Program-made: the position numbers and the translations under genes
NCBI GenBank assembly: GCA_020429915.1
Contig: JAGQKV010000018.1
Location: 5,770 to 69,769, forward strand
Direction of reading: 5' to 3'
Length of the DNA stretch: 64,000 bases
Source: Candidatus Omnitrophota bacterium
Lineage (GTDB): Bacteria; Omnitrophota; Gorgyraeia; Zapsychrales; Zapsychraceae
The notes under the pieces: generated by a model
The model's input: the letters and a program-made list of their open reading frames with translations, nothing else
What the model was told of the DNA's origin: nothing
The model's database searches: none
Shown: in pieces, positions 1 to 64,000 of the stretch
How positions within the stretch are numbered: position 1 is the stretch's first letter
How the letters are laid out: each line of letters begins with the position of its first letter

Positions 1-1
1 G

Positions 2-475
2 CGCCGTTGCGCGCACAAGAACGGGGCGGTGCTTCAGCCGGAGGAGCTGGAAGACCTGCACAACGACTTCTTTCTCTGTCTGCTGGAAGACAACAGCCGC
101 CGACTGCGGGCCTTCCGGGGCGACGCCATGCTGTCCACCTATCTGGGACGGATCGTTTTTAATCTGACCGTCGATTATCTCCGCCGGCGTCGAAGCCACT
201 GTTCGTTCGACGAATTCATGCTCACGTCCCGGGCGGACAGCGCCGATGAGGACTCGCCGCTGGACCAGGCGATCAGTGATGATCTTATCGAACTCGTCCG
301 CCGCTGCATGCCCCAACTCCCGGAAAAGGACAGAGGGATTATCGATCTGAAAATCTTTCAACGGCTGAGCGTCAATCAGATCGCGGACGAACTGGGTCTG
401 AAGGTGGAAACCGCCCGGGCACGGATCCAGCGGGCCCTGGAGAAACTACGGAAATTAGTGAAAAAAGTTCATTAG
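2..475 (+). CDS. RNA polymerase ECF-type sigma-70 factor, 5'-partial (reading frame open to the window edge)
   Basis: The region 2.1-2.2 pattern (FF..L...F.G.S...TYL..I..N...D.LRRRR) and a region-4 helix-turn-helix (LSVNQIADELGLKVETARARIQRALEKLR) are both visible. The frame has no stop upstream of the first ATG at 29. Confidence 0.8.
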   Translation, partial: RRCAHKNGAVLQPEELEDLHNDFFLCLLEDNSRRLRAFRGDAMLSTYLGRIVFNLTVDYLRRRRSHCSFDEFMLTSRADSADEDSPLDQAISDDLIELVRRCMPQLPEKDRGIIDLKIFQRLSVNQIADELGLKVETARARIQRALEKLRKLVKKVH

Positions 476-499
476 AAACAGCGAAAGTATCCGTCAACT

Positions 500-1168
500 A
501 TGCCGAAGGACAACACACCTGAAAAATTCAACATCACCGATGAAGCCGTCGCCCGGTATCTGGAAGGGGTGTGCAGCGCCGGTGAAAAAGAGCGGATCGA
601 AGAGGCGATGAAAAAAGACCCTGCCTTCAGAAAAGAACTGGATGACCTGCGCGAGATCGTCGGCGATTTCGATCCGAATGCCGGCACCGGTGTCCCCAAG
701 CACGTGGTCCGCCGCGCACAAGACCTCGTCCATCCCCGTTACGGCGCGCTTTTTATCGACATCCTCGCGGAAATAGCCGATGGCGCGTTCCGGCGCCTGT
801 CCACCGCGGCCACTGTCCTGTGCGGTCCGCAAACGGCTGAGCCGGTCATGCTGCGCGGGGAATCGTTCGTCCCTAAGCAGAATATCCTAGTCGAAAAAAG
901 GGTGGGGGACCTGGACATCCAGGTGGCGGTCGGCATCCATGCGGACAACCGTCAGATTACGGTATGCCTCCGCCGGGCGGACACCGGCCGGGACGCCGAC
1001 GGCGTCCGCGGATTACTTTTACTTGAAGGACAGGAGCTCGAGTCGCATCTGAGCGCCCGGGGCCGCATCGCCTTTGACGAGGTCGGCGACGGGGAATATT
1101 TTGTGGAACTGCGGCAGGGCGACGCATTGCTGGGCGCCGTCAAAATAAACCTGACTTCGCATGGCTGA
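500..1168 (+). CDS. anti-sigma factor-like protein (soluble, no TM segment seen)
   Basis: Lies 25 nt downstream of the ECF sigma gene. The N-terminal ~50 aa resemble an anti-sigma domain (VARYLEGVCSAGEKERIEEAM). Its 3' end overlaps the next gene by 8 nt. Confidence 0.5.
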   Translation: MPKDNTPEKFNITDEAVARYLEGVCSAGEKERIEEAMKKDPAFRKELDDLREIVGDFDPNAGTGVPKHVVRRAQDLVHPRYGALFIDILAEIADGAFRRLSTAATVLCGPQTAEPVMLRGESFVPKQNILVEKRVGDLDIQVAVGIHADNRQITVCLRRADTGRDADGVRGLLLLEGQELESHLSARGRIAFDEVGDGEYFVELRQGDALLGAVKINLTSHG

Positions 1169-2894
1169 GCGCGGCGCATCCCTCATACTGGACGTACAGG
1201 CCCGCGACGGGCAGATGACGCTCAGTCTGCACGACACCCGCTGTGCGGTCCGCGGGGTGGAAGACCATCCCGTTTCGTTTCCCGCGATACAATCCGCGTC
1301 GCAGCGCATCTACGGCCTCATTCAGCGCGCACATGAGATCGGCCGGTTCGATCCGGATATTAACGCGCAACTGACCGCGGCCGGGCGGGAACTTTTCGCG
1401 CTATTGATACCCGGCACGATCCGCGCGGCGCTTACCGAATCCCGGGCGGAACACCTGTTGCTGATTCTTGACGAAGGATTGCTCGGCATCCCGTGGGAGC
1501 TGGCGCATACCGGCGGGGATTTCCTCTGTATCAAATTCAATGTCGGCCGACAGATGCGTACCCGCAGGCCGCACCGGCCCGGACGCCACCGGACGGCCGG
1601 CCGCCCGTACCGTCTGCTGATCCTGGCCGACCCCTGCGGAAATCTGCCCGCGGCGCAAAAGGAGATGCAGGACCTCCGCAAAAAACTGGAGCAGGGCAAG
1701 GACCGTCTGGAGATCTCCACCAAATCCACCCGGATCACGCGCGACTACGTGGAACGCCATCTGCACCGGTATGACATCGTGCATTTCGCGGGTCACAGCG
1801 AGATTGATCCGCAGGCGCCGGAGAAGGGGGGCTGGGTCCTGACCGACGGCATCTGGTCGATCACGGACATCCAGCGGCTGGGTGCCCGGGACAGCCAGCC
1901 GGTGCTGGTCTTTTCCAATTCCTGCCGGTCAGCGTTTGACGGGCACAACGATACCCTGCACCGGGCCGGGGAGGAGATATCCGGCATCGCCAACGCCTTC
2001 ATCCTCAACGGCGTCCGCCACTTCGTCGGGACCCTCTGGAATGTCCCGGATGCCTCGGCGGGGACATTCGCCGCGGGATTCTACGCCCGACTTCTGAAAG
2101 GCGACGCCATCGGATCCGCTTTAAAGACGGCACGGCAGCAGGCCGCCTCCGCTGCCGGCGCGCATCAGCTGACCTGGGCGAACTACATTCTCTACGGCGA
2201 CCCGGCCACCGTCATCGTCGGTAAGAAAACATATCCCCGGCTGCGCCGTCTGGTCCCGGCGGCGGCCGGCGTTCTGGTATTGGCCGGGATACTGACGGCC
2301 ATCCTGGTGCAGCGGCAGGACCGGATAACGCAACGTTCCCGGCAGGCCGTCGTGGCCGAACAGACGGTGACGATCACCGGCGAGGAGGACGCCCTGCTGA
2401 AGGTGATCTTTGCCAATGAGCGCGTGCCGACCTATGTGTGGGAAGAATTTATTACCCGCAACGAAGAAGGCCTGCGCGCGGTGGACGGCCGGCTCGCGCC
2501 CGGCGTCAAGGCGTTGCGCATCAAACGAAACGGCGACCTGCACATCGAACGGGGAGATTATTTTCTGGCCGCCGAACAGTACCGGAAGGCCTTATCGTAC
2601 GTTTCAGGCGGGGATGCCGGGCATCTGTTTCTGCGCAGTATCCTGACGCTCGACCTGATCCAGGCCCTGGTGGAATCGGACCGCCTGCAGGCGGAGGCCC
2701 CGCTGAAAGAGTTTCGTACGGCCTTTGCCGCGGATCGCGCCCGCTTCACCGACTCCCAGCTGGCGTTTTTAATGCGCCGTTTCCAGCTCATCCGGATCTC
2801 TCTGTTCAAACTCGGGCTGAAAAACTCTCAATTTTACAACGAGCTGGATTCGGTGTATGATCAAGTCAAAGACACCCGCCGGACACGACCTTAA
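1161..2894 (+). CDS. CHAT-domain (caspase-like) protease, single TM then a ~160-aa C-terminal domain
   Basis: The CHAT His/Cys dyad context is present: HFAGHSE and VLVFSNSCRSAF. A hydrophobic span LVPAAAGVLVLAGILTAILV follows. The start overlaps the upstream gene by 8 nt. Confidence 0.8.
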   Translation: MAERGASLILDVQARDGQMTLSLHDTRCAVRGVEDHPVSFPAIQSASQRIYGLIQRAHEIGRFDPDINAQLTAAGRELFALLIPGTIRAALTESRAEHLLLILDEGLLGIPWELAHTGGDFLCIKFNVGRQMRTRRPHRPGRHRTAGRPYRLLILADPCGNLPAAQKEMQDLRKKLEQGKDRLEISTKSTRITRDYVERHLHRYDIVHFAGHSEIDPQAPEKGGWVLTDGIWSITDIQRLGARDSQPVLVFSNSCRSAFDGHNDTLHRAGEEISGIANAFILNGVRHFVGTLWNVPDASAGTFAAGFYARLLKGDAIGSALKTARQQAASAAGAHQLTWANYILYGDPATVIVGKKTYPRLRRLVPAAAGVLVLAGILTAILVQRQDRITQRSRQAVVAEQTVTITGEEDALLKVIFANERVPTYVWEEFITRNEEGLRAVDGRLAPGVKALRIKRNGDLHIERGDYFLAAEQYRKALSYVSGGDAGHLFLRSILTLDLIQALVESDRLQAEAPLKEFRTAFAADRARFTDSQLAFLMRRFQLIRISLFKLGLKNSQFYNELDSVYDQVKDTRRTRP

Positions 2895-3047
2895 ATTTTT
2901 TTTATAAAATTTGTCAGACTTTGCGAACGGTGCCGTCAACTACCATGACGGCCGCGCTTCGCGGTCCCGTTCAGCCATAATACAGACCAGGGCCACCGCC
3001 CGCGTCATATATCCAGTTATCCAAAATCGTAACCGGGGGAGAGTGTT

Positions 3048-6000
3048 ATGAAAAAGATAATCTTTGCACTGGGGCTGGGTGTCGTCCTGGCTGCCGGAAC
3101 CGCTTGGGCGGGATTCGACGGCCCGAACATCCGCGTCGATCATGAACCGACCAGCCTCAACGCCGTCAAAGGAAAGGTGGCGGCCGATAACGCCGGTCAC
3201 ATATACGTGGCGTGGGAGGACGAACGCAGCGGAGCGGGCGTTTACCTGAATTATTCCCACGACAACGGCGGCACCTGGCAGAGCAGCGACACCTTCCTCG
3301 AAATCCCCGGCAGTTCCTATCTGAAAGACCTCAAGATCCTCACCGACCAGTCCGGTCATGTTTATGTCACCTGGATTTACATCCTCAACAGCGCCAAGTA
3401 TGTGGCCTTCGGGTCGTCCTCCGATTACGGCGCGACCTGGTCCACGCAGACGGTCAACGTCGGCGAATCCGGCTGGTGGGTGGATGACGTGGATATGGAC
3501 CATGATGAGTCCGGCCACGTCTGCCTGACGGCGAGCGAGGGGGGATCGTTTCCGCTCAATCTCTACAGCAACTGTTCCGCTGATTACGGCGCGACATGGA
3601 TGGGCACGCACGTCAAGATCAACACCAATAACCCGTCGAGCGGACAGACGCAACGTGATATCAAAGTCTGCATGGATGACGGGGGCCACGTCTACACGGC
3701 CTGGGTCGACGGCCGCGACGGGGTCAGCGGAGGCTGGAAGTATGTCTACTCCAATCATTCCAGTGATTACGGCCAAAGCTGGGCGCAGGAACAGCGCATT
3801 GAACCGCCCTCTTATGCCCAAAACGCGGATAATCCCCAGATTGCCTGCGACAACAACGGCAATGTCCATGTCGCCTGGCATTCTTTTGACGGTCAATTTT
3901 ATCAAAATGAAATTTTCTACAATCACTCCGCGGACTACGGAGTGACATGGCCTAACCGTCAGACGTTCACTACGACAGGCCATTATCCCCGGGTGCAGGC
4001 CGGTGCCGGCGGTAAAGTTTATGTGACCTGGACCGACACATCAAATTCACCATACCTGACGATCCGTTTCCGCCGCTCCACGGACGGGGGAAACTCCTTT
4101 GATTCCGAGGTCCGGATCAACACCAGTCATGACACCGAGCAGGACCACTACGCCTTGAAGGCAGCGGGAAACAAGGTCGGCGTGCTGTGGGAGAATGTGG
4201 AACCGTGGGAAACGATCTACGCCAAATTTTCAGAGGACGCCGGGGTGACGTGGCAGGCAGAGGATATCGATGTCAGCAACGGAGGCTATAACAGCGACCT
4301 CCCTGATCTCGCGATGAGCGGCGGCGGCGAGATGTATGCCGTTTGGCAGGACAACCATACCGCCGGGTACAACATCTATTTCAAAACGGGCACCCCCGAC
4401 GGCCAGGCCGACGTGTCGGTCTTCCAGGACTTCGAACCGGGTAACGGCTCGGATGAGTACGGGTGGGCCTACCCGGGCGCGACGGCGGAACTCTCCACCG
4501 AACAGGTCCACGGCGGCACCCGCGCGTGGAAGGTCAGCTCCGGACAGATGTTTGCCGGGACCGGACTGCAGTCGCAGACGCAACGCTGGGATATGGACTT
4601 CCGTCCGGACATCAACGACCGCCTCACCTTCTGGATCTGGTCGGATCCCGCCACTCCCGCCGACAACACCGTGCTGCTCAAGCTGACGGACACCGGGACT
4701 TTTTCCACCGGTTTTGACGTATGGACGACCGAAAGCGCGGCGTATCAGGAGTGGACGCAGATCGAGGTCCTGTTCAGTCAGCTCCCGGACGGCTTTGATT
4801 TGAATCATGTGAACAAGATCGAGATCTTCAACTACGATGCGGGGACCTATTATTTCGATGACTTCGAGGTCACGGCCAAGGACCGGGTGTATCAGGCCTT
4901 TGAAGACTGCGCCGACGCCGGCGACTGCGGCTGGGCCTGGGGCGGAACCATCGGACTGCAAGGGACCATCGGCATCGAGGAAGAATACGTTTATGAAGGG
5001 GAGACCGCCTGGCGGCTCAACGCGACCGAGAACTGGGCGGGCACCGGGGTCAGGGCCCAGGTCAAGAGTTATGACGCCGTCAATGACGAACAGTCGTACT
5101 GGCATGTGGACCTCAATCCGGAGTTTAATGACCGGCTGACGTTCTGGGTCTACAATCTCGCCGAGAACGGCTTGGCCAACAATCTGGCCGTGCAGTTTTT
5201 CGATCATGACCAGCACTTTGAGGACCCGGTCGTTTACTGGACCACGGAGCGCGCGTTCTACGGGGAGTGGACCAAGCTGACCGTTCCCTTTGATGAACTG
5301 CCGCCGTCGCTCGACCTGACGAACATCAACAAGATCCAGTTCCAGGTGTACTGGAAAGGGGTTTACTACTTCGACGATATCCGCGCCACGCGCGGGGCAC
5401 CGGCGTTCGACAAGGATGTGCTGCCGGACGGCAACATCGCATGGGGCGCCGTACCCGGGGCCTTCGCCTATGAAGTTCAGCGCAGTGACGACGGGGATGA
5501 AGGCTGGGAAACGATCTTCACCGGCGGCGCGACCGGGTTCGGGTACAACGGCCTGAGCCCGAAGTATCTGCGCGTCCGCTGGAGCGAACAAACGTCCTTC
5601 CTTAATCCGAACCGTTACGTCGGCGACTGGCAGAGCCCCGTGCTGTATCAACCGCCGCAACCGGTCATCGATTACGACGCCCTGGCCGAGGGCGACATCG
5701 CCTTCATCATGACGGGCCAGGGGACTCAGTACCAGGTGGAGTCCGCAACCGGCCCCGACGGTCCGTGGTCGCTTCTCTACGACGGTCCGTCGACGGTCCT
5801 CACTGATCAGGCCGAGGATTACGAGTACTACCGCGTGCGCGCCGTCAGAGAAGTCAGCGGACAGATCGTCGATCAGACCGACTGGAGCCCGGCGGTCAGC
5901 TACCGTCCCGGCTTGTACGTCAAAGCGGTCAACCAGCAATTGAAAGAGGACAACGGGCAGGGCGGCACACTGGTCCTGCGCGGCATCAATCTGGGGAACC

Positions 6001-7589
6001 TGCTGTTGATCGAGCCGGAGTTTACCGGCATCGGCGGGAATTTCACCGGGTCCATTGCCACGGATGACGATGACTACGGGATCCGGGAAAACCTGATCGC
6101 CCGCTTCGGCGACGACGACCTGCTGCTCGATTATCAGGCCGCGTATATCACCGAGATGGACTTCGACCATATCATGCGCACCGGGGCCAATTTCGTGCGG
6201 CTGCCGATTTACTACCGCGTCGTCGAAGACGCGTCCGGCAATTTTACCCGGTTCGACAAGATTGACGAGGTGATCCGCCACTGCGCCAACCGCGGCCTGT
6301 ACGTGCTGCTCGACCTGCACGGCGCGCCCGGGGCACAGAGCGAGGAACATCATGCCGGACGGATGGATTACAACAAACTGTTCGAGGACTCGTCGCTCGG
6401 CGAGGACTATCGCGCCCGCACCGTGGCCTTCTGGGATGCCGTGTCTGAACGCTACAAAGACAATCCTGTTGTCGTGGGTTACGATATCCTCAACGAGCCG
6501 TTCGGCGCCGACGACCATGACCCCACCTTTGTCGCGGACAACGGCCTGTGGACCCTGTACGATGCCATCTACGACGCCATCCGGGCCAACGACAGCCAGC
6601 ACCTGATCGTCATGGAGACGATCCCGTCCGAATTCGACTGGAACACGCTGCCCGATCCGGACGACTACAACTGGCAGAACGTGATGTATCAGGTCCACTA
6701 CTATTGCTTCCTGTTCGATGAGCAGGGCAACATCAACGGGATCTGCAGCACGGAAGGCCATGAAGAGTATCTCTTCGGCAAGATCACCAATGCCAAGCAG
6801 TCCCAGTACAATGTCCCGGTCCTGGTCGGGGAGTTCAACGGGTTCGACAACCGCGCCAACTGGATCACCCATATGCAGAATTATACGAATGAAGGCTGGA
6901 GCTGGGCGATGTGGTCCTACAAGACCCATCCGTCGCTGGCCAACTGGGGACTGTTCGTGCATGACATCGACGACGCGGACCTGCCGGATGTCACCGTGGA
7001 CAGCGCGCAGACCCTCCAGCAAAAATTCGCCCGCTACACCACAGCCCGGCATATCGCCGACACGTCGCTGACCATGCTGTTGTCTCAGTACCTGAAACCG
7101 GAGGCGCCGTCCATTACGGTAAACATCACCCCGGCATCGGCAGTTGCGGCAGGGGCGCAATGGCGCCTGCGGCGCGGGCCGGACACCAGCTGGCACGACA
7201 GCGGAGAGACCATCGACAACCTGCGGCCCGGCACTTATAAGGTAGTCTTCAAACGATTACACGGCTTTGATAAGCCGGCCAACCAATACGTGACCGTGAT
7301 CGACGCGCCGGTCACCGTGACCGGGGATTATGTGGAGCGTACGGACGGATCGGTAACCGTCACCATCCAACCCTCCGCCGCGGCCGCGGTCGGGGCGCAG
7401 TGGCGCCTGAGCAGCGGACCGGACACATCATGGAAGGACAGCGGCGACACGATCGTCGTCCCGAAAGGCCGCTACCGGATCCGCTTCAAGAAGATCAACG
7501 GCTACTACCGTCCGAACACCATCCGCATCAATGTCGGCTACGGCCAAGCGGTGAGCAGGACGGGGTTTTATATGCCGAAGAGTTATTAA
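3048..7589 (+). CDS. secreted multidomain glycoside hydrolase: N-terminal BNR/Asp-box propeller, two CBM-like jelly-roll modules, FN3-like region, GH5 catalytic domain, two C-terminal ~80-aa repeats
   Basis: Signal peptide MKKIIFALGLGVVLAAGTAWA. At least seven Asp-box motifs (SHDNGGTW, SSDYGATW, SADYGATW, SSDYGQSW, SADYGVTW, STDGGNSF, SEDAGVTW). GH5 signatures: GINLGN, acid/base NEP in VGYDILNEPFG, nucleophile in VLVGEFNGF. An RBS-like GGGGGAGAG precedes the ATG. Confidence 0.85.
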   Translation: MKKIIFALGLGVVLAAGTAWAGFDGPNIRVDHEPTSLNAVKGKVAADNAGHIYVAWEDERSGAGVYLNYSHDNGGTWQSSDTFLEIPGSSYLKDLKILTDQSGHVYVTWIYILNSAKYVAFGSSSDYGATWSTQTVNVGESGWWVDDVDMDHDESGHVCLTASEGGSFPLNLYSNCSADYGATWMGTHVKINTNNPSSGQTQRDIKVCMDDGGHVYTAWVDGRDGVSGGWKYVYSNHSSDYGQSWAQEQRIEPPSYAQNADNPQIACDNNGNVHVAWHSFDGQFYQNEIFYNHSADYGVTWPNRQTFTTTGHYPRVQAGAGGKVYVTWTDTSNSPYLTIRFRRSTDGGNSFDSEVRINTSHDTEQDHYALKAAGNKVGVLWENVEPWETIYAKFSEDAGVTWQAEDIDVSNGGYNSDLPDLAMSGGGEMYAVWQDNHTAGYNIYFKTGTPDGQADVSVFQDFEPGNGSDEYGWAYPGATAELSTEQVHGGTRAWKVSSGQMFAGTGLQSQTQRWDMDFRPDINDRLTFWIWSDPATPADNTVLLKLTDTGTFSTGFDVWTTESAAYQEWTQIEVLFSQLPDGFDLNHVNKIEIFNYDAGTYYFDDFEVTAKDRVYQAFEDCADAGDCGWAWGGTIGLQGTIGIEEEYVYEGETAWRLNATENWAGTGVRAQVKSYDAVNDEQSYWHVDLNPEFNDRLTFWVYNLAENGLANNLAVQFFDHDQHFEDPVVYWTTERAFYGEWTKLTVPFDELPPSLDLTNINKIQFQVYWKGVYYFDDIRATRGAPAFDKDVLPDGNIAWGAVPGAFAYEVQRSDDGDEGWETIFTGGATGFGYNGLSPKYLRVRWSEQTSFLNPNRYVGDWQSPVLYQPPQPVIDYDALAEGDIAFIMTGQGTQYQVESATGPDGPWSLLYDGPSTVLTDQAEDYEYYRVRAVREVSGQIVDQTDWSPAVSYRPGLYVKAVNQQLKEDNGQGGTLVLRGINLGNLLLIEPEFTGIGGNFTGSIATDDDDYGIRENLIARFGDDDLLLDYQAAYITEMDFDHIMRTGANFVRLPIYYRVVEDASGNFTRFDKIDEVIRHCANRGLYVLLDLHGAPGAQSEEHHAGRMDYNKLFEDSSLGEDYRARTVAFWDAVSERYKDNPVVVGYDILNEPFGADDHDPTFVADNGLWTLYDAIYDAIRANDSQHLIVMETIPSEFDWNTLPDPDDYNWQNVMYQVHYYCFLFDEQGNINGICSTEGHEEYLFGKITNAKQSQYNVPVLVGEFNGFDNRANWITHMQNYTNEGWSWAMWSYKTHPSLANWGLFVHDIDDADLPDVTVDSAQTLQQKFARYTTARHIADTSLTMLLSQYLKPEAPSITVNITPASAVAAGAQWRLRRGPDTSWHDSGETIDNLRPGTYKVVFKRLHGFDKPANQYVTVIDAPVTVTGDYVERTDGSVTVTIQPSAAAAVGAQWRLSSGPDTSWKDSGDTIVVPKGRYRIRFKKINGYYRPNTIRINVGYGQAVSRTGFYMPKSY

Positions 7590-8141
7590 GCAATAAGGGA
7601 AATCGCTTTCAAAATACTACGCAATTATGGCAATTTTAGATTGTCGACGAGAACCAAAACATTTTTGATAGATGCAGCGGACGGAAAGCATCCGCACAGA
7701 CATAACTATCTGGTTTTCCGTGAATTATGAGCCCTGGTCATTTTCAATTCATTCTGGTCAGATATATTGTAGCCTGTTACCATAAGAAGAATTCCCCGAT
7801 CGCACCTTCAATAGATATCCTGGTTCGCATTTCGAGTATGCGATAGCTCACAACGTCTTTATTGAATCAGGATAAAAGAATTGATCCCAATTGAGAATGA
7901 TTCGTCCGACCGGACGATTCTGAAATCTTCCCGCCGTCAGATTGCATTTTGGCAATCTGACGGATTACACGAGGGAACTGATGCTAAAACCGTATAGATT
8001 TTTCTCAAAATATTTTGGATAATTCGATATACTCTTCGGCATTAATAGATAGGGGGCCAAACATCGAGTACTTACCTTGTATCTTTCACCGTAATTTCTA
8101 AGCCAACTTGATTATTATTGCCGATTCGTCCTTATTCTCTT

Positions 8142-8221
8142 AGGGTAGCTCCCTGAGAGAACCCCAAAGCAATTAAAAGAGCGGATTTCTGGTGCACCAG
8201 CCGGGGATCCGCTCTTTTTTT
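8142..8221 (+). repeat. ~80-bp structured repeat, copy A (AGGGTAGCTCCCTGAGAG ... GCGGAT-loop-ATCCGC + T-run)
   Basis: Small hairpin AGGG-tagct-CCCT, then 17 nt, then hairpin agagcggat/atccgctct followed by TTTTTTTT (8178-8221). The loop carries the 12-bp palindrome ctggtgcaccag. Confidence 0.55.
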
Positions 8222-8309
8222 GGGGACAGTTATTCGCCATCATCTGTCTGTCCTTATCTTGGATGATTTCTATATATTCAGACAACCGATATACATATGG
8301 AGGCTATCG

Positions 8310-8783
8310 ATGCCGCTAAGCATGAAAGGTCGACTTCGATCATCCGATTGTCATGCGTTTACGCTTATTGAAATAATGCTGGTGCTGATTATTATGGTGA
8401 TCCTGGCCACTATAAGCAGCCGTATGTTGTTCGGAAGTTTGCCGAAGGCAAAAAATCGGACCGCCTATATCGAGATCAGAACTACTCTCAAGAGCGCCCT
8501 GGAGGAATATTATTTGGATACGGGAGACTATCCCACCACGGAGGAAGGACTAGTGGCACTGGTAAGAAAACCGAGCGAATCACAACATTCAGATAAATGG
8601 CTGGGGCCTTATCTTGAAGACCTGCGGCATCCGATAGACCCGTGGGAGAGAAAGTACATGTATCAATATCCCGGTCAACACAATACACATAAATATGATC
8701 TTTATTCCTTGGGAAAGGATGGCGTGGAAAGTGATGACGATATCGTGAATTGGCTTGAGGAAGGTTCCTTACTGGATTCATAA
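8310..8783 (+). CDS. gspG: type II secretion system major pseudopilin GspG (type IV pilin-like N-terminus)
   Basis: Prepilin motif AFTLIEIMLVLIIMVILA. GspG core IDPWERKYMYQYPGQHNTHKYDLYSLGKDGVESDDDIVNW. RBS GGAGG at 8299-8303. Codon usage is markedly AT-richer than neighbouring genes. Confidence 0.85.
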   Translation: MPLSMKGRLRSSDCHAFTLIEIMLVLIIMVILATISSRMLFGSLPKAKNRTAYIEIRTTLKSALEEYYLDTGDYPTTEEGLVALVRKPSESQHSDKWLGPYLEDLRHPIDPWERKYMYQYPGQHNTHKYDLYSLGKDGVESDDDIVNWLEEGSLLDS

Positions 8784-8811
8784 AAGGACGAAAACCAACA
8801 GCCAAACTTCT

Positions 8812-8886
8812 CAGGGTCGCTCCCTGTGAGGTGGAATACAAATTATTGACGGAACTCTGGTGCGCCGGCCGGATTTCCGTTTTTTA
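8812..8886 (+). repeat. ~80-bp structured repeat, copy B (AGGGTCGCTCCCTGTGAG ... CGGAA-loop-TTCCG + T-run)
   Basis: Same architecture as copy A. The first 18 nt match 16/18 and the hairpin loop (ctggtgcgccggccgg) is similar. It ends in TTTTTT at 8881-8886. Confidence 0.55.
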
Positions 8887-8967
8887 TGGCAAGCACATAT
8901 CCGGGAAGGATCCAACAAATGTGGGGGACGACATATAGTGTGAAACAACTCTAACAGGGGGTGCGAA

Positions 8968-11900
8968 GTGAGCAGACGATTTCAAACCAAACGCTCTAAA
9001 TGTTTCGGCAAAGTCAGGAATGATCACGGTTGTCAAATATTGTATCGCCATCTGTTCCGGGTGGGAATGTTGGCGATACTCTTCCTCATGCGCGGTTCCT
9101 GTGCGGCCGCTGATACGGTCATTACCAATATTCAGGAGTTGCAGGACATCAATCTTAATCCGGGAGGATCATACATTCTCGCCAATGATATCAACGCAGC
9201 CGAAACGGCGGATTGGAACAACGGGGAAGGTTTTGATCCCATTATGGATTTTAACGGAACGTTTGACGGGAAGGGTTATACAATCTATGGCTTGACCATT
9301 AACCGCCCCACCACGGACAAGGTCGGTTTATTCGGGGCCATCGTTAATGACGGACATGTCAGTGATGTTTCCCTTTATGGGGCAAATATCTCCGGTAACA
9401 ACAAGGTCGGCACGCTGGCCGGTTATCTCTTTTTGGCCGATGTCGCGGATATCGCGGTCCATCAAAGTCAGGTAAACGGCTCCCAGCGGGTCGGCGGGTT
9501 GGTCGGGGAAAGTTATAACGGGCACGGCATTACAGACGCACTGGTCGATGACGTTGGCGTGTCAGGCATCTCGGAAGTCGGGGGATTGGTGGGACGGACA
9601 TGGGATGGAACCATAAATACCATCCTGCGGGCCGCAGTCACGGCCGATGTCACGGCCATCAGTAATATGGCCGGCGGCATCGCGGGCTACACCAAAAGCA
9701 GCGACATCCTTGAGAGTTTTGCGGAGGGTTCGGTCTCCGGGAATATGGGCGTCGGTGGCATTGCCGGATATACGATCGAAAATGCCGGAATCCATAACTG
9801 TTACGCCGTCAACAGCGTTGCCGGCAACCAATATACGGGGGGAGTAGCGGGACTTTTTTATTCCTACCATGACGGCGTCAGCAACACATACTTTGCGGGA
9901 ACCGTTGACGGCAATAGTCCGGTTGGCGGATTTATCGGAGCCAAGTTTGCCGGGACATCGGTCGCAAACTACTGGGATACGGATCTGAATTCCGGTCTAA
10001 ACAGCGTCGGCAGCGGTAACGGCGCCGGCATTACCGGTAAGACCACGGCCGAATTGTCGCAATTGGCCACCTACCTTGGTTGGGATTTTGAAACGGTATG
10101 GCTGATCAACGGATCATATCCGCGGCTGCAATCACTGAACGATATACCCGGTGGCGGCGAAACCCCTTACTCGCCGGCAACACTTGCCATCCAACCGGGA
10201 ACCAATTTTCTGTCCAATCCGTCCGGAGTCCCGATTCACATTCAGGACGCGCGTTTACGCTTTCGGGCGACGGGCGGTACCAACTCCAATAATGCCGATA
10301 CATTACAAGTATATGATCCGGTACTGGGCGGGTTCCGGCTTTTCTTTTTCGTGAGCAATGCGGAATACATTCCCGAAGAATTTCGGCACAAGTGGTACGA
10401 TACCGGCAACGGTCAAATTGCGGACTATGTTCTAAATCCAGGGACAGGCTTTATCTACACAAACAAGGCGACGGAATCCTTCCCGTGGACGGAGTACCCC
10501 GTGACCGGTTTGCTGCGTTCGCGCACCAGCGTTCATTTGACTCCCAATTACAACCTGATCGCGCACCCTTACGGTGTCGCCGTGGATTTAAATGAGACGC
10601 GGCTGACCGAGATTGCCGAGCCAGGTGATCATGTCTATATCGATGACAACGGACTCCTGCGTTATGACTGGGTTACCGGCTCGGGTGATCCAGAGCTCGA
10701 TAATCATTTTGTGGCGGAAGGCACCTCCGAAGTATCTCCGATTCCGTTGAAGGCGGGGGAGGGTTTTTACTTCTTTAACGCCGCCACCGAAACCAAGATT
10801 TGGCGGGTAATGAATCCCAACTTCCGGCGTATAGCTGTCAGCGGAATCGAACCCGGACCGGACAATTTCCTGTCCAATCCGATGGACAAACCGATTAATA
10901 TTCAGAAAGCAGCCTTTACGGAAAACGCCGTCGGTAATATCGACGCCTACCTGGCCGACAATATTTCCGTTTTCAATTCGGCGAGCGGACTTACGGAATA
11001 CCTCTACTTCATCGGAGAAGATCCGACCGTACCTGAAGAGTACCAGAATAAGTGGTTCGATCCGGTCCAAATGAAACCATCCGAGGTGCTTTTACAACCG
11101 GGAGAGACCTTCACCTACGACAGTAAAGCGGCCGACAGCAGGGTTTGGGTTGAGGGGGCAAGTACATCAACGCCCGTCGCGGTGTATGTGGAAATTGTGA
11201 ACGGTTTCAATAATATATCCAACCCCTTAAGCGTTCCCATTCACCTGCAAAGTGCCGGCATCCAGAATCCGGTCTATTCTTCTAACTGCGCCCTTGCTGA
11301 CCGAGTCGTTGTTGATGGACAGCCGTCATTTTATTGCCATTTAACCGGTAATCCGCTTTCCTGGAGCCTGAATCTGCTATTGGAACCGGGCGCGGGTATA
11401 TCTTATCTTCGTCAGGGGGGAGATACCTGGTGGCAAGAAAAGTTACTGGCCGGAAGCAAGAGTCGCATCGACGGTAACCAGCTGAAGATTCAACGCCGTC
11501 TCTCCAACGGGGCATTGGGTCAGGAAGAGGTGTTTACCATAAAAGGAGTCAATTACTCACCCGTCGACATAAACGAAACGGTATCAAGTTACGAAGAGCA
11601 TCGTACGCACATGACCTTTGACAATGACAAGATAGAATCAGACTTTCAGTCAATGCTGGACATGGGCGTAAACACCATCCGGACCTACGTGGATCCCGGA
11701 CTGGATGTTGAGGCCTGGAAGGACTTCATGGATAAAGCCTATGAATACGGATTGATGGTATTGATCAATGTCCGGACGTCCGACTTCGGTTCGTTTTCCT
11801 TTGCCACCCCGCACGTATGCCCGGCGCCGACCCAGTTTGAATACTCGAAGGTCGTCGGACACTTTAAAGATCATCCCGCACTGTTAGGTTGGATGATCGG

Positions 11901-13200
11901 AAACGAATGGAATATCAATCTGGAAAACAATGTCGTTAAGCCGTTCTATTGCTACAACAGTGTTCATGATGCAGCCGAAGGGGTCGAACGCACGGCAGCA
12001 GGTTACTTATCGTGGACTCAGGGTATTAAGGAACTGGACCCGGATCACATTGTCGCATCATCTTTGGGTTTCATTCAAACATACCAGATGAACGGCGGGT
12101 ACATTGATCTGTTTACTCCGGAGGATGAGGTCAATTTCGGTGAATTCGCGGACATCTTCGCTACCGCTCCGAGTGTGGACCTGTGGGCCTTCAATCTGTA
12201 TCGAGGAAATAGTTTCAACACATTCTTCGCACAATGGAAACGCGCATTTCCCAATAAACCGATCCTCATTACCGAGTTCGGCACTGACGCCTATGACCAT
12301 GTTGCGGGATCTGTCAACCCACAGCAACAGGCCGATACTTACCGGGCGCTATGGAGAGAAATCATCCGCAATGCCTCAGCCATAGATCCGGACAGGCAGG
12401 TTGTCGGCGGCTTTGCCTTCGAATGGAATGACGAGTGGTGGAAGGCAGGCAATCCGGCCAATCACGATGCCAGCGGGTTCCAGTTGAAGGTATGCTATGG
12501 TAATCAGGTCCCCGGCGGGACCGCCCCAACCGTGTGTTTTTACGGTCATCCAGACGATGGGCATTCCAATGAGGAATATTACGGTCTGCTGGATACTGTC
12601 CGCAATCCGCGCGACGCCTACGCCACGATGATGACCGAGTATCAAAGTTCACTCATACCCTCTGAAAACGTATTGCTGGGAGCCCGCAGCCAGACCGGTA
12701 TCGGCGGCCAGGGATCCGAGTTGTCTTATGCTGCCTTCTTTAAGAACGGTGCCCCCCTGGCACTGCGTTATGCAACCGAGGGAGGCACACCGGCGGCACG
12801 CGGGTACAATGTAATGGTCGTCGACGGTAATACCGGCACACCAAAAGACCTGCGCACATTCGACATGTGGCCTGCGGGTGTGGCCGTTCCGCAATGCACC
12901 GAATTCGAAAATTACGCGATGGACCCGGGCAACTTTTCGCCGGGAGACATCGTCCTGGTAGCTGTTGCCGATACAGGGACACCGATCAATGTCCCCTTCC
13001 AGGACTGTCAGGATGCGCTGGTTAAACTGGGAAGCACGGACAACCTGGCGACACTCGGCGGCAATAAACCGTACGTTCTCATCTCTCAAATGAATGCGAC
13101 GGGCAACGCGACAAAATGTATCGAGGAAATTGGGACGCAGTCGAACACAATCATCGACGAGAACTGTACTGTGTCGCTGCCTGAAGTAGTTCTGCCATAA
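8968..13200 (+). CDS. secreted GLUG-repeat protein with three ~170-aa novel repeats and a clan GH-A (TIM-barrel) glycoside hydrolase domain; C-terminal ~180-aa domain of unknown type
   Basis: GTG start (alternative ATG at 9067 just before the hydrophobic signal MLAILFLMRGSCAAA). GLUG-type N-terminus (FDGKGYTIYGLTI...VGLFG, repeated VGGLVG/VGGIAG). Repeats begin NFLSNPSGVPIHIQ, NFLSNPMDKPINIQ and NNISNPLSVPIHLQ. Hydrolase motifs GVNYSP, MIGNEWN and ILITEFGTDAYD. Confidence 0.8.
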   Translation: MSRRFQTKRSKCFGKVRNDHGCQILYRHLFRVGMLAILFLMRGSCAAADTVITNIQELQDINLNPGGSYILANDINAAETADWNNGEGFDPIMDFNGTFDGKGYTIYGLTINRPTTDKVGLFGAIVNDGHVSDVSLYGANISGNNKVGTLAGYLFLADVADIAVHQSQVNGSQRVGGLVGESYNGHGITDALVDDVGVSGISEVGGLVGRTWDGTINTILRAAVTADVTAISNMAGGIAGYTKSSDILESFAEGSVSGNMGVGGIAGYTIENAGIHNCYAVNSVAGNQYTGGVAGLFYSYHDGVSNTYFAGTVDGNSPVGGFIGAKFAGTSVANYWDTDLNSGLNSVGSGNGAGITGKTTAELSQLATYLGWDFETVWLINGSYPRLQSLNDIPGGGETPYSPATLAIQPGTNFLSNPSGVPIHIQDARLRFRATGGTNSNNADTLQVYDPVLGGFRLFFFVSNAEYIPEEFRHKWYDTGNGQIADYVLNPGTGFIYTNKATESFPWTEYPVTGLLRSRTSVHLTPNYNLIAHPYGVAVDLNETRLTEIAEPGDHVYIDDNGLLRYDWVTGSGDPELDNHFVAEGTSEVSPIPLKAGEGFYFFNAATETKIWRVMNPNFRRIAVSGIEPGPDNFLSNPMDKPINIQKAAFTENAVGNIDAYLADNISVFNSASGLTEYLYFIGEDPTVPEEYQNKWFDPVQMKPSEVLLQPGETFTYDSKAADSRVWVEGASTSTPVAVYVEIVNGFNNISNPLSVPIHLQSAGIQNPVYSSNCALADRVVVDGQPSFYCHLTGNPLSWSLNLLLEPGAGISYLRQGGDTWWQEKLLAGSKSRIDGNQLKIQRRLSNGALGQEEVFTIKGVNYSPVDINETVSSYEEHRTHMTFDNDKIESDFQSMLDMGVNTIRTYVDPGLDVEAWKDFMDKAYEYGLMVLINVRTSDFGSFSFATPHVCPAPTQFEYSKVVGHFKDHPALLGWMIGNEWNINLENNVVKPFYCYNSVHDAAEGVERTAAGYLSWTQGIKELDPDHIVASSLGFIQTYQMNGGYIDLFTPEDEVNFGEFADIFATAPSVDLWAFNLYRGNSFNTFFAQWKRAFPNKPILITEFGTDAYDHVAGSVNPQQQADTYRALWREIIRNASAIDPDRQVVGGFAFEWNDEWWKAGNPANHDASGFQLKVCYGNQVPGGTAPTVCFYGHPDDGHSNEEYYGLLDTVRNPRDAYATMMTEYQSSLIPSENVLLGARSQTGIGGQGSELSYAAFFKNGAPLALRYATEGGTPAARGYNVMVVDGNTGTPKDLRTFDMWPAGVAVPQCTEFENYAMDPGNFSPGDIVLVAVADTGTPINVPFQDCQDALVKLGSTDNLATLGGNKPYVLISQMNATGNATKCIEEIGTQSNTIIDENCTVSLPEVVLP

Positions 13201-13206
13201 TAATCC

Positions 13207-13236
13207 GGGGCAGCGCCCTCAATTGGGCGCTGCCCC
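13207..13236 (+). terminator. GC-rich hairpin (12-bp perfect stem, 6-nt loop) 7 nt after the stop codon; weak U-tract
   Basis: ggggcagcgccc-tcaatt-gggcgctgcccc. Confidence 0.5.
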
Positions 13237-13467
13237 ACAATTTGCACTACGGCTCGACAACTTGACTATTGAGATGCCGGAGCATACAATTCAATTAAAA
13301 TTCATGAATAGTAAGTCAGGCAGCTACACGCGCTACATGAACACAAATGCAAGTAATACAACTCACCCGGCCGACAGTTGGCTTTCATGTTAACGCCACG
13401 GGTAAGAATCTTAACGCTATTCGAAATCTACTTCTACAAAACCAAATTAACCGGAGTCATTTAACTC

Positions 13468-13740
13468 ATGAATGAAGAAGCGAAACCTCGCCAATCCGAA
13501 AATAAAGAAAAACTCCCCACCTCCGCCTACATCATGTGCGGCTGGCCGCTGGTGCTGGTTTTTGTGGGCGGGGCGCTCGGCGGGGGATTGGGAGGAGCGG
13601 CCTTCGCGATCAACTTCGAGATCTACAAATCCAGACTCCCGGTTGCGGTCAAGGTCATCCTCAACATCCTCACCGGCCTGTCCGCCGTCATCCTGTGGCT
13701 GGTCATTGGTACGTATATTCACGCGAAATTTAGCGGTTAG
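13468..13740 (+). CDS. small two-TM membrane protein, hypothetical
   Basis: Two hydrophobic helices with a Gly-rich stretch. GGAG lies 11 nt upstream. It sits in an AT-rich intergenic zone, so the call is weak. Confidence 0.35.
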   Translation: MNEEAKPRQSENKEKLPTSAYIMCGWPLVLVFVGGALGGGLGGAAFAINFEIYKSRLPVAVKVILNILTGLSAVILWLVIGTYIHAKFSG

Positions 13741-13844
13741 CGGACAATGTCTGGTGAACCGTAGGGGAACAGGGGAAAAACTTCCCGGCAGAAACTAACC
13801 GCCAACCGACCGAATTCGTACCCCTTGACCAACTCATTCGCGAC

Positions 13845-13873
13845 TTGACGCGTACTTCTATATTACATATACT
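13845..13873 (+). promoter_or_regulatory. sigma-70-like promoter candidate for the giant gene (-35 TTGACG, 17-bp spacer, -10 TATACT)
   Basis: Hexamers read directly. GGAGG RBS at 13937-13941 precedes the ATG at 13951. Confidence 0.4.
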
Positions 13874-13950
13874 ATTGATAGCGCGGCAACGCGCCTTTCC
13901 CATTCCCCATACAATCGTGACGGTCAACCGGCACCCGGAGGATTTGGCCG

Positions 13951-16900
13951 ATGTTCACGCAAATCCATAACAGGTCAGTACTTACAAAATATTATCAACG
14001 CCTGTCGCTGGCCGTGACCGTCCTGTTTACGGTCATGAGCCTGACCGTCCCCGGCACCGCCGCGGCGCAAAATCTGCCGACCACCAATATCGAATTACCC
14101 ATCCCCGGGGTCATGGTCCCGGCATCGAAAGATTACACCCCGGCCCTGATCCGCGGGCTGCGCGTTTATCCCGACAATCCGCTGATGTTCGATTTCGTCA
14201 TCGACAAGGGGGAGGATCTCCTCGACGGCGATGAACTGCAAACCACCTCGCAACGCCTGATCAAGTATTTCCTGGCCAGCCTCACCATCCCCGAAGACAA
14301 GATGTGGGTCAACCTGTCCCCGTATGAAAAGGACCGTATTATTTCTCCGGAACTGGAGGTCACGGCGATGGGCCGCGACCTGTTGGGCATGGACTACATG
14401 CTCAAACAGCTCACGGCGTCGTTGATGTACCCGGAGGACAAACTCGGCCGGGATTTCTGGGACCGCGTCAAGAAGAAAGCCATGCAGGAATACGGCACCA
14501 GCGACATCCCGATGAATGCCTTCAACAAAATCTGGGTGATCCCGGCCGCGGCCACGGTGTTCGAGCTGGACGGAACCGCCTATGTCGTCGAAAGCCGGCT
14601 GAAGGTGATGCTGGAGGAAGATTATTTCGCGCTGGCCAAACACGGCGAGCGGCCCCGCTTCATGTCGGAACGCGACGAGAAGGTCGTCAGCGGGATTACC
14701 TCCGGCGTGGTCCGCGATATCCTCATTCCGGAGATCGAAAAAGAGATCAATCAAGGCCGCCACTTCGCCAAACTCCGGCAAATCTACGACGCGATGGTCC
14801 TGGCGACCTGGTACAAACAGAACCTGCGCGACAGTTTGCTCGGTCAGGTCTATGTTGACCGGGCCCGGATGAAAGGGATCGACGAAATCAACGAGGCGAT
14901 GAAAGACCGCATCTACCAGCAATATCTCGATGCCTTTAAAGTCGGCGTCTACAATTATGTGAGGGAAGACTACGACGCCTCCCTGGACACAATGATCCCA
15001 CGCAAGTTTTTCTCGGGAGGGGCCTCGATGAACGTGTCCGCCGTTTTTCGCGCGCAGACCGCCGTCGCCGAGCTCGACCTTGATCAATTCGTCCGCTTTC
15101 TGACCCTGCTGGATTCGGGCCGCCTGAGCGATCCCAGCCGCCAACAGATCATCGCCCGTATTCAGGCCATGGAGGCCGCGGACCGGGACCGCATTCAGGA
15201 ATTGATCCAACGAAGGCCCATACCGGACGCGGGCATCGCGCGCATTGTGGAGGTCCAGATTTCGCTGCTCGAAAACGCCCCGACCGAACTCCGGGAGTTG
15301 GCCGACGCCGCCGTGCTGGGCGAACAGCCCGAGGCGCAATCCATACAAACCGTTACGCTGGACAACCGCCAATTGCGCCCGGAACAGGTGCTGGCCACGG
15401 TCGCCGAGGTCCGCCGGATGCTCGACGGGGCCGCTCCGGTGATCGATGTCCCGATGTACCCGATGCCGAACCAGAGCCGGCCGAAACTGCTGCTCGCCGC
15501 GATCCGGGAAGGCAAGGGAGACAATCCCATCCTCAACGCGCGCTGGCGCGACTACGAGGCCATCATGAACGCCTTGTGGGACGCAGCCGGAATCTTCGTG
15601 TACAAGGATTTCACCGGATCGGATTTTGAAGGAACTCCGGTCGAACGCAATTTTGCATTAGGCGACGTCGGGGGCAAGATCGCAGCACCCGCGGAAATGG
15701 GCACCGCGTTTTACGTCGACCTGCCGCAGGACCCCGAGGCTGTCGATGATCTGATCAGCCGCATCAATATCGCCCTGGATTCGTTCGAGGCCGAAGCGCG
15801 CGCAGTCTTCGACCAGAATCTGGCGGAACTGATGAGCCCGCAAACGGAGGGACAGGTGGTCGTCCTGTCGAATATCGATTTTGACACCGACGCGCTGGCC
15901 GTGGCACGTTTCCTGACTTCGGGGCGGGCGAATGTACTTGGGCTGATGGGACCGGCCAACCTGCCGTCGCTGGGATTTGTCGACGGCGAACGCCCCAAGG
16001 CGATCGGATTTACGCGCGCTCAGCTGGAGTCCGTGGGGATCAACGTACCCGAATCCGGCGTCATCGATTCGGATCAGCTCGCGCAGGTCGATCTGGAACC
16101 GATCCAGGAATCCATCCGCCGACTGGAGGAGCAAGAGGTCGGCAACATCAATTACACGCGCACGCGCGCCCTGGGCGAAATCATCACGGCGCTGAATCCC
16201 CGCCTCAATGAGCAAAGTCCGCTGACCGTTCAAATGGCGGAAGCCACCCAGCGCTTCATGCAGCCGTCGTACGGCTTTACCGGACCGGAAGATGTCTCAC
16301 CGGTCTTTCCGATCCTCGATATCCGCATCCGTGACGCCGTCGGTGCCGAGCGGACTATTTGGGTCCACCGCCGTTCGCCGGTGCTGACCGATGAGGTGGA
16401 GATCCTGGGGATCGGTCCGCAAACCGAGCGGGTCTGGCGCAGTATCGTCGAGAATGCCGCGGGAGTTATCGTGATCGGCGACACCGCCGGACTGGAAGGC
16501 GTCCTGGGCACAACGCCCGCGGGACAGCCCCGCATTCAAATCGCCTCCCGCGACGTCACCACACTTCAGGAGCTGAGCCGCGACACGTACTGGCGCGACC
16601 TGAGCAACCGTCTGCCCACATCCGGCAGCCTCAATGAGCTGGCCGCCCTGGCGGCCGACCCGGTGGAAATCGCCTCGACGGATGAGCAGTTTCAAATTCT
16701 TGACCCGCGCGGCGACCTCGCTTACGCAGGGGTGAAAGTTTATGTCGTTGATAACCTGTTGCAAGGCGTATTACGTATCGCCGAAGAGCAGGGGGTGCAG
16801 CTGGGACCGGACATGCTGTTGCATCCGGGTATCGTCGGCAAGGCCCTGTACTTTTCCCCGCAGGCTATTGAAATCATCTCCAGCCAGCCGCCTGAATACC

Positions 16901-19473
16901 GGGCGGCGCTGGTGCGTCACCACTTGGCGCACGTCCGGCGCCCCGAGCTGAGCGAGTCACAAATTAACACCATCGCGCCGCTGCCCCGCCTGCGCAATCC
17001 GCAACAGCTGAACCTCGGCGACGGCGTTCGTCCGCCGGCCGCCGTGACCGTGGCGCCGCAGGCTGTCGTCAACCAGGCGATCGAACGCCTCGACGCGCAA
17101 TTCGGTTTGGAAGCGTACGGATCGAATTACCTGTCACCGGAGTCGGAGCGTTACGCCGACATCGACCCGAGCGGTATCCTGCGCAACGGCAGGGTGGATG
17201 TCTTCGTCGTCCCTGATCTGATTAAAACGACCCTGGCCGTGGCCGACGAACTGGGTGTCGAGATGTCGTTGGAAGACCTGATTCAGCCGGCGCGCTCGGG
17301 CAACCGTTTGTACGTCGATCCCCTTGCCCTGGATGTCTTTTCCAGCCAGAGTTACGCCTACCGCCAGGAACTGGCCGCACACCACATGTTGCAGGTCAAT
17401 GTTCGGGAACTGATCCGCGCCGGAGAACTCGAGTACGCCGATGTGCCGCGTATCGTCCCGCTGCCGCAGCTGGAGGAAGCCTCACTGTTCGTCCCCAAGG
17501 CAATCGACCGGCTCCGCGGGTTGGAGGGAGAGTACCTGCCGGACGTTTACCAAGAACTGATGCAGATCGCCCTGCTTGAACTCGACGATGCCGCGCAGAC
17601 GATCCTCCGTCAGCAGCGCATCGATCCGAACAGCGCCACCTACCGGCGCCTGGATCCGGACGGAACCCTGGCCGCCCGCAATGTCACCATCTTTCAACTG
17701 GCGGGGCTCACCGAACGCGTCCAGCAGCTCGCGGCTGAACGGAACCTGGACATCCCGCTGGAGTATCTGCTGCAACCGGCCACGCTGCGGGGTAATCTCT
17801 ATTTTGATCCTTCCGCCGTCGAGATCATCACCGGCCAGGGTCGCGAATTTCGCAGCGCCCTGAGCACACGTCTGAACCGGCGTGCGACGCAACCGGACAG
17901 CAGCGCGGAGGAAATCGATACGCAGGCGCCGGTCCCCAGTCTCGACAGCCCCTCCGTAGCACAGACCGCCGGGGTAACGGCTCCGTCGCTGCCGCGTATC
18001 CGCCAGGGCATCACCGTACCCCAGGAAGAACTGATCAACACCGCCGTCTTCGACATCCGGTCTAGTCTTGAGACAGCGGAGTTTCTCTCCCTGCAACGGG
18101 AGATCGAACCCGGCACCTCCCGTTATGCGCGGCTCGACCCGGAAGGTATCCTTGCGCAGGCCGGTGTCCCTATTTTCGTTCTGCCCGGCCTGATGGACAG
18201 GGTGAACGAACTGGCCTATGCCAACAATCTCGACGCCAGCTTGGAGGTGATTATGCATCCGGGGGTTCTTGACGGTGCATTGTATCTCGATCCGGCCACG
18301 TTGTCCGCCATCCTGGCGCAAAGCCGCGAACACCGGACACAGCTTGCCCGGCATCAGCTCCTGCACCTCCAACAGCCGGACTTAAGTGAAGACCGTGTTG
18401 CCGAGACCGCCCCGTTGCCGCAGATGATCCTGCCGGCGGCAAATGCGCAACGCCGTTCACTACTGGCAGGTCTTCAGGAAAAACTGAGCCGCTACGGTGA
18501 ACAGGGATTGGTGTATCTTAATGAAATGCTTACCCAAAGCCAGTTATTCCCGGTCCAGGGCGAGGGTCAGGACGCAAATCTTGTGCTCATGGCCGGACCT
18601 GAAATCAACATTCCCGAGCGGCGCGCCGAAAGAAGGGAATTCCTGCGTGACGTCATCCTGGGCACCCTGCAGGAAATCAATCCGGTCCTCTCACAATACC
18701 TGGATATTACCGTCGGGACGGTCACGCGCCGGCGTACCGGTGAACGGATGCGCGCGCTGACGCTGAAGTTTAAAAATAGCCCGGCCATGCTGCAAAAACT
18801 AAAGGGGTACTTCTACCGACGTTTCAGTCGGCGGGAAGCGACCGCGGCGAATACTGTCTTGCAGCGTTTGTTCGACGCGGACATGGTGCGCACCATGCGC
18901 CGGCTCGAAAACGACCTGCGCTACGCCATCGGCGCGATGTACTCGCTGCAACAGGTCCTGCCGAGTTTTGCGCGGCGCTTTCCGCTGCGGCCGATCCAGC
19001 AGGGAGTGGCGCTGGCCGGTCCGGAATCCACCATCGTCACGCCGTACATCCTGGTGCAGCCCGAGACCGAGGGACAGTCGTCGCTGGTGGCCTTTGTATC
19101 CGGGCGTCAGATCATCATCCGTTCCGGCCGGATCGCGCGCACCGGAACCGGGCTCCTGCCGTTCCGCCGGCAACAGGATGTCATCATCCTCGATGAAAAT
19201 CCTCAAGTCGACATCCGCCAACCGCTGGGCGCGGACCTCAGACTCAGCGACGCGGCCCTGCTGGCGATCGACCGCGCCCTGGAACCGGATGTGCCGGTCG
19301 GTGGTATCGACCTCGACGCCGGCCTGCTCGACCTGCAGATCAAACGCGACGGCACCGGAATTCCGTTGCCGATCCAGCAGCAACCGATCGAGAATATGAA
19401 CATCGGCGGTTTCACTCCGCTGATCATCAAAATCACACCGCTGACCACCGGCCCGGCGCTGTTGAACCTGTAA
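13951..19473 (+). CDS. giant (1840 aa) secreted protein of unknown function with four tandem ~160-aa repeats (about nt 16690-18430)
   Basis: Signal peptide LAVTVLFTVMSLTVPGTAAAQ. Each repeat starts [RY]xxLDPxG.L..xGV.VFV.P.L and ends ...APLPQ/APLPRL/APVPSL. No catalytic or binding motif recognised. Confidence 0.8.
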   Translation: MFTQIHNRSVLTKYYQRLSLAVTVLFTVMSLTVPGTAAAQNLPTTNIELPIPGVMVPASKDYTPALIRGLRVYPDNPLMFDFVIDKGEDLLDGDELQTTSQRLIKYFLASLTIPEDKMWVNLSPYEKDRIISPELEVTAMGRDLLGMDYMLKQLTASLMYPEDKLGRDFWDRVKKKAMQEYGTSDIPMNAFNKIWVIPAAATVFELDGTAYVVESRLKVMLEEDYFALAKHGERPRFMSERDEKVVSGITSGVVRDILIPEIEKEINQGRHFAKLRQIYDAMVLATWYKQNLRDSLLGQVYVDRARMKGIDEINEAMKDRIYQQYLDAFKVGVYNYVREDYDASLDTMIPRKFFSGGASMNVSAVFRAQTAVAELDLDQFVRFLTLLDSGRLSDPSRQQIIARIQAMEAADRDRIQELIQRRPIPDAGIARIVEVQISLLENAPTELRELADAAVLGEQPEAQSIQTVTLDNRQLRPEQVLATVAEVRRMLDGAAPVIDVPMYPMPNQSRPKLLLAAIREGKGDNPILNARWRDYEAIMNALWDAAGIFVYKDFTGSDFEGTPVERNFALGDVGGKIAAPAEMGTAFYVDLPQDPEAVDDLISRINIALDSFEAEARAVFDQNLAELMSPQTEGQVVVLSNIDFDTDALAVARFLTSGRANVLGLMGPANLPSLGFVDGERPKAIGFTRAQLESVGINVPESGVIDSDQLAQVDLEPIQESIRRLEEQEVGNINYTRTRALGEIITALNPRLNEQSPLTVQMAEATQRFMQPSYGFTGPEDVSPVFPILDIRIRDAVGAERTIWVHRRSPVLTDEVEILGIGPQTERVWRSIVENAAGVIVIGDTAGLEGVLGTTPAGQPRIQIASRDVTTLQELSRDTYWRDLSNRLPTSGSLNELAALAADPVEIASTDEQFQILDPRGDLAYAGVKVYVVDNLLQGVLRIAEEQGVQLGPDMLLHPGIVGKALYFSPQAIEIISSQPPEYRAALVRHHLAHVRRPELSESQINTIAPLPRLRNPQQLNLGDGVRPPAAVTVAPQAVVNQAIERLDAQFGLEAYGSNYLSPESERYADIDPSGILRNGRVDVFVVPDLIKTTLAVADELGVEMSLEDLIQPARSGNRLYVDPLALDVFSSQSYAYRQELAAHHMLQVNVRELIRAGELEYADVPRIVPLPQLEEASLFVPKAIDRLRGLEGEYLPDVYQELMQIALLELDDAAQTILRQQRIDPNSATYRRLDPDGTLAARNVTIFQLAGLTERVQQLAAERNLDIPLEYLLQPATLRGNLYFDPSAVEIITGQGREFRSALSTRLNRRATQPDSSAEEIDTQAPVPSLDSPSVAQTAGVTAPSLPRIRQGITVPQEELINTAVFDIRSSLETAEFLSLQREIEPGTSRYARLDPEGILAQAGVPIFVLPGLMDRVNELAYANNLDASLEVIMHPGVLDGALYLDPATLSAILAQSREHRTQLARHQLLHLQQPDLSEDRVAETAPLPQMILPAANAQRRSLLAGLQEKLSRYGEQGLVYLNEMLTQSQLFPVQGEGQDANLVLMAGPEINIPERRAERREFLRDVILGTLQEINPVLSQYLDITVGTVTRRRTGERMRALTLKFKNSPAMLQKLKGYFYRRFSRREATAANTVLQRLFDADMVRTMRRLENDLRYAIGAMYSLQQVLPSFARRFPLRPIQQGVALAGPESTIVTPYILVQPETEGQSSLVAFVSGRQIIIRSGRIARTGTGLLPFRRQQDVIILDENPQVDIRQPLGADLRLSDAALLAIDRALEPDVPVGGIDLDAGLLDLQIKRDGTGIPLPIQQQPIENMNIGGFTPLIIKITPLTTGPALLNL

Positions 19474-19744
19474 ATAGGTCAACCGATTCTTGACGCGCTC
19501 CGGCATGCCCCTTATACTGACAGGGTAACGCAGATCATCACCGTCGACCAGAACAAATGTCGCGCATCGATCTCTTGCCCGATATGGCTCATAAATCCGC
19601 CATCCCAATAATTCCGGCCGTTGACCGGGGCCCCTCAGGCACCGCTCCCGTCAACAGCCGCCGCCCCGACGATTCACTCCCGAAAAAAACGCTGACGACC
19701 GCCGGTGACGATGTCGCAAAACAGACCGCCGTGGGGAACTTCGT

Positions 19745-21010
19745 ATGAGGCCCGATCGATATTTGAAGATCGGACTTACGGTGGCCGGGATATGGTGCGT
19801 GGCCGTGGCTGCGGGGATGGCCGAGGTCCACACGGGAGAGGCCCGGCGGGTGGCCGGCAACGGTGTGCTGCCGCGCGCACACCTGGAAGCGGTGGTCGCC
19901 CTTGAGGCCCTGGGCACCTATGTCGAATACGGGTCCTACGGGGCCGACCGGACCGTTGTCGAATTCTCCGACCGACGCGGTTATAACGGAGGGGATGAGG
20001 GACTTAAACTCCTTAAAGACCTGCATCATCTCGATACCGTGATCATCGAATCGCAGGATATATCCGACGCGGGACTGGCTGTGTTAAAGGACTTGCCGGA
20101 ACTGACCGCGGTGGACCTCAGCGGTTCGCATTTTACGGGCGAAGGGCTGCGCCATATCGGCACCCTCACCGGCCTGACGAATCTGAATCTCTCCGGGATG
20201 ACCGGGCTCACCGACGACGGACTGCGATCGTTGTCCGGCCTGACCAAACTCTCGGCCCTGAGCATGGAAGACGTGATCCTGAGCGGCGACGGCCTGCAGG
20301 CCCTGGTCGATCTTCCCCTGCAAAAACTTTCGCTCGATTCGGCCCGGTTGGACGACTGGAAAAAATTGGGCGGCCTCAGGAATCTGCGCTCGTTATCCCT
20401 GGCCGATTGCCGGAAATTCAAGGACGACGACGCGGCCGTACTTTCCGGATTGGTCCGGCTGGAGGACCTCAGCCTGTTTCGCACCGGCATCACCGACCGC
20501 GGACTCGGTGTGCTGTCGGGGATGACCCATTTAAGGCACCTCGATCTGCGCTACACGTCGATCACGGATCAAGGCCTGCAACCGCTGGCCGGTTTAACGG
20601 ACCTGGAAACCCTGAAACTGCACGGCACCGACATCACCGGCAGCGGGCTGGCCGCGTTGAGTGACATGGCCCGCCTGAAGGAGCTGGACGTCAGCTACAC
20701 GCCGTTGGAGGACGTCGGCCTGGTGCACATCGGACGGCTGGGCACCCTGACCTGGTTGAACCTGGCGCAAACCAATATCACGGACGCCGGCCTTACGGAA
20801 CTCCGCGGATTGCGCCAGCTGGAAACGCTCTCACTCAGCCACACGGACGTGACCGATCTCGGCGTGGAAAAGCTCAACGCCCTGCCGCAACTGAAAAAGC
20901 TCGGGTTAAAAAACACACCGGTCAGCAACGCCGGCCGCCGCCAGCTTCTCGAGAACCTTCCCTACGTCACCGGCGAATACAACGAACCACTGGTCCGCAA
21001 CACGCGCTGA
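19745..21010 (+). CDS. secreted leucine-rich repeat (RNI-like LRR) protein
   Basis: Signal peptide, then more than 12 repeats of L..L.L..T.ITD.GL..L..L..L. Confidence 0.85.
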   Translation: MRPDRYLKIGLTVAGIWCVAVAAGMAEVHTGEARRVAGNGVLPRAHLEAVVALEALGTYVEYGSYGADRTVVEFSDRRGYNGGDEGLKLLKDLHHLDTVIIESQDISDAGLAVLKDLPELTAVDLSGSHFTGEGLRHIGTLTGLTNLNLSGMTGLTDDGLRSLSGLTKLSALSMEDVILSGDGLQALVDLPLQKLSLDSARLDDWKKLGGLRNLRSLSLADCRKFKDDDAAVLSGLVRLEDLSLFRTGITDRGLGVLSGMTHLRHLDLRYTSITDQGLQPLAGLTDLETLKLHGTDITGSGLAALSDMARLKELDVSYTPLEDVGLVHIGRLGTLTWLNLAQTNITDAGLTELRGLRQLETLSLSHTDVTDLGVEKLNALPQLKKLGLKNTPVSNAGRRQLLENLPYVTGEYNEPLVRNTR

Positions 21011-21047
21011 CCGGGCGACCTTTACACACCTCACCGGGACACCTATA

Positions 21048-21731
21048 ATGATGCCGATGCTCAGCGACAAGGATTTCCACATCATCGATAGCAACGGCCG
21101 TCTGACCGTCCGGTTTGAGCCCGGCTTGGGGCTGCCAGAGTACGCCGTCGACTTTACCGATCCGACGTTGTTGTACCGAATTCGAAAGGGGGGAGGACGT
21201 ACCCAGGCGATCGCCAAGGCGGTGGGGATCAAAAAGGGCCGGGCGCTGCCCACCGTGCTGGACCATACCGCCGGCTTCGGACGCGACGCCTTTGTCTTGG
21301 CGGCGCTGGGCTGCCGCGTGCACATGCTGGAAAAATGCCCGGCGGTGCGCGCATTGCTGGCCGACGGGCTGCGGCGGGCCGCAACGGATTCGGAAATCGG
21401 CCATTGGGTGACCGAGCGGTTGAGTCTGCAGGACGGTGACGCGCCGCTACCGTTTGCTCCGCAGACCGTGTACCTCGATCCGATGTACCCGGCCCGCAAA
21501 AAATCAGCCGCTGTTAAAAAGGAACTACAGGTGCTGCGCGCCTTGGCCGGGGATGAAGACTTGACCGTGGCCTTGTTCGATCAGGCGATGGCGCTCGCCG
21601 CCGAACGCGTGGTTATCAAGCGCCCGGCGTCGGCGGCATTTATCATCCCGCAGAAGCCGGACGGGATTGTTGAAACGCCGAATCATCGGTTTGAAATTTA
21701 TAAGCGCATGACTTGTGACGCTTTGAAGTAG
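21048..21731 (+). CDS. rsmJ: 16S rRNA (guanine1516-N2)-methyltransferase RsmJ-like SAM-dependent methyltransferase
   Basis: VLDHTAGFGRDAFVLAALGCRVHMLEKCP and overall RsmJ-like length and order. Confidence 0.75.
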   Translation: MMPMLSDKDFHIIDSNGRLTVRFEPGLGLPEYAVDFTDPTLLYRIRKGGGRTQAIAKAVGIKKGRALPTVLDHTAGFGRDAFVLAALGCRVHMLEKCPAVRALLADGLRRAATDSEIGHWVTERLSLQDGDAPLPFAPQTVYLDPMYPARKKSAAVKKELQVLRALAGDEDLTVALFDQAMALAAERVVIKRPASAAFIIPQKPDGIVETPNHRFEIYKRMTCDALK

Positions 21732-21743
21732 CGTATTAAATCC

Positions 21744-21892
21744 GAATATCGAAGGAATATCGAATCACCTAGTGATCAAAGGACCAAATTTGCCAGGCTG
21801 CGCGCCGCATCCCAGGAATTCTCGTCCGGCCGTTTCGGTAATTTGAAATTCGATGCTTCTGATTTCCTTCGGTTTTCGATATTCGATATTCC
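21744..21892. repeat. pair of inverted repeats (tandem GAATATCGAA units) bracketing ~110 bp between rsmJ and hslR
   Basis: 21744-21765 is gaatatcgaaggaatatcgaat. 21873-21892 is ttttcgatattcgatattcc, which is the reverse complement ggaatatcgaatatcgaaaa. Confidence 0.5.
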
Positions 21893-21901
21893 AAACACTT
21901 T

Positions 21902-22288
21902 ATGGACACAGACGCCGGAAGAATACGATTGGACAAGTGGCTGTGGGCGGTGCGTATCTGCAAGACGCGCGCGGCGGCCACGGACCTCTGCAAACGCCAG
22001 CGGGTGAGCGTGGACGGACAGAACGCCAAACCCTCGCGCGAGATCCGGGAAGGAAATCTCATTACGGTCAAACGCGACGGTATCGACTGGCAGTACAAGG
22101 TGCTCAAGTGTATCGACAAACGCGTCGGCGCCAAGATCGCCGCGGAATGCCGGGAAGACCTGACGCCGAAAGAGGACCTCAAGCGGCTGAAGGAGGTCAA
22201 ATCCTCCTGGACCCCGCGCCGCCCCAAAGGGGAAGGCCGCCCCACCAAGAAAGACCGCCGGGATCTCGACAAACTGCACGGGCGGTGA
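21902..22288 (+). CDS. hslR: ribosome-associated heat shock protein Hsp15 (S4 RNA-binding domain)
   Basis: RLDKWLWAVRICKTRAAATDLCKRQRVSVDGQNAKPSREIREGNLI is a classic Hsp15/S4 motif. Basic C-terminal tail. Confidence 0.85.
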   Translation: MDTDAGRIRLDKWLWAVRICKTRAAATDLCKRQRVSVDGQNAKPSREIREGNLITVKRDGIDWQYKVLKCIDKRVGAKIAAECREDLTPKEDLKRLKEVKSSWTPRRPKGEGRPTKKDRRDLDKLHGR

Positions 22289-22353
22289 TGTGGGCCCACG
22301 CTACGGACGACCTCCTATTGACGCCGCCGCCAATATTCATTATAGTAAGGGCA

Positions 22354-23064
22354 ATGTGCCGGAATATGTTAAGCCTTACGCGCCCGCGGATAGTGAGTGC
22401 CTTGCTGGCCGCCGCTTTATTGACGGGTGCGTCCGGCTGCGGTGGCTCCGGGGGACCGGTCGGGACCAAGTACGGAGACGGCGCGGTCGCCGGATCCGGA
22501 GTGCTGACCACCCGGCGCATCGACGTTCACTTCTTTGAAGGAGTGAAGATCGATCATGATTTTGACATCAATATCGCCCAGGGGAGTTCCCCGCGCGTCA
22601 TTATTACCGCCGACGATAACATTACCCGCTTGCTGAAGCCGCGAATCAACGACAATATCCTGGTGCCGGAATTTGAACAGGGTTTTCGCACCCGTAAACC
22701 CGTCCGTCTGCGGATCGAGACGCCCGACCTGGAGCGTATCGATCATAGCGGCCGGGGAACCGTGATCCTGGACAATCTCAGTCTGGCAAACCTGGCGCTT
22801 AAAGTTTCCGGCGACGGCGATGTCTCCGGATTGGGCCGGGTCGACAAGCTCTGGATCGAGGCCGGCGGCGACGGGAATCTCCAGCTGGAAGACGTCACCG
22901 CCAAGCAGGTCGACGTCCTGCTTACTGGCAAAGGCCAGGTGACGGTCATGGCCACGCAAAAACTGGAGGCCACCAACATCGGCCGCGGCGAAATTATTTA
23001 TGCGGGCAACCCGCCGGAGACGGAAATCGACAATTCCGGCAAAGGCACTATCAGGAAGAAATAG
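22354..23064 (+). CDS. lipoprotein with DUF2807/GIN-type (adhesin head-like beta-helix) domain
   Basis: Lipobox LLTGASGC. Repetitive G-x-G beta-strand pattern. Paralogous to 25716-26375. Alternative start at 22366. Confidence 0.7.
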   Translation: MCRNMLSLTRPRIVSALLAAALLTGASGCGGSGGPVGTKYGDGAVAGSGVLTTRRIDVHFFEGVKIDHDFDINIAQGSSPRVIITADDNITRLLKPRINDNILVPEFEQGFRTRKPVRLRIETPDLERIDHSGRGTVILDNLSLANLALKVSGDGDVSGLGRVDKLWIEAGGDGNLQLEDVTAKQVDVLLTGKGQVTVMATQKLEATNIGRGEIIYAGNPPETEIDNSGKGTIRKK

Positions 23065-23065
23065 C

Positions 23066-23386
23066 ATGATCCCCGATCAGGACAACATCAAAGAATTGAG
23101 TGTCGAAGAAGCGCGGCACAAAATCTCCGCCGGCGAGGCCATCGTGATCGATGTCCGCTCCGCCCTGGACCATGAAACAGAGAGCATCGCAGGCGCCCGG
23201 CATATCGCGTCGCAGGAAGATTTTGACGAATTTATCACGCAGGCCGATAAGGAGCGCACCGTAATCTGTTACTGCTATTACGGCAACAGCAGCCTCGGTG
23301 TGTGCGCCGCCCTGCAGGAACGCGGCTTCACCAACGCCTACAGCCTGCGCGGCGGTTTCGACGCCTGGAAAAATGCGGCCGGATAA
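23066..23386 (+). CDS. single-domain rhodanese-like sulfurtransferase
   Basis: AIVIDVRSALDHETESIAGARHI ... active-site loop CYCYYGNSS ... RGGFDAW. AGGAAG RBS. Start abuts the upstream stop. Confidence 0.8.
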   Translation: MIPDQDNIKELSVEEARHKISAGEAIVIDVRSALDHETESIAGARHIASQEDFDEFITQADKERTVICYCYYGNSSLGVCAALQERGFTNAYSLRGGFDAWKNAAG

Positions 23387-23488
23387 GTCCGTCGCAACTC
23401 TCGAATGCACTTGCGACTATTGGAAGATGGTGACACGGTTACCCGATTGCGTGCCATGGACTGACGGTCGGTCAACGAAAGGACCCTT

Positions 23489-23971
23489 ATGAAAATCGAA
23501 AACGGAAAAGTCGCCCTGATCCATTACTCGCTGAAGAATGATGCCGGCGATACGATCGACTCGACAGTCAATGACGCGCCCATGGGCTACCTCCACGGAC
23601 ACAGCAATCTCATGCCCGGTCTGGAAAAGGCCCTTGACGGACGCGGTCAGGGCGAAAAATTCTCCATGAGCCTCTCGCCCGAGGAGGCCTTCGGCCCCCA
23701 CGACGAACTCAAGATTAAGAAAGTCCCGAAGGAACATTTCAACGGCCTCGATGATCTCAAGGAAGGCATGCATCTGCAGGTCAACAGCCCGCAGGGTGCA
23801 CAAATCGCCACCGTCCAGGCGGTGGGAGAGGCCGAGGTAACGGTTGATTTTAATCATCCGCTCGCCGGACAAACCCTGCACTTTGAAATAGAAGTCCTGG
23901 AGGTGCGCGAAGCCACCGCCGAGGAACTCGAACACGGACATATCCACGGCGCCGGCGGCTGCGGACACTAA
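23489..23971 (+). CDS. slyD: FKBP-type peptidyl-prolyl isomerase SlyD with His/Cys-rich metal-binding tail
   Basis: VALIHYSLKNDAGDTIDST ... LAGQTLHFEIEVLEVREAT ... HGHIHGAGGCGH. Confidence 0.85.
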   Translation: MKIENGKVALIHYSLKNDAGDTIDSTVNDAPMGYLHGHSNLMPGLEKALDGRGQGEKFSMSLSPEEAFGPHDELKIKKVPKEHFNGLDDLKEGMHLQVNSPQGAQIATVQAVGEAEVTVDFNHPLAGQTLHFEIEVLEVREATAEELEHGHIHGAGGCGH

Positions 23972-23974
23972 ACC

Positions 23975-24883
23975 ATGGCCGGGATGTACCGCAAGGCCGA
24001 CTTCATTCCGTATATCGCCGGCACGATGATTTTCGGCGGGCTGGGCGCGGTCCCGCTCATTTATGCAAAACTCACCGGTCTCGGTTACCAGCAGGCACTG
24101 GTGCCGTCTTTGGCCTCGTGCATCGTCTTTCTCTTCGCGCATGATGAACGCGGAAATTTTTCCTTCTTGCGACTGATTGCCGGAATGGCCCTCATTTACC
24201 TCACGGCCGCCCGGGCGGCTGCTAAAGGCAACGGACAACCGTTCTTTATCGCCGGCGGCGTCCTGGGCTTCGTGTTAATGGCCGGATGCGGTTGGCTGGG
24301 CATCGTCATCGGGCGCGCGGTCAGGGGAAAGCAGGCAGTCGCCCGCGAAGCAGAAGAGGAGGTCAAAGAAGCTGAAAAGGCGGCGGAAGAAACCGCGGAT
24401 TCGGTCGGGGTCGGGAAGATTGTCGAAGAGGACCCGGACTTTGAACCGGGTGATTCACCGTTTGAAAAGCTGATGTCGCAGACACATACTTCCTGGCGGG
24501 CCGGCGAACTGAATCCGCTCAGCCCGACGTGTTCGCGGGAGGCGCGCAACAATTCGCTTCAGCAGTTCATCGCAGGGCATTGCCTATACCGCGAAGATAT
24601 CGAGCGCGCCTGGAAAATCCGGCCGTTTGAGGAAGGGGAGTTTCTGGTCAACCTCAGTGAAGGAAATTTCGTGACCACCTCCAGAGCCTTGTATTTCTTT
24701 AAACCGCAGGAACGCGTTTTACGGCTCAATGAGCTCAGCGACTACAAGAGCAAGGGCTTCTTGAAAATGAGTCTGACCGTCAGATATAAGAACGGGGAAG
24801 AACAAAAATTCAATGATGTCGAGGTTCTCCCCGAAGATGAATACATCCAATACCTGATTAAGGAACCCTATAACGCCAGTTAA
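23975..24883 (+). CDS. membrane protein (4 TM) with cytoplasmic C-terminal domain, hypothetical
   Basis: Hydrophobic N-terminal half, a charged linker (EAEEEVKEAEKAAEE), and a C-terminal ~120-aa globular part. Confidence 0.6.
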   Translation: MAGMYRKADFIPYIAGTMIFGGLGAVPLIYAKLTGLGYQQALVPSLASCIVFLFAHDERGNFSFLRLIAGMALIYLTAARAAAKGNGQPFFIAGGVLGFVLMAGCGWLGIVIGRAVRGKQAVAREAEEEVKEAEKAAEETADSVGVGKIVEEDPDFEPGDSPFEKLMSQTHTSWRAGELNPLSPTCSREARNNSLQQFIAGHCLYREDIERAWKIRPFEEGEFLVNLSEGNFVTTSRALYFFKPQERVLRLNELSDYKSKGFLKMSLTVRYKNGEEQKFNDVEVLPEDEYIQYLIKEPYNAS

Positions 24884-24907
24884 CCTCTGCCAAGCGAAAG
24901 GAAACCA

Positions 24908-25336
24908 ATGAGTTTAAACAGTGTCAACATCATGGGAAATCTTACCCGCGATCCGGAAATGCGCTTCACGTCCAGCGGCCGTCCGGTATGTAATCTTTCC
25001 ATCGCCAATAACCGCGTCTACAGTAAAGACGGCCAGAAGACGCAGGAGGTGTCCTACTTCGACATCGAAGTGTGGGGCGTCGTTGCCGAAAATTGCGCCA
25101 AATACCTCGCCAAGGGGAGCGGCATTATAGTGGAAGGTCGATTGAAACAGGACCGGTGGGACAAAGACGGCAAGACCCAAAGCAAGGTACGGATCGTGGC
25201 CAATAATGTCCATTTCATGCCCAAGCGCCAGGGAGACGGCGGCAGCGGGTACGATGGTGGCGGCTACCAGTCCGAACCGGCACCGTCGCGGGCCTCGGCC
25301 GGCAGCCCGGCTGAATCGTCCGCCTGGGAAGAATAA
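24908..25336 (+). CDS. ssb: single-stranded DNA-binding protein
   Basis: NSVNIMGNLTRDPEMRFTSSGRPVCNLSIANN ... OB fold. Gly-rich acidic tail ending in an acidic C-terminus. Confidence 0.85.
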   Translation: MSLNSVNIMGNLTRDPEMRFTSSGRPVCNLSIANNRVYSKDGQKTQEVSYFDIEVWGVVAENCAKYLAKGSGIIVEGRLKQDRWDKDGKTQSKVRIVANNVHFMPKRQGDGGSGYDGGGYQSEPAPSRASAGSPAESSAWEE

Positions 25337-25341
25337 GGCCG

Positions 25342-25719
25342 ATGCCTGAGAAATACCTACGGCCCAGTTTCATCGCCAAGGAAGACGGCGACTTTATCTC
25401 GATCCAGGTCAGCGGCGACATCAACCAGTACACGCTGCCTGAATCGCGCAAACTCCTCGACGAAATCGTGCGCCGGCACCGCATCGGCAAACGCGACAAT
25501 CTGCGTATTTTGGTCGACTACGAGCTGGTCGGCGATGTCGACTCAGCCACGGTCGCCAATATCATCGATCGCCTCGAAAGCAACAGCGGGCGGAATCACC
25601 GGGTGGCGTTTATCAATATGCCGGAGGAATTCCAGCATTTGATTGAGATTTACAAATTGAAGGAGATGATTCTCGTCTTCGACTCCCGGGAGGAGGCCAT
25701 GCGGGAACTGATGAAATGA
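25342..25719 (+). CDS. STAS-domain (anti-sigma antagonist-like) protein
   Basis: Size and pattern of SpoIIAA-like fold (hydrophobic core, ILVDYELVGDVDSATVANIIDRLE). Low-specificity call. Confidence 0.55.
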   Translation: MPEKYLRPSFIAKEDGDFISIQVSGDINQYTLPESRKLLDEIVRRHRIGKRDNLRILVDYELVGDVDSATVANIIDRLESNSGRNHRVAFINMPEEFQHLIEIYKLKEMILVFDSREEAMRELMK

Positions 25720-26375
25720 ACGGAGGACCCCGGAAAAGCGGACTGAGTCTGCTCATCGTAGCTGTCCTGCTCGTCTCCGGCTGCGAACCCGGTGTCGTTA
25801 AGGGTAACGGGCGCTCGCGAACAGAGTCACGCGAGCTGACCGCCTTCGGTACGGCCGTGATTCACGGTGATTTCGCGGTCACCGCCCAACAGGGACTGCC
25901 GCCGAAGGCCGAGTTGACGGCCGATTCCAATCTGCTGCAGCACATCCGCACCACCGTCGCGGGCAGCGCGCTTCAGCTGGAACCCGACATGGAATTACGC
26001 AGCCGTCGTCCCGGAGAGATACGCGTGGTCAGCCCGACGCTGGAGGCGGTAACGCATGTGGGTCACGGTCCAGTGACCTTGAAACTCACCGACGCCGATG
26101 ATTTTCTCGTGGCGGTGAAGAACACCGGAACGGTCTCGGGCACCGGTACCGTGAACAAACTGACCATACACAGCGAAGGATCGGGTCATGTGGATCTGCG
26201 GGAGCTCACCGCGCGCGTTGCCTCGGTCATCGTGACGGGTGATGCGGACGTCACATTGACGGCCACCGCGACGGCAGTGATTGAACATCACGGCAAAGGC
26301 ACGGTAACGGTTTTCGGATCACCGAAAGATGTGGATAACAAGAACCTCGGCGAGGGCCGGGTCCTCATCAAATGA
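25716..26375 (+). CDS. lipoprotein with DUF2807/GIN-type domain (paralog of 22354-23064)
   Basis: Lipobox LLVSGCEP. Repeated (G-x-G)-V/I strands. Confidence 0.7.
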   Translation: MNGGPRKSGLSLLIVAVLLVSGCEPGVVKGNGRSRTESRELTAFGTAVIHGDFAVTAQQGLPPKAELTADSNLLQHIRTTVAGSALQLEPDMELRSRRPGEIRVVSPTLEAVTHVGHGPVTLKLTDADDFLVAVKNTGTVSGTGTVNKLTIHSEGSGHVDLRELTARVASVIVTGDADVTLTATATAVIEHHGKGTVTVFGSPKDVDNKNLGEGRVLIK

Positions 26376-26413
26376 CGGCGACCGGTGTGCCGGTCGGCGA
26401 GAAAGGACATAGA

Positions 26414-26794
26414 ATGAGCAAACAGATTATCTTAACCGCGAACGCGCCGGCACCGGTCGGCCCCTACAGTCAAGCGGTCCGTAGCGGTGATTTATTGTTT
26501 TGCGCCGGACAGATCCCGCTGACCAAGGACGGGCGCCTGATCGAGGGTGATGTGACCGCGCAAACCGAGCAGGTCTTCATCAACATCCAGGCCGTGCTCG
26601 CGGCCGCCGGACTGAATCTGGAGCACGTCATCAAAACCACGGTATTTCTGAAGAGTATGGAAGATTTTCAGGCGATGAACGCGGTCTACGCCCGTTATTT
26701 CGCCGCCGACACCGCCCCGGCCCGCTCCGCCGTGGAGGTCGCGCGCCTTCCGAAGGATGTGCTGGTGGAAATCGAAGTGATCGCGCATACTTAA
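26414..26794 (+). CDS. ridA: RidA/YjgF family reactive intermediate deaminase
   Basis: APAPVGPYSQAV ... LLFCAGQIPL ... PARSAVEVARLPKDVLVEIEVIA. AAAGGA RBS. Confidence 0.85.
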   Translation: MSKQIILTANAPAPVGPYSQAVRSGDLLFCAGQIPLTKDGRLIEGDVTAQTEQVFINIQAVLAAAGLNLEHVIKTTVFLKSMEDFQAMNAVYARYFAADTAPARSAVEVARLPKDVLVEIEVIAHT

Positions 26795-26879
26795 ATAAAC
26801 ATCCCTCAACGCGTGGGACAGCCGGCCCGTCCGGATGTTCAGGGATGAAACCCCGGCCCGCCAGGGGAGAGGAACATAA

Positions 26880-27599
26880 ATGAAAAGATATTCCGCCGGA
26901 ATGATCCTGTTACTCGCTCTTTCGGTTGTGTCGTCATCTGCCGCCGGTGACGAGCCGGCCGCTGCCGTCTTCAATAACGACCGGATCATGCCGCAGGCGT
27001 TGCAGCTTCCGGAGGACCGGGCTGCCTCCCGCCGCACCGAGCTCTCGGAGGTAAAATTCCTGCAATTTGAGTATACCTACCGCATGGAGACACTGGCCCG
27101 CCGAATTCATGCCAAAATGAAGCACCGTCTGCTCGAAGAGTACGGCTATGAAGTCACCGATTTAGAAGTGAACGCCTACCTGCAACAAGTTCGTAAGCTG
27201 CGCTCTAAAATGAGCGAAGCGGAACTCATCCAGGTACGCTCCCAAATTGCGGACTGGCACTTCGACAGCATCCTTTACGACCGGTTCGGGGGCCAAGCCG
27301 TCCGCCTGCCCAACGGCCGGATCAAACCCGTGGAGGCATACTATGCCTACGTGGAAGAATTGATGGCTGAAAAGGTCCTGTTCTTCCCGATCATCGAATA
27401 CCGGGCCGCGTTAAAGATCCTGAGTGTCTACTTTGAACGCGACAAGTATCCGGAAGTCCACGAGCTGGAAGCCCTCAAGTACTTCCTCCAGCCGAGCTGG
27501 GGCCCGTTTAATGAAAGGTACAACGCCCTTCCCATGCGGGAAAAGATCCGTATCCGAAATGAAATCAAACGTTTAAGAATAATACAAAAAGCCCTCTGA
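26880..27599 (+). CDS. secreted hypothetical protein
   Basis: Signal peptide MKRYSAGMILLLALSVVSSSAAG. No recognisable motif. Confidence 0.55.
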   Translation: MKRYSAGMILLLALSVVSSSAAGDEPAAAVFNNDRIMPQALQLPEDRAASRRTELSEVKFLQFEYTYRMETLARRIHAKMKHRLLEEYGYEVTDLEVNAYLQQVRKLRSKMSEAELIQVRSQIADWHFDSILYDRFGGQAVRLPNGRIKPVEAYYAYVEELMAEKVLFFPIIEYRAALKILSVYFERDKYPEVHELEALKYFLQPSWGPFNERYNALPMREKIRIRNEIKRLRIIQKAL

Positions 27600-27744
27600 C
27601 GACTGCCGGAACGAAGATTCGTCACGCGCGTGGCGAATTTCCCCTATCCCACCAGCTCCGATTTTTCACTGGCCGAACTCCCGGAAAATTGCTAAAATAG
27701 TGCCTCAGAACATGTTGAGGATTACAGAGGAGGATCTTGCTGCC

Positions 27745-28251
27745 ATGAAAACACGATTATGCTTGCTTGTTATGACGACCCTGCTGGTGTCGACTTTACC
27801 GGTTGCCGCCGCCACGCAAATGCTCACGGAAAACGACAAAAAGGAACTCGATCAGCTTCGTCGCGAAGTAATCGACCTGCGGGTGGAAAAGGAAGTACTG
27901 ATCAATAAATTGGAAAAAATCCAGACTTTAATGTCCTTACCCGACCCGGCCAACCCTGGACCGGCATTTAACGACCGCGTCGCTCAGGAGGTGTTGGACA
28001 AAATGGCTCGTGCCACCCGGCGCTTCGCGCGCCGGAACAACGGGATTTACCCGCAGCATATGAACCAGCTCACCGATGTGTTTCCACCCTACATCAAGGA
28101 CAACTATTGTAATAAGATTTATTCCGGCTTTCACTACAACTGCCACATGTCGGAGGACGGTTTTAAATTCGTCGCGACCCCGTTGACCGTGGGTCAGACC
28201 GGGTCCAAGGTCTTCGCGATTACTACCGGCGGACCGTTTTTCGACCGGTAA
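27745..28251 (+). CDS. secreted hypothetical protein
   Basis: GAGGAGG RBS at 27727-27733. Signal peptide MKTRLCLLVMTTLLVSTLPVAAA. A GTG at 27700 is an alternative start. Confidence 0.5.
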   Translation: MKTRLCLLVMTTLLVSTLPVAAATQMLTENDKKELDQLRREVIDLRVEKEVLINKLEKIQTLMSLPDPANPGPAFNDRVAQEVLDKMARATRRFARRNNGIYPQHMNQLTDVFPPYIKDNYCNKIYSGFHYNCHMSEDGFKFVATPLTVGQTGSKVFAITTGGPFFDR

Positions 28252-28636
28252 TCGCGCGGCCGTTGTACCGAAAACCGGCTTTTCCGAGCGTGGTCCCTGA
28301 CTCAGTGGGGATTGTCGCATTCACCTTTTTCAGAGCATCCGACGGCGAAGCAAGATCAGTTTCAGGACTGATCGCCGCTAGGGTCGGCTGTGGCGTTGCC
28401 GTTTACTTGTTGAACTTTCTGTTTTATGCCGACATCGATGATTTGACGACCCCCCTCAAACCGACGCAAAGCTGCTATCCCGGGGGGACGTGCCGGGATG
28501 TAGGCATGGAACCGTGGGGAGGACAGGGGACACTGCTGCTTTCCGCCGTCAATCTGATGCAAGGGCTGTTGGTCTTCGACGTTTTGTTCGGCATTTACCT
28601 ACTTGTTTTCAAACTCAGAACCAAAGGGGCTTTAAC

Positions 28637-29284
28637 ATGAACAAACGCTTCGCCGTCATATTGTCCGGCTGCGGATTCCAGGACGGCAGTGAAATCCATG
28701 AAGCGACCATGTCGCTTTTGGCTATAGAACGGACCGGAAACAGCTATCAGTGTTTCGCACCGGACTGCGATCAGCATCATGTAACCAACCACCTGACCGG
28801 TGAGCCGGAGGAAGGCAATCGTAACGTGCTCGTCGAATCGGCCCGTATCGCACGGGGCAAGGTGAAGGCCCTGAGAGAGTACCGGCAGGAAGACTTCGAT
28901 TATCTGATGTTGCCCGGCGGGTACGGCGCGGCGCTGAACTTGTGCACTTTTGCGGTGGACGGGACCGAGTGCGGCATTCACCCGGAAGTCGAACGCGCCG
29001 TCACCACCACGCATGCCGCCGGCAAACCGATCGGAGCTCTGTGCATCGCACCGGTTCTGCTTGCCAAACTTTTGGACGAGGTTAAGGTCACCGTCGGTAA
29101 TGACGAGGATGTCAACCAGGCCCTGAAGGCGATGGGCGCCACGCCGCAAAATACCAAGGCGGAGGAAATCGTCGTCGATGAAAAGAAAAAACTGGTCACG
29201 GGCCCCTGTTACATGCTCGATTCCAATATCATCGAGATCGCCAACGGCGCGCAGAACGTGGTCAACGCACTGCTCCGGATGTAA
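28637..29284 (+). CDS. elbB: ElbB-like DJ-1/PfpI-family protein (class I glutamine amidotransferase-like)
   Basis: KRFAVILSGCGFQDGSEIHEATMSLLAIER ... CFAPD ... NHLTGE ... ALCIAPVLLAK. Confidence 0.8.
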   Translation: MNKRFAVILSGCGFQDGSEIHEATMSLLAIERTGNSYQCFAPDCDQHHVTNHLTGEPEEGNRNVLVESARIARGKVKALREYRQEDFDYLMLPGGYGAALNLCTFAVDGTECGIHPEVERAVTTTHAAGKPIGALCIAPVLLAKLLDEVKVTVGNDEDVNQALKAMGATPQNTKAEEIVVDEKKKLVTGPCYMLDSNIIEIANGAQNVVNALLRM

Positions 29285-29332
29285 CAGCCCCCTGGAGAGC
29301 AGCGAAACATTTCCGATATTAAGGAGCGCATA

Positions 29333-29776
29333 TTGTTCACCATTTCTCACCGGGTCGAAATAAAAACCGATCCGAAATCCGTATACCGCGCCCTCTCCAG
29401 CGCAGACGGGATATCGGGCTGGTGGAGCCGCACCGAGGGAGAATTTGAGGCCGGCGGGGAAATCGCCGTGCATTTCGACGCATCGGTCGTGACGCTGCAA
29501 GTCCTGCAGCAGAATCCCACCAAGATCGTTTGGCAGTGCCTGCAGGTGGAGCCGGAATGGGAAGACACCCAGATCCTTTTCGAATGGGAGGAACAGGACG
29601 GCCGGACGCTGGTTCACTTCCGGCATGAAATGTGGGCTGAGGAAACACCCTTGTTTGAACGCTGTTCCGCCGAATGGGCCGGCTATCTGCTCAGTCTGAA
29701 GGATTTGTTGGAAACCGGACAGGGCCGCCCCTATCCGGATAATGCAAGAATCAACAGTAGCCAGGGAGGGAGTTAA
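29333..29776 (+). CDS. SRPBCC-superfamily protein (Activator-of-Hsp90-ATPase homolog / AHSA1-like)
   Basis: Length and pattern (I.AS...V..ALT....I.GWW). Confidence 0.65.
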   Translation: MFTISHRVEIKTDPKSVYRALSSADGISGWWSRTEGEFEAGGEIAVHFDASVVTLQVLQQNPTKIVWQCLQVEPEWEDTQILFEWEEQDGRTLVHFRHEMWAEETPLFERCSAEWAGYLLSLKDLLETGQGRPYPDNARINSSQGGS

Positions 29777-29778
29777 CC

Positions 29779-30093
29779 ATGCGCCGAACATTGCTGATCG
29801 GACTGGCCGTGATGTGTGTCGCCGGCTGCCAGACGTCCAAACCGCTGCACGTCGCGGCCAAGGATGTCCGGACCGCCTACGTCCGGCAAAACCCGCAACT
29901 CGAATCGCCGGTCAAACGGGCGATCCGCGGCGGCCGGGTGATCCCCGGCATGAGTAAGGACGATGTTGAAGCCTCCTGGGGAGAACCGTATCTGCGCGGG
30001 GGCAGCCGCTGGGAATACCGCGGCTGGCGCAATATTTATATCCTATTTAGCGGCGACCGGGTGACTTCGGTCAATTTTTATTCCAACCTTTAA
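29779..30093 (+). CDS. small lipoprotein, hypothetical
   Basis: Lipobox LAVMCVAGC. Starts 3 nt after the previous stop. Confidence 0.55.
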   Translation: MRRTLLIGLAVMCVAGCQTSKPLHVAAKDVRTAYVRQNPQLESPVKRAIRGGRVIPGMSKDDVEASWGEPYLRGGSRWEYRGWRNIYILFSGDRVTSVNFYSNL

Positions 30094-30370
30094 TACGTGA
30101 TGCACGGACCACGCCATGCTTACATTTGTCCTACTTATTGTCCTCGGCATGGCCGGGGTCTTTTTCGCCGAGATTAACGGTCACATATTCCAGGGCAAGC
30201 GCAACCTGCCGGTGCGTCAGATCCGGTTTCTGATCGGAAAAAAGGTGCTGCCGGCCTGGATGATCATCGTGTATGTCGCTGCCAATATCATCATCTGGGT
30301 CGGCGTCATCGGTGTGCTGGCCCGTATGTTCGGATAATTCACCACGTAGTGCGGAATAAAGTCATCTCCT

Positions 30371-31228
30371 ATGAAAAATGACGAACAGCATATCCAGGGA
30401 CACCCGAACCCGTTGCGGCGGCGGATGTTCGCTATCATCTTTGAGGCGGAAAACAGAGAGGGCCGTCTGTTCGATATTGTCCTGCTGTGGACCATTATCG
30501 TCAGCGTGCTGGCCGTTGTCCTGGAAAGTGTGGAAAGCATCCGCAACAACCACGGCGGCCTGCTGATTTTTCTGGAATGGGTATTCACCGTGCTGTTTAC
30601 GGTCGAATACGGGTTGCGCCTGTACTGCGTGCGCCGGCCGATTGTCTACGCGCGCAGTTTCCTGGGCATCATTGATCTATTGGCCATCCTGCCGACGTAT
30701 TTGGGGACATTTATCTTTCCCGGGGCCTCGTCGCTCTTGGTCATCCGTGCCCTGCGCCTGCTGAGGGTCTTTCGGGTCCTTAAATTGGCCCATTTACTGG
30801 ATGAGTACACGATCCTGCTGAAGTCCCTACGCGCCTCCCTGCACAAGATGGCCGTGTTTTTACTATGTATCCTGACGCTGGTGGTTATCTCCGGGACCGT
30901 GATGTACCTGATCGAGGGGGGAGAGAACGGGTTTACCAGCATACCGCGCAGCGTGTACTGGGCGATCGTCACCATGACCACGGTCGGGTACGGGGACATC
31001 GCCCCGCAAACGGTTCTCGGGCAGTTTATGGCATCGTTAATCATGATGACCGGCTATACGATTATCGTGGTCCCCACCGGGATCTTCTCGGTGGAACTGC
31101 ACCGGACGATCCACCGGCGTGAAACCTCAAGAGTATGCCCGGCGTGCACCAAGGAGGGTCATGCCGTTGATTCGCTGTTTTGCCGGTTTTGCGGCGAATC
31201 CTTGGGGCGACCGCAGGACCCCGCGTAA
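30371..31228 (+). CDS. voltage-gated-type potassium channel with C-terminal Cys4 zinc-ribbon
   Basis: S4-like RALRLLRVFRVLKLAHLL. Selectivity filter TVGYGD. C-terminal CPACTKEGHAVDSLFCRFCGESL. Confidence 0.85.
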   Translation: MKNDEQHIQGHPNPLRRRMFAIIFEAENREGRLFDIVLLWTIIVSVLAVVLESVESIRNNHGGLLIFLEWVFTVLFTVEYGLRLYCVRRPIVYARSFLGIIDLLAILPTYLGTFIFPGASSLLVIRALRLLRVFRVLKLAHLLDEYTILLKSLRASLHKMAVFLLCILTLVVISGTVMYLIEGGENGFTSIPRSVYWAIVTMTTVGYGDIAPQTVLGQFMASLIMMTGYTIIVVPTGIFSVELHRTIHRRETSRVCPACTKEGHAVDSLFCRFCGESLGRPQDPA

Positions 31229-31324
31229 CCGGCCGGCTTTCCGCCCGCAGACGGGAATCCAGAATTATCATTTGGGATTCGGACAGGTTCTGATAAAATA
31301 GGAGAAATTTTACAGGAAAAATCT

Positions 31325-31759
31325 ATGGAAGAAGATCGCCGCTGCGAAGGCTGCCGAAAAGACAAAGTGCTGGAACCGCCCGAGAGTAAAATGGGGGAGG
31401 TCATTCTGGTCGAAGTCGAGGAGAATTCCTTCGAACGTGACCTGAATGAGGCCCTCGGGAAGGCCCGCTACCAAGTCTTGGGCAAACAAAGCGAATATAT
31501 TTGCGACCGGTGCGTGTCCAACCGGCGCCGGAAGGAATACATCGGGCTATCGATTTTTTACGGTGTGTTGCTGATCCTGATATGGGTCATCAATGTTGAA
31601 ATTTACGTACAGATTCTGTTGATTGTCGGTGTCATCGGCACAGGATTGTATTTCTTTATGCGTGACCCGGACCGCGACATCCGGGACCAAATCCTCAAAG
31701 AAGCCCTCAAAACACTGGGCAAAACGCCCGTTACACGAAAAGAAGCCAAATACCTTTAA
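31325..31759 (+). CDS. zinc-ribbon plus two-TM hypothetical protein
   Basis: CEGCRKDKV ... CDRCVSNRRRKE, followed by two hydrophobic helices. Confidence 0.4.
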   Translation: MEEDRRCEGCRKDKVLEPPESKMGEVILVEVEENSFERDLNEALGKARYQVLGKQSEYICDRCVSNRRRKEYIGLSIFYGVLLILIWVINVEIYVQILLIVGVIGTGLYFFMRDPDRDIRDQILKEALKTLGKTPVTRKEAKYL

Positions 31760-31880
31760 TGCAGAGCCCCGCTTCCGCCATCGTCGGACGGGAACCGGCC
31801 CGGGGCAACCACGACCAGTCCGTTCAACACATCACCACATTTCGCAAACCGCAAACAACAATCAAAAGAAGGGAACGAAC

Positions 31881-32162
31881 ATGGCCAAAGCAAGCGCACG
31901 TCACATCCTCGTCAATTCCGAAGAAAAATGTCTTGAACTCAAACAGGAAATCGAGGGCGGTAAGGATTTTGCAGAGGTGGCCCAGGAACACTCGCAATGT
32001 CCGTCAAGCAAGCACGGGGGAGCATTGGGAGAATTCCAACCGGGCCAAATGGTACCGGAATTCGACACGGTGGTATTTAACGAAGAAGTCGGCAAGGTCC
32101 ACGGTCCGGTGAAAACACAATTCGGATACCACCTGGTGGAAATTACCAGCCGCGAAGACTAA
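31881..32162 (+). CDS. ppiC: parvulin-type peptidyl-prolyl cis-trans isomerase
   Basis: ASARHILV ... ELKQEIEGGKDFAEVAQEHSQCPSSKHGGALGEF ... FGYHLVEI. AAGAAGGGA RBS. Confidence 0.8.
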   Translation: MAKASARHILVNSEEKCLELKQEIEGGKDFAEVAQEHSQCPSSKHGGALGEFQPGQMVPEFDTVVFNEEVGKVHGPVKTQFGYHLVEITSRED

Positions 32163-32875
32163 TGAACAAAAGCCTGGTGACCAATGTCTCGGCCGGGCTG
32201 ATCATAGCGGCGGGATATTACGCGCCCGCCTATCAGCGGCAACTGCAGTCGATCGGTTTTTTCGCCCTGTCCGGCGCCTTGACCAACTGGCTGGCCGTGC
32301 ACATGCTGTTTGAAAAAGTCCCGTTACTCTACGGGTCCGGAGTTATCCCCAACCGGTTTGAGGAATTCAAGGGCGGCATCAAACAGCTGATCATGGATGA
32401 ATTCTTCACCGACGAGAACGTGGACAAATTTTTCAAGGGGCAGCAGGATTCCACCGCCGCCCGCATCAATGTCCAACCGCTGATCGCGGCGGTCGATCTC
32501 GACAAGATGTATGACCGGCTGGTGGAACTGATGATGAATTCCACGCTGGGCAACGTGCTGAGTGTTATGAAGGCGTCGCACGTTTTTGAGCCGCTGCGTC
32601 CGGCCTTCAAGAAGAAGATGGAAATCCTGCTGACGGACACCGCGCGCAGCCCGCGCTTCCTGGCCGCGCTGGAGGATAATATACTGCCCAGCCACGTCAG
32701 CCGTGAGGTCCTCGATAAAATCGAGGAGATCGTCGACCAGCGTCTGGATGAACTGACGCCCGATATGGTCAAGGAGATCATCCAGCGGATGATCCGCGAT
32801 CATCTCGGCTGGCTGGTGGTGTGGGGCGGGGTGTTCGGAGGGGTCATCGGTCTGGCGATGAGCTTTTTCGTCTAA
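32162..32875 (+). CDS. DUF445-like membrane protein
   Basis: N- and C-terminal TM helices with a helical middle. Family assignment made from memory. Confidence 0.5.
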   Translation: MNKSLVTNVSAGLIIAAGYYAPAYQRQLQSIGFFALSGALTNWLAVHMLFEKVPLLYGSGVIPNRFEEFKGGIKQLIMDEFFTDENVDKFFKGQQDSTAARINVQPLIAAVDLDKMYDRLVELMMNSTLGNVLSVMKASHVFEPLRPAFKKKMEILLTDTARSPRFLAALEDNILPSHVSREVLDKIEEIVDQRLDELTPDMVKEIIQRMIRDHLGWLVVWGGVFGGVIGLAMSFFV

Positions 32876-32908
32876 AGGCGGCCCGGGGGGACCGCCGCAA
32901 GGCACACC

Positions 32909-33544
32909 ATGTATTTTTCGCACAATAAATTAATGGCCGTGTGGCTGGCCGTTGTGATTGTTTTTCCGGGGACCACAACGGCATCTGCCGACGGCTTCCG
33001 TCCGGTAACGGAGGTCTTCAGCGTCAGCCCGCGCACCGGTCCGAACGCACAGACCCTGCCGTCCACTTGCTGGCACGCCGGGACCGGGCTGCGCCTCGGC
33101 TGCGCGCCCGAATGGACGGCGCGGGTGGAGGAGGAGACCGTCCGGTTGCGTATCTCTACGGATCCGTCCGTGGAACTTCTGCTGGCCTACCGCCGGCACA
33201 AACGGCCGGCGGGCATTCGTTTCGGCTGGGCGGAATTGCGCGCCCTGGACCGTTACCAGGGATGGTTTGACATGTCGCAACGCCATGAATGCGGCCGCAA
33301 ACTGGTTCAGACCATGGGTTATGTAAACGGTACGCCCCGCGGCCGCGCCTTTGACTACTATCTGGCCGACTGGGAAGGGATATACTCGGTACAGTTTACC
33401 GTGTCCCGGGCGGTTCAATTTGAGGATTACCGCCCCTTATTCGAGGAAATTATTGACAGTGTCGAATTTGTCGCCGACAATAGGGACACCGTTAATTTTC
33501 GCGCGCCGAATGCCCGGCAATGTCAAACCATAACTCGGGAGTAA
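32909..33544 (+). CDS. secreted hypothetical protein
   Basis: Signal peptide. No recognisable motif. Confidence 0.5.
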   Translation: MYFSHNKLMAVWLAVVIVFPGTTTASADGFRPVTEVFSVSPRTGPNAQTLPSTCWHAGTGLRLGCAPEWTARVEEETVRLRISTDPSVELLLAYRRHKRPAGIRFGWAELRALDRYQGWFDMSQRHECGRKLVQTMGYVNGTPRGRAFDYYLADWEGIYSVQFTVSRAVQFEDYRPLFEEIIDSVEFVADNRDTVNFRAPNARQCQTITRE

Positions 33545-33549
33545 ATGTG

Positions 33550-34098
33550 ATGGATTGCCCCCAATGCCACAGTGAACTCATGCAGGTCGACTTTAAGGGC
33601 GTTATTATCGGTGAATGCCCCACCTGTCACGGCCGTTGGTTTGACCGCGGAGAACTGAAAAAGGCCAAGGACCACACCGATGAGGATCTCGGTTGGATCA
33701 ATTTCGACCCCTTCGACCAGGAGGTCCCGCAGACCAACGACACCCCGGACGGCACCCTGTGCCCGCAATGCCAAACCGAAATGCATTCCCTGCCTTACAG
33801 CGACTCCGATATCATCATTGACAAATGCGCGATCTGCCACGGCATTTGGCTGGACCAAAACGAATTTGAAAAGATTATCGGCTATTTGGAAGACTTTGTC
33901 TCATCGGAGACGGCGTCGGACCTGGCGAAGGAGTCGCTGCATCAGCTGGAAGACATCCTGCTTCACAAGAAAAATCTGTCTACCGGATTCCGTGATTTTC
34001 TGGTGGTTTCCAAACTGCTGGGCACCCGGGTGGGCGTAGAGCATCCGAAGCTGTCCGCCGCGATCAATAAAATCTTTGTGTACTTTCCGTTTTTGTAG
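33550..34098 (+). CDS. tandem zinc-ribbon (zf-TFIIB-like) domain protein
   Basis: Two copies of CPxC...16 aa...CPTCHGxWxDxxE (MDCPQCHS ... ECPTCHGRWFDRGEL; CPQCQTEM ... CAICHGIWLDQNEF). Confidence 0.65.
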   Translation: MDCPQCHSELMQVDFKGVIIGECPTCHGRWFDRGELKKAKDHTDEDLGWINFDPFDQEVPQTNDTPDGTLCPQCQTEMHSLPYSDSDIIIDKCAICHGIWLDQNEFEKIIGYLEDFVSSETASDLAKESLHQLEDILLHKKNLSTGFRDFLVVSKLLGTRVGVEHPKLSAAINKIFVYFPFL

Positions 34099-34104
34099 AA
34101 TTCC

Positions 34105-34365
34105 ATGGGCAACGTATCCGTCACGCACCTCGATAAGAATGATTTTGAAGTGACCGTACGTGAAGGCACGACGACACGGCATATTGTGACGGTGACGGAC
34201 GCCTATCACCAAAGGCTTACCGGAGGCAGGCTCTCCAAAGAAGAACTGCTGAAAAAATCGTTCGCGTTTCTGTTGGAACGGGAAAGCAATACCATGATCC
34301 TGAGCCGCTTTGAACTGCCCGTCATTCAACGCTATTTCCCGGAATACGAAGGGACGATCGGTTGA
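34105..34365 (+). CDS. small hypothetical protein (first of a coupled pair)
   Basis: Its stop overlaps the next start (ATGA). Confidence 0.45.
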   Translation: MGNVSVTHLDKNDFEVTVREGTTTRHIVTVTDAYHQRLTGGRLSKEELLKKSFAFLLERESNTMILSRFELPVIQRYFPEYEGTIG

Positions 34366-34670
34366 TGGATGTGACCGGATTCAAAGAATCCCTGACCGGC
34401 GCGTCACCTCCGGCCGGATGCTCCGAACTTCTGGCAGCATTATGGTGGGACGCCAAGAATGACTGGGAACAAGCGCACCGCATCGCTCAGGATATATCCG
34501 GGCCGCAGGGGGCGCGGATTCACGCTTATCTGCATCGAAGGGAGGGAGACCGGTCCAATGCGGCTTATTGGTACTCCCGGGCCGGTCAATCGCCTTATCG
34601 CGGCGGGCTGGAGGCGGAGTGGGAGGATCTGGTCCAAACGTACTTAACGGAGGGGCCGGCCCCAAATTAA
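34362..34670 (+). CDS. small hypothetical protein (second of a coupled pair)
   Basis: Trp/Tyr-rich (LAALWWDAKNDWEQAHRIAQ ... HAYLHRREGDRSNAAYWYSRAG). Confidence 0.45.
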   Translation: MMDVTGFKESLTGASPPAGCSELLAALWWDAKNDWEQAHRIAQDISGPQGARIHAYLHRREGDRSNAAYWYSRAGQSPYRGGLEAEWEDLVQTYLTEGPAPN

Positions 34671-34774
34671 GGAGACGCTCCCGGTTCAAGGCAACGCTTG
34701 CCAAAGGCCGTTGCCGTGTGCTAAATTTGTGAGGGATCTGTTCCCCTACTAATATCTTTTACGGAGGTAAATTC

Positions 34775-35371
34775 ATGTCGAAGTCTCATTTCATCATCGC
34801 CGCGGCTGCGGTATCTCTGTTGCTGCTGTTTCCGTCCGCCAGCACGGCCAAAGACACCCAAGGCTTCGGCACCTTAAAGAAAATCGATTTCAAGGGCCAG
34901 CGCATGCAGGTTTCCGAGTATAACTGGGATACCCATGAAATTGATGATGTTATGTATCAATACAACTCCCGAAGTATAGAAGTCTTTAATATTGAGAAGA
35001 TTAACGATTTGAAGCCCGGCGATGAACTGGAATTTGAATGGAAGCCGAAAGGTAACGCCAAGATCATCACGAGGCTCTCCAAAGGCCCGTTTCCCATGGA
35101 GGCCCTGGAACTCTTGTGGGATCCCAACGTAGAGTTTGATCTGGAGGGCGCCGTCGCCGAGGGAGGCATGACAGAAGGCACTGCTCCCGAGAGTGCCGCC
35201 ACCGGAGAAACTACCCAAGAGGGAACAGCCATGATCGATAACTCTATGGAGGTGATCACCGAAGAAGGCGCACCCGAAGCTGTCGCTATGGAAGAAGCGC
35301 CGGCCGAAGAGGACGAAACCGCCATCGACTCCGAAGCCCCCGCAGAAGTCCCGGCAGAACCTCAACAATAG
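34775..35371 (+). CDS. secreted protein with acidic low-complexity C-terminus
   Basis: Signal peptide. The C-terminal ~90 aa are E/A/P/T-rich. Confidence 0.55.
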   Translation: MSKSHFIIAAAAVSLLLLFPSASTAKDTQGFGTLKKIDFKGQRMQVSEYNWDTHEIDDVMYQYNSRSIEVFNIEKINDLKPGDELEFEWKPKGNAKIITRLSKGPFPMEALELLWDPNVEFDLEGAVAEGGMTEGTAPESAATGETTQEGTAMIDNSMEVITEEGAPEAVAMEEAPAEEDETAIDSEAPAEVPAEPQQ

Positions 35372-35476
35372 CAAAGCGTTCCGGATCTGCCGCCGAGAAA
35401 ACCGAAGATTTCCCCGCGTGTTTCCTCTGAGCTTATCCTTGAAAGTCCCCACACCTGCCTCTATAATAACGGAGAA

Positions 35477-36343
35477 TTGTCAAATCACATGAACACAGCA
35501 GCCATCCATAGCCTTGTGCGGCAGGCCCTGCGTGAGGACCGGGCCGCTCAGGACATCACCACTCTGTCCCTGATTCCCGCCCGTCAGTTCGCCTCGGCCC
35601 GGATTATTTACCGGCAGGAGGGGACCGTTTGCGGGCACCGGCTGGCTCGCGAGATTTTTCGCAAATTGGACCCCGGAGTCCGCTATAAGGCGCTGATCAA
35701 AGACGGAGAAGAAGCAGCCAAAGGCAGCGCCGTGGCCCTGATACGGGCTAAAACGCGGGCCGTATTGAGCGGGGAACGGACGGCGCTGAATTTCTTCGGA
35801 CGCCTGGGCGGCATAGCTACTCAAACCCGACGATTTGTGAATGCCGTATCCGGGACAGGGTGCGCGATCCTGGACACGCGTAAAACAACCCCTACGTTGC
35901 GTGACTTGGAGCGCTACGCCGTTCGCTGCGGCGGCGGTCAGAATCACCGCTTTGACCTGCAGGAGATGGTGATGATTAAGGACAATCACCGGACCGCCTG
36001 CCGGCCGGAGGTCGACATTGCCGGCGCTATCCGCATCGTGCGGGCCAAGACCCGGCGCCGAATTGTGGCGGAAGTCGAAGATCTGGAAGAACTGGCCGCG
36101 GCATTGCTTGCCGCGCCGGATATCATATTGCTGGACAACATGCGTCCGGCCATGGTCGGCCAGGCCGTGGCCATCCGTAACCGGCTGAACAAGTCGATCC
36201 AATTGGAGGCCTCGGGCGGCATCACCCTGCGCAATGTGGCCCGGTACGCCCGGGCCGGCGTAGACCGGATTTCGCTGGGCGCCCTGACCCACTCGGCACC
36301 GTCCGTGGACGTTTCCCTGGAGTTGGATTATGATCCGAAATAA
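35477..36343 (+). CDS. nadC: nicotinate-nucleotide pyrophosphorylase (quinolinate phosphoribosyltransferase)
   Basis: [45 protein letters not shown]. Confidence 0.9.
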
Positions 36344-37010
36344 AACCCTCTATTTGACTGTGACGGTCATGCTTCTGGTCTCACCGGCAACCGCCCAGCA
36401 ACCGGCACCGGAAGGACCTAACGGGTTGATGATGTTCGACGACCGCAAGCTCCTCGATCGCGGGGCACAGCAATACGCCAAATACTCTAAAGAAATCCTG
36501 ATGGCGATGATAGACGACGACGCGCTGCCCAACGATTATCAGCGGGCCGCCTCGCTGCGGGTGTTCCGGGAAAACTATGCGGATGAAGTCGTATCCAAAG
36601 AGAAGAAGAATATCGAGAAGATCCTGCTGCGTCGCCTGAAGCGGACGGACTCCCCGTTTGTACAGGTCGAAATCATGCACACGCTGTGCCTGCTCGACCG
36701 CATCAAGTACCTGAAATCGATGGTGCCGGCACTGATCCAAAAACTCGATCACTACAATCCCACGGTCAATGATATGGCCTACAAAGCGCTGGAAGACATC
36801 GTCGAGAAAGGGGACAACCGGGCCCGTGAAGCCCGGATCTTCTTCAACACCCTGCGCAAAGTCCTCTTCCTGTCACGCAAGCGGCTGACCCAGGTGGTCG
36901 AACCGGACATGCGGTTGGCACAAAAATTGAAGTTGCTGCGCTGGTCGATCAAGGTGCTGGGCAACCAAGAGCTCGACAACCTCCCCAACGAGGTGTTGGG
37001 GCTTTTGTAA
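36330..37010 (+). CDS. secreted alpha-helical hypothetical protein
   Basis: Signal peptide [16 protein letters not shown]. Overlaps the nadC end by 14 nt. Confidence 0.5.
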
Positions 37011-37016
37011 CCACTT

Positions 37017-38870
37017 ATGACCGACCGCCGCCCCGCCATTGATTCTTTTCCCTGGTTAATATTCGTCGCCCTGGCGCTGGCCGGTGCTCTTTTGTGGGGT
37101 ATGTTGCGGCTGCCCGAATTAACATATATCGATCTGTCGGTCAACCGCAAACAGGCGTTGGACATCGCCACCCGCTATGTGGCCGCGAATGAACCTCAAC
37201 TCGGCACCTACCGGCACGCGATCGTGTTTCAACGCGACACGCAGACCAGCGGCTACCTCAAAAGATCAATCGGCACCAAAAAGATGAAGGAGTTCCTGCG
37301 GAAGTATGACGTCGATCTCTTCTATTGGTCGGTACGTTTTTTCCGGGAGGGGCAGAAGGAACAGTACAAAGTTCTGGTGTCCTCGCGGACAGGCAAGGTC
37401 ATTTTCTATCAGCATCAAATCGAAGAAACCGAAAGAATCGAGGAAATCCCCAAGGACGGTGCCCGTGAACGCTCCAATGATTTTCTACACGAACGGTTCG
37501 GATTTCAGATCGAAAATTATACCCTGGTGGGAGACCTCTCAACGATCTACGATTTTCGCCGCGATCACACGTTTGCCTGGCGCCATAACCAGGTTAGCAT
37601 CCCGTGGAAGGATGGTGGTGGCACCGGAAAACTGCTGTCCAACATAACCAGTTCCGGGGATCAAATCCTTTCCTATGCCCATCATCATTTCAAGATCCCC
37701 GAGGATTACCAACGCGATATACAAAGCAAGCAGGTCGTCTCGCAGAACATCAATGCCGTCACCCGGATCTTTCATATGATCTTCATTATATCCGCAGTGT
37801 ATTTTGTGGTGGCTCGCAAAAACCATCTAGCCATGCATACGACCAAGTGGATGTATATCAAGATCGCCGCGGTCCTGTTTGCCTTGAACATGCTCGGTTT
37901 CTTCAATGCGTTCGAATCGATAATCACCCAATACCACACCACGTCGTCGATGAATTCCTATGTTATCCGCTTCCTGACCAATGCGCTGGTCGGAACCGTG
38001 ATGGCCGCCTTTTATGTGCTGATGCCGGGTTTATCGGGAGAACTCTTGCACTTTGAGATGGCCCGGTCCCAGCGTGAGGGAAGCCTCCTGAAATATATCC
38101 ATACCACGTTCTTTTCGCGTGAGGTCGCCAAATCCGTGCTTGCCGGATATTTGGTTTTTCTGGTGCTGCTGGGTTGCCAGGCGTTGTTGCTCGAAACAGG
38201 GGAGCGTTTCTTCAGCGTGTGGGTGGAGTATTCCTGGATGACCTCGCTGAGTACGTCTTATTTTCCGTGCCTCGCGGCGATCACCCTCGGACTGAATGCC
38301 AGTGTATCCGAAGAAGTCCTCTACCGGTTGTTCGGCATCAACGTGGGGAAGAAGTTCTTCAAGAATACGGCGGCTGCCGTGGTGATCTCATCGCTGTTGT
38401 GGGGATTCGCCCACACCACCTATCCGATTTATCCGATGTGGTACCGGGCTGTCGAGGTCTCAATTCTCGGATTTTTCATGGCCTTTATCTATCTGCGCTT
38501 CGGATTGATATGCACCATCGTCAGTCACTATGTCTTTAACGTGTTCTGGCATTCCACCGGATACCTGTTCGGATCGGCGCATATTGTTTATCTGGCCGGA
38601 GCCCTGTTTGCGCTCAGCCTGCCGATGCTATTCGCCGTGATCGCGTTTATCCTCAACCGCCGGGTGGACGAACGCCCGCTGCGCTGGCATCTGAACAAAC
38701 AGCAGGCATTTAACGTGACGGTCCTCACCGCCTATCTGCAGGCGCAGGCGGCGCGATTTCAGGGGCGGCCGGCGGCTGAAATCAAGAGCGAAATCGCGGC
38801 CAACGGGTGGGATTTTGCCGTGGTGGAGGTGGCGGTGGACGAGTTTCTCGGCCGGGAGGCGTCGCCGTGA
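37017..38870 (+). CDS. CPBP-family (CAAX/Abi) intramembrane metalloprotease with ~230-aa N-terminal extracytoplasmic domain
   Basis: Motif 1 EEVLYRLFG, motif 2 FAHTTY, motif 3 HYVFN. Multiple TM helices. Confidence 0.8.
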   Translation: MTDRRPAIDSFPWLIFVALALAGALLWGMLRLPELTYIDLSVNRKQALDIATRYVAANEPQLGTYRHAIVFQRDTQTSGYLKRSIGTKKMKEFLRKYDVDLFYWSVRFFREGQKEQYKVLVSSRTGKVIFYQHQIEETERIEEIPKDGARERSNDFLHERFGFQIENYTLVGDLSTIYDFRRDHTFAWRHNQVSIPWKDGGGTGKLLSNITSSGDQILSYAHHHFKIPEDYQRDIQSKQVVSQNINAVTRIFHMIFIISAVYFVVARKNHLAMHTTKWMYIKIAAVLFALNMLGFFNAFESIITQYHTTSSMNSYVIRFLTNALVGTVMAAFYVLMPGLSGELLHFEMARSQREGSLLKYIHTTFFSREVAKSVLAGYLVFLVLLGCQALLLETGERFFSVWVEYSWMTSLSTSYFPCLAAITLGLNASVSEEVLYRLFGINVGKKFFKNTAAAVVISSLLWGFAHTTYPIYPMWYRAVEVSILGFFMAFIYLRFGLICTIVSHYVFNVFWHSTGYLFGSAHIVYLAGALFALSLPMLFAVIAFILNRRVDERPLRWHLNKQQAFNVTVLTAYLQAQAARFQGRPAAEIKSEIAANGWDFAVVEVAVDEFLGREASP

Positions 38871-38986
38871 GCGTCCGCCGCCGGAGGCCCCCGAATTCCT
38901 TGCACGCACAGCTATTTTTGATATACTAGGGCAACGTTCCCACTCCGCCGACAACACGATCAGAAAGTCAAAAAACCGACGAAGCG

Positions 38987-39835
38987 ATGCTACTCAATCC
39001 ACTCACATTTCACGCCCCTACGTCGTTGAGCGAGGCCGTCCGCCTGATGGCCGAGCTCGAACACGTCAGGCTCCACGCCGGGGGGACATTTCTGCTGAAC
39101 CAGCTGAAATTGCTAAAGCGCAACGGTGCGCGGACGCCGGATCATGTCATCACCCTGCAGCATATCGCTGAATTGCGCGGGATTTCGCTGGACCGGGACG
39201 GTTTGCGTATCGGGGCCATGACGACCATCGCCGAGATCTTCGACCATCCGCTGGTCGCCGAGCACCTGCCGGTCCTCAAGACGGTTTGCCGCAATATCTC
39301 AACGCAACCGATTCGCAATATGGCCACTATCGGCGGTAATCTGACCTGCCGCTACACGTGGACCGAGATGCCGGCGGTAAGCCTCGGGCTGCGGGCGAGT
39401 TTGCATTTTGTGGACACCGCGATGAATGAGACCGCGGTCGATCCCCAGGAGTTCTTCGCCGGGCAGGCCAAGACCGACAAGTTGTTGACGGCCGTCCGGT
39501 TCCCACTGATCGCGGACCGGCGCTGCGCCTACCGGCGCGCCAAGAAGTCGCAGTTCGTCGATATCCCGATGTTATCGCTGATCATTTCTGCGGGCAGGGG
39601 AAAGGCTTCTTTAGAAGACTGCCGGGTCGCGGTCAATAACTGCGTCGAGTTTGCTCAACGCGATGCTGCCCTGGAAGAATTTCTGAATACCACGCCGGCC
39701 GGACCGGACCTACCGGCAGCCGCCCTGGATCATTTGACCGGGGAGATTTACGCCAAACGCGGAAGCGACTACAAAACACACCTCTTCCGGTTATATCTGC
39801 GGGAGGCCATCGAGGAGTTGATCAACGATGAGTAA
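38987..39835 (+). CDS. molybdenum hydroxylase FAD-binding medium subunit (CoxM/XdhB-like)
   Basis: AGGTFLL ... ATIGGNL FAD-binding pattern. Operon context. Confidence 0.85.
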   Translation: MLLNPLTFHAPTSLSEAVRLMAELEHVRLHAGGTFLLNQLKLLKRNGARTPDHVITLQHIAELRGISLDRDGLRIGAMTTIAEIFDHPLVAEHLPVLKTVCRNISTQPIRNMATIGGNLTCRYTWTEMPAVSLGLRASLHFVDTAMNETAVDPQEFFAGQAKTDKLLTAVRFPLIADRRCAYRRAKKSQFVDIPMLSLIISAGRGKASLEDCRVAVNNCVEFAQRDAALEEFLNTTPAGPDLPAAALDHLTGEIYAKRGSDYKTHLFRLYLREAIEELINDE

Positions 39836-40352
39836 AGAAGTCACTTTAAATATTAACAGCCGCGATTATCCGCTGACCTTGCGGGGAAACGAAACCCTGC
39901 TCGAAGTACTACGGGATAACCTGGGGCTCACCGGGACCAAGACCGGCTGTGAAGAGTCCGAGTGCGGTCTGTGCACAGTGGCGATTAACGGCAGCGCCGT
40001 GCTGTCGTGTATTTCGCTGGCCGCCGCCTGCACCGGCGCGCGGATCACCACCATCGAAGGGCTGGCGGACGGAGACACGCTGCACCCGTTACAGCAGGCC
40101 TTTCTGGACAAGGGAGCGGTCCAATGCGGCTTCTGTATCCCGGGAATCATCATGTCGGCCAAGGCCCTGCTGGACGTCAACCCCCGGCCGACGCGGGCTG
40201 AGATCGATTACGCCCTGGACGGCAACCTGTGCCGGTGCGCCGGTTATCTGAAGATTATCGAAGCCATCGAGGAGGCCGGAGAGATAATGGCCGGGCAGGG
40301 GCAAAAGCCGGCGAACAATCCGCGCTCCGCGGAAACGAAGTCTGCGAGTTGA
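39828..40352 (+). CDS. molybdenum hydroxylase [2Fe-2S] small subunit (CoxS-like)
   Basis: CEESECGLCTV (plant-type cluster) and QCGFCIPG ... CRCAGY (second cluster). Confidence 0.9.
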   Translation: MSKEVTLNINSRDYPLTLRGNETLLEVLRDNLGLTGTKTGCEESECGLCTVAINGSAVLSCISLAAACTGARITTIEGLADGDTLHPLQQAFLDKGAVQCGFCIPGIIMSAKALLDVNPRPTRAEIDYALDGNLCRCAGYLKIIEAIEEAGEIMAGQGQKPANNPRSAETKSAS

Positions 40353-40355
40353 CCT

Positions 40356-42692
40356 ATGAATATCAAAGTCGATCACAAAAAAGAGTATGTCGATCCGGTG
40401 GGAAAAAGCGTGCCGCGCATCGACGGATTGGGGATGGTCACCGGCCAGACCAAATACGCCTTTGACGTCAGCTTTCCCAATATGCTCGTCGGCAAAATGC
40501 TGCGCTCACCGCATCCCCACGCCAAGATCCTCAGCATCGACACATCCGAGGCCGAAAAACTGCCGGGCGTGCGCGCGATCGTCACTGCCAAAGACACGCA
40601 CAACATCAAGTTCGGTTCGAACGAATATTTCTTCCCGCATACCATCGACCAGATGGCCCTGGAAGCGGACAGGGTGCGATACATCGGCGACGAATTCGGT
40701 GCGGTGGCGGCCGTCGATGAAGAAACCGCGGACCTGGCGTTAAAGCTGATCAAGGTCGAATACGAAAAACTGCCTCACGTCGTCGACGTGCGGGAGGCCA
40801 TGAAGCCGGGCGCGCCGCTCATCCACGAATCCCTCAACAATATCGCCGTTATCCTGCCGGTCAATTTCGGCAACCCCGACCGCGCACTGAAAGCGGCCGA
40901 CTACATCCGCGAAGACGAGTTTTACGCGCCGGCCGCTCATCAAACCGCCATGGAACCGCATGTATGCGTCGGACAATGGGAGACATTTTCGAATAAAGTT
41001 ACGCTCTGGGCCTCAAGCCAGGCCCCGTTCAAATGCCGGGAGGCCTTGGCCAAGACATTGAAGATGGACCTGAACGACGTGCGCGTGATCAAGCTCGCCG
41101 TCGGGGGAGGATTCGGCGGCAAACTGGAAATGCTGCCGATGGATTTTGCGGCGTGCCTGCTCTCAAAGAAGGCCGGCGGACTTCCGGTCAAGATTTGCTA
41201 CAGCAGGGAGGAGGAATTTCTCGCTTCCCGCCGCAAGCACGGCATGATCTACCGTCTGAAGTCCGGCGTTAAAAAGGACGGGACCTTGGTCGCCATAACC
41301 GGCGAGGTGATCGCCGACGGCGGCGCGTATTGCAGCTACGGCCCGACGGTCCTGGCCGCCGCCATCATGCGCATCTTTATGGTGTACCGGATCGAACATT
41401 TCCGCGTCACCGGTTACCGGGTCTATACCAATACTCCGATCAGCGGGGCGATGCGTGGTTTCGGCGGGGTACAGGCCGGATTCGCGATCGAATCGCATAT
41501 GGACATGCTGGCCGCCGGCGTCGGCCTCGATCCGATTGAATTTCGCCTGCGCAACATCACCGGACCTAATATGACGACGATCAATCAAATGAAGCTCACC
41601 ACCAACGGCCTGCGTGAATGTATCGAACGGGCCAGCGCCTCAGCGGAGTGGACCAAGAAAAGAGGACAGCAGCGCGCGAAAAAACGCGGCATCGGCATCG
41701 GCATCGCGGCCGACGTCATGGGATCGAAGATGTACAAATCGCATGAGTCCGCCGGATCAATTGTAAAGGTTGAAGAGGACGGGTCCGTTTATCTGTTCAC
41801 CGGGGCAGCGGACACCGGCCAAGGCTCCAACACGGCGCTGTCGCAAATCGCCGCGCAGGAGCTGGGTGTCAGCTACGGCCGGATCAAATGCAAATCCGGA
41901 GATACCGAGATCACACCGTTTGACACCGGCAGTTTCGCTTCGCGGGTGACTTTCATCTCCGGAAATGCAACGATCCTGGCGGCCAGAGACGCCAAACAAC
42001 AGATTCTGAAAGTGGTCAGTGAAGAAAAGAATCTCGCCTTCGATGACCTGGATATCCGCGCTGAAGAGGTAGTCGTCACATCGAGTGGTGAAGTGATTAT
42101 GGATTTTGACAAGGCGTTGGAACTGGCCTACTCATTCCGCTACGGCCGTCAGATTATCGGCCGGGGGAGTTATAATCCCAAGACCACACCGATCGATTTC
42201 CGGACCGGAGAGGGCAACGTCTCGGGAAGCTACGGTTTTGAGGCCCAGATTGCCGAAGTGGAAGTGGACACCGGGACGGGCGAGGTAACGATCCTGAAAC
42301 TGTGGGACGCGCACGATATCGGGAAGGCCATCAATCCCCAGTCGGTGGAGGGGCAAATTGAGGGATCCTTGGCGATGGGGATCGGCTACACATTCTTGGA
42401 GAACCTCCATTTCGATAAAAAAGGGCGTCCGGCCAACGGGAATTTCGCGAATTACCGTCTGCCCCGCACCATGGGTATCCCGGAAATGGAGTCCATTCTC
42501 GTCGAGACAGACGATCCCGAAGGTCCGTTCGGCGCCAAAGGAATGGGAGAGGCGTCCTTGCTGCCGACATCGGCTGCCATCGCCAACGCCATCGAAGACG
42601 CTATCGGCGTCCGCATCCGGGAGCTGCCCATTACACCCGACAAGATAATAAAAGCGCTGCAAGAAAAAGAGCAACAGGAGAACGAGACATGA
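40356..42692 (+). CDS. molybdopterin-binding large subunit of xanthine dehydrogenase/aldehyde oxidoreductase family
   Basis: GQTKYAFD, AVGGGFGGK, Mo-site region GYRVYTNTPISGAMRGFGG. Confidence 0.9.
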   Translation: MNIKVDHKKEYVDPVGKSVPRIDGLGMVTGQTKYAFDVSFPNMLVGKMLRSPHPHAKILSIDTSEAEKLPGVRAIVTAKDTHNIKFGSNEYFFPHTIDQMALEADRVRYIGDEFGAVAAVDEETADLALKLIKVEYEKLPHVVDVREAMKPGAPLIHESLNNIAVILPVNFGNPDRALKAADYIREDEFYAPAAHQTAMEPHVCVGQWETFSNKVTLWASSQAPFKCREALAKTLKMDLNDVRVIKLAVGGGFGGKLEMLPMDFAACLLSKKAGGLPVKICYSREEEFLASRRKHGMIYRLKSGVKKDGTLVAITGEVIADGGAYCSYGPTVLAAAIMRIFMVYRIEHFRVTGYRVYTNTPISGAMRGFGGVQAGFAIESHMDMLAAGVGLDPIEFRLRNITGPNMTTINQMKLTTNGLRECIERASASAEWTKKRGQQRAKKRGIGIGIAADVMGSKMYKSHESAGSIVKVEEDGSVYLFTGAADTGQGSNTALSQIAAQELGVSYGRIKCKSGDTEITPFDTGSFASRVTFISGNATILAARDAKQQILKVVSEEKNLAFDDLDIRAEEVVVTSSGEVIMDFDKALELAYSFRYGRQIIGRGSYNPKTTPIDFRTGEGNVSGSYGFEAQIAEVEVDTGTGEVTILKLWDAHDIGKAINPQSVEGQIEGSLAMGIGYTFLENLHFDKKGRPANGNFANYRLPRTMGIPEMESILVETDDPEGPFGAKGMGEASLLPTSAAIANAIEDAIGVRIRELPITPDKIIKALQEKEQQENET

Positions 42693-43066
42693 GAACACCG
42701 ACAGTATTATTGCTGCTAGTTTTGACCGCAGCCGCTTCCGGCTGCAGCCTGTACAACGTTACCTCGGAAGAGACGAGCTTGAATTACTATCCGCCCAAGG
42801 ATAGCACCCAGGGCATCGTCTATCAGGAAAAAGTCGACAAGCCGCATGAGGTGATCGGCTACGTGACGGTCAACTCCGAACGCCGGCAAAAGATTGACGA
42901 GATCATCGAACGGATGAAACGTGAAACGGCCATCATGGGGGGAGACGTCATCACAAACCTGCAAAGTGATGCCACCGGTGAATGGAAACGGCTTCCGGCC
43001 CAGGATATCATCGGCAACGCCTACGTCCGCGCTAATTTCCGCGCTACAGTCGTTATCTTAAAGTAA
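42689..43066 (+). CDS. lipoprotein, hypothetical; translationally coupled to the Mo subunit (4-nt overlap)
   Basis: Lipobox LTAAASGC. Confidence 0.6.
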   Translation: MRTPTVLLLLVLTAAASGCSLYNVTSEETSLNYYPPKDSTQGIVYQEKVDKPHEVIGYVTVNSERRQKIDEIIERMKRETAIMGGDVITNLQSDATGEWKRLPAQDIIGNAYVRANFRATVVILK

Positions 43067-43149
43067 TCCGCCGGTTAATATATCTCCGACAGGCATTTTC
43101 ACGCGTCGCGTTCGTGCTCGCGGGAAAATGCCTGTTTTTCTATCCGTAA

Positions 43150-43743
43150 TTAAAGCTTGAGCTTGGCGCGCCAGGCGAGCAATTCCGCCGGCGTGTTGAA
43201 AGTAGCGATCACGCCGGGATCATCGACCGGACAGTCGCGGCAACGGTCGCGGTGACGGTGCTGGACCGTGTTCAGTCCGAGGCCGGGATCCAGCGCCAGG
43301 AATTCATCGATGAGATCGGCCGGAAATAAAGGCGGATGACCCCGTTTTCCGTCAAATGTCGGGATCACGATATCGGCAGGATGTTGTGATAAAATTTCAC
43401 TCAACCGAAGCAGAGTCGCGCGGCACAAAAACGGATAATCAACCGGCAGCAACCATACCCCCGTAACCGCCTTGCTCAACTGACGTAAACCGCACTGAAA
43501 TGAAGAAGTTTGACCAAATTTGTGATCTTTGTTATGGACAACGTTTACCCGGCTGTGATTTAATAGAAGCGGTTCAATTTCTTCGGATCGCGCCCCTAGC
43601 ACGACGATCAGTTCCTCACAACCCGCGGCCAGCACTGTCTCTTGCAATAACTGAATCAGAGGGCGCCCGTTGATATCGGTCACGGCTTTCGGTTTGCCGA
43701 ATCGCCGACTTTGTCCCGCAGCTAGTAGTATGCATGCCAACAT
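43150..43743 (-). CDS. mocA: molybdenum cofactor cytidylyltransferase (MobA-like NTP transferase)
   Basis: MLACILLAAGQSRRFGKPKAV ... GRPLI. Start taken at M65 of the track ORF. Confidence 0.75.
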   Translation of the reverse strand: MLACILLAAGQSRRFGKPKAVTDINGRPLIQLLQETVLAAGCEELIVVLGARSEEIEPLLLNHSRVNVVHNKDHKFGQTSSFQCGLRQLSKAVTGVWLLPVDYPFLCRATLLRLSEILSQHPADIVIPTFDGKRGHPPLFPADLIDEFLALDPGLGLNTVQHRHRDRCRDCPVDDPGVIATFNTPAELLAWRAKLKL

Positions 43744-43827
43744 GCGCACAGTATAGCGCTGTGATGACCGTTCTGTCAAACAGGCCAAATCATGTGGCCC
43801 AGGCCCAACCGCAGGAGATAGCTCACC

Positions 43828-45084
43828 TTGACATTGACGACAATCTTTTTTATCATGTGCGGCGTTTGTGTCGTAGGCATTATGGTTGCCCTGTGGATAT
43901 TGCAGCAGGAAGCTTCCGGTAACGCCGGCATCCAAAAACTCTCACCGGATGAACTCAAGAATTACGATCCCGCGACAGAAACACTGAAGAAGAGGCAAGG
44001 CGGGACCGCCACGCAGGCGCCGCCCAAGAAATCAGCTAAGCCCAAAAGGCCGCGTGTCGCTTTGCAGGGACTCTTCGGGGGACAAAAAGGCGGTGAATCC
44101 CCCGTGCGGTTGGACGCCATTGAAGCCGCGCCGGACCTCCCCGAGGATAAGCCGAAGAAAAAGTCTTTTTTGGGTAAGCTCAGCCTGCGCAAATCCAAGC
44201 CCAGCCCGCTGGACGATATCCCGCGTCCAACGACATTTCCCGGTCTGCATAGGAAAGAAACAGAGATATCATCACCGGGCCTGTCCGAAGGCACGGCGGC
44301 CATGACCACCCAAAAACCGCCCGTATCATCATCACACTTGGGGAGCCCCCCCGGAGCACCTCCGCCGCCGAAGCCCGCAGCACCTGCACCGGGACCTGCG
44401 AACGCCCAGCCGGTTCTCCCGATTGAAGAAGAATTTCAGCAGACGAAATCATCGGCCGGAGGTGGACAAAGTGATGCGTCGTCACGTCAACGCGAGCACC
44501 TGGCCACGGTCCAGCTGGATGAATGGAAGCAAAAATACGAGCGTCTGGACAAGCTCTTCCAAGAAAAGAGCAGCCAGTTCGCCCAAGCCGAGTCTCAATT
44601 GGCCAACGAGAAACAAAATCGTGATGATTTCTTCAAACTCAAATCAATTCTCGAAAACGAGATCCAGGAAGTCAAGGATCACGCCCGGGACCTGCAGCAC
44701 ACGCTGAAAAACGCTCAAATGGAGACAGAGCAGCAAAAAGTCCAGGCTCAACAGCTACGGGACAAGGTGCGCATCCTGGAGGAGGAAATTCAGCGCAAGA
44801 ATTCCCAGTTAAAAGATGCCCCGGGCGACGCCCGGAAGGATCAAGCCCCCCCTCAAAGCCCCCCTCTCGGCAATTTAAACGAACAAAACGACAGGGAGGA
44901 GGCCGCACGAAAAGATGGTTCCCCTGACCCTGATCCTATGGTAAACTTACCCCAAGATCAGAATCCAGAGGCAGGTGCGAACGACGGACAGGGCCCCGCG
45001 GCCACTCAGCGCCCCCCCGTCGAAGGCCCGCAACCCCCGCCACCACCCGGTTCTGATTCGTCATCGGAAGACAAACGGTTTTAA
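43828..45084 (+). CDS. membrane-anchored Pro-rich / coiled-coil hypothetical protein
   Basis: N-terminal TM, a long Pro/Lys-rich linker, and a heptad-like Q/E/K-rich segment. Confidence 0.55.
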
Positions 45085-45122
45085 TTATCTCACGCAAACC
45101 CCGTAACAAAGGATGTGTCCTC

Positions 45123-45680
45123 ATGAAAAAGTGGATCCCTGTGCTTTTCATCACATTAGCTGCATTTCTGGTGATCGGCCTGACAGCACGCCAGTCAGCC
45201 GCACAAAATGAGATCTATGTCATCTTGCAAACCACGCAAGGGGATATTCAGTTGAAACTGTTCCCGGATGTCGCCCCTAAGGCAGTTGAGAACTTCGTTG
45301 GTCATGTGAACAATGGCTATTACAACGGCCTGATTTTTCACCGTGTCATCCCCAATTTCATGATCCAGGGCGGCGATCCCACGGGGACCGGACGCGGCGG
45401 CGAGAGCATTTGGGGAGGTAAATTCCGCGATGAAACCAGCCCGAACGTCACCTTCAGTAAGCCGGGATTGCTGGCCATGGCCAATGCCGGACCGAACACA
45501 AACGGGTCGCAATTCTTCATCACGACCGTTCCGACCCCGTGGTTGAACGGTAAACACACCATATTTGGGGAAGTCGTGGAAGGCATGAGTGTCGTCAAGG
45601 CCCTGGAAAGCGTACCCACCGCACAGGGCAATCGTCCCCGCGAAAAGCAGGAAATTTTCAACGCTTACGTCGTCCAGTAA
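45123..45680 (+). CDS. ppiA: secreted cyclophilin-type peptidyl-prolyl isomerase
   Basis: Signal peptide. [27 protein letters not shown] ... NGSQFFITT. Confidence 0.9.
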
Positions 45681-45694
45681 TCAAATCTCCGCAC

Positions 45695-46510
45695 ATGAAT
45701 CAGGATTTCATCAATCACGCCCGGCTCGCCATCAAGGCGGGCCGGCGTTGCGCCTTTGCCACGGTCGTGGAAAGTACCGTAAAAGGTACGCCCCGCAAGG
45801 CCGGAGCCAAAATGATCGTTTTCGAAGACGGTTCGACCCACGGCACGATCGGAGGGGGACGCAACGAAAAAGATGTCATTGCCCGTTGCCTCGAAGCTAT
45901 CGGCAAGAGCGAAACCCGTCTGATGACCTACGATTACTTCGGCCGCAAGGGCGAATCGGTCTGCGGGGGACAAATCCGGATATTTATCGAACCGCTCATC
46001 CAAGTACGAAAATTTATCCTCGTCGGGGCCGGGCATATCGCCTTGCCGCTTTCGCTCATCGTTAAGAGCCTGGACTATCACCTGACGATTATCGACAGCC
46101 GCCGGGCGTTTGCCAATCCGCAAAGGATGCCTTGGGCCGACAGAATCCTAGTCGGAAAGCCTACCGCTCAACTGAAGAAATGCCGCATAGACGGCCTCAC
46201 CGACATCATGATCGTTACACATGGAAATGAACACGATTATGAGGCCTTGCAAGCGGTCATTTGCACTCCGGAGATCGGCTATCTCGGCTGCATCTCCAGC
46301 CAGGCGAAACGAGTCAAATTCTTCAGGCGGTTGAGGGAGGACGGCGTGGCCGAAAAGTACCTAAGGAGGATATCCATCCCGGCCGGACTCGATCTCGGCG
46401 CCCAGACACCCGCTGAAATTGCCGTATCCATCGCCGCGGAGCTGATCCGCAGAAATAATCCGGACGCGACCGGTACCGACAAATTCCGGACGAAAGATTT
46501 AAAAGGTTAA
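45695..46510 (+). CDS. xdhC: XdhC/CoxI-family molybdenum hydroxylase maturation factor
   Basis: N-terminal XdhC_CoxI-like segment (ATVV ... GS.PR..GAKM) and Rossmann FILVGAGHIALPL. Confidence 0.75.
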   Translation: MNQDFINHARLAIKAGRRCAFATVVESTVKGTPRKAGAKMIVFEDGSTHGTIGGGRNEKDVIARCLEAIGKSETRLMTYDYFGRKGESVCGGQIRIFIEPLIQVRKFILVGAGHIALPLSLIVKSLDYHLTIIDSRRAFANPQRMPWADRILVGKPTAQLKKCRIDGLTDIMIVTHGNEHDYEALQAVICTPEIGYLGCISSQAKRVKFFRRLREDGVAEKYLRRISIPAGLDLGAQTPAEIAVSIAAELIRRNNPDATGTDKFRTKDLKG

Positions 46511-46542
46511 TCCGCTAAAACTTCAAAAAAAGGACGAACAAG

Positions 46543-46956
46543 ATGACCAAAGAGGATGTAATCGATCTGATTCGTGATACAGGGTTTGGATTTCTTGGGA
46601 CAACGGAAGGAGATCAGCCGCGTGTCCGGCCGATGATGCCATACCTGACGGATGACAACCGTCTGCTGGTTGCCATGCTCGGACGATCGCGGACGATCGC
46701 GCAGGTGGAGGCCAATCCTCATGTGGAGATCTGTTTTGTTGACCGGAAGATGTGGTACGCCCGTATCACCGGCAAAGCTCAAATATCAGAAGACCAGGCA
46801 GGGAAGCAATTGCTGTGGGATGCCATTCCCATGTTGAAGCAATATTTCGGCGGCGTGGAAGACCCGAACTTTAATCTCATGGAAATTGATATCACCCATG
46901 TCGAAGCCATGACACCCCACCAAAAAGAACCGGAGAGCGTGCCGTTTAACAACTGA
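46543..46956 (+). CDS. pyridoxamine-5'-phosphate-oxidase-like FMN-binding split-barrel protein
   Basis: Size and pattern (GFLGT ... PRVRPM ... VEICF). Confidence 0.65.
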   Translation: MTKEDVIDLIRDTGFGFLGTTEGDQPRVRPMMPYLTDDNRLLVAMLGRSRTIAQVEANPHVEICFVDRKMWYARITGKAQISEDQAGKQLLWDAIPMLKQYFGGVEDPNFNLMEIDITHVEAMTPHQKEPESVPFNN

Positions 46957-47198
46957 TCCCGTATCAGGAGTCAAACAAAGAACGCGGACAGCCGTATTGA
47001 TACGGCCGATCATGATTCCCCGGGGATAACCATTCCAGACATTGCACAACGGGAAAGCTCATCAAATAATCTATAAAGACGATCCATATAAACCTCTAAT
47101 ATCCGGCCTCCACACGCATCAACTTAACATAAGATGTATTATGTGCAGTTTCGAGAAGATGAAAATCAGATGAAGTTCACCCAAGGTACCACCTTGAT

Positions 47199-47600
47199 TT
47201 ACTGGTCTTTGCGGGTGTACTTGAGAATATTTTCGCGCAGGACTTTTTCCACATCCCCAACCTCGGCAGGCTTTCGGTCTTTCTTGGGAAGATTCTTTTG
47301 GCGCACCCCGACTTGTACGTCTCCAATCCGGATCCTCAGACAGCAACCTTCCACAATGGCGGTCGCCAACACCTTTCGCGCATTCCTCAGTATCCGGCCA
47401 AAACTGGCGCGCGAAATCCCCATGGCTTGAGCGCCTTCCGACTGATCATAACCTTGATAATCAGCCAGCTTGAGCGCCTCAAATTCGTCGACTTTTAGCT
47501 CAATTTCGTCAGGACGGCCGGGCCGGCCGCGCGGCGAAAAGAGCGCCACCGGCGGCATTTCCTGGATATATCGGACTTTTTTTCGTCGGCCTTTACGCAT
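47199..47600 (-). CDS. DUF134/UPF0251 predicted DNA-binding protein
   Basis: RKGRRKKVRYIQEMP ... FSPRG ... DEFEALKLADYQGYDQSEGAQAMGISRASFGRIL. Confidence 0.75.
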   Translation of the reverse strand: MRKGRRKKVRYIQEMPPVALFSPRGRPGRPDEIELKVDEFEALKLADYQGYDQSEGAQAMGISRASFGRILRNARKVLATAIVEGCCLRIRIGDVQVGVRQKNLPKKDRKPAEVGDVEKVLRENILKYTRKDQ

Positions 47601-47639
47601 TTTGAGCTGGCACCTTTTTTAACGCACCGGTTGTTATTG

Positions 47640-47685
47640 GCATATGCTCATATCAACACACGCCTTCATATAAGCATATGCTTAT
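47640..47685. promoter_or_regulatory. two GCATATGC-core palindromes (8-bp at 47640-47647; 16-bp perfect ATAAGCATATGCTTAT at 47670-47685) 40-85 bp upstream of the DUF134 gene
   Basis: Palindromes read directly. Candidate operator sites. Confidence 0.4.
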
Positions 47686-47751
47686 TGTAACGAAGCAGCC
47701 GGATCATGACCACTCTGATCTGCATTATTTTATGGGCTTTGGACGGGAACT

Positions 47752-48612
47752 CTACCGTTCGGAAGCGGCCCACAACCGGGTGAAATAATCCTCGTTTATG
47801 GTTCCGTCAGTGTAGATATTCAGAAATTGCTTCAGGTAGGATATTTTCTTTTGCAAAATGTCGTCCTTCGCGGCCCAACGCTGGATCAACCGCGACTGCG
47901 AACGCACAAATAAACAGGCAAACACTTCAGCTTTATCTTCATAGGGCGACATCATCGCGTAGTAAGTCACGAAACCTTTCCGTGTGGGAGCAAAGTAATT
48001 AGCCTGATTAGGCTCGGGATCTACGTGAACCTTCCCCTTTCGCACATACTCGAAATCCGAGGCATTGAGCTCTTCCCAACCCACTTTTTCCTGCCAATAA
48101 AAAGAATTCGTATCGATGACATGGAAGAATTCGTGATGGATATTATGGCGCTGAGCCATCTCTCCTCCATACTGCCGGGCGAAGTCAAAGAAAATGATTT
48201 TATGGCGATAATCGTAGATACCTTGCGCGTTCTTGTCTTCCCTAAACAAACTTTTGACCAAATAAATGGATTCCAACTGCGCAGGACGCAGAAAATTGGG
48301 CGGGTACTTGTTCAACTCTTCTTGCAAGAGAAGTAAAAACCGATATACGCGTCCGTAGTCTTTGGGCGCAGCCTCCCTCAAACTGATTTGAGTCTGATCA
48401 ATATCGTCCGGATCTAAATTCTCGAATTCAATGCCGACGCGGTGGTCACTTCTCACTTGTTCTATGATTCTAAGAATATCCTGCCGGAGAGACTGTTGTT
48501 GGCGAGAAAAAACGGGATGAGTAAGTAACGGATCAGACGCAGCCTCCGCGACGGAGACGCACAGCAGAACGCCGAGAAGCGCGATCTTTAGAGTTTGACA
48601 TCCTTGAGCCAT
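47752..48612 (-). CDS. secreted hypothetical protein with HExxH motif (HEFFH), possible zinc metallopeptidase
   Basis: Signal peptide after M8. NIHHEFFHVID. Last gene of a galE-epimerase operon. Confidence 0.5.
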   Translation of the reverse strand: MAQGCQTLKIALLGVLLCVSVAEAASDPLLTHPVFSRQQQSLRQDILRIIEQVRSDHRVGIEFENLDPDDIDQTQISLREAAPKDYGRVYRFLLLLQEELNKYPPNFLRPAQLESIYLVKSLFREDKNAQGIYDYRHKIIFFDFARQYGGEMAQRHNIHHEFFHVIDTNSFYWQEKVGWEELNASDFEYVRKGKVHVDPEPNQANYFAPTRKGFVTYYAMMSPYEDKAEVFACLFVRSQSRLIQRWAAKDDILQKKISYLKQFLNIYTDGTINEDYFTRLWAASER

Positions 48613-49562
48613 TGGCGATTGGCCAAATACCATTCTACCGTGCGCTTAACCCCCGCCTCCAGCTCGATCTTAGGCTGCCACTTCAGAATCTTCTTGGCCT
48701 TGGAGATATCGGCCCAGGTGGACTTGATATCGGTCTTGTGAAAGGCCATTTGCTTGATCCGCGCCTGTTTGCCAAGATGACCTTCGATGAGTTGAATGAC
48801 ATAATTCAGAGAATACGGCTTGTTCCCTCCGCCGAGATTCATCACCTCAAATCCCACCCGGCGTAGCGCCTTAATAGTGCCCTTGGCGATATCGTCGACG
48901 TAGGTAAAATCCCGGCTTTGGGACCCGTCACCAAATAGCTCCATCGGCTTGCCCTCATCGATCCATTTGATAAACCGGAACATGCACATGTCGGGCCTCC
49001 CCGCCGGACCGTAGACGGTAAAATAGCGCACCACCGAGACGTCGATCCCGTACAAGAAGTGGTAGGTATAGCAGGTCACCTCTGCCGCCTTTTTACTGGC
49101 TGCGTAAGAAGATATCGGCGTGTTAACCGGCAAACCTTCCGTAAACGGCATTTTCTGGCCGGCATACAGAGATGACGTCGAAGCCAGCACAAATTTCTTC
49201 ACGCCGAAATCCTTGCACAACTCCAGGAGATTCAACGTCCCTTGGGTATTGGTTGTGAAATAGACGTGCGGATTAATCATACTGTAGCGGACTCCGGCCC
49301 GGGCCGCGAGATTCACGACCGCATCGATCGAGTAGCGCTGAAACAGTCGCCTCAAACCGGGCAGATTCTCGATATCCAGTTTATGAAAAGTAAAATTGGG
49401 CAATTTCTTCAGCGCCCGCAGACGGTGTTGCTTAACACGAACATCATAGTAGTCATTCACATTGTCCACGCCGATAACCGCGACGTTCTTCCGTCCGGAC
49501 AACAATTCCGCCGTCTTGGACCCGATAAAACCGGCCGCGCCGGTGAGCAATATCGTCTTCAT
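48588..49562 (-). CDS. NAD-dependent nucleotide-sugar epimerase (UDP-glucuronate 4-epimerase-like)
   Basis: GAAGFIGS ... YAASK catalytic YxxxK. SDR-extended fold. Confidence 0.85.
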   Translation of the reverse strand: MKTILLTGAAGFIGSKTAELLSGRKNVAVIGVDNVNDYYDVRVKQHRLRALKKLPNFTFHKLDIENLPGLRRLFQRYSIDAVVNLAARAGVRYSMINPHVYFTTNTQGTLNLLELCKDFGVKKFVLASTSSLYAGQKMPFTEGLPVNTPISSYAASKKAAEVTCYTYHFLYGIDVSVVRYFTVYGPAGRPDMCMFRFIKWIDEGKPMELFGDGSQSRDFTYVDDIAKGTIKALRRVGFEVMNLGGGNKPYSLNYVIQLIEGHLGKQARIKQMAFHKTDIKSTWADISKAKKILKWQPKIELEAGVKRTVEWYLANRQWLKDVKL

Positions 49563-50597
49563 CTATTCCTTCTCTTTTGTAGATAACATACCCTGCCAAC
49601 GCCATGCGTCACGCAACGCATCTTCGAGCGTTAACTGCGATTCCCACCCCAGGAGATACCGGGCCTTGTCCGCGTTCGCGTAAATAGCGGGAACATCGCC
49701 GGCACGCGGCGGACCGATCTTATAATTCAAACTTACGCCGGCGACCTGCTCAAATGTTTGAACAACTTCCATAACGCTGTTGCCGCGTCCCGTCCCTACA
49801 TTAATGGCTTCGCAGCACCCCCTGCCGTCGACCCCTTCCAAGTAGTCGAGCGACTTGACATGCGCTCGCGCGAGATCGACGACGTGAATATAGTCCCGGA
49901 TGCAGGTCCCGTCAAATGTTTCGTAGTTGTCGCCGAAAATAGTCAATTCGGGCCGAATCCCGGCCGCGGTTTGGGTGACAAACGGGACCAAATTATTGGG
50001 CACACCGATCGGCAGCTCACCGATCAATGCGGACGGATGCGCGCCGATCGGATTAAAGTAACGCAGCAACACCGCTTTGAGATGGTTGCCGCCGGTGACC
50101 GCATCACGGATAATGTCCTCACAAATACGCTTGGTATTTCCATAGGGTGAGTGGGCGTCTTTGCGCGGGGTCATCTCGGTAACCGGAAGTTCGTCCGGAA
50201 CACCGTAGACAGTGCATGATGACGAAAACACCAAGTCGGGAACATCAAAATCGGCCATGGTTTGCAGCAAGACCAGCATCGAATCGATGTTATTCCGATA
50301 ATAGCGTAGCGGCTCCCGGACCGACTCCCCCACTGCTTTATAGGCGGCGAAGTGAATCGCTCCGGTCAGGCCGGACTCCGCCTCAAAAACACTTCGCATA
50401 AACCGCGGGTCAGCGGCGTCTCCTTCATAGAGACGTACAGAGTGCCCCGTCAACTCGACCAACCGGTCGATTACCCTTTGCTCGGCATTACTGAAATCAT
50501 CAACGATAACGGCATCATAACCGGCTGCCAGGAGTTCCACGTAAGTATGGGAACCGATGTACCCTGCCCCTCCGACCACCAATATTGTCTTTGTCAT
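49563..50597 (-). CDS. galE: UDP-glucose 4-epimerase
   Basis: GGAGYIGSH ... SSSCTVYG ... YGNTK ... DGTCIRDYIHVVDLA. Confidence 0.9.
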   Translation of the reverse strand: MTKTILVVGGAGYIGSHTYVELLAAGYDAVIVDDFSNAEQRVIDRLVELTGHSVRLYEGDAADPRFMRSVFEAESGLTGAIHFAAYKAVGESVREPLRYYRNNIDSMLVLLQTMADFDVPDLVFSSSCTVYGVPDELPVTEMTPRKDAHSPYGNTKRICEDIIRDAVTGGNHLKAVLLRYFNPIGAHPSALIGELPIGVPNNLVPFVTQTAAGIRPELTIFGDNYETFDGTCIRDYIHVVDLARAHVKSLDYLEGVDGRGCCEAINVGTGRGNSVMEVVQTFEQVAGVSLNYKIGPPRAGDVPAIYANADKARYLLGWESQLTLEDALRDAWRWQGMLSTKEKE

Positions 50598-50702
50598 ACA
50601 AAAGATCCTCTGATTTCAGCTACTTATGAGAATGATGATCAGATGGAAGTATATCATTCGGATAGTGGGGATGCAAAGATATCGCGCGAGCGACCCAAGC
50701 GC

Positions 50703-51731
50703 CTAGAAAGCCGAGGAAAGCAACTGAGTCAGGTAGTGAAGGTTATCCAGATTTTCCTCGATGCGGTCGTCATCAGCGTGGGTGTGCAGATTCAGGATCC
50801 CGAAACAACGATTTTTGGATACTAACGGCATGACCAGGGCGCGCCTGATTTCCGGCCGGGTCATCAGGTGGGCTACCCGGGAATCGGGGTTTTCACTCTC
50901 CAGAATTAATGGTGCCTTGACCTTGGCGACCAAACCGGATATCCCGTCTCCGATCTTGACGCGGACACCCTGAATCTTTAAATCACTGAGTCCTTTGGCG
51001 GCCTTAATCGTCAATTCATTGGTCTTGGGATCGAGCATCATGACCGATCCGCATTGCGTCCCGGTCATCTTCAGCGCGATATCCAGCAAGGTGATCAGAA
51101 GCTCATCGACGCGAACCGTGGAATATATCTCATTCGCAATATTCTCAAATTCTTTTTCCCAAACCTTCTGAGCGACGGCATTTTCGTTGGTGGTTGCCTC
51201 CTGCGGCGATTTGATTTCGATGCTGTCACGTACGATTTCGGTGAGTAGATTGATGATCGAATTCATCATGATATTGGACACGACCCGAATCTCATTGATC
51301 TCGAACAAAAGCTCGTCTTCATTCGCTCCGACCGCCTTGGCCAAACGGACATACTCCGAAGTCTCCAGGCGCTTGTTGAGAATCACCGGCCCAACCATGA
51401 CGTACGCGATGATCTCCTGGGCCGTGGTTCGCAGAGGAATGGCAAAGCTGAACAAATCGTAACGGTTGACGGTTTCCAGATAATGGGTATGTCCGACGAA
51501 TTGCGACTCGAAGCGTGTGCCTTTTTTCTTAAAGACATCGAAGCCCAGTTCCGGGTGCATCAATAACCGCCCCCCGTACTTCGTTTCCTCCGGAGGCAAA
51601 ATAAACTGGCCCGTACGGTCAACAATATAGATATTGATGCGCAGAACATCGATGAACCGCGAGAGCATGTCCCACCATTTGTCCTTAACAATCAGTTGTT
51701 GCGCCAATCTTCTTGATTTTTCGTCAGACAT
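50703..51731 (-). CDS. sensory protein with N-terminal PocR-like module and C-terminal GAF domain
   Basis: GAF-like C-terminal half. No output domain. Confidence 0.6.
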   Translation of the reverse strand: MSDEKSRRLAQQLIVKDKWWDMLSRFIDVLRINIYIVDRTGQFILPPEETKYGGRLLMHPELGFDVFKKKGTRFESQFVGHTHYLETVNRYDLFSFAIPLRTTAQEIIAYVMVGPVILNKRLETSEYVRLAKAVGANEDELLFEINEIRVVSNIMMNSIINLLTEIVRDSIEIKSPQEATTNENAVAQKVWEKEFENIANEIYSTVRVDELLITLLDIALKMTGTQCGSVMMLDPKTNELTIKAAKGLSDLKIQGVRVKIGDGISGLVAKVKAPLILESENPDSRVAHLMTRPEIRRALVMPLVSKNRCFGILNLHTHADDDRIEENLDNLHYLTQLLSSAF

Positions 51732-51736
51732 GTTCT

Positions 51737-53131
51737 TTACTTTTTGGCATCCAGGATATTGTATTTTTTCATTTTATTGTAAAGCGTCGTCCGGTTGACC
51801 CCCAGTGCGGCCGCCGCCTTATTGCGGTTCCAATTACAATCGTTGAGAACGGATATAATATGATCCCGCTCCGGCTGTTCGGTCACCTGTTTGAGAGATT
51901 TGATTTCGGCGCTCTTGCTCCCGTCTTCCTCCTCAAACTTGGTGCTGTTCGGGATGTCCGACAGTTGAATCACATCCCCCTTCGCCATGATCACCGCCCC
52001 CTCAATCGCATTTTCCAGCTCACGAATGTTGCCCGGCCAGCTGTATGACTTGAACAGGGCCAATACCTCGTCGGACATTTCCTTAACCGTCTTGTTGTTC
52101 GCACGGCTGAACATCTCCAGAAAATGATCCGCCAACGGTTTAATGTCGTCGCGCCGGTCCCGCAGAGGCGGCATTTGGATTGCGATGACATTAATCCGGT
52201 AATACAAATCTTCACGAAACTCGCCTTCGTCCACCAGCTTGGTCAACTGTTGATTGGTGGCGACAATAATTCGGGCATCCGCTTTGCGGGAAACATTTTC
52301 ACCGACCCGCTCGAATAGTCCGTCCTGCAGAACCTTCAGAAGCTTAACCTGAAGACTGGGCGAAAAAGCATCGATTTCGTCGAGGAAGATCGTGCCTCCC
52401 TTGGCGTACTCGAAACGGCCTTCTTTATCCTTGATCGCACCGGTGAAGGCCCCCTTGACGTGCCCGAACAATTCGCTTTCCAAAAGAGTTTCGGACAGCG
52501 CTCCGCAGCTGATTTCCACAAACGGCCGTTTACGCCGCCGCTCATCGCTTTGGTGAACGGCTTTGGCCACCATTCCCTTGCCGGTACCGCTCTCGCCTGT
52601 AATCAGGATTGTAGCATTTGTCGACGCAACCGAATCAATGATATTGTAGACCGACTGCATCCGCTCGCTGGAACCGATCATCCCCGCAAAGGATTGTCGC
52701 CGGTCCTTCGCTATGAGGCCCTTCAACGCGGTATTCTCTTCTATCAAACGGATCTTTTGCACAATATTGGCGATGATCAGTTTGATTTCGCTGTCATTGA
52801 TCGGCTTGGTGATGTACTCAAAGGCCCCGATCTTCATCGCCTCCACCGCGGTTTCGATGGATCCATAGCCGGTAATAACGATCACCTCGGCCTGCTCGTA
52901 ATCCTTCTTAACCTGTTGCAAAAGCTCCAGTCCGGACATGTTCGGAAGCTTCAGGTCCGTGATGACAATGTGGACCGGATTCTTTTCCATAAGGATCAGG
53001 GCTTCCTCAGCGGTGGATGCCATCTGCACCCGAAACCCCTCGATCTTGAAGATCTCAAATAGCGATTCACGAATCAGGGGCTCATCATCGACGATGAGCA
53101 TACTGTAATTTTGATTGTCCCTTTTATCCAT
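51737..53131 (-). CDS. sigma-54-dependent response regulator (NtrC family; PrsR-like)
   Basis: Receiver MLIVDDEP ... ITDLKLP. AAA+ [22 protein letters not shown]-terminal Fis-type HTH. Confidence 0.9.
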
Positions 53132-54413
53132 CGTATTCCGGAACAGGTATTTTAATCGTGAAGGTCGTCCCCTTCCCGAATTCACTTTCGATATTAATGG
53201 TTCCCTCATAAGACTTGACGATCTCTCCGACAATCGTCAAGCCCAACCCACAACCTTTGTCAATATCTTTCGTAGTATAGAACGGTTCGAATATTTTCTC
53301 CAAATTCTCTTCCTCGATCCCCCGTCCTGTATCCGCGAAACTGATGACCAGGACTTGCGCGTACATGTCGGCCGCCATTGAGATCCGCCCGTCACGTTCA
53401 ATGGCGTCGACTGCATTGGTAATCAGATTGGAAAAGATCCGCTCGATACCCAAATCGGGTATGGCCGGCATATTCGACGCAATCTTGCGCTCGACAATAA
53501 TATTCTTCCGGACAATGTCGTTCATTTTGCCGGACAAGGCATGCTCAAAGGCCTGTTTGATTTCCACCGACTGCGACGCCGGATGCTCGTCCCGAGAACA
53601 GGCCAACAGGTTGCGCACAATATTGGCCATACGATTCAGGCCGTGCTTGACCTCCAACAGATACCCCCGCACCACCTCATCGTCCTGGATGTGATCCAGG
53701 CATAAATTCGTGTAACGCATGACACCGTCGAGCGGATTATTGAACTCATGCGCGATACCGCCAGCCAGTTTTCCAATGGTCGCCAGTTTTTCATGGACCA
53801 CGATTTGTTTCTTCAGGTTCAGTTTTTCCTGATCGGTCTGACCGAGCCGGTCCTTCAGATTTTCTTTTTCCCGTACGATGCGTTTGAATTTCTGATGCAA
53901 TTCGATCCGCCGGTAGTTCAGGGCCACCTGCGTGGTGAGAAAATCCAGGAGTTGCATGTCGGTTTCGTTAAAGCGGCTCCCGGTTTCCTTATCGGCAATA
54001 TTGATCACGCCGATCAGTTGATCCTTGACCAGCAGCGGCGCGCAGATAAACGACGGCGTGGCGTAACTACCCCGCAGCTTGAAATTCTGAAACCGCTCAT
54101 CCGACGCGATGTCTTCCACATACAACGGCTGTTTTAACTTCGCCACCCGGCCGACGATTCCCTCGCCCAGTTGCTTGACCATGGATTGCTCCTCTTTGAG
54201 CTTCATGCCGTACGAAGCCTTCAAAACCAACTTGCCGCTCCCGCCTTCTGCGATAAAGACGGAACCACGGGTCGCCCCGTACAAGTCCATAATTTTGTGA
54301 AGCGATTTCTCCAATAGGTCTTGGGCGCCAAGGGCTGTGTTCACCGTCGCGCAGATATCGCCGATTTTTTGAAAGAGCGTTGTTTGTGTCAGTTCCTGAA
54401 TGGCCGATTTCAT
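53124..54413 (-). CDS. soluble GAF-domain sensor histidine kinase (PrsK-like kinase core)
   Basis: GAF segment, H-box GGIAHEFNNPL, N/G boxes NLITNAVDA, DTGRGI, GCGLGL. Confidence 0.85.
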   Translation of the reverse strand: MKSAIQELTQTTLFQKIGDICATVNTALGAQDLLEKSLHKIMDLYGATRGSVFIAEGGSGKLVLKASYGMKLKEEQSMVKQLGEGIVGRVAKLKQPLYVEDIASDERFQNFKLRGSYATPSFICAPLLVKDQLIGVINIADKETGSRFNETDMQLLDFLTTQVALNYRRIELHQKFKRIVREKENLKDRLGQTDQEKLNLKKQIVVHEKLATIGKLAGGIAHEFNNPLDGVMRYTNLCLDHIQDDEVVRGYLLEVKHGLNRMANIVRNLLACSRDEHPASQSVEIKQAFEHALSGKMNDIVRKNIIVERKIASNMPAIPDLGIERIFSNLITNAVDAIERDGRISMAADMYAQVLVISFADTGRGIEEENLEKIFEPFYTTKDIDKGCGLGLTIVGEIVKSYEGTINIESEFGKGTTFTIKIPVPEYDG

Positions 54414-54421
54414 GTCCGTCG

Positions 54422-55327
54422 CTATCGTTGGGGTGCCGTATCGAGCGTAACCTTACTTTCTTTCAACAACTCAATACTTTCTATGATCTGCTCAAAGCGC
54501 GGGCGGTACGGATGCTGCGGATGCGCCTTGATAAACTCACGGTAAATAGACAAAGGAAAGTCATAATCCTTGAGATCCACGATGGCAACAGTATTAATGG
54601 TGCGCACAATCGTGGCCACCCTTTTCGACGTCATGTATTTCTGGTCGGAAAAATTGATCAAGACCTTTCCGAAGGTTTCGATCGCTTTGCGCCGGTCACC
54701 ACCCGCCAGGTACAAGGTTCCCATCGAGCGCAGCGCGTTAAATTCCGTGGAACCGCCGGGATACTCCTTGATCAGCTTCTGATAATGCGCGATACCCGCC
54801 CGGTAGGCATCCTGGGCGCGCTGCGTGTCACCGCGGCTGGCATGCAACTTGGTCAACAAGATTGGCGCCTGCATACCGTGCATCGTCAACGGATACTCAC
54901 GGATAACCCGTTCGTAATTCTGGATCACCCCCTGGGCATTGTTCTCGATGGCGTAGGTACGGCCGATATCCGCCACGGCTTCGACCGCAATCTTCGGCTC
55001 ATCGGCGTACAGCTTGGCCACTTCTTCATACTTTTCCCGCCCCTTGGCCAAGTCCCCTTTCACCATATAGACACGGCCGATCAGAATATGCGCCACCCGG
55101 GCCAGATGCGACTCGGGATACTGCTGGATAAAGGCGTTATAGTCAGCGACAATCTGACGAAAAGTGGAGTCAGGCACAATCTGCGGATCCCGGGACGCCT
55201 TGGCGAACCTATTATTGATACGCCATAGATCGCGTTCAGCGACAAAGTCCCCGTTACGGTCCAACATGGTAAACAGGGCAAACACTCCAGCTAAAATCAG
55301 AATAAATGCGACGACGGCCCTTTTCAT
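54422..55327 (-). CDS. membrane-anchored TPR-repeat protein (PrsT-like)
   Basis: N-terminal TM. At least five TPR-like helical pairs. Confidence 0.65.
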   Translation of the reverse strand: MKRAVVAFILILAGVFALFTMLDRNGDFVAERDLWRINNRFAKASRDPQIVPDSTFRQIVADYNAFIQQYPESHLARVAHILIGRVYMVKGDLAKGREKYEEVAKLYADEPKIAVEAVADIGRTYAIENNAQGVIQNYERVIREYPLTMHGMQAPILLTKLHASRGDTQRAQDAYRAGIAHYQKLIKEYPGGSTEFNALRSMGTLYLAGGDRRKAIETFGKVLINFSDQKYMTSKRVATIVRTINTVAIVDLKDYDFPLSIYREFIKAHPQHPYRPRFEQIIESIELLKESKVTLDTAPQR

Positions 55328-56194
55328 TTATTGGCCCTTCCTTACTAAATAAAACATCGTTAATGATGTATAAACCACCGCATCGATGATCACCATAACC
55401 AAAATGCTGAAGGCGATCATGATCGCCCGCATCTCCGGAAATTCCCCTTCAAAGGGAACGTGCTTGCGCGCGAGCAGCACCACCGCAAAAACGACGGTGG
55501 GCAGCAGCACGATCATAAAAGTCTTAATCGGTGCGGTAATGACATATTTAATGTTCTCCAACAGCGCCACGAACAGGTTGCGCCGCTCAATCGCTATGAG
55601 CGGAAAGACATAGGCAAACAAGGTCACCGCGACAACGTTAAGCAAGAGCCGGAAATACGGACCGCCCTGCAGGATTGTCTGCTTAAGCCAGAAGAATGGC
55701 CCCGCGGTCGAGCGAATCTGATCGGCCCGACTTTCAATCATACCGAAGCTCTCCGAGAAAAGATAGCTGAAGGCATATATGAGGACGGCGGTCACGATGA
55801 TATATAGGTAGAACGGCAGCATGCGCACCATGATCTGCCTGACGTTCGGTTTTTGGTCCTCGTTGATATCTTTGATGGCGGCAATGGCCACACATACAAA
55901 GAAACTGGAGAAAAAGATGTAGACCGGTATGTAGGCCTGAAAATACATCTTTTGCAAAAGCGCCAGGTTCAGCGGGTAATGCATAAACATCGGCGACTCC
56001 AGCTTACTAACGAGCGGGTCAAAGAATTGATTCAAAGGCCATTGCGGAAAGAAGTACAGAATCTCGAGCAGGAGAAATTGGACGAACAGGATAACCAAGT
56101 ACGGAAAGACAATCGGACCGTTGCTGAACAACGTATTGATGGAGATACGGAGCAGGGGAAATACCTTAAGTGTTGGATTCTTCTCTTTGTTCAT
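55328..56194 (-). CDS. polytopic membrane protein, hypothetical (possible detached sensor module of the PrsK-like kinase)
   Basis: About 8 hydrophobic helices. Directly abuts the TPR gene. Confidence 0.55.
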   Translation of the reverse strand: MNKEKNPTLKVFPLLRISINTLFSNGPIVFPYLVILFVQFLLLEILYFFPQWPLNQFFDPLVSKLESPMFMHYPLNLALLQKMYFQAYIPVYIFFSSFFVCVAIAAIKDINEDQKPNVRQIMVRMLPFYLYIIVTAVLIYAFSYLFSESFGMIESRADQIRSTAGPFFWLKQTILQGGPYFRLLLNVVAVTLFAYVFPLIAIERRNLFVALLENIKYVITAPIKTFMIVLLPTVVFAVVLLARKHVPFEGEFPEMRAIMIAFSILVMVIIDAVVYTSLTMFYLVRKGQ

Positions 56195-56391
56195 GAGTAC
56201 GCCTGTTATTTCAGAGATAGTCCCCGGAAATGCACTGGGGGCGGTCGATACTGCCTTCGGGATGAACGTGAGAGAATTAGGTAAATCCTTATATCCGAAG
56301 ATATTACGTTCTAAATCCTAGCATAGGCCGGCGTTGTCGTCAATCAGATTTGCGAAAAAACCACGCCGACCTAGTCCCCGTCCCCGCGGGG

Positions 56392-56442
56392 ATAAAAAAA
56401 TAAGGCAAGCTATTGGGTAATAGCTTGCCTTATTTGTTTTTG
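56392..56442. terminator. bidirectional intrinsic terminator (13-bp stem aaggcaagctatt/aatagcttgcctt flanked by A7 and T-rich runs)
   Basis: Read directly. Lies 30 nt downstream of the minus-strand PEP-CTERM gene. Confidence 0.6.
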
Positions 56443-56469
56443 TCCTGGATTCAATGTTCAGAATGAATC

Positions 56470-56751
56470 TTACTTGATTCTCTTCTTATTATTGAAGTAC
56501 GTCAAAGCAGCCATTCCACTGCCGAGCAATATCATGCTGGCCGGTTCGGGGTTGGTAAGTGACGCGATTTCATCGCCGCCACCGGGGAGTAATCCTGAAC
56601 CGGTATCCCCATTGCCGCCTAGGCCGCTGAACAAACTGCCGGTACCAAGAAGGGCCGTACCTCCCCCGCCACCGTTGCATGCCGTGATGAACGGAATAAG
56701 CGCGGCAAGAAATAACCCCTTCAGTGTCTTAACTTCGGTTGTCTTTTTCAT
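56470..56751 (-). CDS. PEP-CTERM sorting-signal protein (small, Gly-rich)
   Basis: Signal peptide. C-terminus PEPASMILLGSGMAALTYFNNKKRIK. GGAGG RBS. Confidence 0.75.
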   Translation of the reverse strand: MKKTTEVKTLKGLFLAALIPFITACNGGGGGTALLGTGSLFSGLGGNGDTGSGLLPGGGDEIASLTNPEPASMILLGSGMAALTYFNNKKRIK

Positions 56752-56804
56752 CGGGACGAGCCCTCCTTCCTTCAGATTTCTCTTAAGCAGACTTCGCTCA
56801 AGAG

Positions 56805-56834
56805 ATTATAGTGCTACAAAAGTCAGCCTGTTAA
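56805..56834 (-). promoter_or_regulatory. sigma-70-like promoter candidate on minus strand (-35 TTAACA, 18-bp spacer, -10 TATAAT) for the small PEP-CTERM gene
   Basis: Hexamers read from the reverse complement. Confidence 0.35.
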
Positions 56835-56835
56835 A

Positions 56836-57696
56836 TTAGCTGATTTTTCTTTTACGAGTTGCTGCCAATCCGGCCAAACCACCGCCGAAGAGAACCATGC
56901 TCATCGGTTCCGGAACAACGGTCGGCTCAAGTCTTGTTACCAAGAAAATGGCATCGTTGTAGTCGGAGTCGAAAGTATTTTGCGGCTTGTCTTCCCAGGC
57001 CAGCAGGAACGTGTCTTCGTCCAAAACGACTTCGATCACGTTGTCACCGTCATTGGTCAGGTCACCGTCGTTGTTGTAATCAACCTTGATGTAAACGCTC
57101 TGCTTAGCCAAATCCTGCAGTTGAAAAGTCAGCATGTGGTCGATTCCGTCTGAGTTCTGGGCAACTTCGGAAGCCCAAATCATATCCGGGCCGACGGCCG
57201 GGTCAGACTTGAGTGAGAATCCGAAATTTGACCCTGCCAGCGGGTTAATGAAACCCGGGTACGGATTGGCCATGCTACCGTTTCCGGTAAACAGGTCGCC
57301 GGTAAACGACAGCGTGAAGAATGTCGATGCCGCTGCGGATCCACCAGCCGGGAAAACACCCAGTTGGTTCACGTTGGACGCTGTAATAGAGATGAAGGCG
57401 AATTCAGAAGAATCACCGTCAGCGATTTCTTGCCAGAATTCGTTGGCGCCTGTATATTGCAGGCTGTCCGTTCCTTCATTGTCTGTAAACCCGGGAGACG
57501 CCAGGCCTCTGTCCGTGAATACTTTGTTGATCGCGTTGAAGATATCAACGTTGTTGTTGGCTTCACAGGCCGTGAACACGCCGCCATTGGTATCGGTACA
57601 ATGGCTTGTGTCGTAGGGTCCAGGATCAGCCATAACACTTGTCGCGATGAATGCTGTCGAAAGTGTCATTGTGAGTGCGAAAACTAATTTCTTCAT
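56836..57696 (-). CDS. PEP-CTERM sorting-signal protein
   Basis: Signal peptide MKKLVFALTMTLSTAFIATSVMA. C-terminus VPEPMSMVLFGGGLAGLAATRKRKIS. Confidence 0.75.
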   Translation of the reverse strand: MKKLVFALTMTLSTAFIATSVMADPGPYDTSHCTDTNGGVFTACEANNNVDIFNAINKVFTDRGLASPGFTDNEGTDSLQYTGANEFWQEIADGDSSEFAFISITASNVNQLGVFPAGGSAAASTFFTLSFTGDLFTGNGSMANPYPGFINPLAGSNFGFSLKSDPAVGPDMIWASEVAQNSDGIDHMLTFQLQDLAKQSVYIKVDYNNDGDLTNDGDNVIEVVLDEDTFLLAWEDKPQNTFDSDYNDAIFLVTRLEPTVVPEPMSMVLFGGGLAGLAATRKRKIS

Positions 57697-57787
57697 TCTG
57701 ATTACTCCCCTTTTGATTCGATTCATTTGCTGTTTTTGCTAGTGAGATTTATGTCAAACATCACGCTGGATGCTATTATTAGGTTGC

Positions 57788-58642
57788 CTAGCGGGCCCCT
57801 TCCCCGGTAATCACCACGCGGACCGTCCGCAGGATGATATTCAAGTCGGCCCAAATGCACATTTTCTTTATGTAGAGCAGGTCGTAACGAACTTTCTTCT
57901 TCACGTCCTGAATGGTTTCATCGTAACGGTGCCAAACCTGCGCCAAACCGGTAATTCCGGGCTTGACCAGCAGACGGCGGGTGTAGTTCGGGATAACTTC
58001 GCTGAATTCCTGAACGAATACGGGACGTTCCGGACGGGGACCGATGACGGACATTTCCCCTTTCAGTACATTGAACAACTGCGGCAACTCATCAATGTGG
58101 GATTTGCGCAGGAATGCCCCTACCGGAGTCAGTCGCTTGTCGTTCTTGGCGGCCCACACCGGTCCGGTGTTCTTTTCCGCATCCACCCGCATGGTACGGA
58201 ACTTGTAGATCTTGAAATGCTTGCCATCCTTACCGACCCGGGTTTGCGAATAGATGATCGGCCCTTTGGAGGTGCACTTGACCAGAATCACGGCCAAGAG
58301 CATCAACGGTGACAGGATAATGGCACCCAAGGTGCTGGCGACGATATCGAAGGCCCGTTTGGCCGCCTCATAGGTCTGGCGGACGATGCTGATCACCATG
58401 CCCAAGAAGCCTCCCCCGAACAAGGCCAGGGTTGACGGCTCCGGCGCGTGGGACTTGGCTGGCTGGATTACCTCTTCCGTGCGACCGGCATCAGCGGTCT
58501 GAGCCGTATATTGGGAAGCCGGCTCGGTCTTGACGAAGGATACCGTCGCCCAGGCAGAAGCCACGCATACGCCAAAAAGCATCACCATAATCGTCGTCAG
58601 GATGCGTTGTCTTTTCTTAAGCTGTCGTCTCTTTTTTGTCAT
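57788..58642 (-). CDS. polyprenyl-phosphate sugar phosphotransferase (bacterial sugar transferase, EpsB/WbaP C-terminal type)
   Basis: FDIVASTLGAIILSPLMLLAVILVKCTSKGPIIYSQTRVGKDGKHFKIYKFRTM ... ELPQLFNVLKGEMSVIGPRP. A longer start at 58744 is possible. Confidence 0.8.
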   Translation of the reverse strand: MTKKRRQLKKRQRILTTIMVMLFGVCVASAWATVSFVKTEPASQYTAQTADAGRTEEVIQPAKSHAPEPSTLALFGGGFLGMVISIVRQTYEAAKRAFDIVASTLGAIILSPLMLLAVILVKCTSKGPIIYSQTRVGKDGKHFKIYKFRTMRVDAEKNTGPVWAAKNDKRLTPVGAFLRKSHIDELPQLFNVLKGEMSVIGPRPERPVFVQEFSEVIPNYTRRLLVKPGITGLAQVWHRYDETIQDVKKKVRYDLLYIKKMCIWADLNIILRTVRVVITGEGAR

Positions 58643-58924
58643 TTCGTTCCTCGTGAAAGCGTTTCCAAGAATGTATACTTGCCTCTGTAGGGAGCAATAT
58701 GCGTGCCAATCCTGATAGACCGGGAGATATTTATCGACCTGCACACGATTACTATATATTTCAATGACTTACGTAATTCTGGGGGAACTAAAAAGCAAGC
58801 TCAGGCGGGACTTACCCGGACAGTCCTAGACAGACCATCCCAACTAATGTTCAATTAATTAAACATTTGTTGTGGACACGCAACAACGCATTTATACACA
58901 TGTAGTATTTATTTGTCTTTATTA

Positions 58925-59554
58925 TTAAGGCAGGTGCTTGTAGATGGCGGGTAAAACCAGGCGGGTGAACTCTTTGATGTCTTCCACGGCCTGCTGGTCG
59001 TCATCATTATAAACCGCGGAGACACGGATAAGGGCGCTGCCTTCGGGGCGCCCGAGGAGGTTCTTGATGGCTATACGCAGCTGCTGCTGCCAATAGCTGG
59101 GCGTAAAAGAATCACCGACTTTGAACCAATAGTAGGCCACCTGCTTCAGCTGGCGCCGTTCCAGCCGTAGTTTGTGGGCTTTTATGGTTACGTTGTGCTC
59201 GGGGATAGGGATGGCGTCCACGGTGTTGCTGACGACCTTGATCCCACTGCCGGTGTAGCACACCTCCGGGGGGTGGGCGACCTTGCGGTTATACTGGGAA
59301 TACACGGTAAAGAAATATACGATCTGGCCCTTCGGGCCAGTATACTTGCGGGTAAATACGTTGCGGGTCTCCAGGATTGCGTATTCGTCCTCCGTGATCG
59401 GCAATTCCTCGGAAACCCAGCCGTTGATTTCCTTCGGAAACGAGTGGATGCTGACGGTGTCCTCCTCGTTGAATTCCTTCAGATAGGTCGTCCAGGACAC
59501 AGCCCCCGCCCCCACGATGAGTAACAGGATGATGACAAATTTGTTGATTTTCAT
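58925..59554 (-). CDS. epsI: EpsI-family exosortase-associated protein
   Basis: N-terminal TM anchor, then a periplasmic domain of EpsI size and pattern. Its start overlaps the exosortase stop by 4 nt. Confidence 0.65.
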   Translation of the reverse strand: MKINKFVIILLLIVGAGAVSWTTYLKEFNEEDTVSIHSFPKEINGWVSEELPITEDEYAILETRNVFTRKYTGPKGQIVYFFTVYSQYNRKVAHPPEVCYTGSGIKVVSNTVDAIPIPEHNVTIKAHKLRLERRQLKQVAYYWFKVGDSFTPSYWQQQLRIAIKNLLGRPEGSALIRVSAVYNDDDQQAVEDIKEFTRLVLPAIYKHLP

Positions 59555-60384
59555 TCCAGCAGCTTCCCGACCGCCATCAGCATAATAAACGCAAGGGCGA
59601 ATACCATAAATCCCAAAAAGTCATGGACGAAACCCTCGGCGTACTCCGTCCCCCAAATCTCGCTGATCGCGGACAACGCCACCACCCGGCACATGTTGGT
59701 GATAATGGCAATCGGGATCGTCGAGGCAAACAGCGTGAGCCGTTTCCACATCGCCGCCTTCAGCCAGTAGGCGCAGATGCTGCCCAGCGCCGTGAGCGAA
59801 ATCAGCGACCGCAACCCGCTGCACACATCGTCGACCGTGACATGGGCGTGCCGCATTTTGATGATACTCCCGTCCCGCAGGGCCTGGATGCCCATATTAT
59901 TCAGCACCATCGTCGCCAATTCCGCGGCAAACATTTTCAACTGGAGACTGATCTTGTTGATGACAACCAGCGGCATCGGCACCATGAAGATCAGGAAAAA
60001 CAGCGGAAAAAGGATCCGCCTGAAGATCTCCTCGCCGTAGAGGTACAACACCAGACCGCAAATCAACACCAGCATCGAAAACCCTGACACAAAGTAAATG
60101 CGGACATTCGGATGGCTCGCCAGCAGGTGCAGGACCGCCCCGGCAATAATCAGCCGCATCCCCCACGGGGACTCTTTCCATTTGATCTCGGCCAGCTCCT
60201 CCTTGTTCCAGTAGATCAAAGCCAGGCTGACGATCGGAATGAGAAATCCGTGTGAGTAATACGAATCACGGGCAATCCAGCGGTCATACATCCACAAAAT
60301 GGTGGGAAAGTAAGCTGCGATCATGACAATTAATGCCAAGAGCAGTTTTTGATGCATTCGCGCTAATTTCATCACATAGTCCAT
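59551..60384 (-). CDS. exosortase (EpsH/XrtA-like)
   Basis: Polytopic membrane protein. Catalytic-Cys region VDDVCSGLRSLISL. Conserved ITNMCRVV. Its start overlaps the upstream GT2 stop by 1 nt (TAATG). Confidence 0.8.
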   Translation of the reverse strand: MDYVMKLARMHQKLLLALIVMIAAYFPTILWMYDRWIARDSYYSHGFLIPIVSLALIYWNKEELAEIKWKESPWGMRLIIAGAVLHLLASHPNVRIYFVSGFSMLVLICGLVLYLYGEEIFRRILFPLFFLIFMVPMPLVVINKISLQLKMFAAELATMVLNNMGIQALRDGSIIKMRHAHVTVDDVCSGLRSLISLTALGSICAYWLKAAMWKRLTLFASTIPIAIITNMCRVVALSAISEIWGTEYAEGFVHDFLGFMVFALAFIMLMAVGKLLE

Positions 60385-61535
60385 TATCGGGCCCTCGCCT
60401 TTTCCCAGGTAATCTGCTGACCGGCACTCATGAAACGGACGAATCCTATAAGGGCCGAAAAGTTCAATAAACAGAAGACATACGGTATGTAACACACTTT
60501 GGACAAGATCCTGAGCATACCATACTTTTGGTGCCTTGCCAACCCGCCGACCGCGGCCATGACGTAAAAAAGCAGTTGCAGAGTCATCAATCCGCGGTAA
60601 AACGGTTCACTCCACAACAGCATGTTGAGACAAAAAATTCCAATAAGCAAAAACGGCGCCGCGACCCGCAGAAACTTGTGCGAAAAGAGCTGAACGGCGA
60701 CCGGACTGGCAAGGGGATTGAACAGACCGATAAATATCCGGAACACCTGCCAATTGCCATACAAAGTCCGCGCCTTGCGGCGGTACTCTTCGCGGGGACT
60801 GTCCGCCACCTCATCGTAAGCCTTGGCCTCCCCGTCGAAGATCGCCCGGTAGCCTTGCTGCACAATCTTCAGCGGGATGTACACGTCGTCCAAGACCACC
60901 TCCGCGGGAACCGTCGGGTAGAGCGCCTTCCGGATCGCATAGACCGCGCCGGTCGCGCCCAGCATCGAGTGGATGCGGCTCTCGCATTTGCGCATAAATT
61001 TCTCATAATTCCAGTAGAGATTGATGCCGCGCGCCGTTGCTCCCTCTTTCCGCGAGAACATCAGTTCTCCGGACACGCATCCGACGCTCTGGTCCGCGAA
61101 GTTTGCCACCAGCTGACGGATCGCGTCGGCGGCAAACTCCTGCCGCGCGTCGGTGAATACGATAACTTCATGTCGCGCCTTGGCGACCAGGTCATTCAAC
61201 GTCGCCATCTTGCCTCGACGTTCGGCATGTTCGATCAGACGCACCCGCGGATCGGTAAAACTTTTTACGATCGCGTTGGTCCGATCGGTGGAGCCGTCGG
61301 AACCGATCAGGATTTCGAACTTATCGACCGGATAATCCAGCGCCAGAAAGTTCCTCAGCTTGGCCTCGATCACATCCTCTTCATTCCAGACCGAAATGAC
61401 CACCGAGACGGTGGGGCAATACTCCCCTTTGGCCACTTTCCGCTCGGCCGCCCGCGCGAACGCCGCCGCCGATAACGGATAAAGCAGGTAACACCAAAGT
61501 ATTAAAAATATCGAGATCCAGAGAATTATACTCAT
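60384..61535 (-). CDS. membrane glycosyltransferase family 2 (processive synthase-like)
   Basis: SVWNEEDVI, GSDGSTD, VFTDA, C-terminal TM helices. Q..RW-like region RRKARTLYGNWQV. Confidence 0.8.
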   Translation of the reverse strand: MSIILWISIFLILWCYLLYPLSAAAFARAAERKVAKGEYCPTVSVVISVWNEEDVIEAKLRNFLALDYPVDKFEILIGSDGSTDRTNAIVKSFTDPRVRLIEHAERRGKMATLNDLVAKARHEVIVFTDARQEFAADAIRQLVANFADQSVGCVSGELMFSRKEGATARGINLYWNYEKFMRKCESRIHSMLGATGAVYAIRKALYPTVPAEVVLDDVYIPLKIVQQGYRAIFDGEAKAYDEVADSPREEYRRKARTLYGNWQVFRIFIGLFNPLASPVAVQLFSHKFLRVAAPFLLIGIFCLNMLLWSEPFYRGLMTLQLLFYVMAAVGGLARHQKYGMLRILSKVCYIPYVFCLLNFSALIGFVRFMSAGQQITWEKARAR

Positions 61536-61738
61536 AGCGCATTGAAACAGCTGGTCTGTCCGGTCCGGACGAACGCAGTCTATTTGGGCAGTCTTTTATT
61601 CTAATGATTTTCTACTTCGCATAGACTTTTACTTACCTGCCAATTTTATTCCTCGAATTTACACTAAGAAAATCGGACCCCATACCCTCGGTTTTCTTTT
61701 TCAATAGATCATATACCAGCAAAATTCACATGAAAGCT

Positions 61739-62503
61739 TCACTTCATAATTTTGATAAACACTTGTCGCAACCAATTGTACCCCCCTTCACGCAGAACCA
61801 ACTTGGTGAGGTTCTTGGTCCTTTCCATGAAGGCCTCTTTGACAGGGACTTCCCCCTTGATTGCCAGTTCAAACCGCGCGAGGTCCCAGTTTTGTTTGAC
61901 CGCGACCCGCGCGTGGCACTGTTCATCGGACAGGTCCCGGGGACGGTCTGAAATAAACACATTCTTGTAGCCGGCCGCATAGGCCATTCTTAAAATCTTG
62001 TCGTTGCAGAAACCGCGCGGGATAGAAAAGTCCCGGATTTCGGTCTCCAGATTGCGCTCCAGATACCGGCGGGAGGCAGCAAGCTCTTCTTCAATCTGCG
62101 TATCTTTCAGATTGGTGAGGATTTCATGACTCATCCCATGCGATCCGATGACCATGCCGTTGGCGACCATTGTCTTCAGCTCGTCCATGGTCATGTACCC
62201 GGGCCGGCCCACCCGGCGGGTGATCACAAAAAAATAGGCAGGATAGCCGAATTCCTTGAGGATCGGCAAGGCTGTCCGGCAGTTGTTGGCTTCCCCGTCG
62301 TCGAAGGTGATGACAACGTCCACCGTCCCCGCCTCTTCGATCCGTTTGACCTTGATGTTTTTCTCACGCAGCATGGTCAGCTGGTCCCGGAAATTGGACT
62401 CGGTCACGTCATAGAGATCGGCACCGACCTCACGCCCGGGCGGAACGGGATCCTGCCCGTTGACGATTCCGTGATACATCAAAATGATCCGCTCTTTACT
62501 CAT
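61739..62503 (-). CDS. polysaccharide deacetylase (NodB/CE4 domain)
   Basis: ITFDDG ... HGMSHE motifs. Confidence 0.85.
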   Translation of the reverse strand: MSKERIILMYHGIVNGQDPVPPGREVGADLYDVTESNFRDQLTMLREKNIKVKRIEEAGTVDVVITFDDGEANNCRTALPILKEFGYPAYFFVITRRVGRPGYMTMDELKTMVANGMVIGSHGMSHEILTNLKDTQIEEELAASRRYLERNLETEIRDFSIPRGFCNDKILRMAYAAGYKNVFISDRPRDLSDEQCHARVAVKQNWDLARFELAIKGEVPVKEAFMERTKNLTKLVLREGGYNWLRQVFIKIMK

Positions 62504-63414
62504 GAGTTCCTGTTCCTAACTTGATAGATAAGCCCGAAACGCAGACGGCTCACCAGACACCGCAACAAAAAAAGCAAGCGCAACGGCCGGCTGCAGTAGA
62601 CATCGCGCGCGTAGATTCGCATTTTCTGAGCGTAAAACTTGGCGAACAGCGGATCCCGTTCAATGGCGTCCCGGCTGTATTCCCTGATGATGCGGTACCC
62701 GAATGTCAACGCCTCCACGAAGCGTGTCTTGGTGACGCTGTCGATGCTTTTACGATAGGCGACCAACGGTTCATCGATCACCGTCAGAAAATAATTCTCC
62801 CGCGCCAGACGCAACCACAACTCGTAGTCCTGGCTGAGCTTCAAGTCTTCGCGAAAACCGCCCACCACGTGAAGGGCCTGCTTGGTCACGACCACACGGG
62901 ACGTCTCCCCGATCACGTTGCCGGTGAGCAACCCTTCGTATACGGACAACTCCCGTTCGAAAAAGGATCCTTCGCGCTGAATATCACAGCCGATCACGGA
63001 CCGGGAGCGTTCGTTCCCCTCGGCATCGATATCAATACGCTCGCAGGCGGTCACCGCCCAATGGTACCGTCCCGACGTTAACGCGCCGACGGCGCGCTCC
63101 AGATACCGCGGATCCCAGGCGTCGTCCGAATCCAGAAAGGCCACATACTTGCCGCGCGCCTCCCGGATCCCGGCATTGCGCGCCGCGCCCGAGCCCCGGT
63201 TTTTCTGGCGGATATATCGGATCCGTTGGGGTTCGGCGGCGGTGTATTCAGCCATCACCCGCTCCGTATCGTCCGTCGAACCGTCGTCGACGACGATCAA
63301 TTCGAAATCCTGGCAGGTCTGCGCCCGCACATTAGCCAGCAGCCCGGGCAGCAGGGCCGCGCGGTTATATGTCGGCGTAACGATACTGGTTTCCGGATTG
63401 CGGTTACTGCTCAT
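62500..63414 (-). CDS. glycosyltransferase family 2
   Basis: SIVTPTYNRA ... VVDDGSTDDT ... AFLDSDD. Confidence 0.8.
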   Translation of the reverse strand: MSSNRNPETSIVTPTYNRAALLPGLLANVRAQTCQDFELIVVDDGSTDDTERVMAEYTAAEPQRIRYIRQKNRGSGAARNAGIREARGKYVAFLDSDDAWDPRYLERAVGALTSGRYHWAVTACERIDIDAEGNERSRSVIGCDIQREGSFFERELSVYEGLLTGNVIGETSRVVVTKQALHVVGGFREDLKLSQDYELWLRLARENYFLTVIDEPLVAYRKSIDSVTKTRFVEALTFGYRIIREYSRDAIERDPLFAKFYAQKMRIYARDVYCSRPLRLLFLLRCLVSRLRFGLIYQVRNRNS

Positions 63415-64000
63415 CGGCAAAATAATACTGATCGACAAGCTGACTGACCGAATGCGGTCCGTCAAAGACCTTGCGGTAGCGCTCGTAGCCGGCCTCGCCC
63501 ATCCGCATCCAGGTCTCACGGTCCGACAGCATGCCGTTTATGGCGCCGGCCAGCTTTTCTGCGTCCGGCTCCGTTATTATCCCGGTTTCTCCGTCGATAA
63601 CCGCCTCGGGGATGCCGCCGATGTTCGTTCCGATCACCGGCAGGCGCAAGGCCATGGCCTCAACGATCGCCAGACCGAGTCCTTCCGAAAAACGCGACGG
63701 TTGCATATAGATGTCGGCGGCATTCAGCACCCGCCAGCCCTCATCGATGATCCCGGCCCAATGGACCCGGTCGGCGATACCCAGTTCGGCGGCCAGCGCA
63801 GGCAGCCGGGATTGTTCGGGATCGACACCGATCTGAACAAGATGCAACCCGGATTCGTTACGGCCGGCCAGTTGAAACGCCTTGAGAAGCAGGTCCAAGC
63901 CTTTGAAGGGAGTATCAAACGCGATGCACGCGATGACCACGGCATTATCCGGGATCTGCATACGGCTCCGGTGTGTCTGACGCAGTTCCGCCGAGCGTTT
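63404..64000 (-). CDS. glycosyltransferase family 1 (GT4), C-terminal part only; N-terminus beyond window
   Basis: EGLGLAIVEAMALRLPVIGTNIGGIPEAV ... GETG. Confidence 0.7.
   Translation of the reverse strand, partial: KRSAELRQTHRSRMQIPDNAVVIACIAFDTPFKGLDLLLKAFQLAGRNESGLHLVQIGVDPEQSRLPALAAELGIADRVHWAGIIDEGWRVLNAADIYMQPSRFSEGLGLAIVEAMALRLPVIGTNIGGIPEAVIDGETGIITEPDAEKLAGAINGMLSDRETWMRMGEAGYERYRKVFDGPHSVSQLVDQYYFADEQ

Follow-up and report, generated by a model that had tools for sequence, protein, structure and literature searches.

ECF sigma factors rank among the principal signalling systems of bacteria, and to our knowledge nearly all ECF control that is understood depends on a membrane anti-sigma factor cleaved at site 1 and site 2, on a partner switch, or on a fused regulatory domain; we know of only two cases, both recent and linked to defence (Craspase and DdvA), in which it depends on a CHAT protein. 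The locus described here raises the question of how an ECF sigma factor would be released when it is encoded beside an anti-sigma-like protein (ASL) that lacks a transmembrane (TM) segment and a CHAT protein that has one. It lies in a 64-kb stretch of DNA (the window) from a Candidatus Omnitrophota MAG, and a sequence-only reading had offered two answers: that the membrane CHAT protease cleaves the soluble anti-sigma, or that the CHAT protein is an effector under control of the sigma factor.

Three adjacent genes and their products

The ORF calls (2-475, 500-1168 and 1161-2894; these and all window features below are on the + strand) agree with the earlier description of three consecutive genes on one strand, for ECF sigma, ASL and CHAT in that order. 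The gap between the sigma and ASL genes measures 24 nt, not the 25 nt first given, while the 8-nt overlap of ASL and CHAT (ATGGCTGA) is as had been described. By sequence, the module consists of a stress-type sigma factor, a predicted soluble inhibitor and a predicted membrane-anchored caspase-like protease, and is conserved across the phylum Omnitrophota.

The window holds the C-terminal 157 codons (2-475) of a group IV ECF sigma gene, the first 41 codons lying beyond its edge; the full-length protein, of 198 aa, is encoded in the near-identical contig L003 (2934-3530). The window copy scores 76.2 bits against the TIGR02937 sigma70-ECF model (cut-off 42.9) and matches Sigma70_r4_2 with E = 1.5e-11, and it falls below the cut-off for Sigma70_r2 solely through the truncation at the window edge. 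With only sigma2 and sigma4 domains and a superfamily match above cut-off, the protein has the make-up of an ECF sigma factor, and its nearest solved relatives are AlgU, sigmaE and SigW. The main text of the 2021 ECF classification of Casas-Pastor makes no mention of CHAT.

The second gene (500-1168) encodes the 222-aa ASL. Its most hydrophobic 19-residue Kyte-Doolittle window reaches 0.92, which bears out the claim that the protein has no TM segment and sets it apart from anti-sigma factors controlled by regulated intramembrane proteolysis (RIP; RseA, RsiW). No more than 2 of some 75 ASL ORFs rise to the TM threshold, each marginally, and ASL is soluble throughout the family. The anti-sigma similarity looked for in this product is clear in the family, where 52 of 69 homologues match zf-HC2 (PF13490), but not in the window copy taken alone, which is sub-threshold against anti-sigma models (zf-HC2, E = 0.016; NF010501, E = 7.6e-4), and we call the window protein an anti-sigma because its family members match such models. 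At family level the N-terminal helical domain of class I (ZAS) anti-sigma factors is present, and the best solved-structure matches of the family profile are the anti-sigma domains of DdvA, RsiW, RslA, ChrR and RsrA. Relatives carry the HxxxCxxC motif (family consensus HLxxCxxC), which is absent from the window ASL; its zinc-ligand columns hold A36, D40 and F43, the ligands having been lost, as has the motif in the close relatives L001 and L007. Adjacency and family membership together suggest that ASL inhibits the neighbouring sigma factor.

An AF2 model of ASL, built from an alignment of 11 sequences and of moderate confidence (pLDDT 68), places helices at 14-76, four of them N-terminal, and strands at 85-220. 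The predicted architecture is a four-helix anti-sigma domain, a flexible loop and a C-terminal beta-sandwich; a fold search with the model returned generic beta-sandwich matches only (E>1e-3), which speak to fold class and nothing further. Within the loop (aa 104-119; 809-856) the columns of G104, G109, P114, L118 and R119 are at least 90% conserved among 69 sequences, and residues 108-125 have pLDDT <50, making this a candidate site of recognition or cleavage by a protease. The family, of about 230 aa and approximately 586 clusters at 50% identity (E<=1e-10), is currently annotated as 'hypothetical protein', an annotation that could now be improved upon.

The third gene (1161-2894) encodes a protein of 577 aa that NCBI names 'CHAT domain-containing protein'. 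The search proposed for verifying this assignment is strongly positive, PF12770 matching with E = 1.8e-40 and 139.6 bits against a cut-off of 24 (Pfam envelope aa 73-347; 1377-2201), and the fold agrees: an AF2 model (pLDDT 76) matched separase, Csx29, SAVED-CHAT and DdvA in Foldseek at probability 1.00, with E = 7e-9 for Csx29. The His and Cys that had been picked out in HFAGHSE and SNSCRSAF are present and align with the catalytic dyad; they are His212 (1794-1796) and Cys255 (1923-1925), and neither varies in any of the 86 sequences compared, which argues for an active protease.

A single hydropathy peak marks one TM helix, at aa 364-383 (2250-2309). One helix had indeed been predicted, but at 392-414, some 28 residues away, and since the helix ends at residue 383 the C-terminal tail comprises about 194 residues and not the approximately 160 first proposed. 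Each CHAT protein of the family has a single such helix directly after the CHAT domain, similarly placed in nearly all homologues. Lys and Arg are more numerous on its N-terminal flank in 71 of 77 homologues (399 against 174 in total), as the positive-inside rule would predict for a cytoplasmic CHAT domain; the window protein alone is nearly balanced, at 5 and 4. Variants from Desulfobacterota carry a nucleotide cyclase domain N-terminal to CHAT and LpoB/CsgG/FlgO-like domains after the TPR, the former being of a cytoplasmic and the latter of a periplasmic type. Because of the flanking charges and these fusions, CHAT is predicted to lie in the cytoplasm and the tail outside it, the topology originally suggested. 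The tail (aa 384-577; 2310-2891) is modelled as helical repeats over 407-574 and is TPR-like, with weak TPR_2 and TPR_11 matches in the window protein and strong TPR matches in homologues, most of which have a longer TPR domain of about 330 aa.

Gene order and a promoter-like motif

The gene order was surveyed from both sides, among 80 species-representative genomes (mostly Omnitrophota, some Desulfobacterota) anchored on CHAT and among metagenome loci retrieved with a narrower ASL alignment. In the first sample ASL lies immediately before CHAT in 73 of the 80 and sigma two genes before it in 69; in the second, CHAT comes next in 61 of 61 and sigma is upstream in 60 of 63. The sequence-only reading had asked whether this neighbourhood is conserved, and the counts show that it is, for about 70 of the 80 genome loci and all 61 metagenome loci, with ASL-to-CHAT gaps mostly of -8 to +16 nt. 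CHAT-side loci without the complete order are mostly cut by contig ends. Desulfobacterota CHAT ORFs of 900-1090 aa had been considered as ASL-CHAT fusions, a candidate that was dropped: ASL is a separate ORF there, the family HMM also finding separate ASL genes in those loci, and in the proteins scanned (1062-1079 aa) the N-terminal extension is the nucleotide cyclase domain. Part of the synteny reflects shared ancestry within one phylum, and housekeeping neighbours such as an H+-PPase gene are syntenic as well.

The adjacency of sigma, ASL and CHAT is, on these counts, beyond chance. All that speaks for spurious ORFs or for neighbours without a shared function is the general point that ORF lists are made mechanically, and against it stand the strong HMM matches, an order kept in about 70 genome and 61 metagenome loci of at least two phyla, conservation at protein identities of only about 20-35%, and invariant catalytic residues; we regard this explanation as ruled out by the gene-order counts and the invariant dyad, its probability being next to nil.

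A bipartite motif, GTTAGA-N15-CGTCTA, precedes the ASL gene and the downstream gene for a secreted BNR protein in the family, with 102 matches spread over 63 of 80 loci, where shuffled sequence gives about 1.5. The exact 15-nt spacer is found in 97 matches, 93 of them sense-oriented before ASL (52), BNR (34) or a Y1_Tnp-like gene (7). With one mismatch or fewer the whole window contains exactly two matches (expected 0.18), both at the homologous positions; allowing two mismatches gave 9 against 5.7 expected, the level of noise. The first, ATTAGA-N15-CGTCAA (471-497), resembles an ECF-type promoter; it covers the stop codon of sigma and leaves 2 nt between its end and the ATG of ASL. The site in L001 is placed in the same way, so that a transcript from it would need to be leaderless; alternatively the site may be vestigial. 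The second, GTCAGA-N15-CGTCAA (2913-2939), likewise ECF promoter-like, corresponds to the family site before the BNR gene and lies 19 nt past the CHAT stop codon, with 108 nt separating it from the next gene.

That gene (3048-7589) encodes a secreted protein of 1513 aa with a signal peptide, BNR/Asp-box repeats, a GH5 cellulase domain (PF00150, E = 2.2e-31) and C-terminal repeats, and the motif before it makes it a probable member of the sigma regulon. The gene order is repeated in L001. Orthology of its N-terminus with the 521-aa BNR protein of the presumed regulon in other Omnitrophota was considered and not established (BLASTP E = 0.001; hhalign probability 59%). Two of its modules (aa 454-611 and 626-792) are paralogous to a 240-aa protein encoded upstream of sigma, for which Pfam and PDB sequence searches gave no significant match; this small secreted paralogue hints at a possible link to polysaccharide sensing.

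For the sigma gene itself an autoregulatory ECF-type promoter was considered and rejected, bipartite k-mer enumeration and inspection revealing instead a sigma70-type extended -10 (TGnTATAAT) some 10 nt upstream of the ATG, and sigma appears to be transcribed from this housekeeping-type promoter. Scans of window positions 1-9000 with sigma-70 and terminator consensuses were uninformative.

Proposed signalling and its alternatives

The computation establishes what the three proteins are, that their order and the dyad are conserved, which way the topology indicators point, and that the motif recurs and where it lies; we infer that the motif is recognised by this sigma factor, that the anti-sigma is cut by CHAT and at what site, and what the signal is. 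The explanation we favour, and hold to be somewhat better than an even bet, is a self-contained three-protein ECF signalling module in which CHAT cleaves ASL. An extracytoplasmic cue would be detected by the TPR-like domain and would activate the cytoplasmic CHAT domain, plausibly by induced proximity or by a conformational change passed through the single TM helix. CHAT would then cut ASL, the likeliest site being the conserved loop near Leu118-Arg119, and the freed sigma factor would guide RNA polymerase to GTTAGA-N15-CGTCTA promoters, of which the one before the ASL-CHAT pair would provide feedback and reset and the one before the next gene would yield the secreted BNR-repeat protein, here the 1513-aa BNR/GH5 enzyme. 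The cleavage step is suggested by precedents and gene context, and with that qualification the main proposal of the sequence-only reading is supported, none of the tests set out for refuting it having gone against it. A broader form, in which a caspase-fold protein acts alone as transmembrane transducer (periplasmic TPR to cytoplasmic CHAT to soluble anti-sigma) and constitutes the standard envelope-to-gene pathway of the Omnitrophota, a phylum with few cultured members, with cyclase variants in Desulfobacterota, we put at slightly under even chances.

The conserved pairing of ASL and CHAT could also be read as a DdvA-like membrane anti-sigma split in two, ASL docking through its beta-sandwich on the CHAT-TM-TPR protein and so tethering sigma, with release by CHAT autoprocessing or conformational change. 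The DdvA N-terminal anti-sigma domain is the top solved match of the ASL family (E = 0.0019), DdvA unites an anti-sigma domain, TM, TPR and CHAT and has been proposed to undergo autoprocessing (PMC11506125), the pairing is strict, and ASL keeps a conserved C-terminal domain that is dispensable for sigma binding. In DdvA, however, the CHAT domain lies in the periplasm and has an incomplete substrate pocket, whereas here CHAT shares the cytoplasmic compartment of the anti-sigma, its dyad is invariant, and the conserved flexible loop of ASL better resembles a substrate motif; we consider a split of this kind unlikely, though worth keeping in view.

It is also conceivable that CHAT is an output of sigma that cuts other cytoplasmic targets, for instance in stress remodelling or cell death, and that the anti-sigma is inactivated otherwise. 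An ECF-type motif stands directly before the paired ASL and CHAT genes, both in the window and in 52 loci of the family, and because of it CHAT expression is probably sigma-dependent; to this extent the earlier suggestion of a sigma-controlled CHAT is partly true. CHAT and caspase-like proteins also serve as effectors in bacterial conflict systems (PMC8195603). Yet it is a usual form of feedback in ECF systems for an anti-sigma to be transcribed together with its regulators from the cognate promoter; a TPR tail in the periplasm and C-terminal domains that vary and look sensor-like suit an input better; defence-system models gave no meaningful matches; and no other route of inactivation is apparent for the soluble ASL of the window, which has lost its zinc site. 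All of this leaves the effector role improbable.

The module offers a possible substrate and, within it, a loop where cleavage may occur, as well as a catalytic Cys, a defined promoter motif and a gene predicted to be the target. Should cleavage of ASL by CHAT be correct, the module would amount to housekeeping, phylum-wide CHAT control, with the caspase-like protease itself as the membrane-spanning component.

Comparison with known systems

The literature on sigma/anti-sigma/CHAT triads yielded papers on Craspase, DdvA, SAVED-CHAT and CalpL only. The sequence-only reading had set the locus against canonical regulation but had overlooked the precedents of Csx29/Csx30 and DdvA. In Craspase (Cas7-11, Csx29, Csx30 and CASP-sigma) the TPR-CHAT protease Csx29 cleaves Csx30, the inhibitor of an ECF-like sigma factor (PMC10028731). 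As here, a cytoplasmic CHAT protease, a soluble sigma inhibitor and a sigma factor are encoded together, and cleavage of the inhibitor relieves sigma, the outcome that we propose. The input differs, being RNA-guided target binding in Craspase and, here, a protein that crosses the membrane with its TPR outside; the TPR is N-terminal to CHAT in Csx29 but C-terminal, past the TM helix, in our protein; and ASL is of ZAS type, its profile having no match to Csx30. Neither Cas7-11, a CRISPR array nor a Csx30-type substrate was found in the window, part of whose ORFs were scanned for Cas domains, and searches of the window gave no Rfam match, no short-range direct repeats, and no meaningful match to PADLOC defence models (one weak BovA match only). 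CalpL-CalpT-CalpS (10.1101/2024.05.08.593097) similarly pairs an ECF-like sigma and a soluble anti-sigma with a protease, but CalpL, unlike the protease here, is of Lon type, has a SAVED sensor for cyclic oligoadenylate and no membrane anchor, and is associated with type III CRISPR.

DdvA is a Myxococcus xanthus anti-sigma that carries a TPR-CHAT domain and has DdvS as its partner (PMC11506125), and it resembles our module in placing an ECF sigma factor under a ZAS-type domain linked to a TM helix, TPR and CHAT. It is, however, one polypeptide, running from anti-sigma domain through TM to periplasmic TPR-CHAT, whereas here the anti-sigma is separate and soluble; there are two genes, the positive flank is on the CHAT side, and the order in the membrane protein is CHAT (cytoplasm)-TM-TPR (outside). 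DdvA has been proposed to need intramembrane cleavage by RseP (PMC11506125), which a soluble anti-sigma would not. The RIP of RseA and RsiW (DegS/RseP, PrsW/RasP) shares with the proposed pathway an extracytoplasmic signal, proteolysis of an anti-sigma and release of an ECF sigma factor, but it uses a pair of site-1 and site-2 proteases where this module has a TM-less anti-sigma and, as candidate protease, a cytoplasmic caspase-fold cysteine protease; if the reading is right, this would be a third route of ECF control, replacing the two-protease intramembrane cascade.

Conservation of the sigma/ASL/CHAT gene order

The window opens on three consecutive plus-strand open reading frames, all present as the sequence-only reading had described them. 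The first (2-475, cut by the window edge) encodes an ECF sigma factor (Sigma70_r4_2, E=1.5e-11; TIGR02937 above cut-off), the second (500-1168) a 222-aa anti-sigma-like protein, here termed ASL, and the third (1161-2894) a 577-aa CHAT protein, whose assignment held in the HMM search (PF12770, E=1.8e-40) and whose sequence is matched exactly in NCBI by a 'CHAT domain-containing protein' from a Candidatus Omnitrophota MAG. The CHAT ATG lies over the ASL stop codon with the 8-nt overlap that had been claimed; the sigma and ASL genes are separated by 24 nt, not 25.

The full 198-aa sigma factor was obtained from a near-identical ENA contig reaching further upstream (L003), in which the gene of a 240-aa secreted protein (L003 2231-2953, located shortly before the window) overlaps the sigma start. 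The CHAT gene is followed by a plus-strand gene (3048-7589) for a 1513-aa GH5 protein with a signal peptide and then BNR/Asp-box repeats at its N-terminus, and L001, a relative with 73% identity, has all five of these genes. The 240-aa protein, which had no match in Pfam or the PDB, is paralogous to two modules arranged in tandem within the 1513-aa protein (aa 454-611 and 626-792; E=1.7e-45 and 1.6e-25), and in Omnitrophota chromosome OY759724.1 a homologue with 53% identity to it (L007 3871-4671) immediately precedes the sigma gene; the 240-aa protein might be a substrate-binding co-sensor of the module. L003 also contains, some 2 kb before the module, another, conventional pair of ECF sigma and zf-HC2 anti-sigma (338-1451), the latter with a hydrophobic segment. 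Beyond the GH5 gene the G+C content falls from ~0.60 to 0.43 (window 7500-9000), and a series of very large proteins of secreted or surface type follows: one of 1410 aa with GH72-like and ILEI-like matches (8968-13200), one of 1840 aa without a Pfam match (13951-19473), an LRR protein (19745-21010) and a DUF2807 adhesin-head protein (21853-23064).

The gene order singled out by the sequence-only reading is kept across genomes. A scan with the CHAT alignment, using one genome per species, returned 321 relatives, and we analysed the best 80 loci, which are mostly from Omnitrophota (including MAGs labelled 'Planctomycetales') with a minority from Desulfobacterota, and whose CHAT proteins are about 32-38% identical to that of the window over aa 1-360. 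When all ORFs in these loci were clustered, ASL occupied position -1 relative to CHAT, on the same strand, in 73/80 and the sigma factor position -2, likewise on the same strand, in 69/80; the other loci were mostly cut by contig ends, and in Desulfobacterota loci separate ASL genes were detected with the family HMM. In the reciprocal test, for which 80 metagenome loci were fetched through the ASL profile, CHAT was the next gene after ASL in all 61 loci with enough downstream DNA (three of them after start-codon correction), and sigma preceded ASL in 60 of 63. The ASL-to-CHAT spacing is mostly -8 to +16 nt across the family. With an exhaustive profile search, 586 representatives of ASL clusters were retrieved at E<=1e-10; almost all are ~230 aa long and match over their entire length, and those with a name are labelled 'hypothetical protein'. 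Part of this synteny is shared ancestry, because an upstream H+-PPase gene and downstream housekeeping genes recur as well; the triad is kept at ~20% ASL identity and across phyla, and its chance adjacency is excluded.

A soluble anti-sigma-like protein and a membrane-spanning CHAT protein

The anti-sigma similarity proposed for the 500-1168 product was borne out by its family, in which 52/69 homologues matched zf-HC2, the anti-sigma zinc finger, whereas the window copy alone remained sub-threshold (zf-HC2, E=0.016; NF010501, E=7.6e-4). The family consensus is HLxxCxxC, and the zinc ligands have been lost in the window ASL (A36, D40, F43) and its close relatives. Searched against solved structures, the family profile had best matches that are all anti-sigma domains, DdvA first (E=0.0019), followed by RsiW, RslA, ChrR and RsrA. 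The protein had been described as free of TM segments, and none was found in the family, only 2 of ~75 ORFs reaching the hydropathy threshold, marginally. Its model consists of four N-terminal helices and a C-terminal beta-sandwich, and the most conserved stretch lies between them (at least 90% conservation at each of G104, G109, P114, L118 and R119), with pLDDT below 50 at residues 108-125. A protease recognition site would be expected to combine conservation and flexibility in this way, which makes the loop a candidate cleavage site.

In the CHAT protein the motifs HFAGHSE and SNSCRSAF, read earlier as the His/Cys dyad, are both found, and His212 and Cys255 are unchanged in 86/86 sequences, as are a PWE motif and several Gly and Asp residues. 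The AF2 model (pLDDT 76) matches the separase protease domain, Csx29, SAVED-CHAT and DdvA. Nearly every homologue has one TM helix directly after the CHAT domain; the single helix foreseen for the window protein lies at aa 364-383 rather than ~392-414, and the tail beyond it is therefore ~194 aa long instead of ~160. Homologues usually have a TPR domain of ~330 aa here, of which the window tail is a shorter helical, TPR-like form. Summed over 77 homologues, the 15 residues preceding the TM helix hold 399 K+R and the 15 following it 174, with the N flank the richer in 71; there is no signal peptide; and in some Desulfobacterota variants a domain of cytoplasmic type, an adenylate/guanylate cyclase, is present N-terminal to CHAT, those scanned also having LpoB/CsgG/FlgO-like domains, of periplasmic type, beyond the TPR. 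The flank charges, the lack of a signal peptide and the domain additions together predict a cytoplasmic CHAT domain with the tail outside, in agreement with the topology first proposed.

Such extra-domain Desulfobacterota proteins are encoded at L011 3636-6824, L030 5155-8394, L013 5719-8442 and L053 2932-5436, the cyclase domain being present in L011 and L030 and the LpoB/CsgG/FlgO-like domains following the TPR in all four, which suggests a second-messenger branch within this CHAT signalling protein. Elsewhere, the relatives P0006 (697 aa) and P0004 (723 aa; L005 89-2260) share the CHAT-TM core and differ in their outside domains, that of P0006 being a Pro/Ser/Thr-rich linker and a beta-rich domain, and the L008 member has 850 aa of TPR. 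This variety on a common core is consistent with a swappable sensor module.

Promoter motifs and the putative regulon

We inspected the 160 nt before the sigma start. In Omnitrophota loci an extended -10 of sigma70 type (TGnTATAAT) lies ~10 nt before the sigma ATG, ending just ~8-12 nt before it in most of them (L017 about 5990-6000, L018 about 4600-4621), and leaderless or nearly leaderless sigma mRNAs are thereby implied; in the window lineage TGGTATGAT lies upstream of the 240-aa gene.

A recurrent ECF-like bipartite motif, GTTAGA-N15-CGTCTA, had 102 matches in 63/80 loci compared with ~1.5 in shuffles. The exact 15-nt spacer accounts for 97 matches, 93 of them in sense orientation before one of three genes: ASL (52), a 521-aa secreted BNR/Sortilin-like gene downstream of CHAT (34) and a 160-aa Y1_Tnp-like gene (7). 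At <=1 mismatch the 64-kb window contains exactly two matches (0.18 expected), one reaching from the sigma stop to the ASL start (471-497) and one 108 nt before the 1513-aa gene (2913-2939); L001 keeps the first and has the second with two mismatches. Given that the first ends 2 nt before the ASL ATG in both, it may yield a leaderless transcript or be a decaying site. From this co-location we infer that the motif is read by the triad's own sigma factor, which would probably drive both the ASL-CHAT pair, as feedback, and the adjacent secreted BNR protein, as output.

The 521-aa protein (L018 9350-10915 and 40 other loci, cluster 3) has a C-terminal region of ~170 aa, unassigned in Pfam, that is better conserved than the beta-propeller part. 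The ~160-aa gene, of the IS200-like Y1 transposase family (PF01797), adjoins the triad in ~10 loci (L009 3972-4454 and L010 339-827, both minus strand; L014, L023, L038 and L051; also L017 8350-9030), is preceded by the motif in 7, and is surrounded by REP-like palindromic GGGACAC...GTGTCCC elements, which suggests a REP/RAYT-like unit under putative ECF control.

Proposed mechanism and relation to known systems

We lean, with modest confidence, towards a mechanism in which the extracytoplasmic TPR-like tail would detect a cue, the cytoplasmic CHAT domain would be switched on and cut soluble ASL, probably within its conserved loop, and the released sigma factor would transcribe the genes that carry the motif. 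The predicted control of the ASL-CHAT pair by the sigma factor would also fit a CHAT protein that is itself an effector under sigma control, acting on other substrates, but this we consider improbable. Slightly less so is a split-DdvA arrangement, with the CHAT-TM-TPR protein as an autoprocessing membrane tether or co-anti-sigma. DdvA, in which one chain combines the anti-sigma with a periplasmic TPR-CHAT, has been proposed to autoprocess before RseP cleavage (PMC11506125), and DdvA-DdvS is the closest relative of the triad by parts; the triad falls outside it, with domain order and topology inverted and a separate, soluble anti-sigma.

The proposed principle has precedents, and what stands out is a putative caspase-like transducer that spans the membrane, is conserved phylum-wide and can be tested directly; for the triad the analysis predicts both a promoter motif and a target gene, and it singles out a candidate loop for cleavage. 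Full-text literature searches found no paper on the triad, CHAT is absent from the main text of the ECF classification paper, and the triad is apparently an uncharacterised, conserved variant of protease-controlled ECF signalling. It is not of the RseA type of intramembrane proteolysis, because its anti-sigma has no TM segment, nor is it CalpL-like, since it has no Lon or SAVED domain. Neither is it a Craspase, there being no CRISPR or Cas context in Rfam, direct-repeat and defence-model searches and no similarity of the ASL profile to Csx30; in its proposed working, however, it is closest to Craspase/CASP, whose cytoplasmic protease, the TPR-CHAT protein Csx29, cuts Csx30 and thereby the inhibitor of an ECF-like sigma factor (PMC10028731).

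What the first reader, a model, noticed from the sequence alone, without database searches (positions are those of the whole stretch)
7590..8966. Low-GC island carrying an orphan gspG pseudopilin bracketed by two copies of an ~80-bp hairpin/terminator repeat
Two giant, high-GC glycoside-hydrolase genes are separated by ~1.38 kb of visibly AT-richer DNA. This stretch includes ~580 bp with no ORF above 60 aa on either strand (7590-8140). It contains a single complete GspG-type pseudopilin gene with no other T2SS genes (gspC-F, H-O) nearby.

The gene is flanked by two similar elements at 8142-8221 and 8812-8886. Both read AGGG-loop-CCCT hairpin, then a 15-17-nt spacer, then a stem-loop with T-run. 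Their 5' 18-mers match 16/18 and the hairpin loops are related (ctggtgcaccagccgg vs ctggtgcgccggccgg).

This looks like a horizontally acquired or element-associated insertion, or a repeat family that acts as a terminator/insulator. An orphan pseudopilin next to very large secreted enzymes could serve a non-canonical secretion role.
Basis: seen in the sequence. Interest (0 to 1): 0.55.

Follow-up and report, generated by a model that had tools for sequence, protein, structure and literature searches.

The report
Inserted pseudopilin–exoprotein cassette with conserved hairpin-terminators
A 5.6-kb piece of foreign DNA in an Omnitrophota genome carries an extra secretion-pilus subunit gene and a large secreted protein, each preceded by a ~90-base hairpin-plus-terminator element conserved almost letter for letter in a distant organism, which points to an undescribed regulatory signal.

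Summary
A sister strain (92.6% identical) shows a ~5.6-kb insertion, window 7588 to ~13205, between the GH5 stop codon and that gene's old terminator hairpin.

The insert holds a 545-nt AT-rich, ORF-poor leader, element A, an intact gspG paralog, element B, and the 1410-aa secreted GLUG/TIM-barrel/ILEI protein.

The same cassette, in the same order with both elements, occurs in one other organism, a low-GC one (Logan contig L054). There GspG is ~45% identical and the big protein ~60%. No further member of this GspG sub-clade was found among 5.8 billion protein clusters. The other close GspGs examined sit in full T2SS operons.

The ~90-nt elements are two-hairpin, plus-strand structures ending in a U-run. 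The terminator hairpin is 43/44 identical between organisms whose codon third positions are only 35-37% identical, so sequence as well as shape is selected. The elements match no Rfam family and occur nowhere else in the window.

Best reading: a horizontally moved pseudopilin-exoprotein cassette whose genes are gated by conserved hairpin-terminator, attenuator-like elements. The function of the elements and of the extra pseudopilin is inferred, not shown.

The parts
7588..13205 (+). Strain-specific insert (the cassette): leader, element A, gspG, element B, 1410-aa gene. The left junction is at the GH5 stop codon. The right junction lies between 13201 and 13209.
   Evidence: Sister contig L002 is collinear with the window up to 7587 (92.6% over 7.6 kb). 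Homology resumes at L002 8470-8632 = window 13210-13396 (local score 80.5 against shuffles 22.7 +/- 3.0). Insert GC is 0.502 against flanks of 0.60 and 0.59.
7590..8131 (+). AT-rich, ORF-poor leader (GC 0.40)
   Evidence: No contained ORF exceeds 39 aa. GC. L054 has a counterpart of 640 nt with GC 0.31.
7773..7885 (+). Block inside the leader that is conserved with L054 2255-2370. Its nature is unresolved: a short coding frame, or an RNA or DNA signal.
   Evidence: Local alignment 47.5 against shuffles 27.8 +/- 3.8. tblastx + frame KKNSPIAPSIDILVRISSMR / ESNSPRVPSESNLVRISSVR. The 39-aa ORF 7727-7846 exists in the window only.
8132..8224 (+). Element A: hairpin 1 at 8135-8161 (loop UAGCU), linker at 8162-8174, hairpin 2 (terminator stem-loop) at 8175-8218, U-run at 8215-8221
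   Evidence: Fold -55.8 kcal/mol, z -8.2. CM scores 107.9 and 104.6 bits. Hairpin 2 is 43/44 identical to L054 copy B'.
8299..8303 (+). GGAGG ribosome-binding site of gspG
   Evidence: Read from the sequence
8310..8783 (+). gspG paralog: an intact major pseudopilin of 157 aa, with leader ...CHA|FTLIE
   Evidence: Pfam and NCBIfam. PDB PulG 1e-21. The predicted fold matches only major pseudopilins at E <= 1e-4. All residues that are invariant in a 13-sequence alignment are present.
8803..8891 (+). Element B: hairpin 1 at 8807-8831 (loop UCGCU), hairpin 2 at 8844-8886, U-run at 8880-8885. This is the more diverged copy.
   Evidence: Fold -36.9 kcal/mol, z -3.9. CM scores 84.7 and 73.4 bits. Compensatory changes relative to A.
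8928..8939 (+). ACGACATATAGT: a block conserved with L054 between element B and the big gene. It is -10-like and may be a promoter.
   Evidence: Alignment A7. Not tested functionally.
8968..13200 (+). 1410-aa secreted protein, co-inherited with gspG: N-terminal hydrophobic signal-like segment, GLUG/M26_N region, TIM-barrel GH-like region, ILEI domain
   Evidence: Pfam. Its only full-length homolog is P0184 (59%, 98% coverage), which lies next to the gspG paralog P0010 in L054.
13207..13236 (+). Hairpin GGGGCAGCGCCC-TCAATT-GGGCGCTGCCCC. It lies outside the insert and is the counterpart of the hairpin that directly follows GH5 in the sister strain.

Best explanation
SHOWN.
- The low-GC stretch is the left part of a ~5.6-kb cassette, window 7588 to ~13205. 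It was inserted between the GH5 stop codon and GH5's former terminator hairpin in one lineage of a Candidatus Omnitrophota population.
- The cassette order is: AT-rich leader, element A, gspG paralog, element B, 1410-aa exoprotein.
- It is an evolutionary unit. The same order, with both elements, occurs in a different genomic context in a second organism with ~42% GC.
- The gspG is an intact major pseudopilin that has left the T2SS operon in which its nearest relatives sit.
- Elements A and B are conserved plus-strand two-hairpin structures whose second hairpin plus U-run has the form of an intrinsic terminator. They are under selection for primary sequence as well as for pairing.

INFERRED.
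- The cassette came by horizontal transfer from a lower-GC, probably Omnitrophota, donor.
- Transcription starts in the leader, or reads through from GH5. The two elements then act as conditional or leaky terminators (attenuators) in front of each cassette gene. The invariant apical parts (AGGG-UNGCU-CCCU and CUGGUGCACCAGCC) would be the recognition surface for a host-encoded factor.
- The extra GspG is assembled by the host T2SS, which is encoded elsewhere, and serves the export or surface display of the co-transferred exoprotein.
For: Insertion and junctions:
- Searches give both junctions. Accession order in two genomes agrees.
- The arrangement is reproduced in independent assemblies, so it is not an assembly artefact. 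L001 and L053 are 100% and L014 is 99.95% identical to the window, and the protein is indexed in 91 blocks.

Composition:
- gspG GC3 is 0.475 against 0.687 +/- 0.067 for the window. Insert GC is 0.502 against 0.60 in the flanks.
- The L054 cassette matches its own 42% GC background.

Cassette conservation:
- L054 carries A' (2562-2652), a 220-aa gene, gspG P0010, B' (3889-3980) and the 1433-aa P0184.
- A profile search gives 299 and 271 bits for the two paralogs, and 180 bits or less for everything else among 5.8e9 clusters.
- The nearest other GspGs lie in gspE-F-G-H...D operons.

GspG integrity.

Element structure:
- 91% of cells are paired, and 7 pairs have double changes among 4 copies. 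Between 0 and 1 of 500 shuffles reach these values.
- Three G.U pairs are kept in three or all four of the copies.
- All four copies fold better on the + strand.
- A U-run of 6-8 follows every copy.

Sequence selection:
- Hairpin 2 is 43/44 and 38/44 identical across organisms. Third codon positions of gspG and the big gene are 37% and 35% identical.
- The second loop base of hairpin 1 is A in both upstream copies and C in both downstream copies.

Attenuator geometry:
- In L054 A' the next start codon is 33 nt after the U-run. In a phage look-alike it is 25 nt. The element therefore lies in the 5' UTR there, and the gene needs read-through.

Association of T2SS-like genes, small class-III-signal genes and glycoside hydrolases with very large secreted proteins in Omnitrophota is reported in 10.1101/2023.11.21.568195 and 10.64898/2026.06.07.730766.
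Against: - No integrase, transposase, tRNA or flanking direct repeat marks the insert. The mechanism of entry is therefore unknown.
- Loss of the cassette in the sister lineage is not formally excluded.
- At the 5.6-kb scale the composition is only marginally deviant.
- There are only two cassette instances, and the L054 organism is unidentified.
- A conserved -10-like block lies between element B and the big gene. If it is a promoter, element B would be an ordinary terminator for gspG.
- No conserved alternative (antiterminator) pairing appears when the 3' arm is withheld. Hairpin 1 does not overlap the terminator, unlike RAT or ANTAR targets. No candidate RNA-binding antiterminator is encoded in the window or in L054.
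- The host T2SS was not located.
- Pair counts come from an alignment fitted to the model, which favours the structure.
- The copy number of the element in the rest of the source genome could not be measured. The genome is in neither scanned DNA collection.
Confidence: 0.55

Rival explanations
1. The elements are ordinary intrinsic terminators that insulate three independent transcription units (GH5 or leader, gspG, big gene). Their similarity is only shared ancestry, and the pseudopilin-exoprotein adjacency has no functional meaning.
For: GC-rich stems are followed by U-runs in all copies. A -10-like conserved block lies downstream of element B. No alternative fold is conserved. There are 77-88 nt of spacer before the genes in three of four copies.
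Against: Terminators need shape, not sequence. Yet hairpin 2, loop included, is 43/44 identical where synonymous sites are at 35-37% identity. A second conserved hairpin always precedes it. In L054 A' only 33 nt separate the U-run from the next ATG. The gene pair is retained in both known instances, while the GspG sub-clade has no other member.
Confidence: 0.2
2. Each element is the body of a small RNA of ~90 nt: 5' hairpin, single-stranded CCCAAAG-type linker as seed, terminator hairpin. One would be released from the 3' end of the leader transcript and one from the gspG 3' UTR. They would be sibling sRNAs acting in trans.
For: The architecture is that of typical bacterial sRNAs. Element B starts 20 nt after the gspG stop codon. 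The linker CCCAA is shared by three of the four copies. Primary-sequence conservation exceeds that of the neighbouring coding DNA. The weak, sub-threshold Rfam hit is to an sRNA of like shape (mmgR, 16.7 bits against a gathering score of 41).
Against: The linker is the least conserved part (38-77%). The best-conserved part is the terminator hairpin, not a single-stranded seed. No target was identified. No promoter or processing site is defined.
Confidence: 0.12
3. The elements act at the DNA level as recombination or cassette-boundary sites, like integron attC sites or the PeSL promoter-stem-loop cassettes of T4-type phages, and they mediate gain and loss of the gene between them.
For: Two similar palindromic elements flank one accessory gene. 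Between A' and gspG, L054 has an extra 220-aa sigma-like gene that the window lacks, an indel directly next to an element. PeSLs are a precedent for conserved intergenic stem-loop cassettes that shuffle genes (PMC2839356).
Against: The junctions of the insert do not coincide with the elements: the left junction is 545 nt upstream of A, and the right junction is after the big gene. No integrase or recombinase is nearby. The conserved G.U pairs and the strand asymmetry point to RNA. There are no attC core sites. A and B are only 62% identical, which is poor substrate for homologous exchange.
Confidence: 0.06
4. There was no horizontal transfer. The cassette is ancestral at this site, the sister strain deleted it, and the low GC3 of gspG reflects gene-specific codon use.
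For: There are no mobility genes or target duplications. The composition of the whole insert is barely outside the window's range. Other low-GC stretches exist at 47-58 kb.
Against: The sister has ~45 nt of its own sequence at the junction, and a GH5-proximal hairpin that in the window follows the cassette. The cassette sits in an unrelated context in L054 (M16 peptidase/SnoaL ... RuvB-like). gspG has the most deviant GC3 of 41 genes.
Confidence: 0.07

Closest known systems
GspG / PulG / EpsG / XcpT, the major pseudopilin of type II secretion systems (NCBIfam TIGR01710, Pfam PF08334)
   Same: Class III signal peptide with F+1 and E+5, a long hydrophobic N-terminal helix, and the DPW...Y.Y.PG...YDLYSLGKDG.ESDDDI.NW core. 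It scores above the equivalog cut-off, and its predicted fold matches only major pseudopilins.
   Different: It is encoded alone, far from any gspC-F or gspH-O gene, inside a strain-specific cassette. The stretch after the transmembrane helix (residues ~33-60) is divergent and is shared in its oddity only with P0010. It has a C-terminal extension. Ala rather than Gly at -1 is common in Omnitrophota GspGs and so is not special.
Protein-controlled terminators that bracket the first gene of an operon: E. coli bgl t1/t2 around bglG. Also the Klebsiella nasF leader (upstream hairpin plus factor-independent terminator, bound by NasR) and the ANTAR dual-hairpin targets.
   Same: Two related hairpin-plus-terminator elements in one co-oriented gene string, one before the first gene and one between the first and second. 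The conserved apical sequence sits on a covarying stem. The upstream hairpin is separated from the terminator by a linker, as in nasF.
   Different: Hairpin 1 does not overlap the terminator. The loops are 5 nt, not ANTAR-type hexaloops. No antiterminator gene (BglG/SacY, ANTAR) lies in or near the cassette. No alternative pairing is conserved.
PeSL composite promoter / stem-loop cassettes of T4-type phages (PMC2839356, PMC4122927)
   Same: Conserved intergenic cassettes, lying between a stop codon and the next Shine-Dalgarno, that contain a terminator stem-loop with G.T pairs and flank accessory genes in variable regions.
   Different: PeSLs carry a consensus sigma-70 promoter, occur in dozens of copies, and coincide with rearrangement breakpoints. 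Here no consensus promoter was found, there are two copies, and the breakpoints lie elsewhere.
T2SS-like loci and small class-III-signal genes next to giant secreted proteins in Omnitrophota (10.1101/2023.11.21.568195; 10.64898/2026.06.07.730766)
   Same: The same phylum, with the same association of pilus or secretion components, glycoside hydrolases and very large secreted proteins.
   Different: Those loci hold multi-gene secretion systems (gspD/E/F, Tad) beside genes of more than 25 kb. Here a single major pseudopilin travels with a 4.2-kb gene as a compact cassette. The papers do not mention conserved non-coding elements in the passages found.
REP/BIME-type intergenic palindromic repeat families
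   Same: Short imperfect palindromes in intergenic DNA, sometimes acting as terminators or mRNA stabilisers.
   Different: REP families are present in tens to hundreds of copies spread across a genome. Here there are two copies in 64 kb plus ~9.5 kb, both inside one cassette and syntenic in a second organism.

Membership tests
GspG major pseudopilin (TIGR01710 / PF08334) | Whole-protein score above the curated equivalog cut-off | tested here: met
   125.4 bits against 88.85. Pfam T2SSG 103.9 bits against 21.
GspG major pseudopilin (TIGR01710 / PF08334) | Prepilin (class III) signal: short basic leader, G/A at -1, F at +1, E at +5, then a ~20-residue hydrophobic helix | tested here: met
   MPLSMKGRLRSSDCHA|FTLIEIMLVLIIMVILA. 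N_methyl domain 8e-6. Ala at -1 occurs in 6 of 12 aligned Omnitrophota homologs. Cleavage itself is not testable here.
GspG major pseudopilin (TIGR01710 / PF08334) | Pseudopilin fold: long alpha-1 helix, alpha-beta loop, small beta-sheet, C-terminal Ca-binding loop | tested here: met
   The model (pLDDT 65, moderate) has helix 19-71 and two strands. The top 15 PDB matches are all major pseudopilins (E 2e-7 to 1e-4, TM up to 0.74), and the next match has E 0.7. The D/S/D residues of DGVESDDDI are invariant.
GspG major pseudopilin (TIGR01710 / PF08334) | Encoded within a gsp operon (gspC-O) | tested here: not met
   No other T2SS family in the window or 9.5 kb upstream. Homologs P0007, P0009 and P0011 are in full operons. 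This bears on the gene's context, not on the protein's family.
Intrinsic (Rho-independent) terminator | Stable GC-containing stem-loop immediately followed by a run of U on the transcribed strand | tested here: met
   Hairpin 2 plus 6-8 U in all four copies.
Intrinsic (Rho-independent) terminator | Transcripts end at the U-run in vivo or in vitro | not testable with these tools
   Needs Term-seq or in vitro transcription.
Any Rfam family (release 15) | Covariance-model score at or above the gathering threshold | tested here: not met
   No hit at gathering score in 64 kb. No hit at E <= 10 in 7400-9200. Only sub-threshold noise in L054 (best 17.2 bits against a gathering score of 50).
REP-like / generic terminator repeat family | Many dispersed copies per genome | tested here: inconclusive
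   Two copies in the window, and none elsewhere in the window, L001/L061, the sister contig or other Omnitrophota loci. The full source genome was not available: neither DNA scan returned the window's own copies.
Protein-dependent antitermination targets (RAT, ANTAR) | The antiterminator hairpin overlaps and competes with the 5' arm of the terminator. ANTAR also requires two hexaloop hairpins. | tested here: not met
   A 13-17 nt linker lies between hairpin 1 and the terminator. The loop is a pentaloop. No conserved alternative pairing is seen. The definition of these features is from my own knowledge.
Integron attC site | Single imperfect palindrome with R''/R' core sites (RYYYAAC ... GTTRRRY) and an integron integrase nearby | tested here: not met
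   Two separate hairpins plus a U-run. I saw no core sites when reading the sequence. No integrase family among the ORFs scanned.
PeSL composite promoter-terminator cassette | Consensus sigma-70 promoter combined with the stem-loop. Copies coincide with rearrangement breakpoints. | tested here: not met
   No promoter-like site at or next to the elements in either organism. The breakpoints are at 7588 and ~13205, not at the elements.
Horizontally acquired genomic island | Present or absent between close relatives, with precise junctions | tested here: met
Horizontally acquired genomic island | Deviant composition | tested here: inconclusive
   gspG GC3 is -3.2 sd. For the whole insert, GC 0.502 is only just below the lowest other 5.6-kb window (0.505), and the tetranucleotide distance is ~1.5 sd.
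Horizontally acquired genomic island | Mobility genes, tRNA target or flanking direct repeats | tested here: not met
   None found.

The most novel reading that the evidence does not exclude
The hairpin-terminator element is an undescribed class of cis-regulatory RNA. A sequence-specific host factor would recognise it and gate expression of a mobile 'pseudopilin plus cargo' cassette. The detached GspG would be a cargo-dedicated major pseudopilin that re-tools the resident T2SS for one very large exoprotein. A phage may carry the same hairpin-1 signal in front of a structural gene and so use the same host factor.
Probability: 0.2. Interest if true: 0.7.

Novelty: new variant of a known kind. 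Interest (0 to 1): 0.45.

Why it matters
How T2SSs choose their substrates is a long-standing question. A major pseudopilin that moves between genomes together with a single large exoprotein would be a natural experiment on whether pseudopilus composition contributes to cargo specificity.

The non-coding element is the most conserved sequence of the cassette. It is more conserved than either gene, which is unusual for a terminator, and it makes a concrete, small target for Term-seq, reporter and pull-down experiments in a phylum with almost no genetics.

The case also shows that accessory secretion cassettes contribute to strain-level variation around the large secreted proteins that are thought to underlie the predatory or host-dependent lifestyle of Omnitrophota.

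If the elements turn out to be plain terminators, the finding reduces to an ordinary accessory-gene insertion.

Tried and rejected
1. Rfam at gathering score and at E <= 10 found nothing.

2. The pattern scan of 185,579 species genomes with AGGGTNGCTCCCT-gap-CTGGTGCNCC gave 11 hits.
- Seven are the reverse strand of a conserved M1-peptidase HEXXH...WW coding stretch.
- The other four show no resemblance beyond the pattern.
- None is an element.

3. The metagenome scan with the hairpin-1 pattern gave 8 hits. Four are chance hits. The other four are one phage sequence.

4. The viral scans gave only chance hits.

5. Phage origin of the cassette is rejected.
- There is no DNA match in 50,697 phage records.
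- The only GspG-like hits there are two 220-kb 'Acinetobacter phage' records at 37%.
- PHROG hits to gspG are weak and limited to the N-terminus.
- Relatives of the phage with the look-alike hairpin lack it.

6. The element is not associated with the exoprotein family in general. The partial homolog P0191 has neither an element nor a gspG nearby.

7. A riboswitch-like intrinsic antiterminator is rejected. Folding the nascent RNA without the 3' arm gives a different pairing in every copy.

8. Similarity of the sister strain's downstream gene to either large window gene: none.

9. The NCBI copy of the sister genome could not be fetched. Two further contigs were identical or near-identical to the window and so uninformative.

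10. The leader as a whole is not unusually structured once element A is set aside. The conserved block has fold z-scores of +0.8 and -1.6.

11. A consensus sigma-70 promoter between element A and gspG was not found.
Full report
**Observation**

- GC drops from about 0.60 to 0.40-0.47 between 7500 and 9000.
- No ORF contained in 7590-8140 exceeds 39 aa.
- A 157-aa gene at 8310-8783, preceded by GGAGG, is a bona fide major pseudopilin. Pfam T2SSG gives 6e-30 and N_methyl is present. TIGR01710 scores 125 bits against a cut-off of 89. PulG in the PDB matches at 1e-21. The predicted fold, from a moderate-confidence model, matches only major pseudopilins.
- It is the only T2SS component in the window. 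About 45 ORFs were scanned with Pfam. A six-frame search found only one prepilin motif. A further 9.5 kb upstream holds none.

The two ~90-nt elements, 8132-8224 and 8803-8891, are far beyond chance.
- Their diagnostic 22-mer and 18-mer occur only there, with shuffle expectations of 0.00 and 0.31.
- They fold as hairpin, linker, long hairpin, U-run, much better on the + strand (z -8.2 and -3.9) than on the - strand (-4.5 and -0.5).
- Covariance models find no third copy in 64 kb.

**Source organism and relatives**

Exact-sequence look-ups place the window in a Candidatus Omnitrophota MAG (KC900_ locus tags, proteins MCA93946xx). The locus is reproduced in independent assemblies (L001 and L053 identical, L014 99.95% identical), so it is not a chimera.

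A sister strain (H6756_, MCB97216xx) is represented by the 9.3-kb Logan contig L002.
- L002 is 92.6% identical to the window over 7.6 kb, up to position 7587, two bases short of the end of the GH5 stop codon. After that it loses all similarity.
- Homology resumes further on. L002 8470-8632, the hairpin GAGCAGCGCCC...GGGCGCTGCTC and what follows it ~45 nt after the sister's GH5, aligns with window 13210-13396. That is the region right after the stop codon of the 1410-aa gene (score 80.5 against 22.7 +/- 3.0 for shuffles).
- The 90-aa gene at 13468-13740 and the 1840-aa gene are shared at 90% identity or more.
- Neither gspG nor the 1410-aa protein has any relative between 60% and 99% identity in the collection that holds the sister's proteins.

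So the island is not 7590-8966. It is a 5.6-kb insert, 7588 to about 13205, placed between GH5 and its former terminator hairpin. The second 'flanking hydrolase' is part of the insert.

Composition agrees, but is not decisive on its own.
- gspG has the lowest GC3 of 41 genes (0.475 against 0.687 +/- 0.067).
- The big gene has GC3 0.595.
- The insert has GC 0.502 against 0.60 in the flanks, yet another part of the window reaches 0.505.

**The cassette is a conserved unit**

The 1410-aa protein has one full-length homolog, P0184 (59% identity, 98% coverage). P0184 lies on a 9-kb Logan contig, L054, directly downstream of P0010. P0010 had turned up as an unusual hit in the GspG search.

L054 comes from a ~42% GC organism. 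There the cassette matches the local composition and sits between unrelated genes: M16 peptidase and SnoaL_2 on one side, a RuvB-like ATPase on the other.

The order in L054 is:
- a 640-nt AT-rich, ORF-poor leader;
- element A' (2562-2652);
- a 220-aa protein with a weak sigma-70 region-2 match, absent from the window;
- gspG;
- element B' (3889-3980);
- the big gene.

A profile built from the two GspG paralogs scores them at 299 and 271 bits. Everything else in 5.8 billion clusters scores 180 bits or less. The closest other GspGs, at ~50% identity, lie in complete gspE-F-G-H-...-D operons of other Omnitrophota. The pseudopilin is therefore a detached paralog that travels with one particular large secreted protein.

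**The elements**

With four copies the two-hairpin structure is supported.
- 91% of cells are paired. Seven pairs show changes on both sides, five of them in the lower stem of hairpin 1.
- Three G.U pairs are kept in three or all four of the copies.
- At most 1 of 500 shuffles reaches the observed values. One caveat applies: the alignment was fitted to the model.
- All copies fold better on the + strand.
- All end in 6-8 U.

The striking point is primary-sequence conservation.
- Codon third positions of gspG and the big gene are 37% and 35% identical between the two organisms, which is essentially saturated.
- Hairpin 2 is 43/44 identical between window A and L054 B', and 38/44 between window A and L054 A'.
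- The apex of hairpin 1, AGGG-UNGCU-CCCU, is invariant. Its second loop base is A in both upstream copies and C in both downstream copies. The A/B duplication therefore predates the split of the two cassettes.
- Window copy B has drifted (66-68% in hairpin 2) but keeps the pairing.

A terminator needs only shape, so something else reads the sequence. The elements match no Rfam family. They were not found near other Omnitrophota T2SS loci, near a partial homolog of the big protein, or in the sister contig.

**How the elements most likely work**

Geometry favours elements that sit in the 5' part of the downstream gene's transcript. In L054 A' the next ATG is 33 nt after the U-run, too close for a conventional promoter. 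All cassette genes are co-oriented behind a long leader.

Two related hairpin-terminators, one before the first gene and one between the first and second, recall the bgl t1/t2 arrangement and the nasF leader (my own knowledge, not checked here).

Several points count against a classical antiterminator target.
- Hairpin 1 does not overlap the terminator.
- No alternative pairing is conserved.
- No RNA-binding antiterminator is encoded nearby.
- A conserved -10-like block, ACGACATATA(G/T)T, lies between element B and the big gene in both organisms. It could be a separate promoter, which would make B the plain end of the gspG transcript.

My ranking is:
- factor-dependent or leaky attenuators, about 0.35-0.4 of the probability for the element's role;
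- ordinary insulating terminators, 0.2;
- sibling sRNAs, 0.12;
- DNA-level recombination sites, 0.06. This last is disfavoured because the insert junctions do not coincide with the elements.

**Role of the pseudopilin**

The protein keeps every residue that is invariant in a 13-sequence alignment, including E+5 and the Ca-binding DG.ESDDDI motif. Ala at -1 is common in this phylum. It should therefore be processed and assembled by the resident T2SS, which I could not locate.

Its co-inheritance with one exoprotein suggests a cargo-linked function. So does the reported clustering in Omnitrophota of secretion and pilus genes, small class-III-signal genes and glycoside hydrolases around very large secreted proteins (10.1101/2023.11.21.568195; 10.64898/2026.06.07.730766). 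This is inference only.

**Limits**

- Only two cassette instances are known.
- The L054 organism is unidentified.
- The source genome outside the window could not be scanned. Neither large DNA collection returned the window's own copies.
- The direction of the indel rests on composition, on the sister's private junction sequence, and on the cassette's different context in L054.

**Verdict**

The finding is a new variant of known things: an accessory major pseudopilin, an intrinsic-terminator-like element and a strain-specific insertion. Together they form a compact transferable cassette whose most conserved part is non-coding. Interest is moderate, at 0.45.

Noticed in passing
L021 2199-2296 (also L020, L024, L026; JGI contigs Ga0307376/78/79/80): A phage contig carries a 23-mer, CTCTTAGGGTAGCTCCCTGAGAG, identical to hairpin 1 of element A, including the same G.U pair. 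The 715-aa gene on it matches PHROG head-tail adaptor/portal at 9e-44. The 23-mer is followed after a short linker by a different long terminator hairpin and a U-run, and it lies 25 nt upstream of the next gene. R2 scores it 33 bits. Variants of the phage have an extra small ORF inserted just upstream. Related phages (50% portal identity) lack the hairpin. It could be a third family member or a coincidence, since the locus was pre-selected by a pattern scan.
   Followed up: partly
window 7773-7885; L054 2255-2370: A ~110-nt block inside the otherwise unalignable leaders is conserved (z about 5). Over 20 codons the + frame reads KKNSPIAPSIDILVRISSMR against ESNSPRVPSESNLVRISSVR, with several synonymous differences including an AGT/TCA serine switch. 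The window has a 39-aa ORF without an evident Shine-Dalgarno. L054 has no canonical start codon. It may be a gene relic, a leader peptide, or an RNA or DNA signal.
   Followed up: partly
L054 2684-3346: A 220-aa gene with a weak Sigma70_r2 match (7.8e-5, below Pfam's threshold) lies between element A' and gspG in L054. By eye it also has a region-4-like C-terminus. It has no counterpart in the window or in L001.
   Followed up: partly
window 13397-13467 versus L002 8633-9331: There is a second indel next to the first. Accession order places three genes in the sister strain (MCB9721641-639) between the shared post-GH5 intergenic region and the shared 90-aa gene. The window has only ~70 nt there. 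The first of those genes is a signal-peptide protein starting at L002 8942, with no homolog in the window.
   Followed up: partly
window 8928-8939; L054 4019-4030: A conserved ACGACATATA(G/T)T block lies ~30 nt upstream of the start codon of the big gene in both organisms, followed by a conserved AGGGGG ribosome-binding site. It is a possible -10 element.
   Followed up: no
window 8355 (protein residue 16) and alignment A3: Ala instead of the canonical Gly at position -1 of the prepilin cleavage site occurs in about half of the Omnitrophota GspG homologs aligned. This suggests a phylum-wide peculiarity of prepilin peptidase specificity.
   Followed up: no
window 1-7589 and L061 6784-12395: The GH5 gene (1513 aa) is preceded by a conserved string: two ECF sigma genes, a zf-HC2 anti-sigma factor, two unannotated ORFs, a 222-aa protein and a CHAT-domain/C25-like protease. 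The part of the string covered by the sister contig L002 is shared with the sister strain.
   Followed up: no
window 47752-63961 (- strand): This is a lower-GC region (0.48-0.55). It holds an exosortase (EpsH), DUF3485, PEP-CTERM proteins, glycosyltransferases, a polysaccharide deacetylase, a sigma-54 response regulator with a GAF histidine kinase, and a PocR-GAF protein. It looks like a PEP-CTERM/exosortase exopolysaccharide locus.
   Followed up: no
window 56393-56472 (- strand): A two-hairpin, AT-rich terminator-like structure scored 23 bits with model R1. It matches through shape only and shares no sequence with the elements.
   Followed up: partly
L003, L004, L008-L011, L013 (genome-contig hits): The two-part DNA pattern matched the reverse strand of a conserved M1-aminopeptidase HEMAHQWW... 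coding stretch in Acidobacteriota and Bacteroidota, always with a 57-nt span. Identical spacing among pattern hits can therefore come from a conserved protein motif.
   Followed up: yes

Follow-up and report, generated by a model that had tools for sequence, protein, structure and literature searches.

A cysteine-free 1840-residue protein of Omnitrophota belongs to a large, probably exported family with constant ends and carries four repeats that probably resemble inactive zincins

What is the longest protein encoded in this stretch of Omnitrophota DNA, and does it act together with the LRR protein encoded directly after it? The window, that is, the whole analysed stretch of 64,000 nucleotides (64 kb), was previously described in an earlier note made from the sequence alone, which called the gene the largest in the window. 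At 1840 aa it is indeed longer than the runners-up of 1513 and 1410 aa. The product was taken for a secreted protein with four tandem repeats and no recognisable domain, which might form a surface or secreted complex with its LRR neighbor. The gene, its upstream site and the parts of its product outside the repeats are as follows.

13845 to 13873, plus strand: sigma-70-like promoter candidate, TTGACGCG-N15-TATACT, a consensus match 78 nt 5' of the ATG
13951 to 19473, plus strand: 1840-aa open reading frame, cysteine-free, a member of the N-cap/C-tail family of probably exported proteins
13951 to 14067, plus strand: Sec-type signal peptide, aa 1-39, with predicted, rule-based cleavage AAA/QN
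14068 to 15120, plus strand: N-cap, aa 40-~390, the family's constant N-terminal domain (LPxPG ... WVNLSPYE ... RKxFSGG)
15121 to 16662, plus strand: lineage-specific region, aa 391-904, with no fold assigned and no copy of the repeat module
18586 to 19275, plus strand: pre-tail region, aa 1546-1775, with no fold assigned
19276 to 19470, plus strand: C-tail, aa 1776-1840, the family's constant C-terminal element (GGIDLDAGLLDLQIKRDGTGIPLP...GGFTPLIIKITPLTTGPALLNL)

Both the candidate promoter and a signal-peptide layout, as had been proposed for this gene, are found. The promoter-like site, TTGACG-17-TATACT, lies at 13845-13873. Across the 64 kb the TTGACGCG-N15-TATACT pattern has two occurrences, against none in 100 shuffles; the two sites precede the 1840-aa gene and the LRR gene. 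In the leader, basic residues (R8, K13 and R17) are followed by a hydrophobic segment (aa 18-36), the only one in the protein, and then by PGTAAA/QN. The signal-peptide call is rule-based rather than the output of a trained predictor, with cleavage presumed, and the product is very probably exported. Pfam and NCBIfam, where a confident HMM match to a known family would appear, give no family at E ≤ 1, and PDB sequences give no match at E ≤ 10. The absence of a recognisable domain thus holds for curated libraries. It does not hold for the protein as a whole, since the repeats show a probable small zincin-like metallopeptidase fold and the two ends reveal a family.

This family is large. Residues ~1-380 are common to 119/119 retrieved homologues at 45-58% identity, and the family alignment of the N-cap has 59 invariant columns. 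With aa 1-400 as the query, an exhaustive phmmer search matches 7,964 clusters at 50% identity, 6,138 of them at E ≤ 1e-30, and in 150/150 of the matches listed the match is N-terminal. At the other end, aa 1776-1840 match 118 of the 119 homologues (45-74% identity, with one exception at 34%). The C-tail HMM finds a single-copy element in 183 of 211 proteins, with a median distance to the C terminus of 28 aa; it spans ~58 aa with the consensus GGIDLNPALLDLQIKRDGNGVPLP...GFxPVIINITPVxNLPLLLG (GGIDLN...PVIINITP), and in most members is followed by a short acidic extension that is absent here. Fragments aside, family members range from ~1,000 to 5,300 aa. All organism names in the homologue list are Candidatus Omnitrophica or Omnitrophota; a hydrothermal vent metagenome is the one further source named there. 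The family is probably specific to Omnitrophota. The 1840-aa protein is a member by its leader-adjacent N-cap, its single C-tail, and its leader and cysteine depletion. It is therefore not an orphan, because residues 1 to ~390 and the final ~60 identify it as one of thousands of relatives. The suggestion of a new domain family survives in part, as the pieces of the protein are domain families that nobody has curated.

A text search of the literature for the family motifs gave no match, and we found no reference to the N-cap or C-tail in the West-Roberts et al. 2023 preprint, the 2026 complete-genome preprint or Seymour et al. 2023. Structure prediction by segment, as had been advised, yielded an AF2 model of the N-cap (pLDDT 70, pTM 0.71) for which Foldseek found no significant fold match in the PDB. 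The top-ranked structures, ClyA-type toxins and the N-domain of V-ATPase subunit a, have a probability of ≤0.07 and a TM-score of ~0.1, which is noise, and the idea of a pore-former was discarded as unsupported. A mobile-element origin was likewise dropped: nothing in phage records matches the N-cap, and nothing in plasmid records matches the repeat module.

Between the constant ends the family is variable. There are many paralogues per genome, and their cargo often consists of cytoplasmic-type enzymes of sugar metabolism, with Pfam domains that include PGM, starch synthase, response-regulator receiver and radical SAM. That paralogue cargo in general might be pseudo-enzymatic was considered and rejected for the PGM cargo, which retains its catalytic Ser and metal loops, and for one radical-SAM cargo, which retains its CxxxCxxC. 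In the 1840-aa protein, aa 391-904 are 65% identical to the orthologue P0002 and 64% identical to P0121, and a sub-block of this region (aa 606-887, nt 15766-16611) is common to the paralogue P0031 (28% identity, E = 4e-27). The last ~170 aa of the pre-tail region are common to few family members (P0004, P0015, P0049 and P0032). Homology searches with the middle part (aa 381-900 and aa 901-1780) were uninformative, as the word-based candidate step missed the protein itself; the aa 381-900 search also missed P0002 and P0031, which we read as a failure of the method and not as absence. Scans of genome and metagenome collections with aa 401-1770 found no other orthologues. The two regions with no fold assigned (aa 391-904 and 1546-1775) together account for about 740 of the 1840 residues.

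The remainder of the middle part consists of the four repeats.

16663 to 17127, plus strand: repeat 1, aa 905-1059, zincin-like, with HHLAH (nt 16918-16932) at the HExxH position
17128 to 17616, plus strand: repeat 2, aa 1060-1222, with HHMLQ (nt 17380-17394); the catalytic Glu and second His are gone
17617 to 18099, plus strand: repeat 3, aa 1223-1383, with RLNRR (nt 17869-17883); the entire motif is gone
18100 to 18585, plus strand: repeat 4, aa 1384-1545, with HQLLH (nt 18352-18366); both His are retained and Glu is replaced by Gln

The LDPxGxL motif starts at aa 917, 1071, 1234 and 1395, a spacing of 154, 163 and 161 aa or 462-489 nt, in agreement with the four diverged repeats of period ~480 nt reported at nt ~16690-18430. 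An APLPQ-like motif closes all four units, again as reported. Each unit is ~155-163 aa long with a ~110-aa core, and pairwise blastp among the units gives 26-36% identity (E = 5e-12 to 9e-28). The duplications are old, because Tandem Repeats Finder detects no repeat at the DNA level in this gene. Further copies were looked for in the flanking regions of the protein and none are hidden there.

The module is also present in the orthologue P0002, twice in P0003, and in P0006 and the metagenome locus L003, the last being the one locus returned by a collection scan with a three-copy module alignment. Whereas the motif is degenerate in the 1840-aa protein and its orthologue, an intact HExxH is found in both copies of P0003, in P0006 and in L003, and it occupies one alignment column in all four of these outside copies. 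In the predicted structure this column falls on a long helix that follows the β-sheet, and a conserved Glu (PELSE, PDLSE or PEAEE in repeats 1 and 4 and the intact copies), a putative zinc ligand, begins the next helix. An HExxH on a long helix with a Glu on the following one is the gluzincin layout. In the AF2 model of repeat 4 (pLDDT 87.8), the ~110-aa module comprises a three-stranded sheet backed by one helix, together with the long helix; the motif lies within helix 76-91 and Glu 97 opens the helix after it.

Structural comparison points in the same direction. Among PDB structures, Foldseek ranks three minigluzincins highest, namely selecase (4qhi and 4qhf), proabylysin (4jiu) and projannalysin (4jix), although these matches are formally non-significant. 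In the independent BFVD library, a phage metalloprotease ranks best, also short of formal significance (E = 9e-3, probability 0.99), and IrrE-like, SprT-like and PolyVal metallopeptidase proteins are among the best matches. Minigluzincins have been linked with the SprT and WLM folds in published work (PMC4559962). Each repeat core probably has a small zinc-metallopeptidase-like fold, as judged from a model whose matches are below formal significance.

The matches could instead be noise and the HExxH a coincidence, the module being a spacer or adhesin repeat of a new fold that is unrelated to metallopeptidases. Neither Foldseek library gives a structural match at E ≤ 1e-3, and TM-scores are 0.37-0.50. 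Module profiles find nothing significant in PDB sequences, Pfam or the M48 domain of the paralogue P0040, and with the latter hhalign aligns 14 residues around the motif and no more. Against this, two independent structure libraries both rank small HExxH peptidases first, and in four copies outside the orthologous pair the motif shares a column on a long helix with the conserved Glu next to it. We therefore regard an unrelated fold as unlikely, and the peptidase-like fold as the better reading of the module.

If the fold is correct, the four copies in the 1840-aa protein have probably lost catalysis. None carries the HExxH of the minigluzincin and minimal zincin peptidases: the position of the catalytic Glu is occupied by H, H, L and Q in repeats 1-4, respectively. 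Because HHLAH, HHMLQ, RLNRR and HQLLH replace HExxH, the repeats are probably dead binding modules, as far as their sequences tell. Repeats 1 and 4 retain both zinc-binding His and the downstream Glu. The counterpart of repeat 4 in the orthologue (65% identity overall) likewise reads HQLLH, which fits a stable non-catalytic role.

The family also bears two marks of export. Among ~45 family N termini inspected (183 were aligned), basic residues lead into a ~18-aa hydrophobic stretch and then '(S/A)xAQ', which sits about 10 aa ahead of the conserved LPxPG. The second mark is cysteine content, which is 0/1840 here and 0.084% pooled over 211 family proteins. At five other loci, family genes encode 4 Cys in 12,133 residues vs 103 in 10,902 for their neighbors. 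Cysteine thus makes up 0.03-0.08% of the family vs ~0.9% of the products of neighboring genes, a depletion of about 10-30-fold.

The leader might alternatively be an uncleaved helix that tethers a cytoplasmic body to the inner membrane, so that the family would be a membrane-anchored cytoplasmic scaffold. Such a topology was proposed in the 2026 preprint for the TM-only class of long Omnitrophota proteins with metabolic and regulatory domains, and there similar content is read as facing the cytoplasm. The cargo of the paralogues fits this idea, being mostly cytoplasmic-type enzymes with intact catalytic motifs together with response-regulator receiver domains. Many paralogues carry enzymes that need ATP, UTP or SAM and have kept their catalytic motifs, which is hard to square with a simple extracellular location. 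However, the basic residues precede the hydrophobic segment, so that under the positive-inside rule the body comes to lie outside the cytoplasm, and a conserved AxA/Q site follows the segment. Cysteine depletion of this extent is typical of exported proteins and is unexplained for cytoplasmic ones, and the 1840-aa protein has a single hydrophobic segment. On balance we find a cytoplasmic body improbable.

The other question concerns the downstream gene, for which the relevant features are given below.

19490 to 19518, plus strand: second TTGACGCG-N15-TATACT promoter-like site, between the 1840-aa gene and the LRR gene
19557 to 19748, plus strand: 63-aa open reading frame whose stop overlaps the LRR start (ATGA), a gene call on the public contig
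19745 to 21010, plus strand: 421-aa LRR protein (Pfam LRR) with an N-terminal hydrophobic leader and 24-residue repeats

As previously described, the gene starts ~270 bp downstream (271 bp after the stop codon) and its product has a leader. Pfam recognises its tandem LRR units (LRR_8 7e-25, LRR_4 4e-23, LRR_6 4e-20); the label 'RNI-type' is approximate for units of 24 residues. An orphan protein acting in complex with this neighbor at the surface or after secretion would be consistent with two leader-bearing products of the same strand. The interval has no terminator-like site that we could find, and the window's sole two sites of the TTGACGCG-N15-TATACT type precede these two genes, so they could be co-regulated. 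Yet the first partner is no orphan, given the thousands of clusters that match its N terminus. No LRR gene lies beside four paralogues (P0003, P0004, P0005 and P0031; 0/4), no LRR homologue occurs in loci L001-L006, and the paralogue neighborhoods are varied and largely housekeeping. The LRR gene also has its own promoter-like site, which again reads TTGACG-17-TATACT, and a coupled 63-aa ORF, and the array continues past it into housekeeping genes. The proposed complex is thus not supported and seems improbable to us; most simply, the LRR gene is an independent exported neighbor with its own promoter. The orthologue's contig stops inside the gene, ahead of any LRR position. A genome collection scan with the LRR protein found no orthologue, and an identical protein on 24 other contigs, in the same neighborhood, apparently represents the same organism reassembled. 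Further large exported proteins, along with a T2SS pseudopilin, are encoded in the vicinity of the 1840-aa gene.

Together, we consider it probable that the 1840-aa protein belongs to a modular family exported by the Sec pathway, with constant ends, that its four pseudo-peptidase, zincin-like modules bind ligands, and that the LRR protein is independent of it. Every family member follows one order: a signal peptide predicted to be cleaved, the ~350-aa N-cap, variable cargo and the ~58-aa C-tail. The constant ends may serve all members as handles by which the proteins are sorted to, anchored in or displayed on the cell envelope, or delivered beyond it, with the middle part setting the role of each paralogue. 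Here, the cargo would be non-enzymatic, consisting of two regions without an assigned fold and four ancient tandem modules of ~110 aa. The protein would be secreted or located at the surface, and its modules might bind, but not cleave, peptide or protein ligands; candidate ligands are envelope components of its own cell or of a host or prey cell. That the modules are still active peptidases through a non-canonical general base, such as the His in HHLAH, is very improbable despite the His ligands and downstream Glu of repeats 1 and 4, as Glu-to-Gln is the standard inactivating change in zincins, zinc ligands are also gone from repeats 2 and 3, and HQLLH is kept in the orthologue.

A bolder and rather doubtful extension is that the N-cap and C-tail are the handles of an undescribed, phylum-wide Omnitrophota system of export, display or delivery for thousands of cargoes bound for the cell coat or for host or prey cells. 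If so, these cargoes would span intact enzymes (phosphoglucomutase, UDP-glucose pyrophosphorylase, PGK and radical-SAM) and pseudo-enzymes such as the four-fold dead zincin, and the family would form the principal set of effectors or coat components in these host-dependent nanobacteria. Omnitrophota are uncultured, mostly ultra-small, and thought to depend on a host or prey (PMC10066038). Their very long proteins are puzzling, and the present protein points to a far more numerous mid-sized class of roughly 8,000 clusters at 50% identity, whose two constant ends are in no curated library. The class is marked by canonical export signals, extreme cysteine depletion and normally cytoplasmic cargo. 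Once the N-cap and C-tail are defined as families, thousands of 'hypothetical' or cargo-named entries could be re-annotated, and the question of cell interaction would become testable through the destinations of the proteins and the recognition of their two ends. The repeats would be a clear case of a peptidase fold that has probably become a binding module.

Among known systems, the module can be compared with minigluzincins, which are free-standing proteins of ~105-110 aa; the target lengths of the structural matches agree. Like selecase, proabylysin and projannalysin, and like the SprT, WLM and IrrE minimal zincins, it is predicted to be a ~110-aa unit of sheet and helices, and its homologous copies carry HExxH on a long helix with a conserved Glu opening the next. 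Unlike them, it has no detectable sequence similarity, its structural matches are below formal significance, and it occurs as four tandem copies in a large exported protein, all without the catalytic Glu.

The family as a whole resembles the 'Archaeovorins' and multi-enzyme giants in coming from Omnitrophota, in its sugar-metabolism and regulatory Pfam cargo (PGM, starch synthase, receiver and radical SAM) and in a predicted envelope or extracellular location. Omnitrophota proteins of tens of thousands of aa were reported in the West-Roberts et al. 2023 preprint, and the domain analysis of the 2026 preprint covered those of at least 10,000 aa. Most of these long proteins have many predicted TM segments, whereas the N-cap family spans ~1,000-5,300 aa and the present member has one N-terminal segment. 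Similar to substrates of type IX secretion, family members begin with a Sec signal, close with a conserved single-copy element and enclose cargo that is highly variable, and there are many paralogues per genome. The family differs in that no sorting-domain model of Pfam or NCBIfam matches the ~58-aa C-tail at E ≤ 1 and in the additional constant N-terminal domain of 350 aa; moreover, T9SS is a system of Bacteroidota, and none of its machinery was identified here. In MARTX and polymorphic toxins, export is of type I rather than by a Sec signal, and the RTX repeats, processing protease and toxin domains of these proteins are absent from Pfam matches to the 1840-aa protein, while the family's cargo is mostly housekeeping-type enzymes. 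Nevertheless, as in those toxins, constant N- and C-terminal regions flank cassette-like central domains that vary among paralogues.

The 1840-aa protein is encoded by a real gene, which the earlier note had called the largest of the window, hereafter the giant gene. The features of the window that bear on it are the following.

1161-8783: genes for a CHAT-domain peptidase (577 aa), a 1513-aa GH5 cellulase-domain protein and a T2SS-G pseudopilin
8968-13200: gene for a 1410-aa exported protein with a GLUG / M26-N-like N-terminal region
13468-13740: 90-aa ORF with two hydrophobic segments
13845-13873: promoter-like site TTGACG-17-TATACT of the giant gene (pattern match)
13951-19473, + strand: giant ORF, 1840 aa, the longest ORF of the window
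19490-19518: promoter-like site of identical pattern (TTGACGCG-N15-TATACT) before the 63-aa ORF and the LRR gene
19557-19748: 63-aa ORF, a gene call on public contigs, whose stop overlaps the LRR start codon (ATGA)
19745-21010: gene for the 421-aa leucine-rich-repeat (LRR) protein, beginning 271 bp downstream of the giant gene and matching Pfam LRR models
22288-23064 and 25716-26375: genes for two DUF2807 ('auto-transporter adhesin head GIN domain') proteins, both within a housekeeping-like array downstream of the LRR gene

The description in the earlier note is accurate, since the ORF, the repeats, the candidate promoter, the LRR gene placed 270 bp downstream and the null searches of curated libraries all agree with it; its interpretation is right in part. 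The four diverged repeats with a period of ~480 nt and APLPQ-like ends are borne out, as LDPxGxL motifs begin at aa 917, 1071, 1234 and 1395 (a period of 154-163 aa, or 462-489 nt) and units cut at aa 905, 1060, 1223 and 1384 share 26-36% mutual identity (pairwise blastp, E = 5e-12 to 9e-28). Each unit has a ~110-aa core with an APLP(Q)-like motif at its end, and a ~50-aa linker of low conservation comes after it. Tandem Repeats Finder detects no repeat in the gene at the DNA level, which argues that the duplications are ancient. The statement that the protein has no recognisable domain holds for curated libraries, with no match in Pfam or NCBIfam (E ≤ 1) or to PDB sequences (E ≤ 10), but not for the protein as a whole, because its ends define a large family and its repeats are probably zincin-like.

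Nor is the giant an orphan. Searching 5.8 billion proteins gave more than 3,000 matches, and all those that carry an organism name belong to Candidatus Omnitrophica or Omnitrophota. Among the best 119 homologues, the region aa ~1-380 is common to all 119 (45-58% identity) and aa ~1780-1840 to 118, whereas the middle is common to almost none. In an exhaustive phmmer search of 1.84 billion cluster representatives, 7,964 clusters match aa 1-400, 6,138 of them at E ≤ 1e-30, and in all 150 clusters listed the match is N-terminal, in proteins of 420 to 5,312 aa. We refer to the constant N-terminal domain (aa 40-~390) as the N-cap and to the constant C-terminal element (aa 1776-1840) as the C-tail. 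The latter, with the consensus GGIDLNPALLDLQIKRDGNGVPLPLNQQPIENMNIEGFVPVIINITPVTNLPLLLG, is single-copy and occurs in 183 of the 211 collected family proteins, at a median distance of 28 residues from the C terminus. Within the giant, aa 391-904 are common to orthologues only, except for a block (aa 606-887) resembling the paralogue P0031 (28% identity), and part of aa 1546-1775 is common to a few paralogues. Family paralogues are often arranged in tandem, with three consecutive genes in one fetched locus (L005) and two in another (L006), and one contig can carry several members; the giant is the sole member within the window.

The AF2 model of aa 1-420, built from a 42-sequence alignment, is of moderate quality (pLDDT 70, pTM 0.71) and shows, after the leader helix, an alpha/beta domain that contains two beta-hairpins and some ten helices; Foldseek finds no fold match to it in the PDB better than E = 0.12. 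In the N-cap alignment 59 columns are invariant, many with charged or polar residues, and this conservation points to a shared and strongly constrained function, which would be binding of a common partner or catalysis. Our inference is that both constant ends serve as shared handles for sorting, anchoring or delivery.

The signal peptide proposed earlier is predicted here as well: the leader (...R17-LSLAVTVLFTVMSLTV-PGTAAA|QN) has basic residues, a hydrophobic segment and AAA|QN, and no second hydrophobic segment is present in the giant. The printed family N termini have the same layout and fit a Sec pattern, with basic residues, ~18 hydrophobic residues and then 'PP..(S/A)YAQ' or 'AAAQ', stopping about ten residues ahead of a conserved LPxPG motif. 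None of the giant's 1840 residues is a cysteine. The pooled cysteine content of 211 family proteins is 0.084%, and 73 of the 211 lack it entirely; the other ORFs of the window mostly lie at 0.4-2%. In five other loci (L001, L004-L007), family genes encode 4 cysteines in 12,133 residues compared with 103 in 10,902 for their neighbours, and depletion relative to neighbouring genes is about 10-30-fold. Depletion of this kind typifies exported proteins, and we infer that the mature giant is extracytoplasmic. Itself non-enzymatic, the giant adds a new member to a very large and uncurated family of exported proteins; the protein is of moderate interest in its own right, and the family behind it is of more.

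The neighbourhood fits export, as upstream of the giant gene lie those for the CHAT peptidase, the GH5 protein, the T2SS-G pseudopilin and the 1410-aa GLUG-like and glycoside-hydrolase protein. The genes at 1161-8783 and the giant gene lie in one co-directional cluster, and its large members encode exported or probably exported proteins. The 1410-aa protein has a GH72/GH2-like TIM barrel, an ILEI-like C-terminal domain and, by eye, three internal ~150-aa repeats (FLSNP..PI.IQ). The GC content of the 8-14 kb stretch is 49-52%, against 56-63% on its flanks, and this stretch may be acquired DNA. The 90-aa ORF, probably a small membrane protein, sits between a strong hairpin (13206-13237) that follows the glycoside-hydrolase gene and the giant's promoter-like site.

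The ~110-aa core of the repeats is also found in the orthologue P0002, which is 65% identical to the giant, twice in the paralogue P0003 and once in P0006, a paralogue with UDPGP cargo. The gene call of P0002 (1203 aa; locus L001, 10001-14287) is shortened by a frameshift or stop on a contig of 3x coverage, and homology to the giant runs on in another frame to the contig end, including a third, HQLLH-type repeat. A further secreted protein of more than 2,398 aa, on the metagenome contig OBEQ010737677.1 (2359-9552; locus L003), carries a single copy with intact HExxH close to its N terminus; since it has no N-cap, the module reaches beyond the N-cap family.

The AF2 model of repeat 4 is confident (pLDDT 87.8) and shows three short strands, a backing helix and a long helix (residues 76-91) with the motif at 85-89, the next helix beginning at the conserved Glu 97. 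Foldseek ranks minigluzincins first in the PDB, with selecase (4qhi) at probability 0.93, E = 0.08 and TM-scores of 0.43/0.50; proabylysin (4jiu), projannalysin (4jix) and selecase (4qhf) are also within the top six. In BFVD, an independent library, the top match is a phage metalloprotease (E = 0.009, probability 0.99), and IrrE-like, SprT-like and PolyVal metallopeptidase proteins are among the next. Minigluzincins have been related to the SprT and WLM folds (PMC4559962). Sequence-profile searches with the module gave no significant match. Although none of the structural matches in either library is formally significant, both libraries agree with the motif and with where it sits in the model, and the module is therefore probably a minimal zincin.

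At the motif, P0003 (two copies), P0006 and the L003 protein read HELAH, HELAH, HEIAH and HELAH; the giant's repeats 1-4 read HHLAH, HHMLQ, RLNRR and HQLLH, and those of P0002 HHLVH, HYLLQ and HQLLH. The catalytic Glu is gone from all four copies in the giant, two of which retain the His ligands and the downstream Glu, which would be the classic make-up of a substrate-binding, inactive peptidase. Because HQLLH is kept in the orthologue, the inactive state appears old and maintained. By their motifs, the giant's repeats are predicted to be dead zincin modules.

The complex of giant and LRR protein suggested in the earlier note is unsupported and seems unlikely. No LRR gene adjoins P0003 or three further paralogues (P0004, P0005 and P0031), and no LRR homologue occurs in loci L001-L006. 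The contig of the orthologue P0002 stops inside its gene. With its own promoter-like site and the overlapping 63-aa ORF, which has no Pfam match and whose ATGA overlap suggests translational coupling, the LRR gene has start signals of its own. Across the 64 kb there are exactly two occurrences of TTGACGCG-N15-TATACT, against 0 in 100 shuffles; the twin sites may reflect a common promoter type or co-regulation of the two genes. In a public assembly collection, 58 blocks list the identical LRR protein, with contigs reaching 0.2-1 Mb, and the neighbourhood is the same on all 24 contigs examined, which therefore look like one organism assembled repeatedly and provide no evolutionary test. Scans of genome and metagenome collections yielded no further orthologues of the giant, and a genome scan with the LRR protein yielded none either. 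The long contigs do make a whole-genome census of the family possible.

Between the constant ends, the cargo of the paralogues differs widely. Precomputed Pfam matches include enzymes of sugar metabolism (phosphoglucomutase, UDP-glucose pyrophosphorylase, PGK, PGI, TIM, FBPase, starch synthase and glycogen phosphorylase) as well as response-regulator receivers, HEAT repeats, radical SAM, M48 peptidase and ABC1 kinase. Pfam matches are absent from about half of the family proteins listed. The PGM cargo retains its catalytic Ser loop and metal loop, and the radical-SAM cargo of the family protein P0101 retains CxxxCxxC in an otherwise Cys-poor protein. A stand-alone canonical phosphoglucomutase is encoded ~1 kb upstream of P0003 in locus L004, so the fused enzymes found elsewhere in the family need not replace the housekeeping copy. 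Export signals on ATP-, UTP- or SAM-dependent enzymes would be sensible if the cargo acts in another cell or a special compartment. On the basis of this intact cargo and its export signals, the N-cap and C-tail could conceivably be handles of an undescribed Omnitrophota system for export, display or delivery of diverse cargo, a reading we hold only tentatively.

No account of the N-cap or C-tail was found in two preprints on long Omnitrophota proteins (West-Roberts et al. 2023 and a 2026 complete-genome preprint) or in Seymour et al. 2023, and a text search for their motifs found nothing; an earlier description elsewhere is possible. The two preprints report the same unusual enzyme domains in Omnitrophota proteins of 10,000 aa or more, and both debate whether these domains face outward or inward. 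Giant ORFs have also been discussed as possible adhesins (Seymour et al. 2023, PMC10066038).
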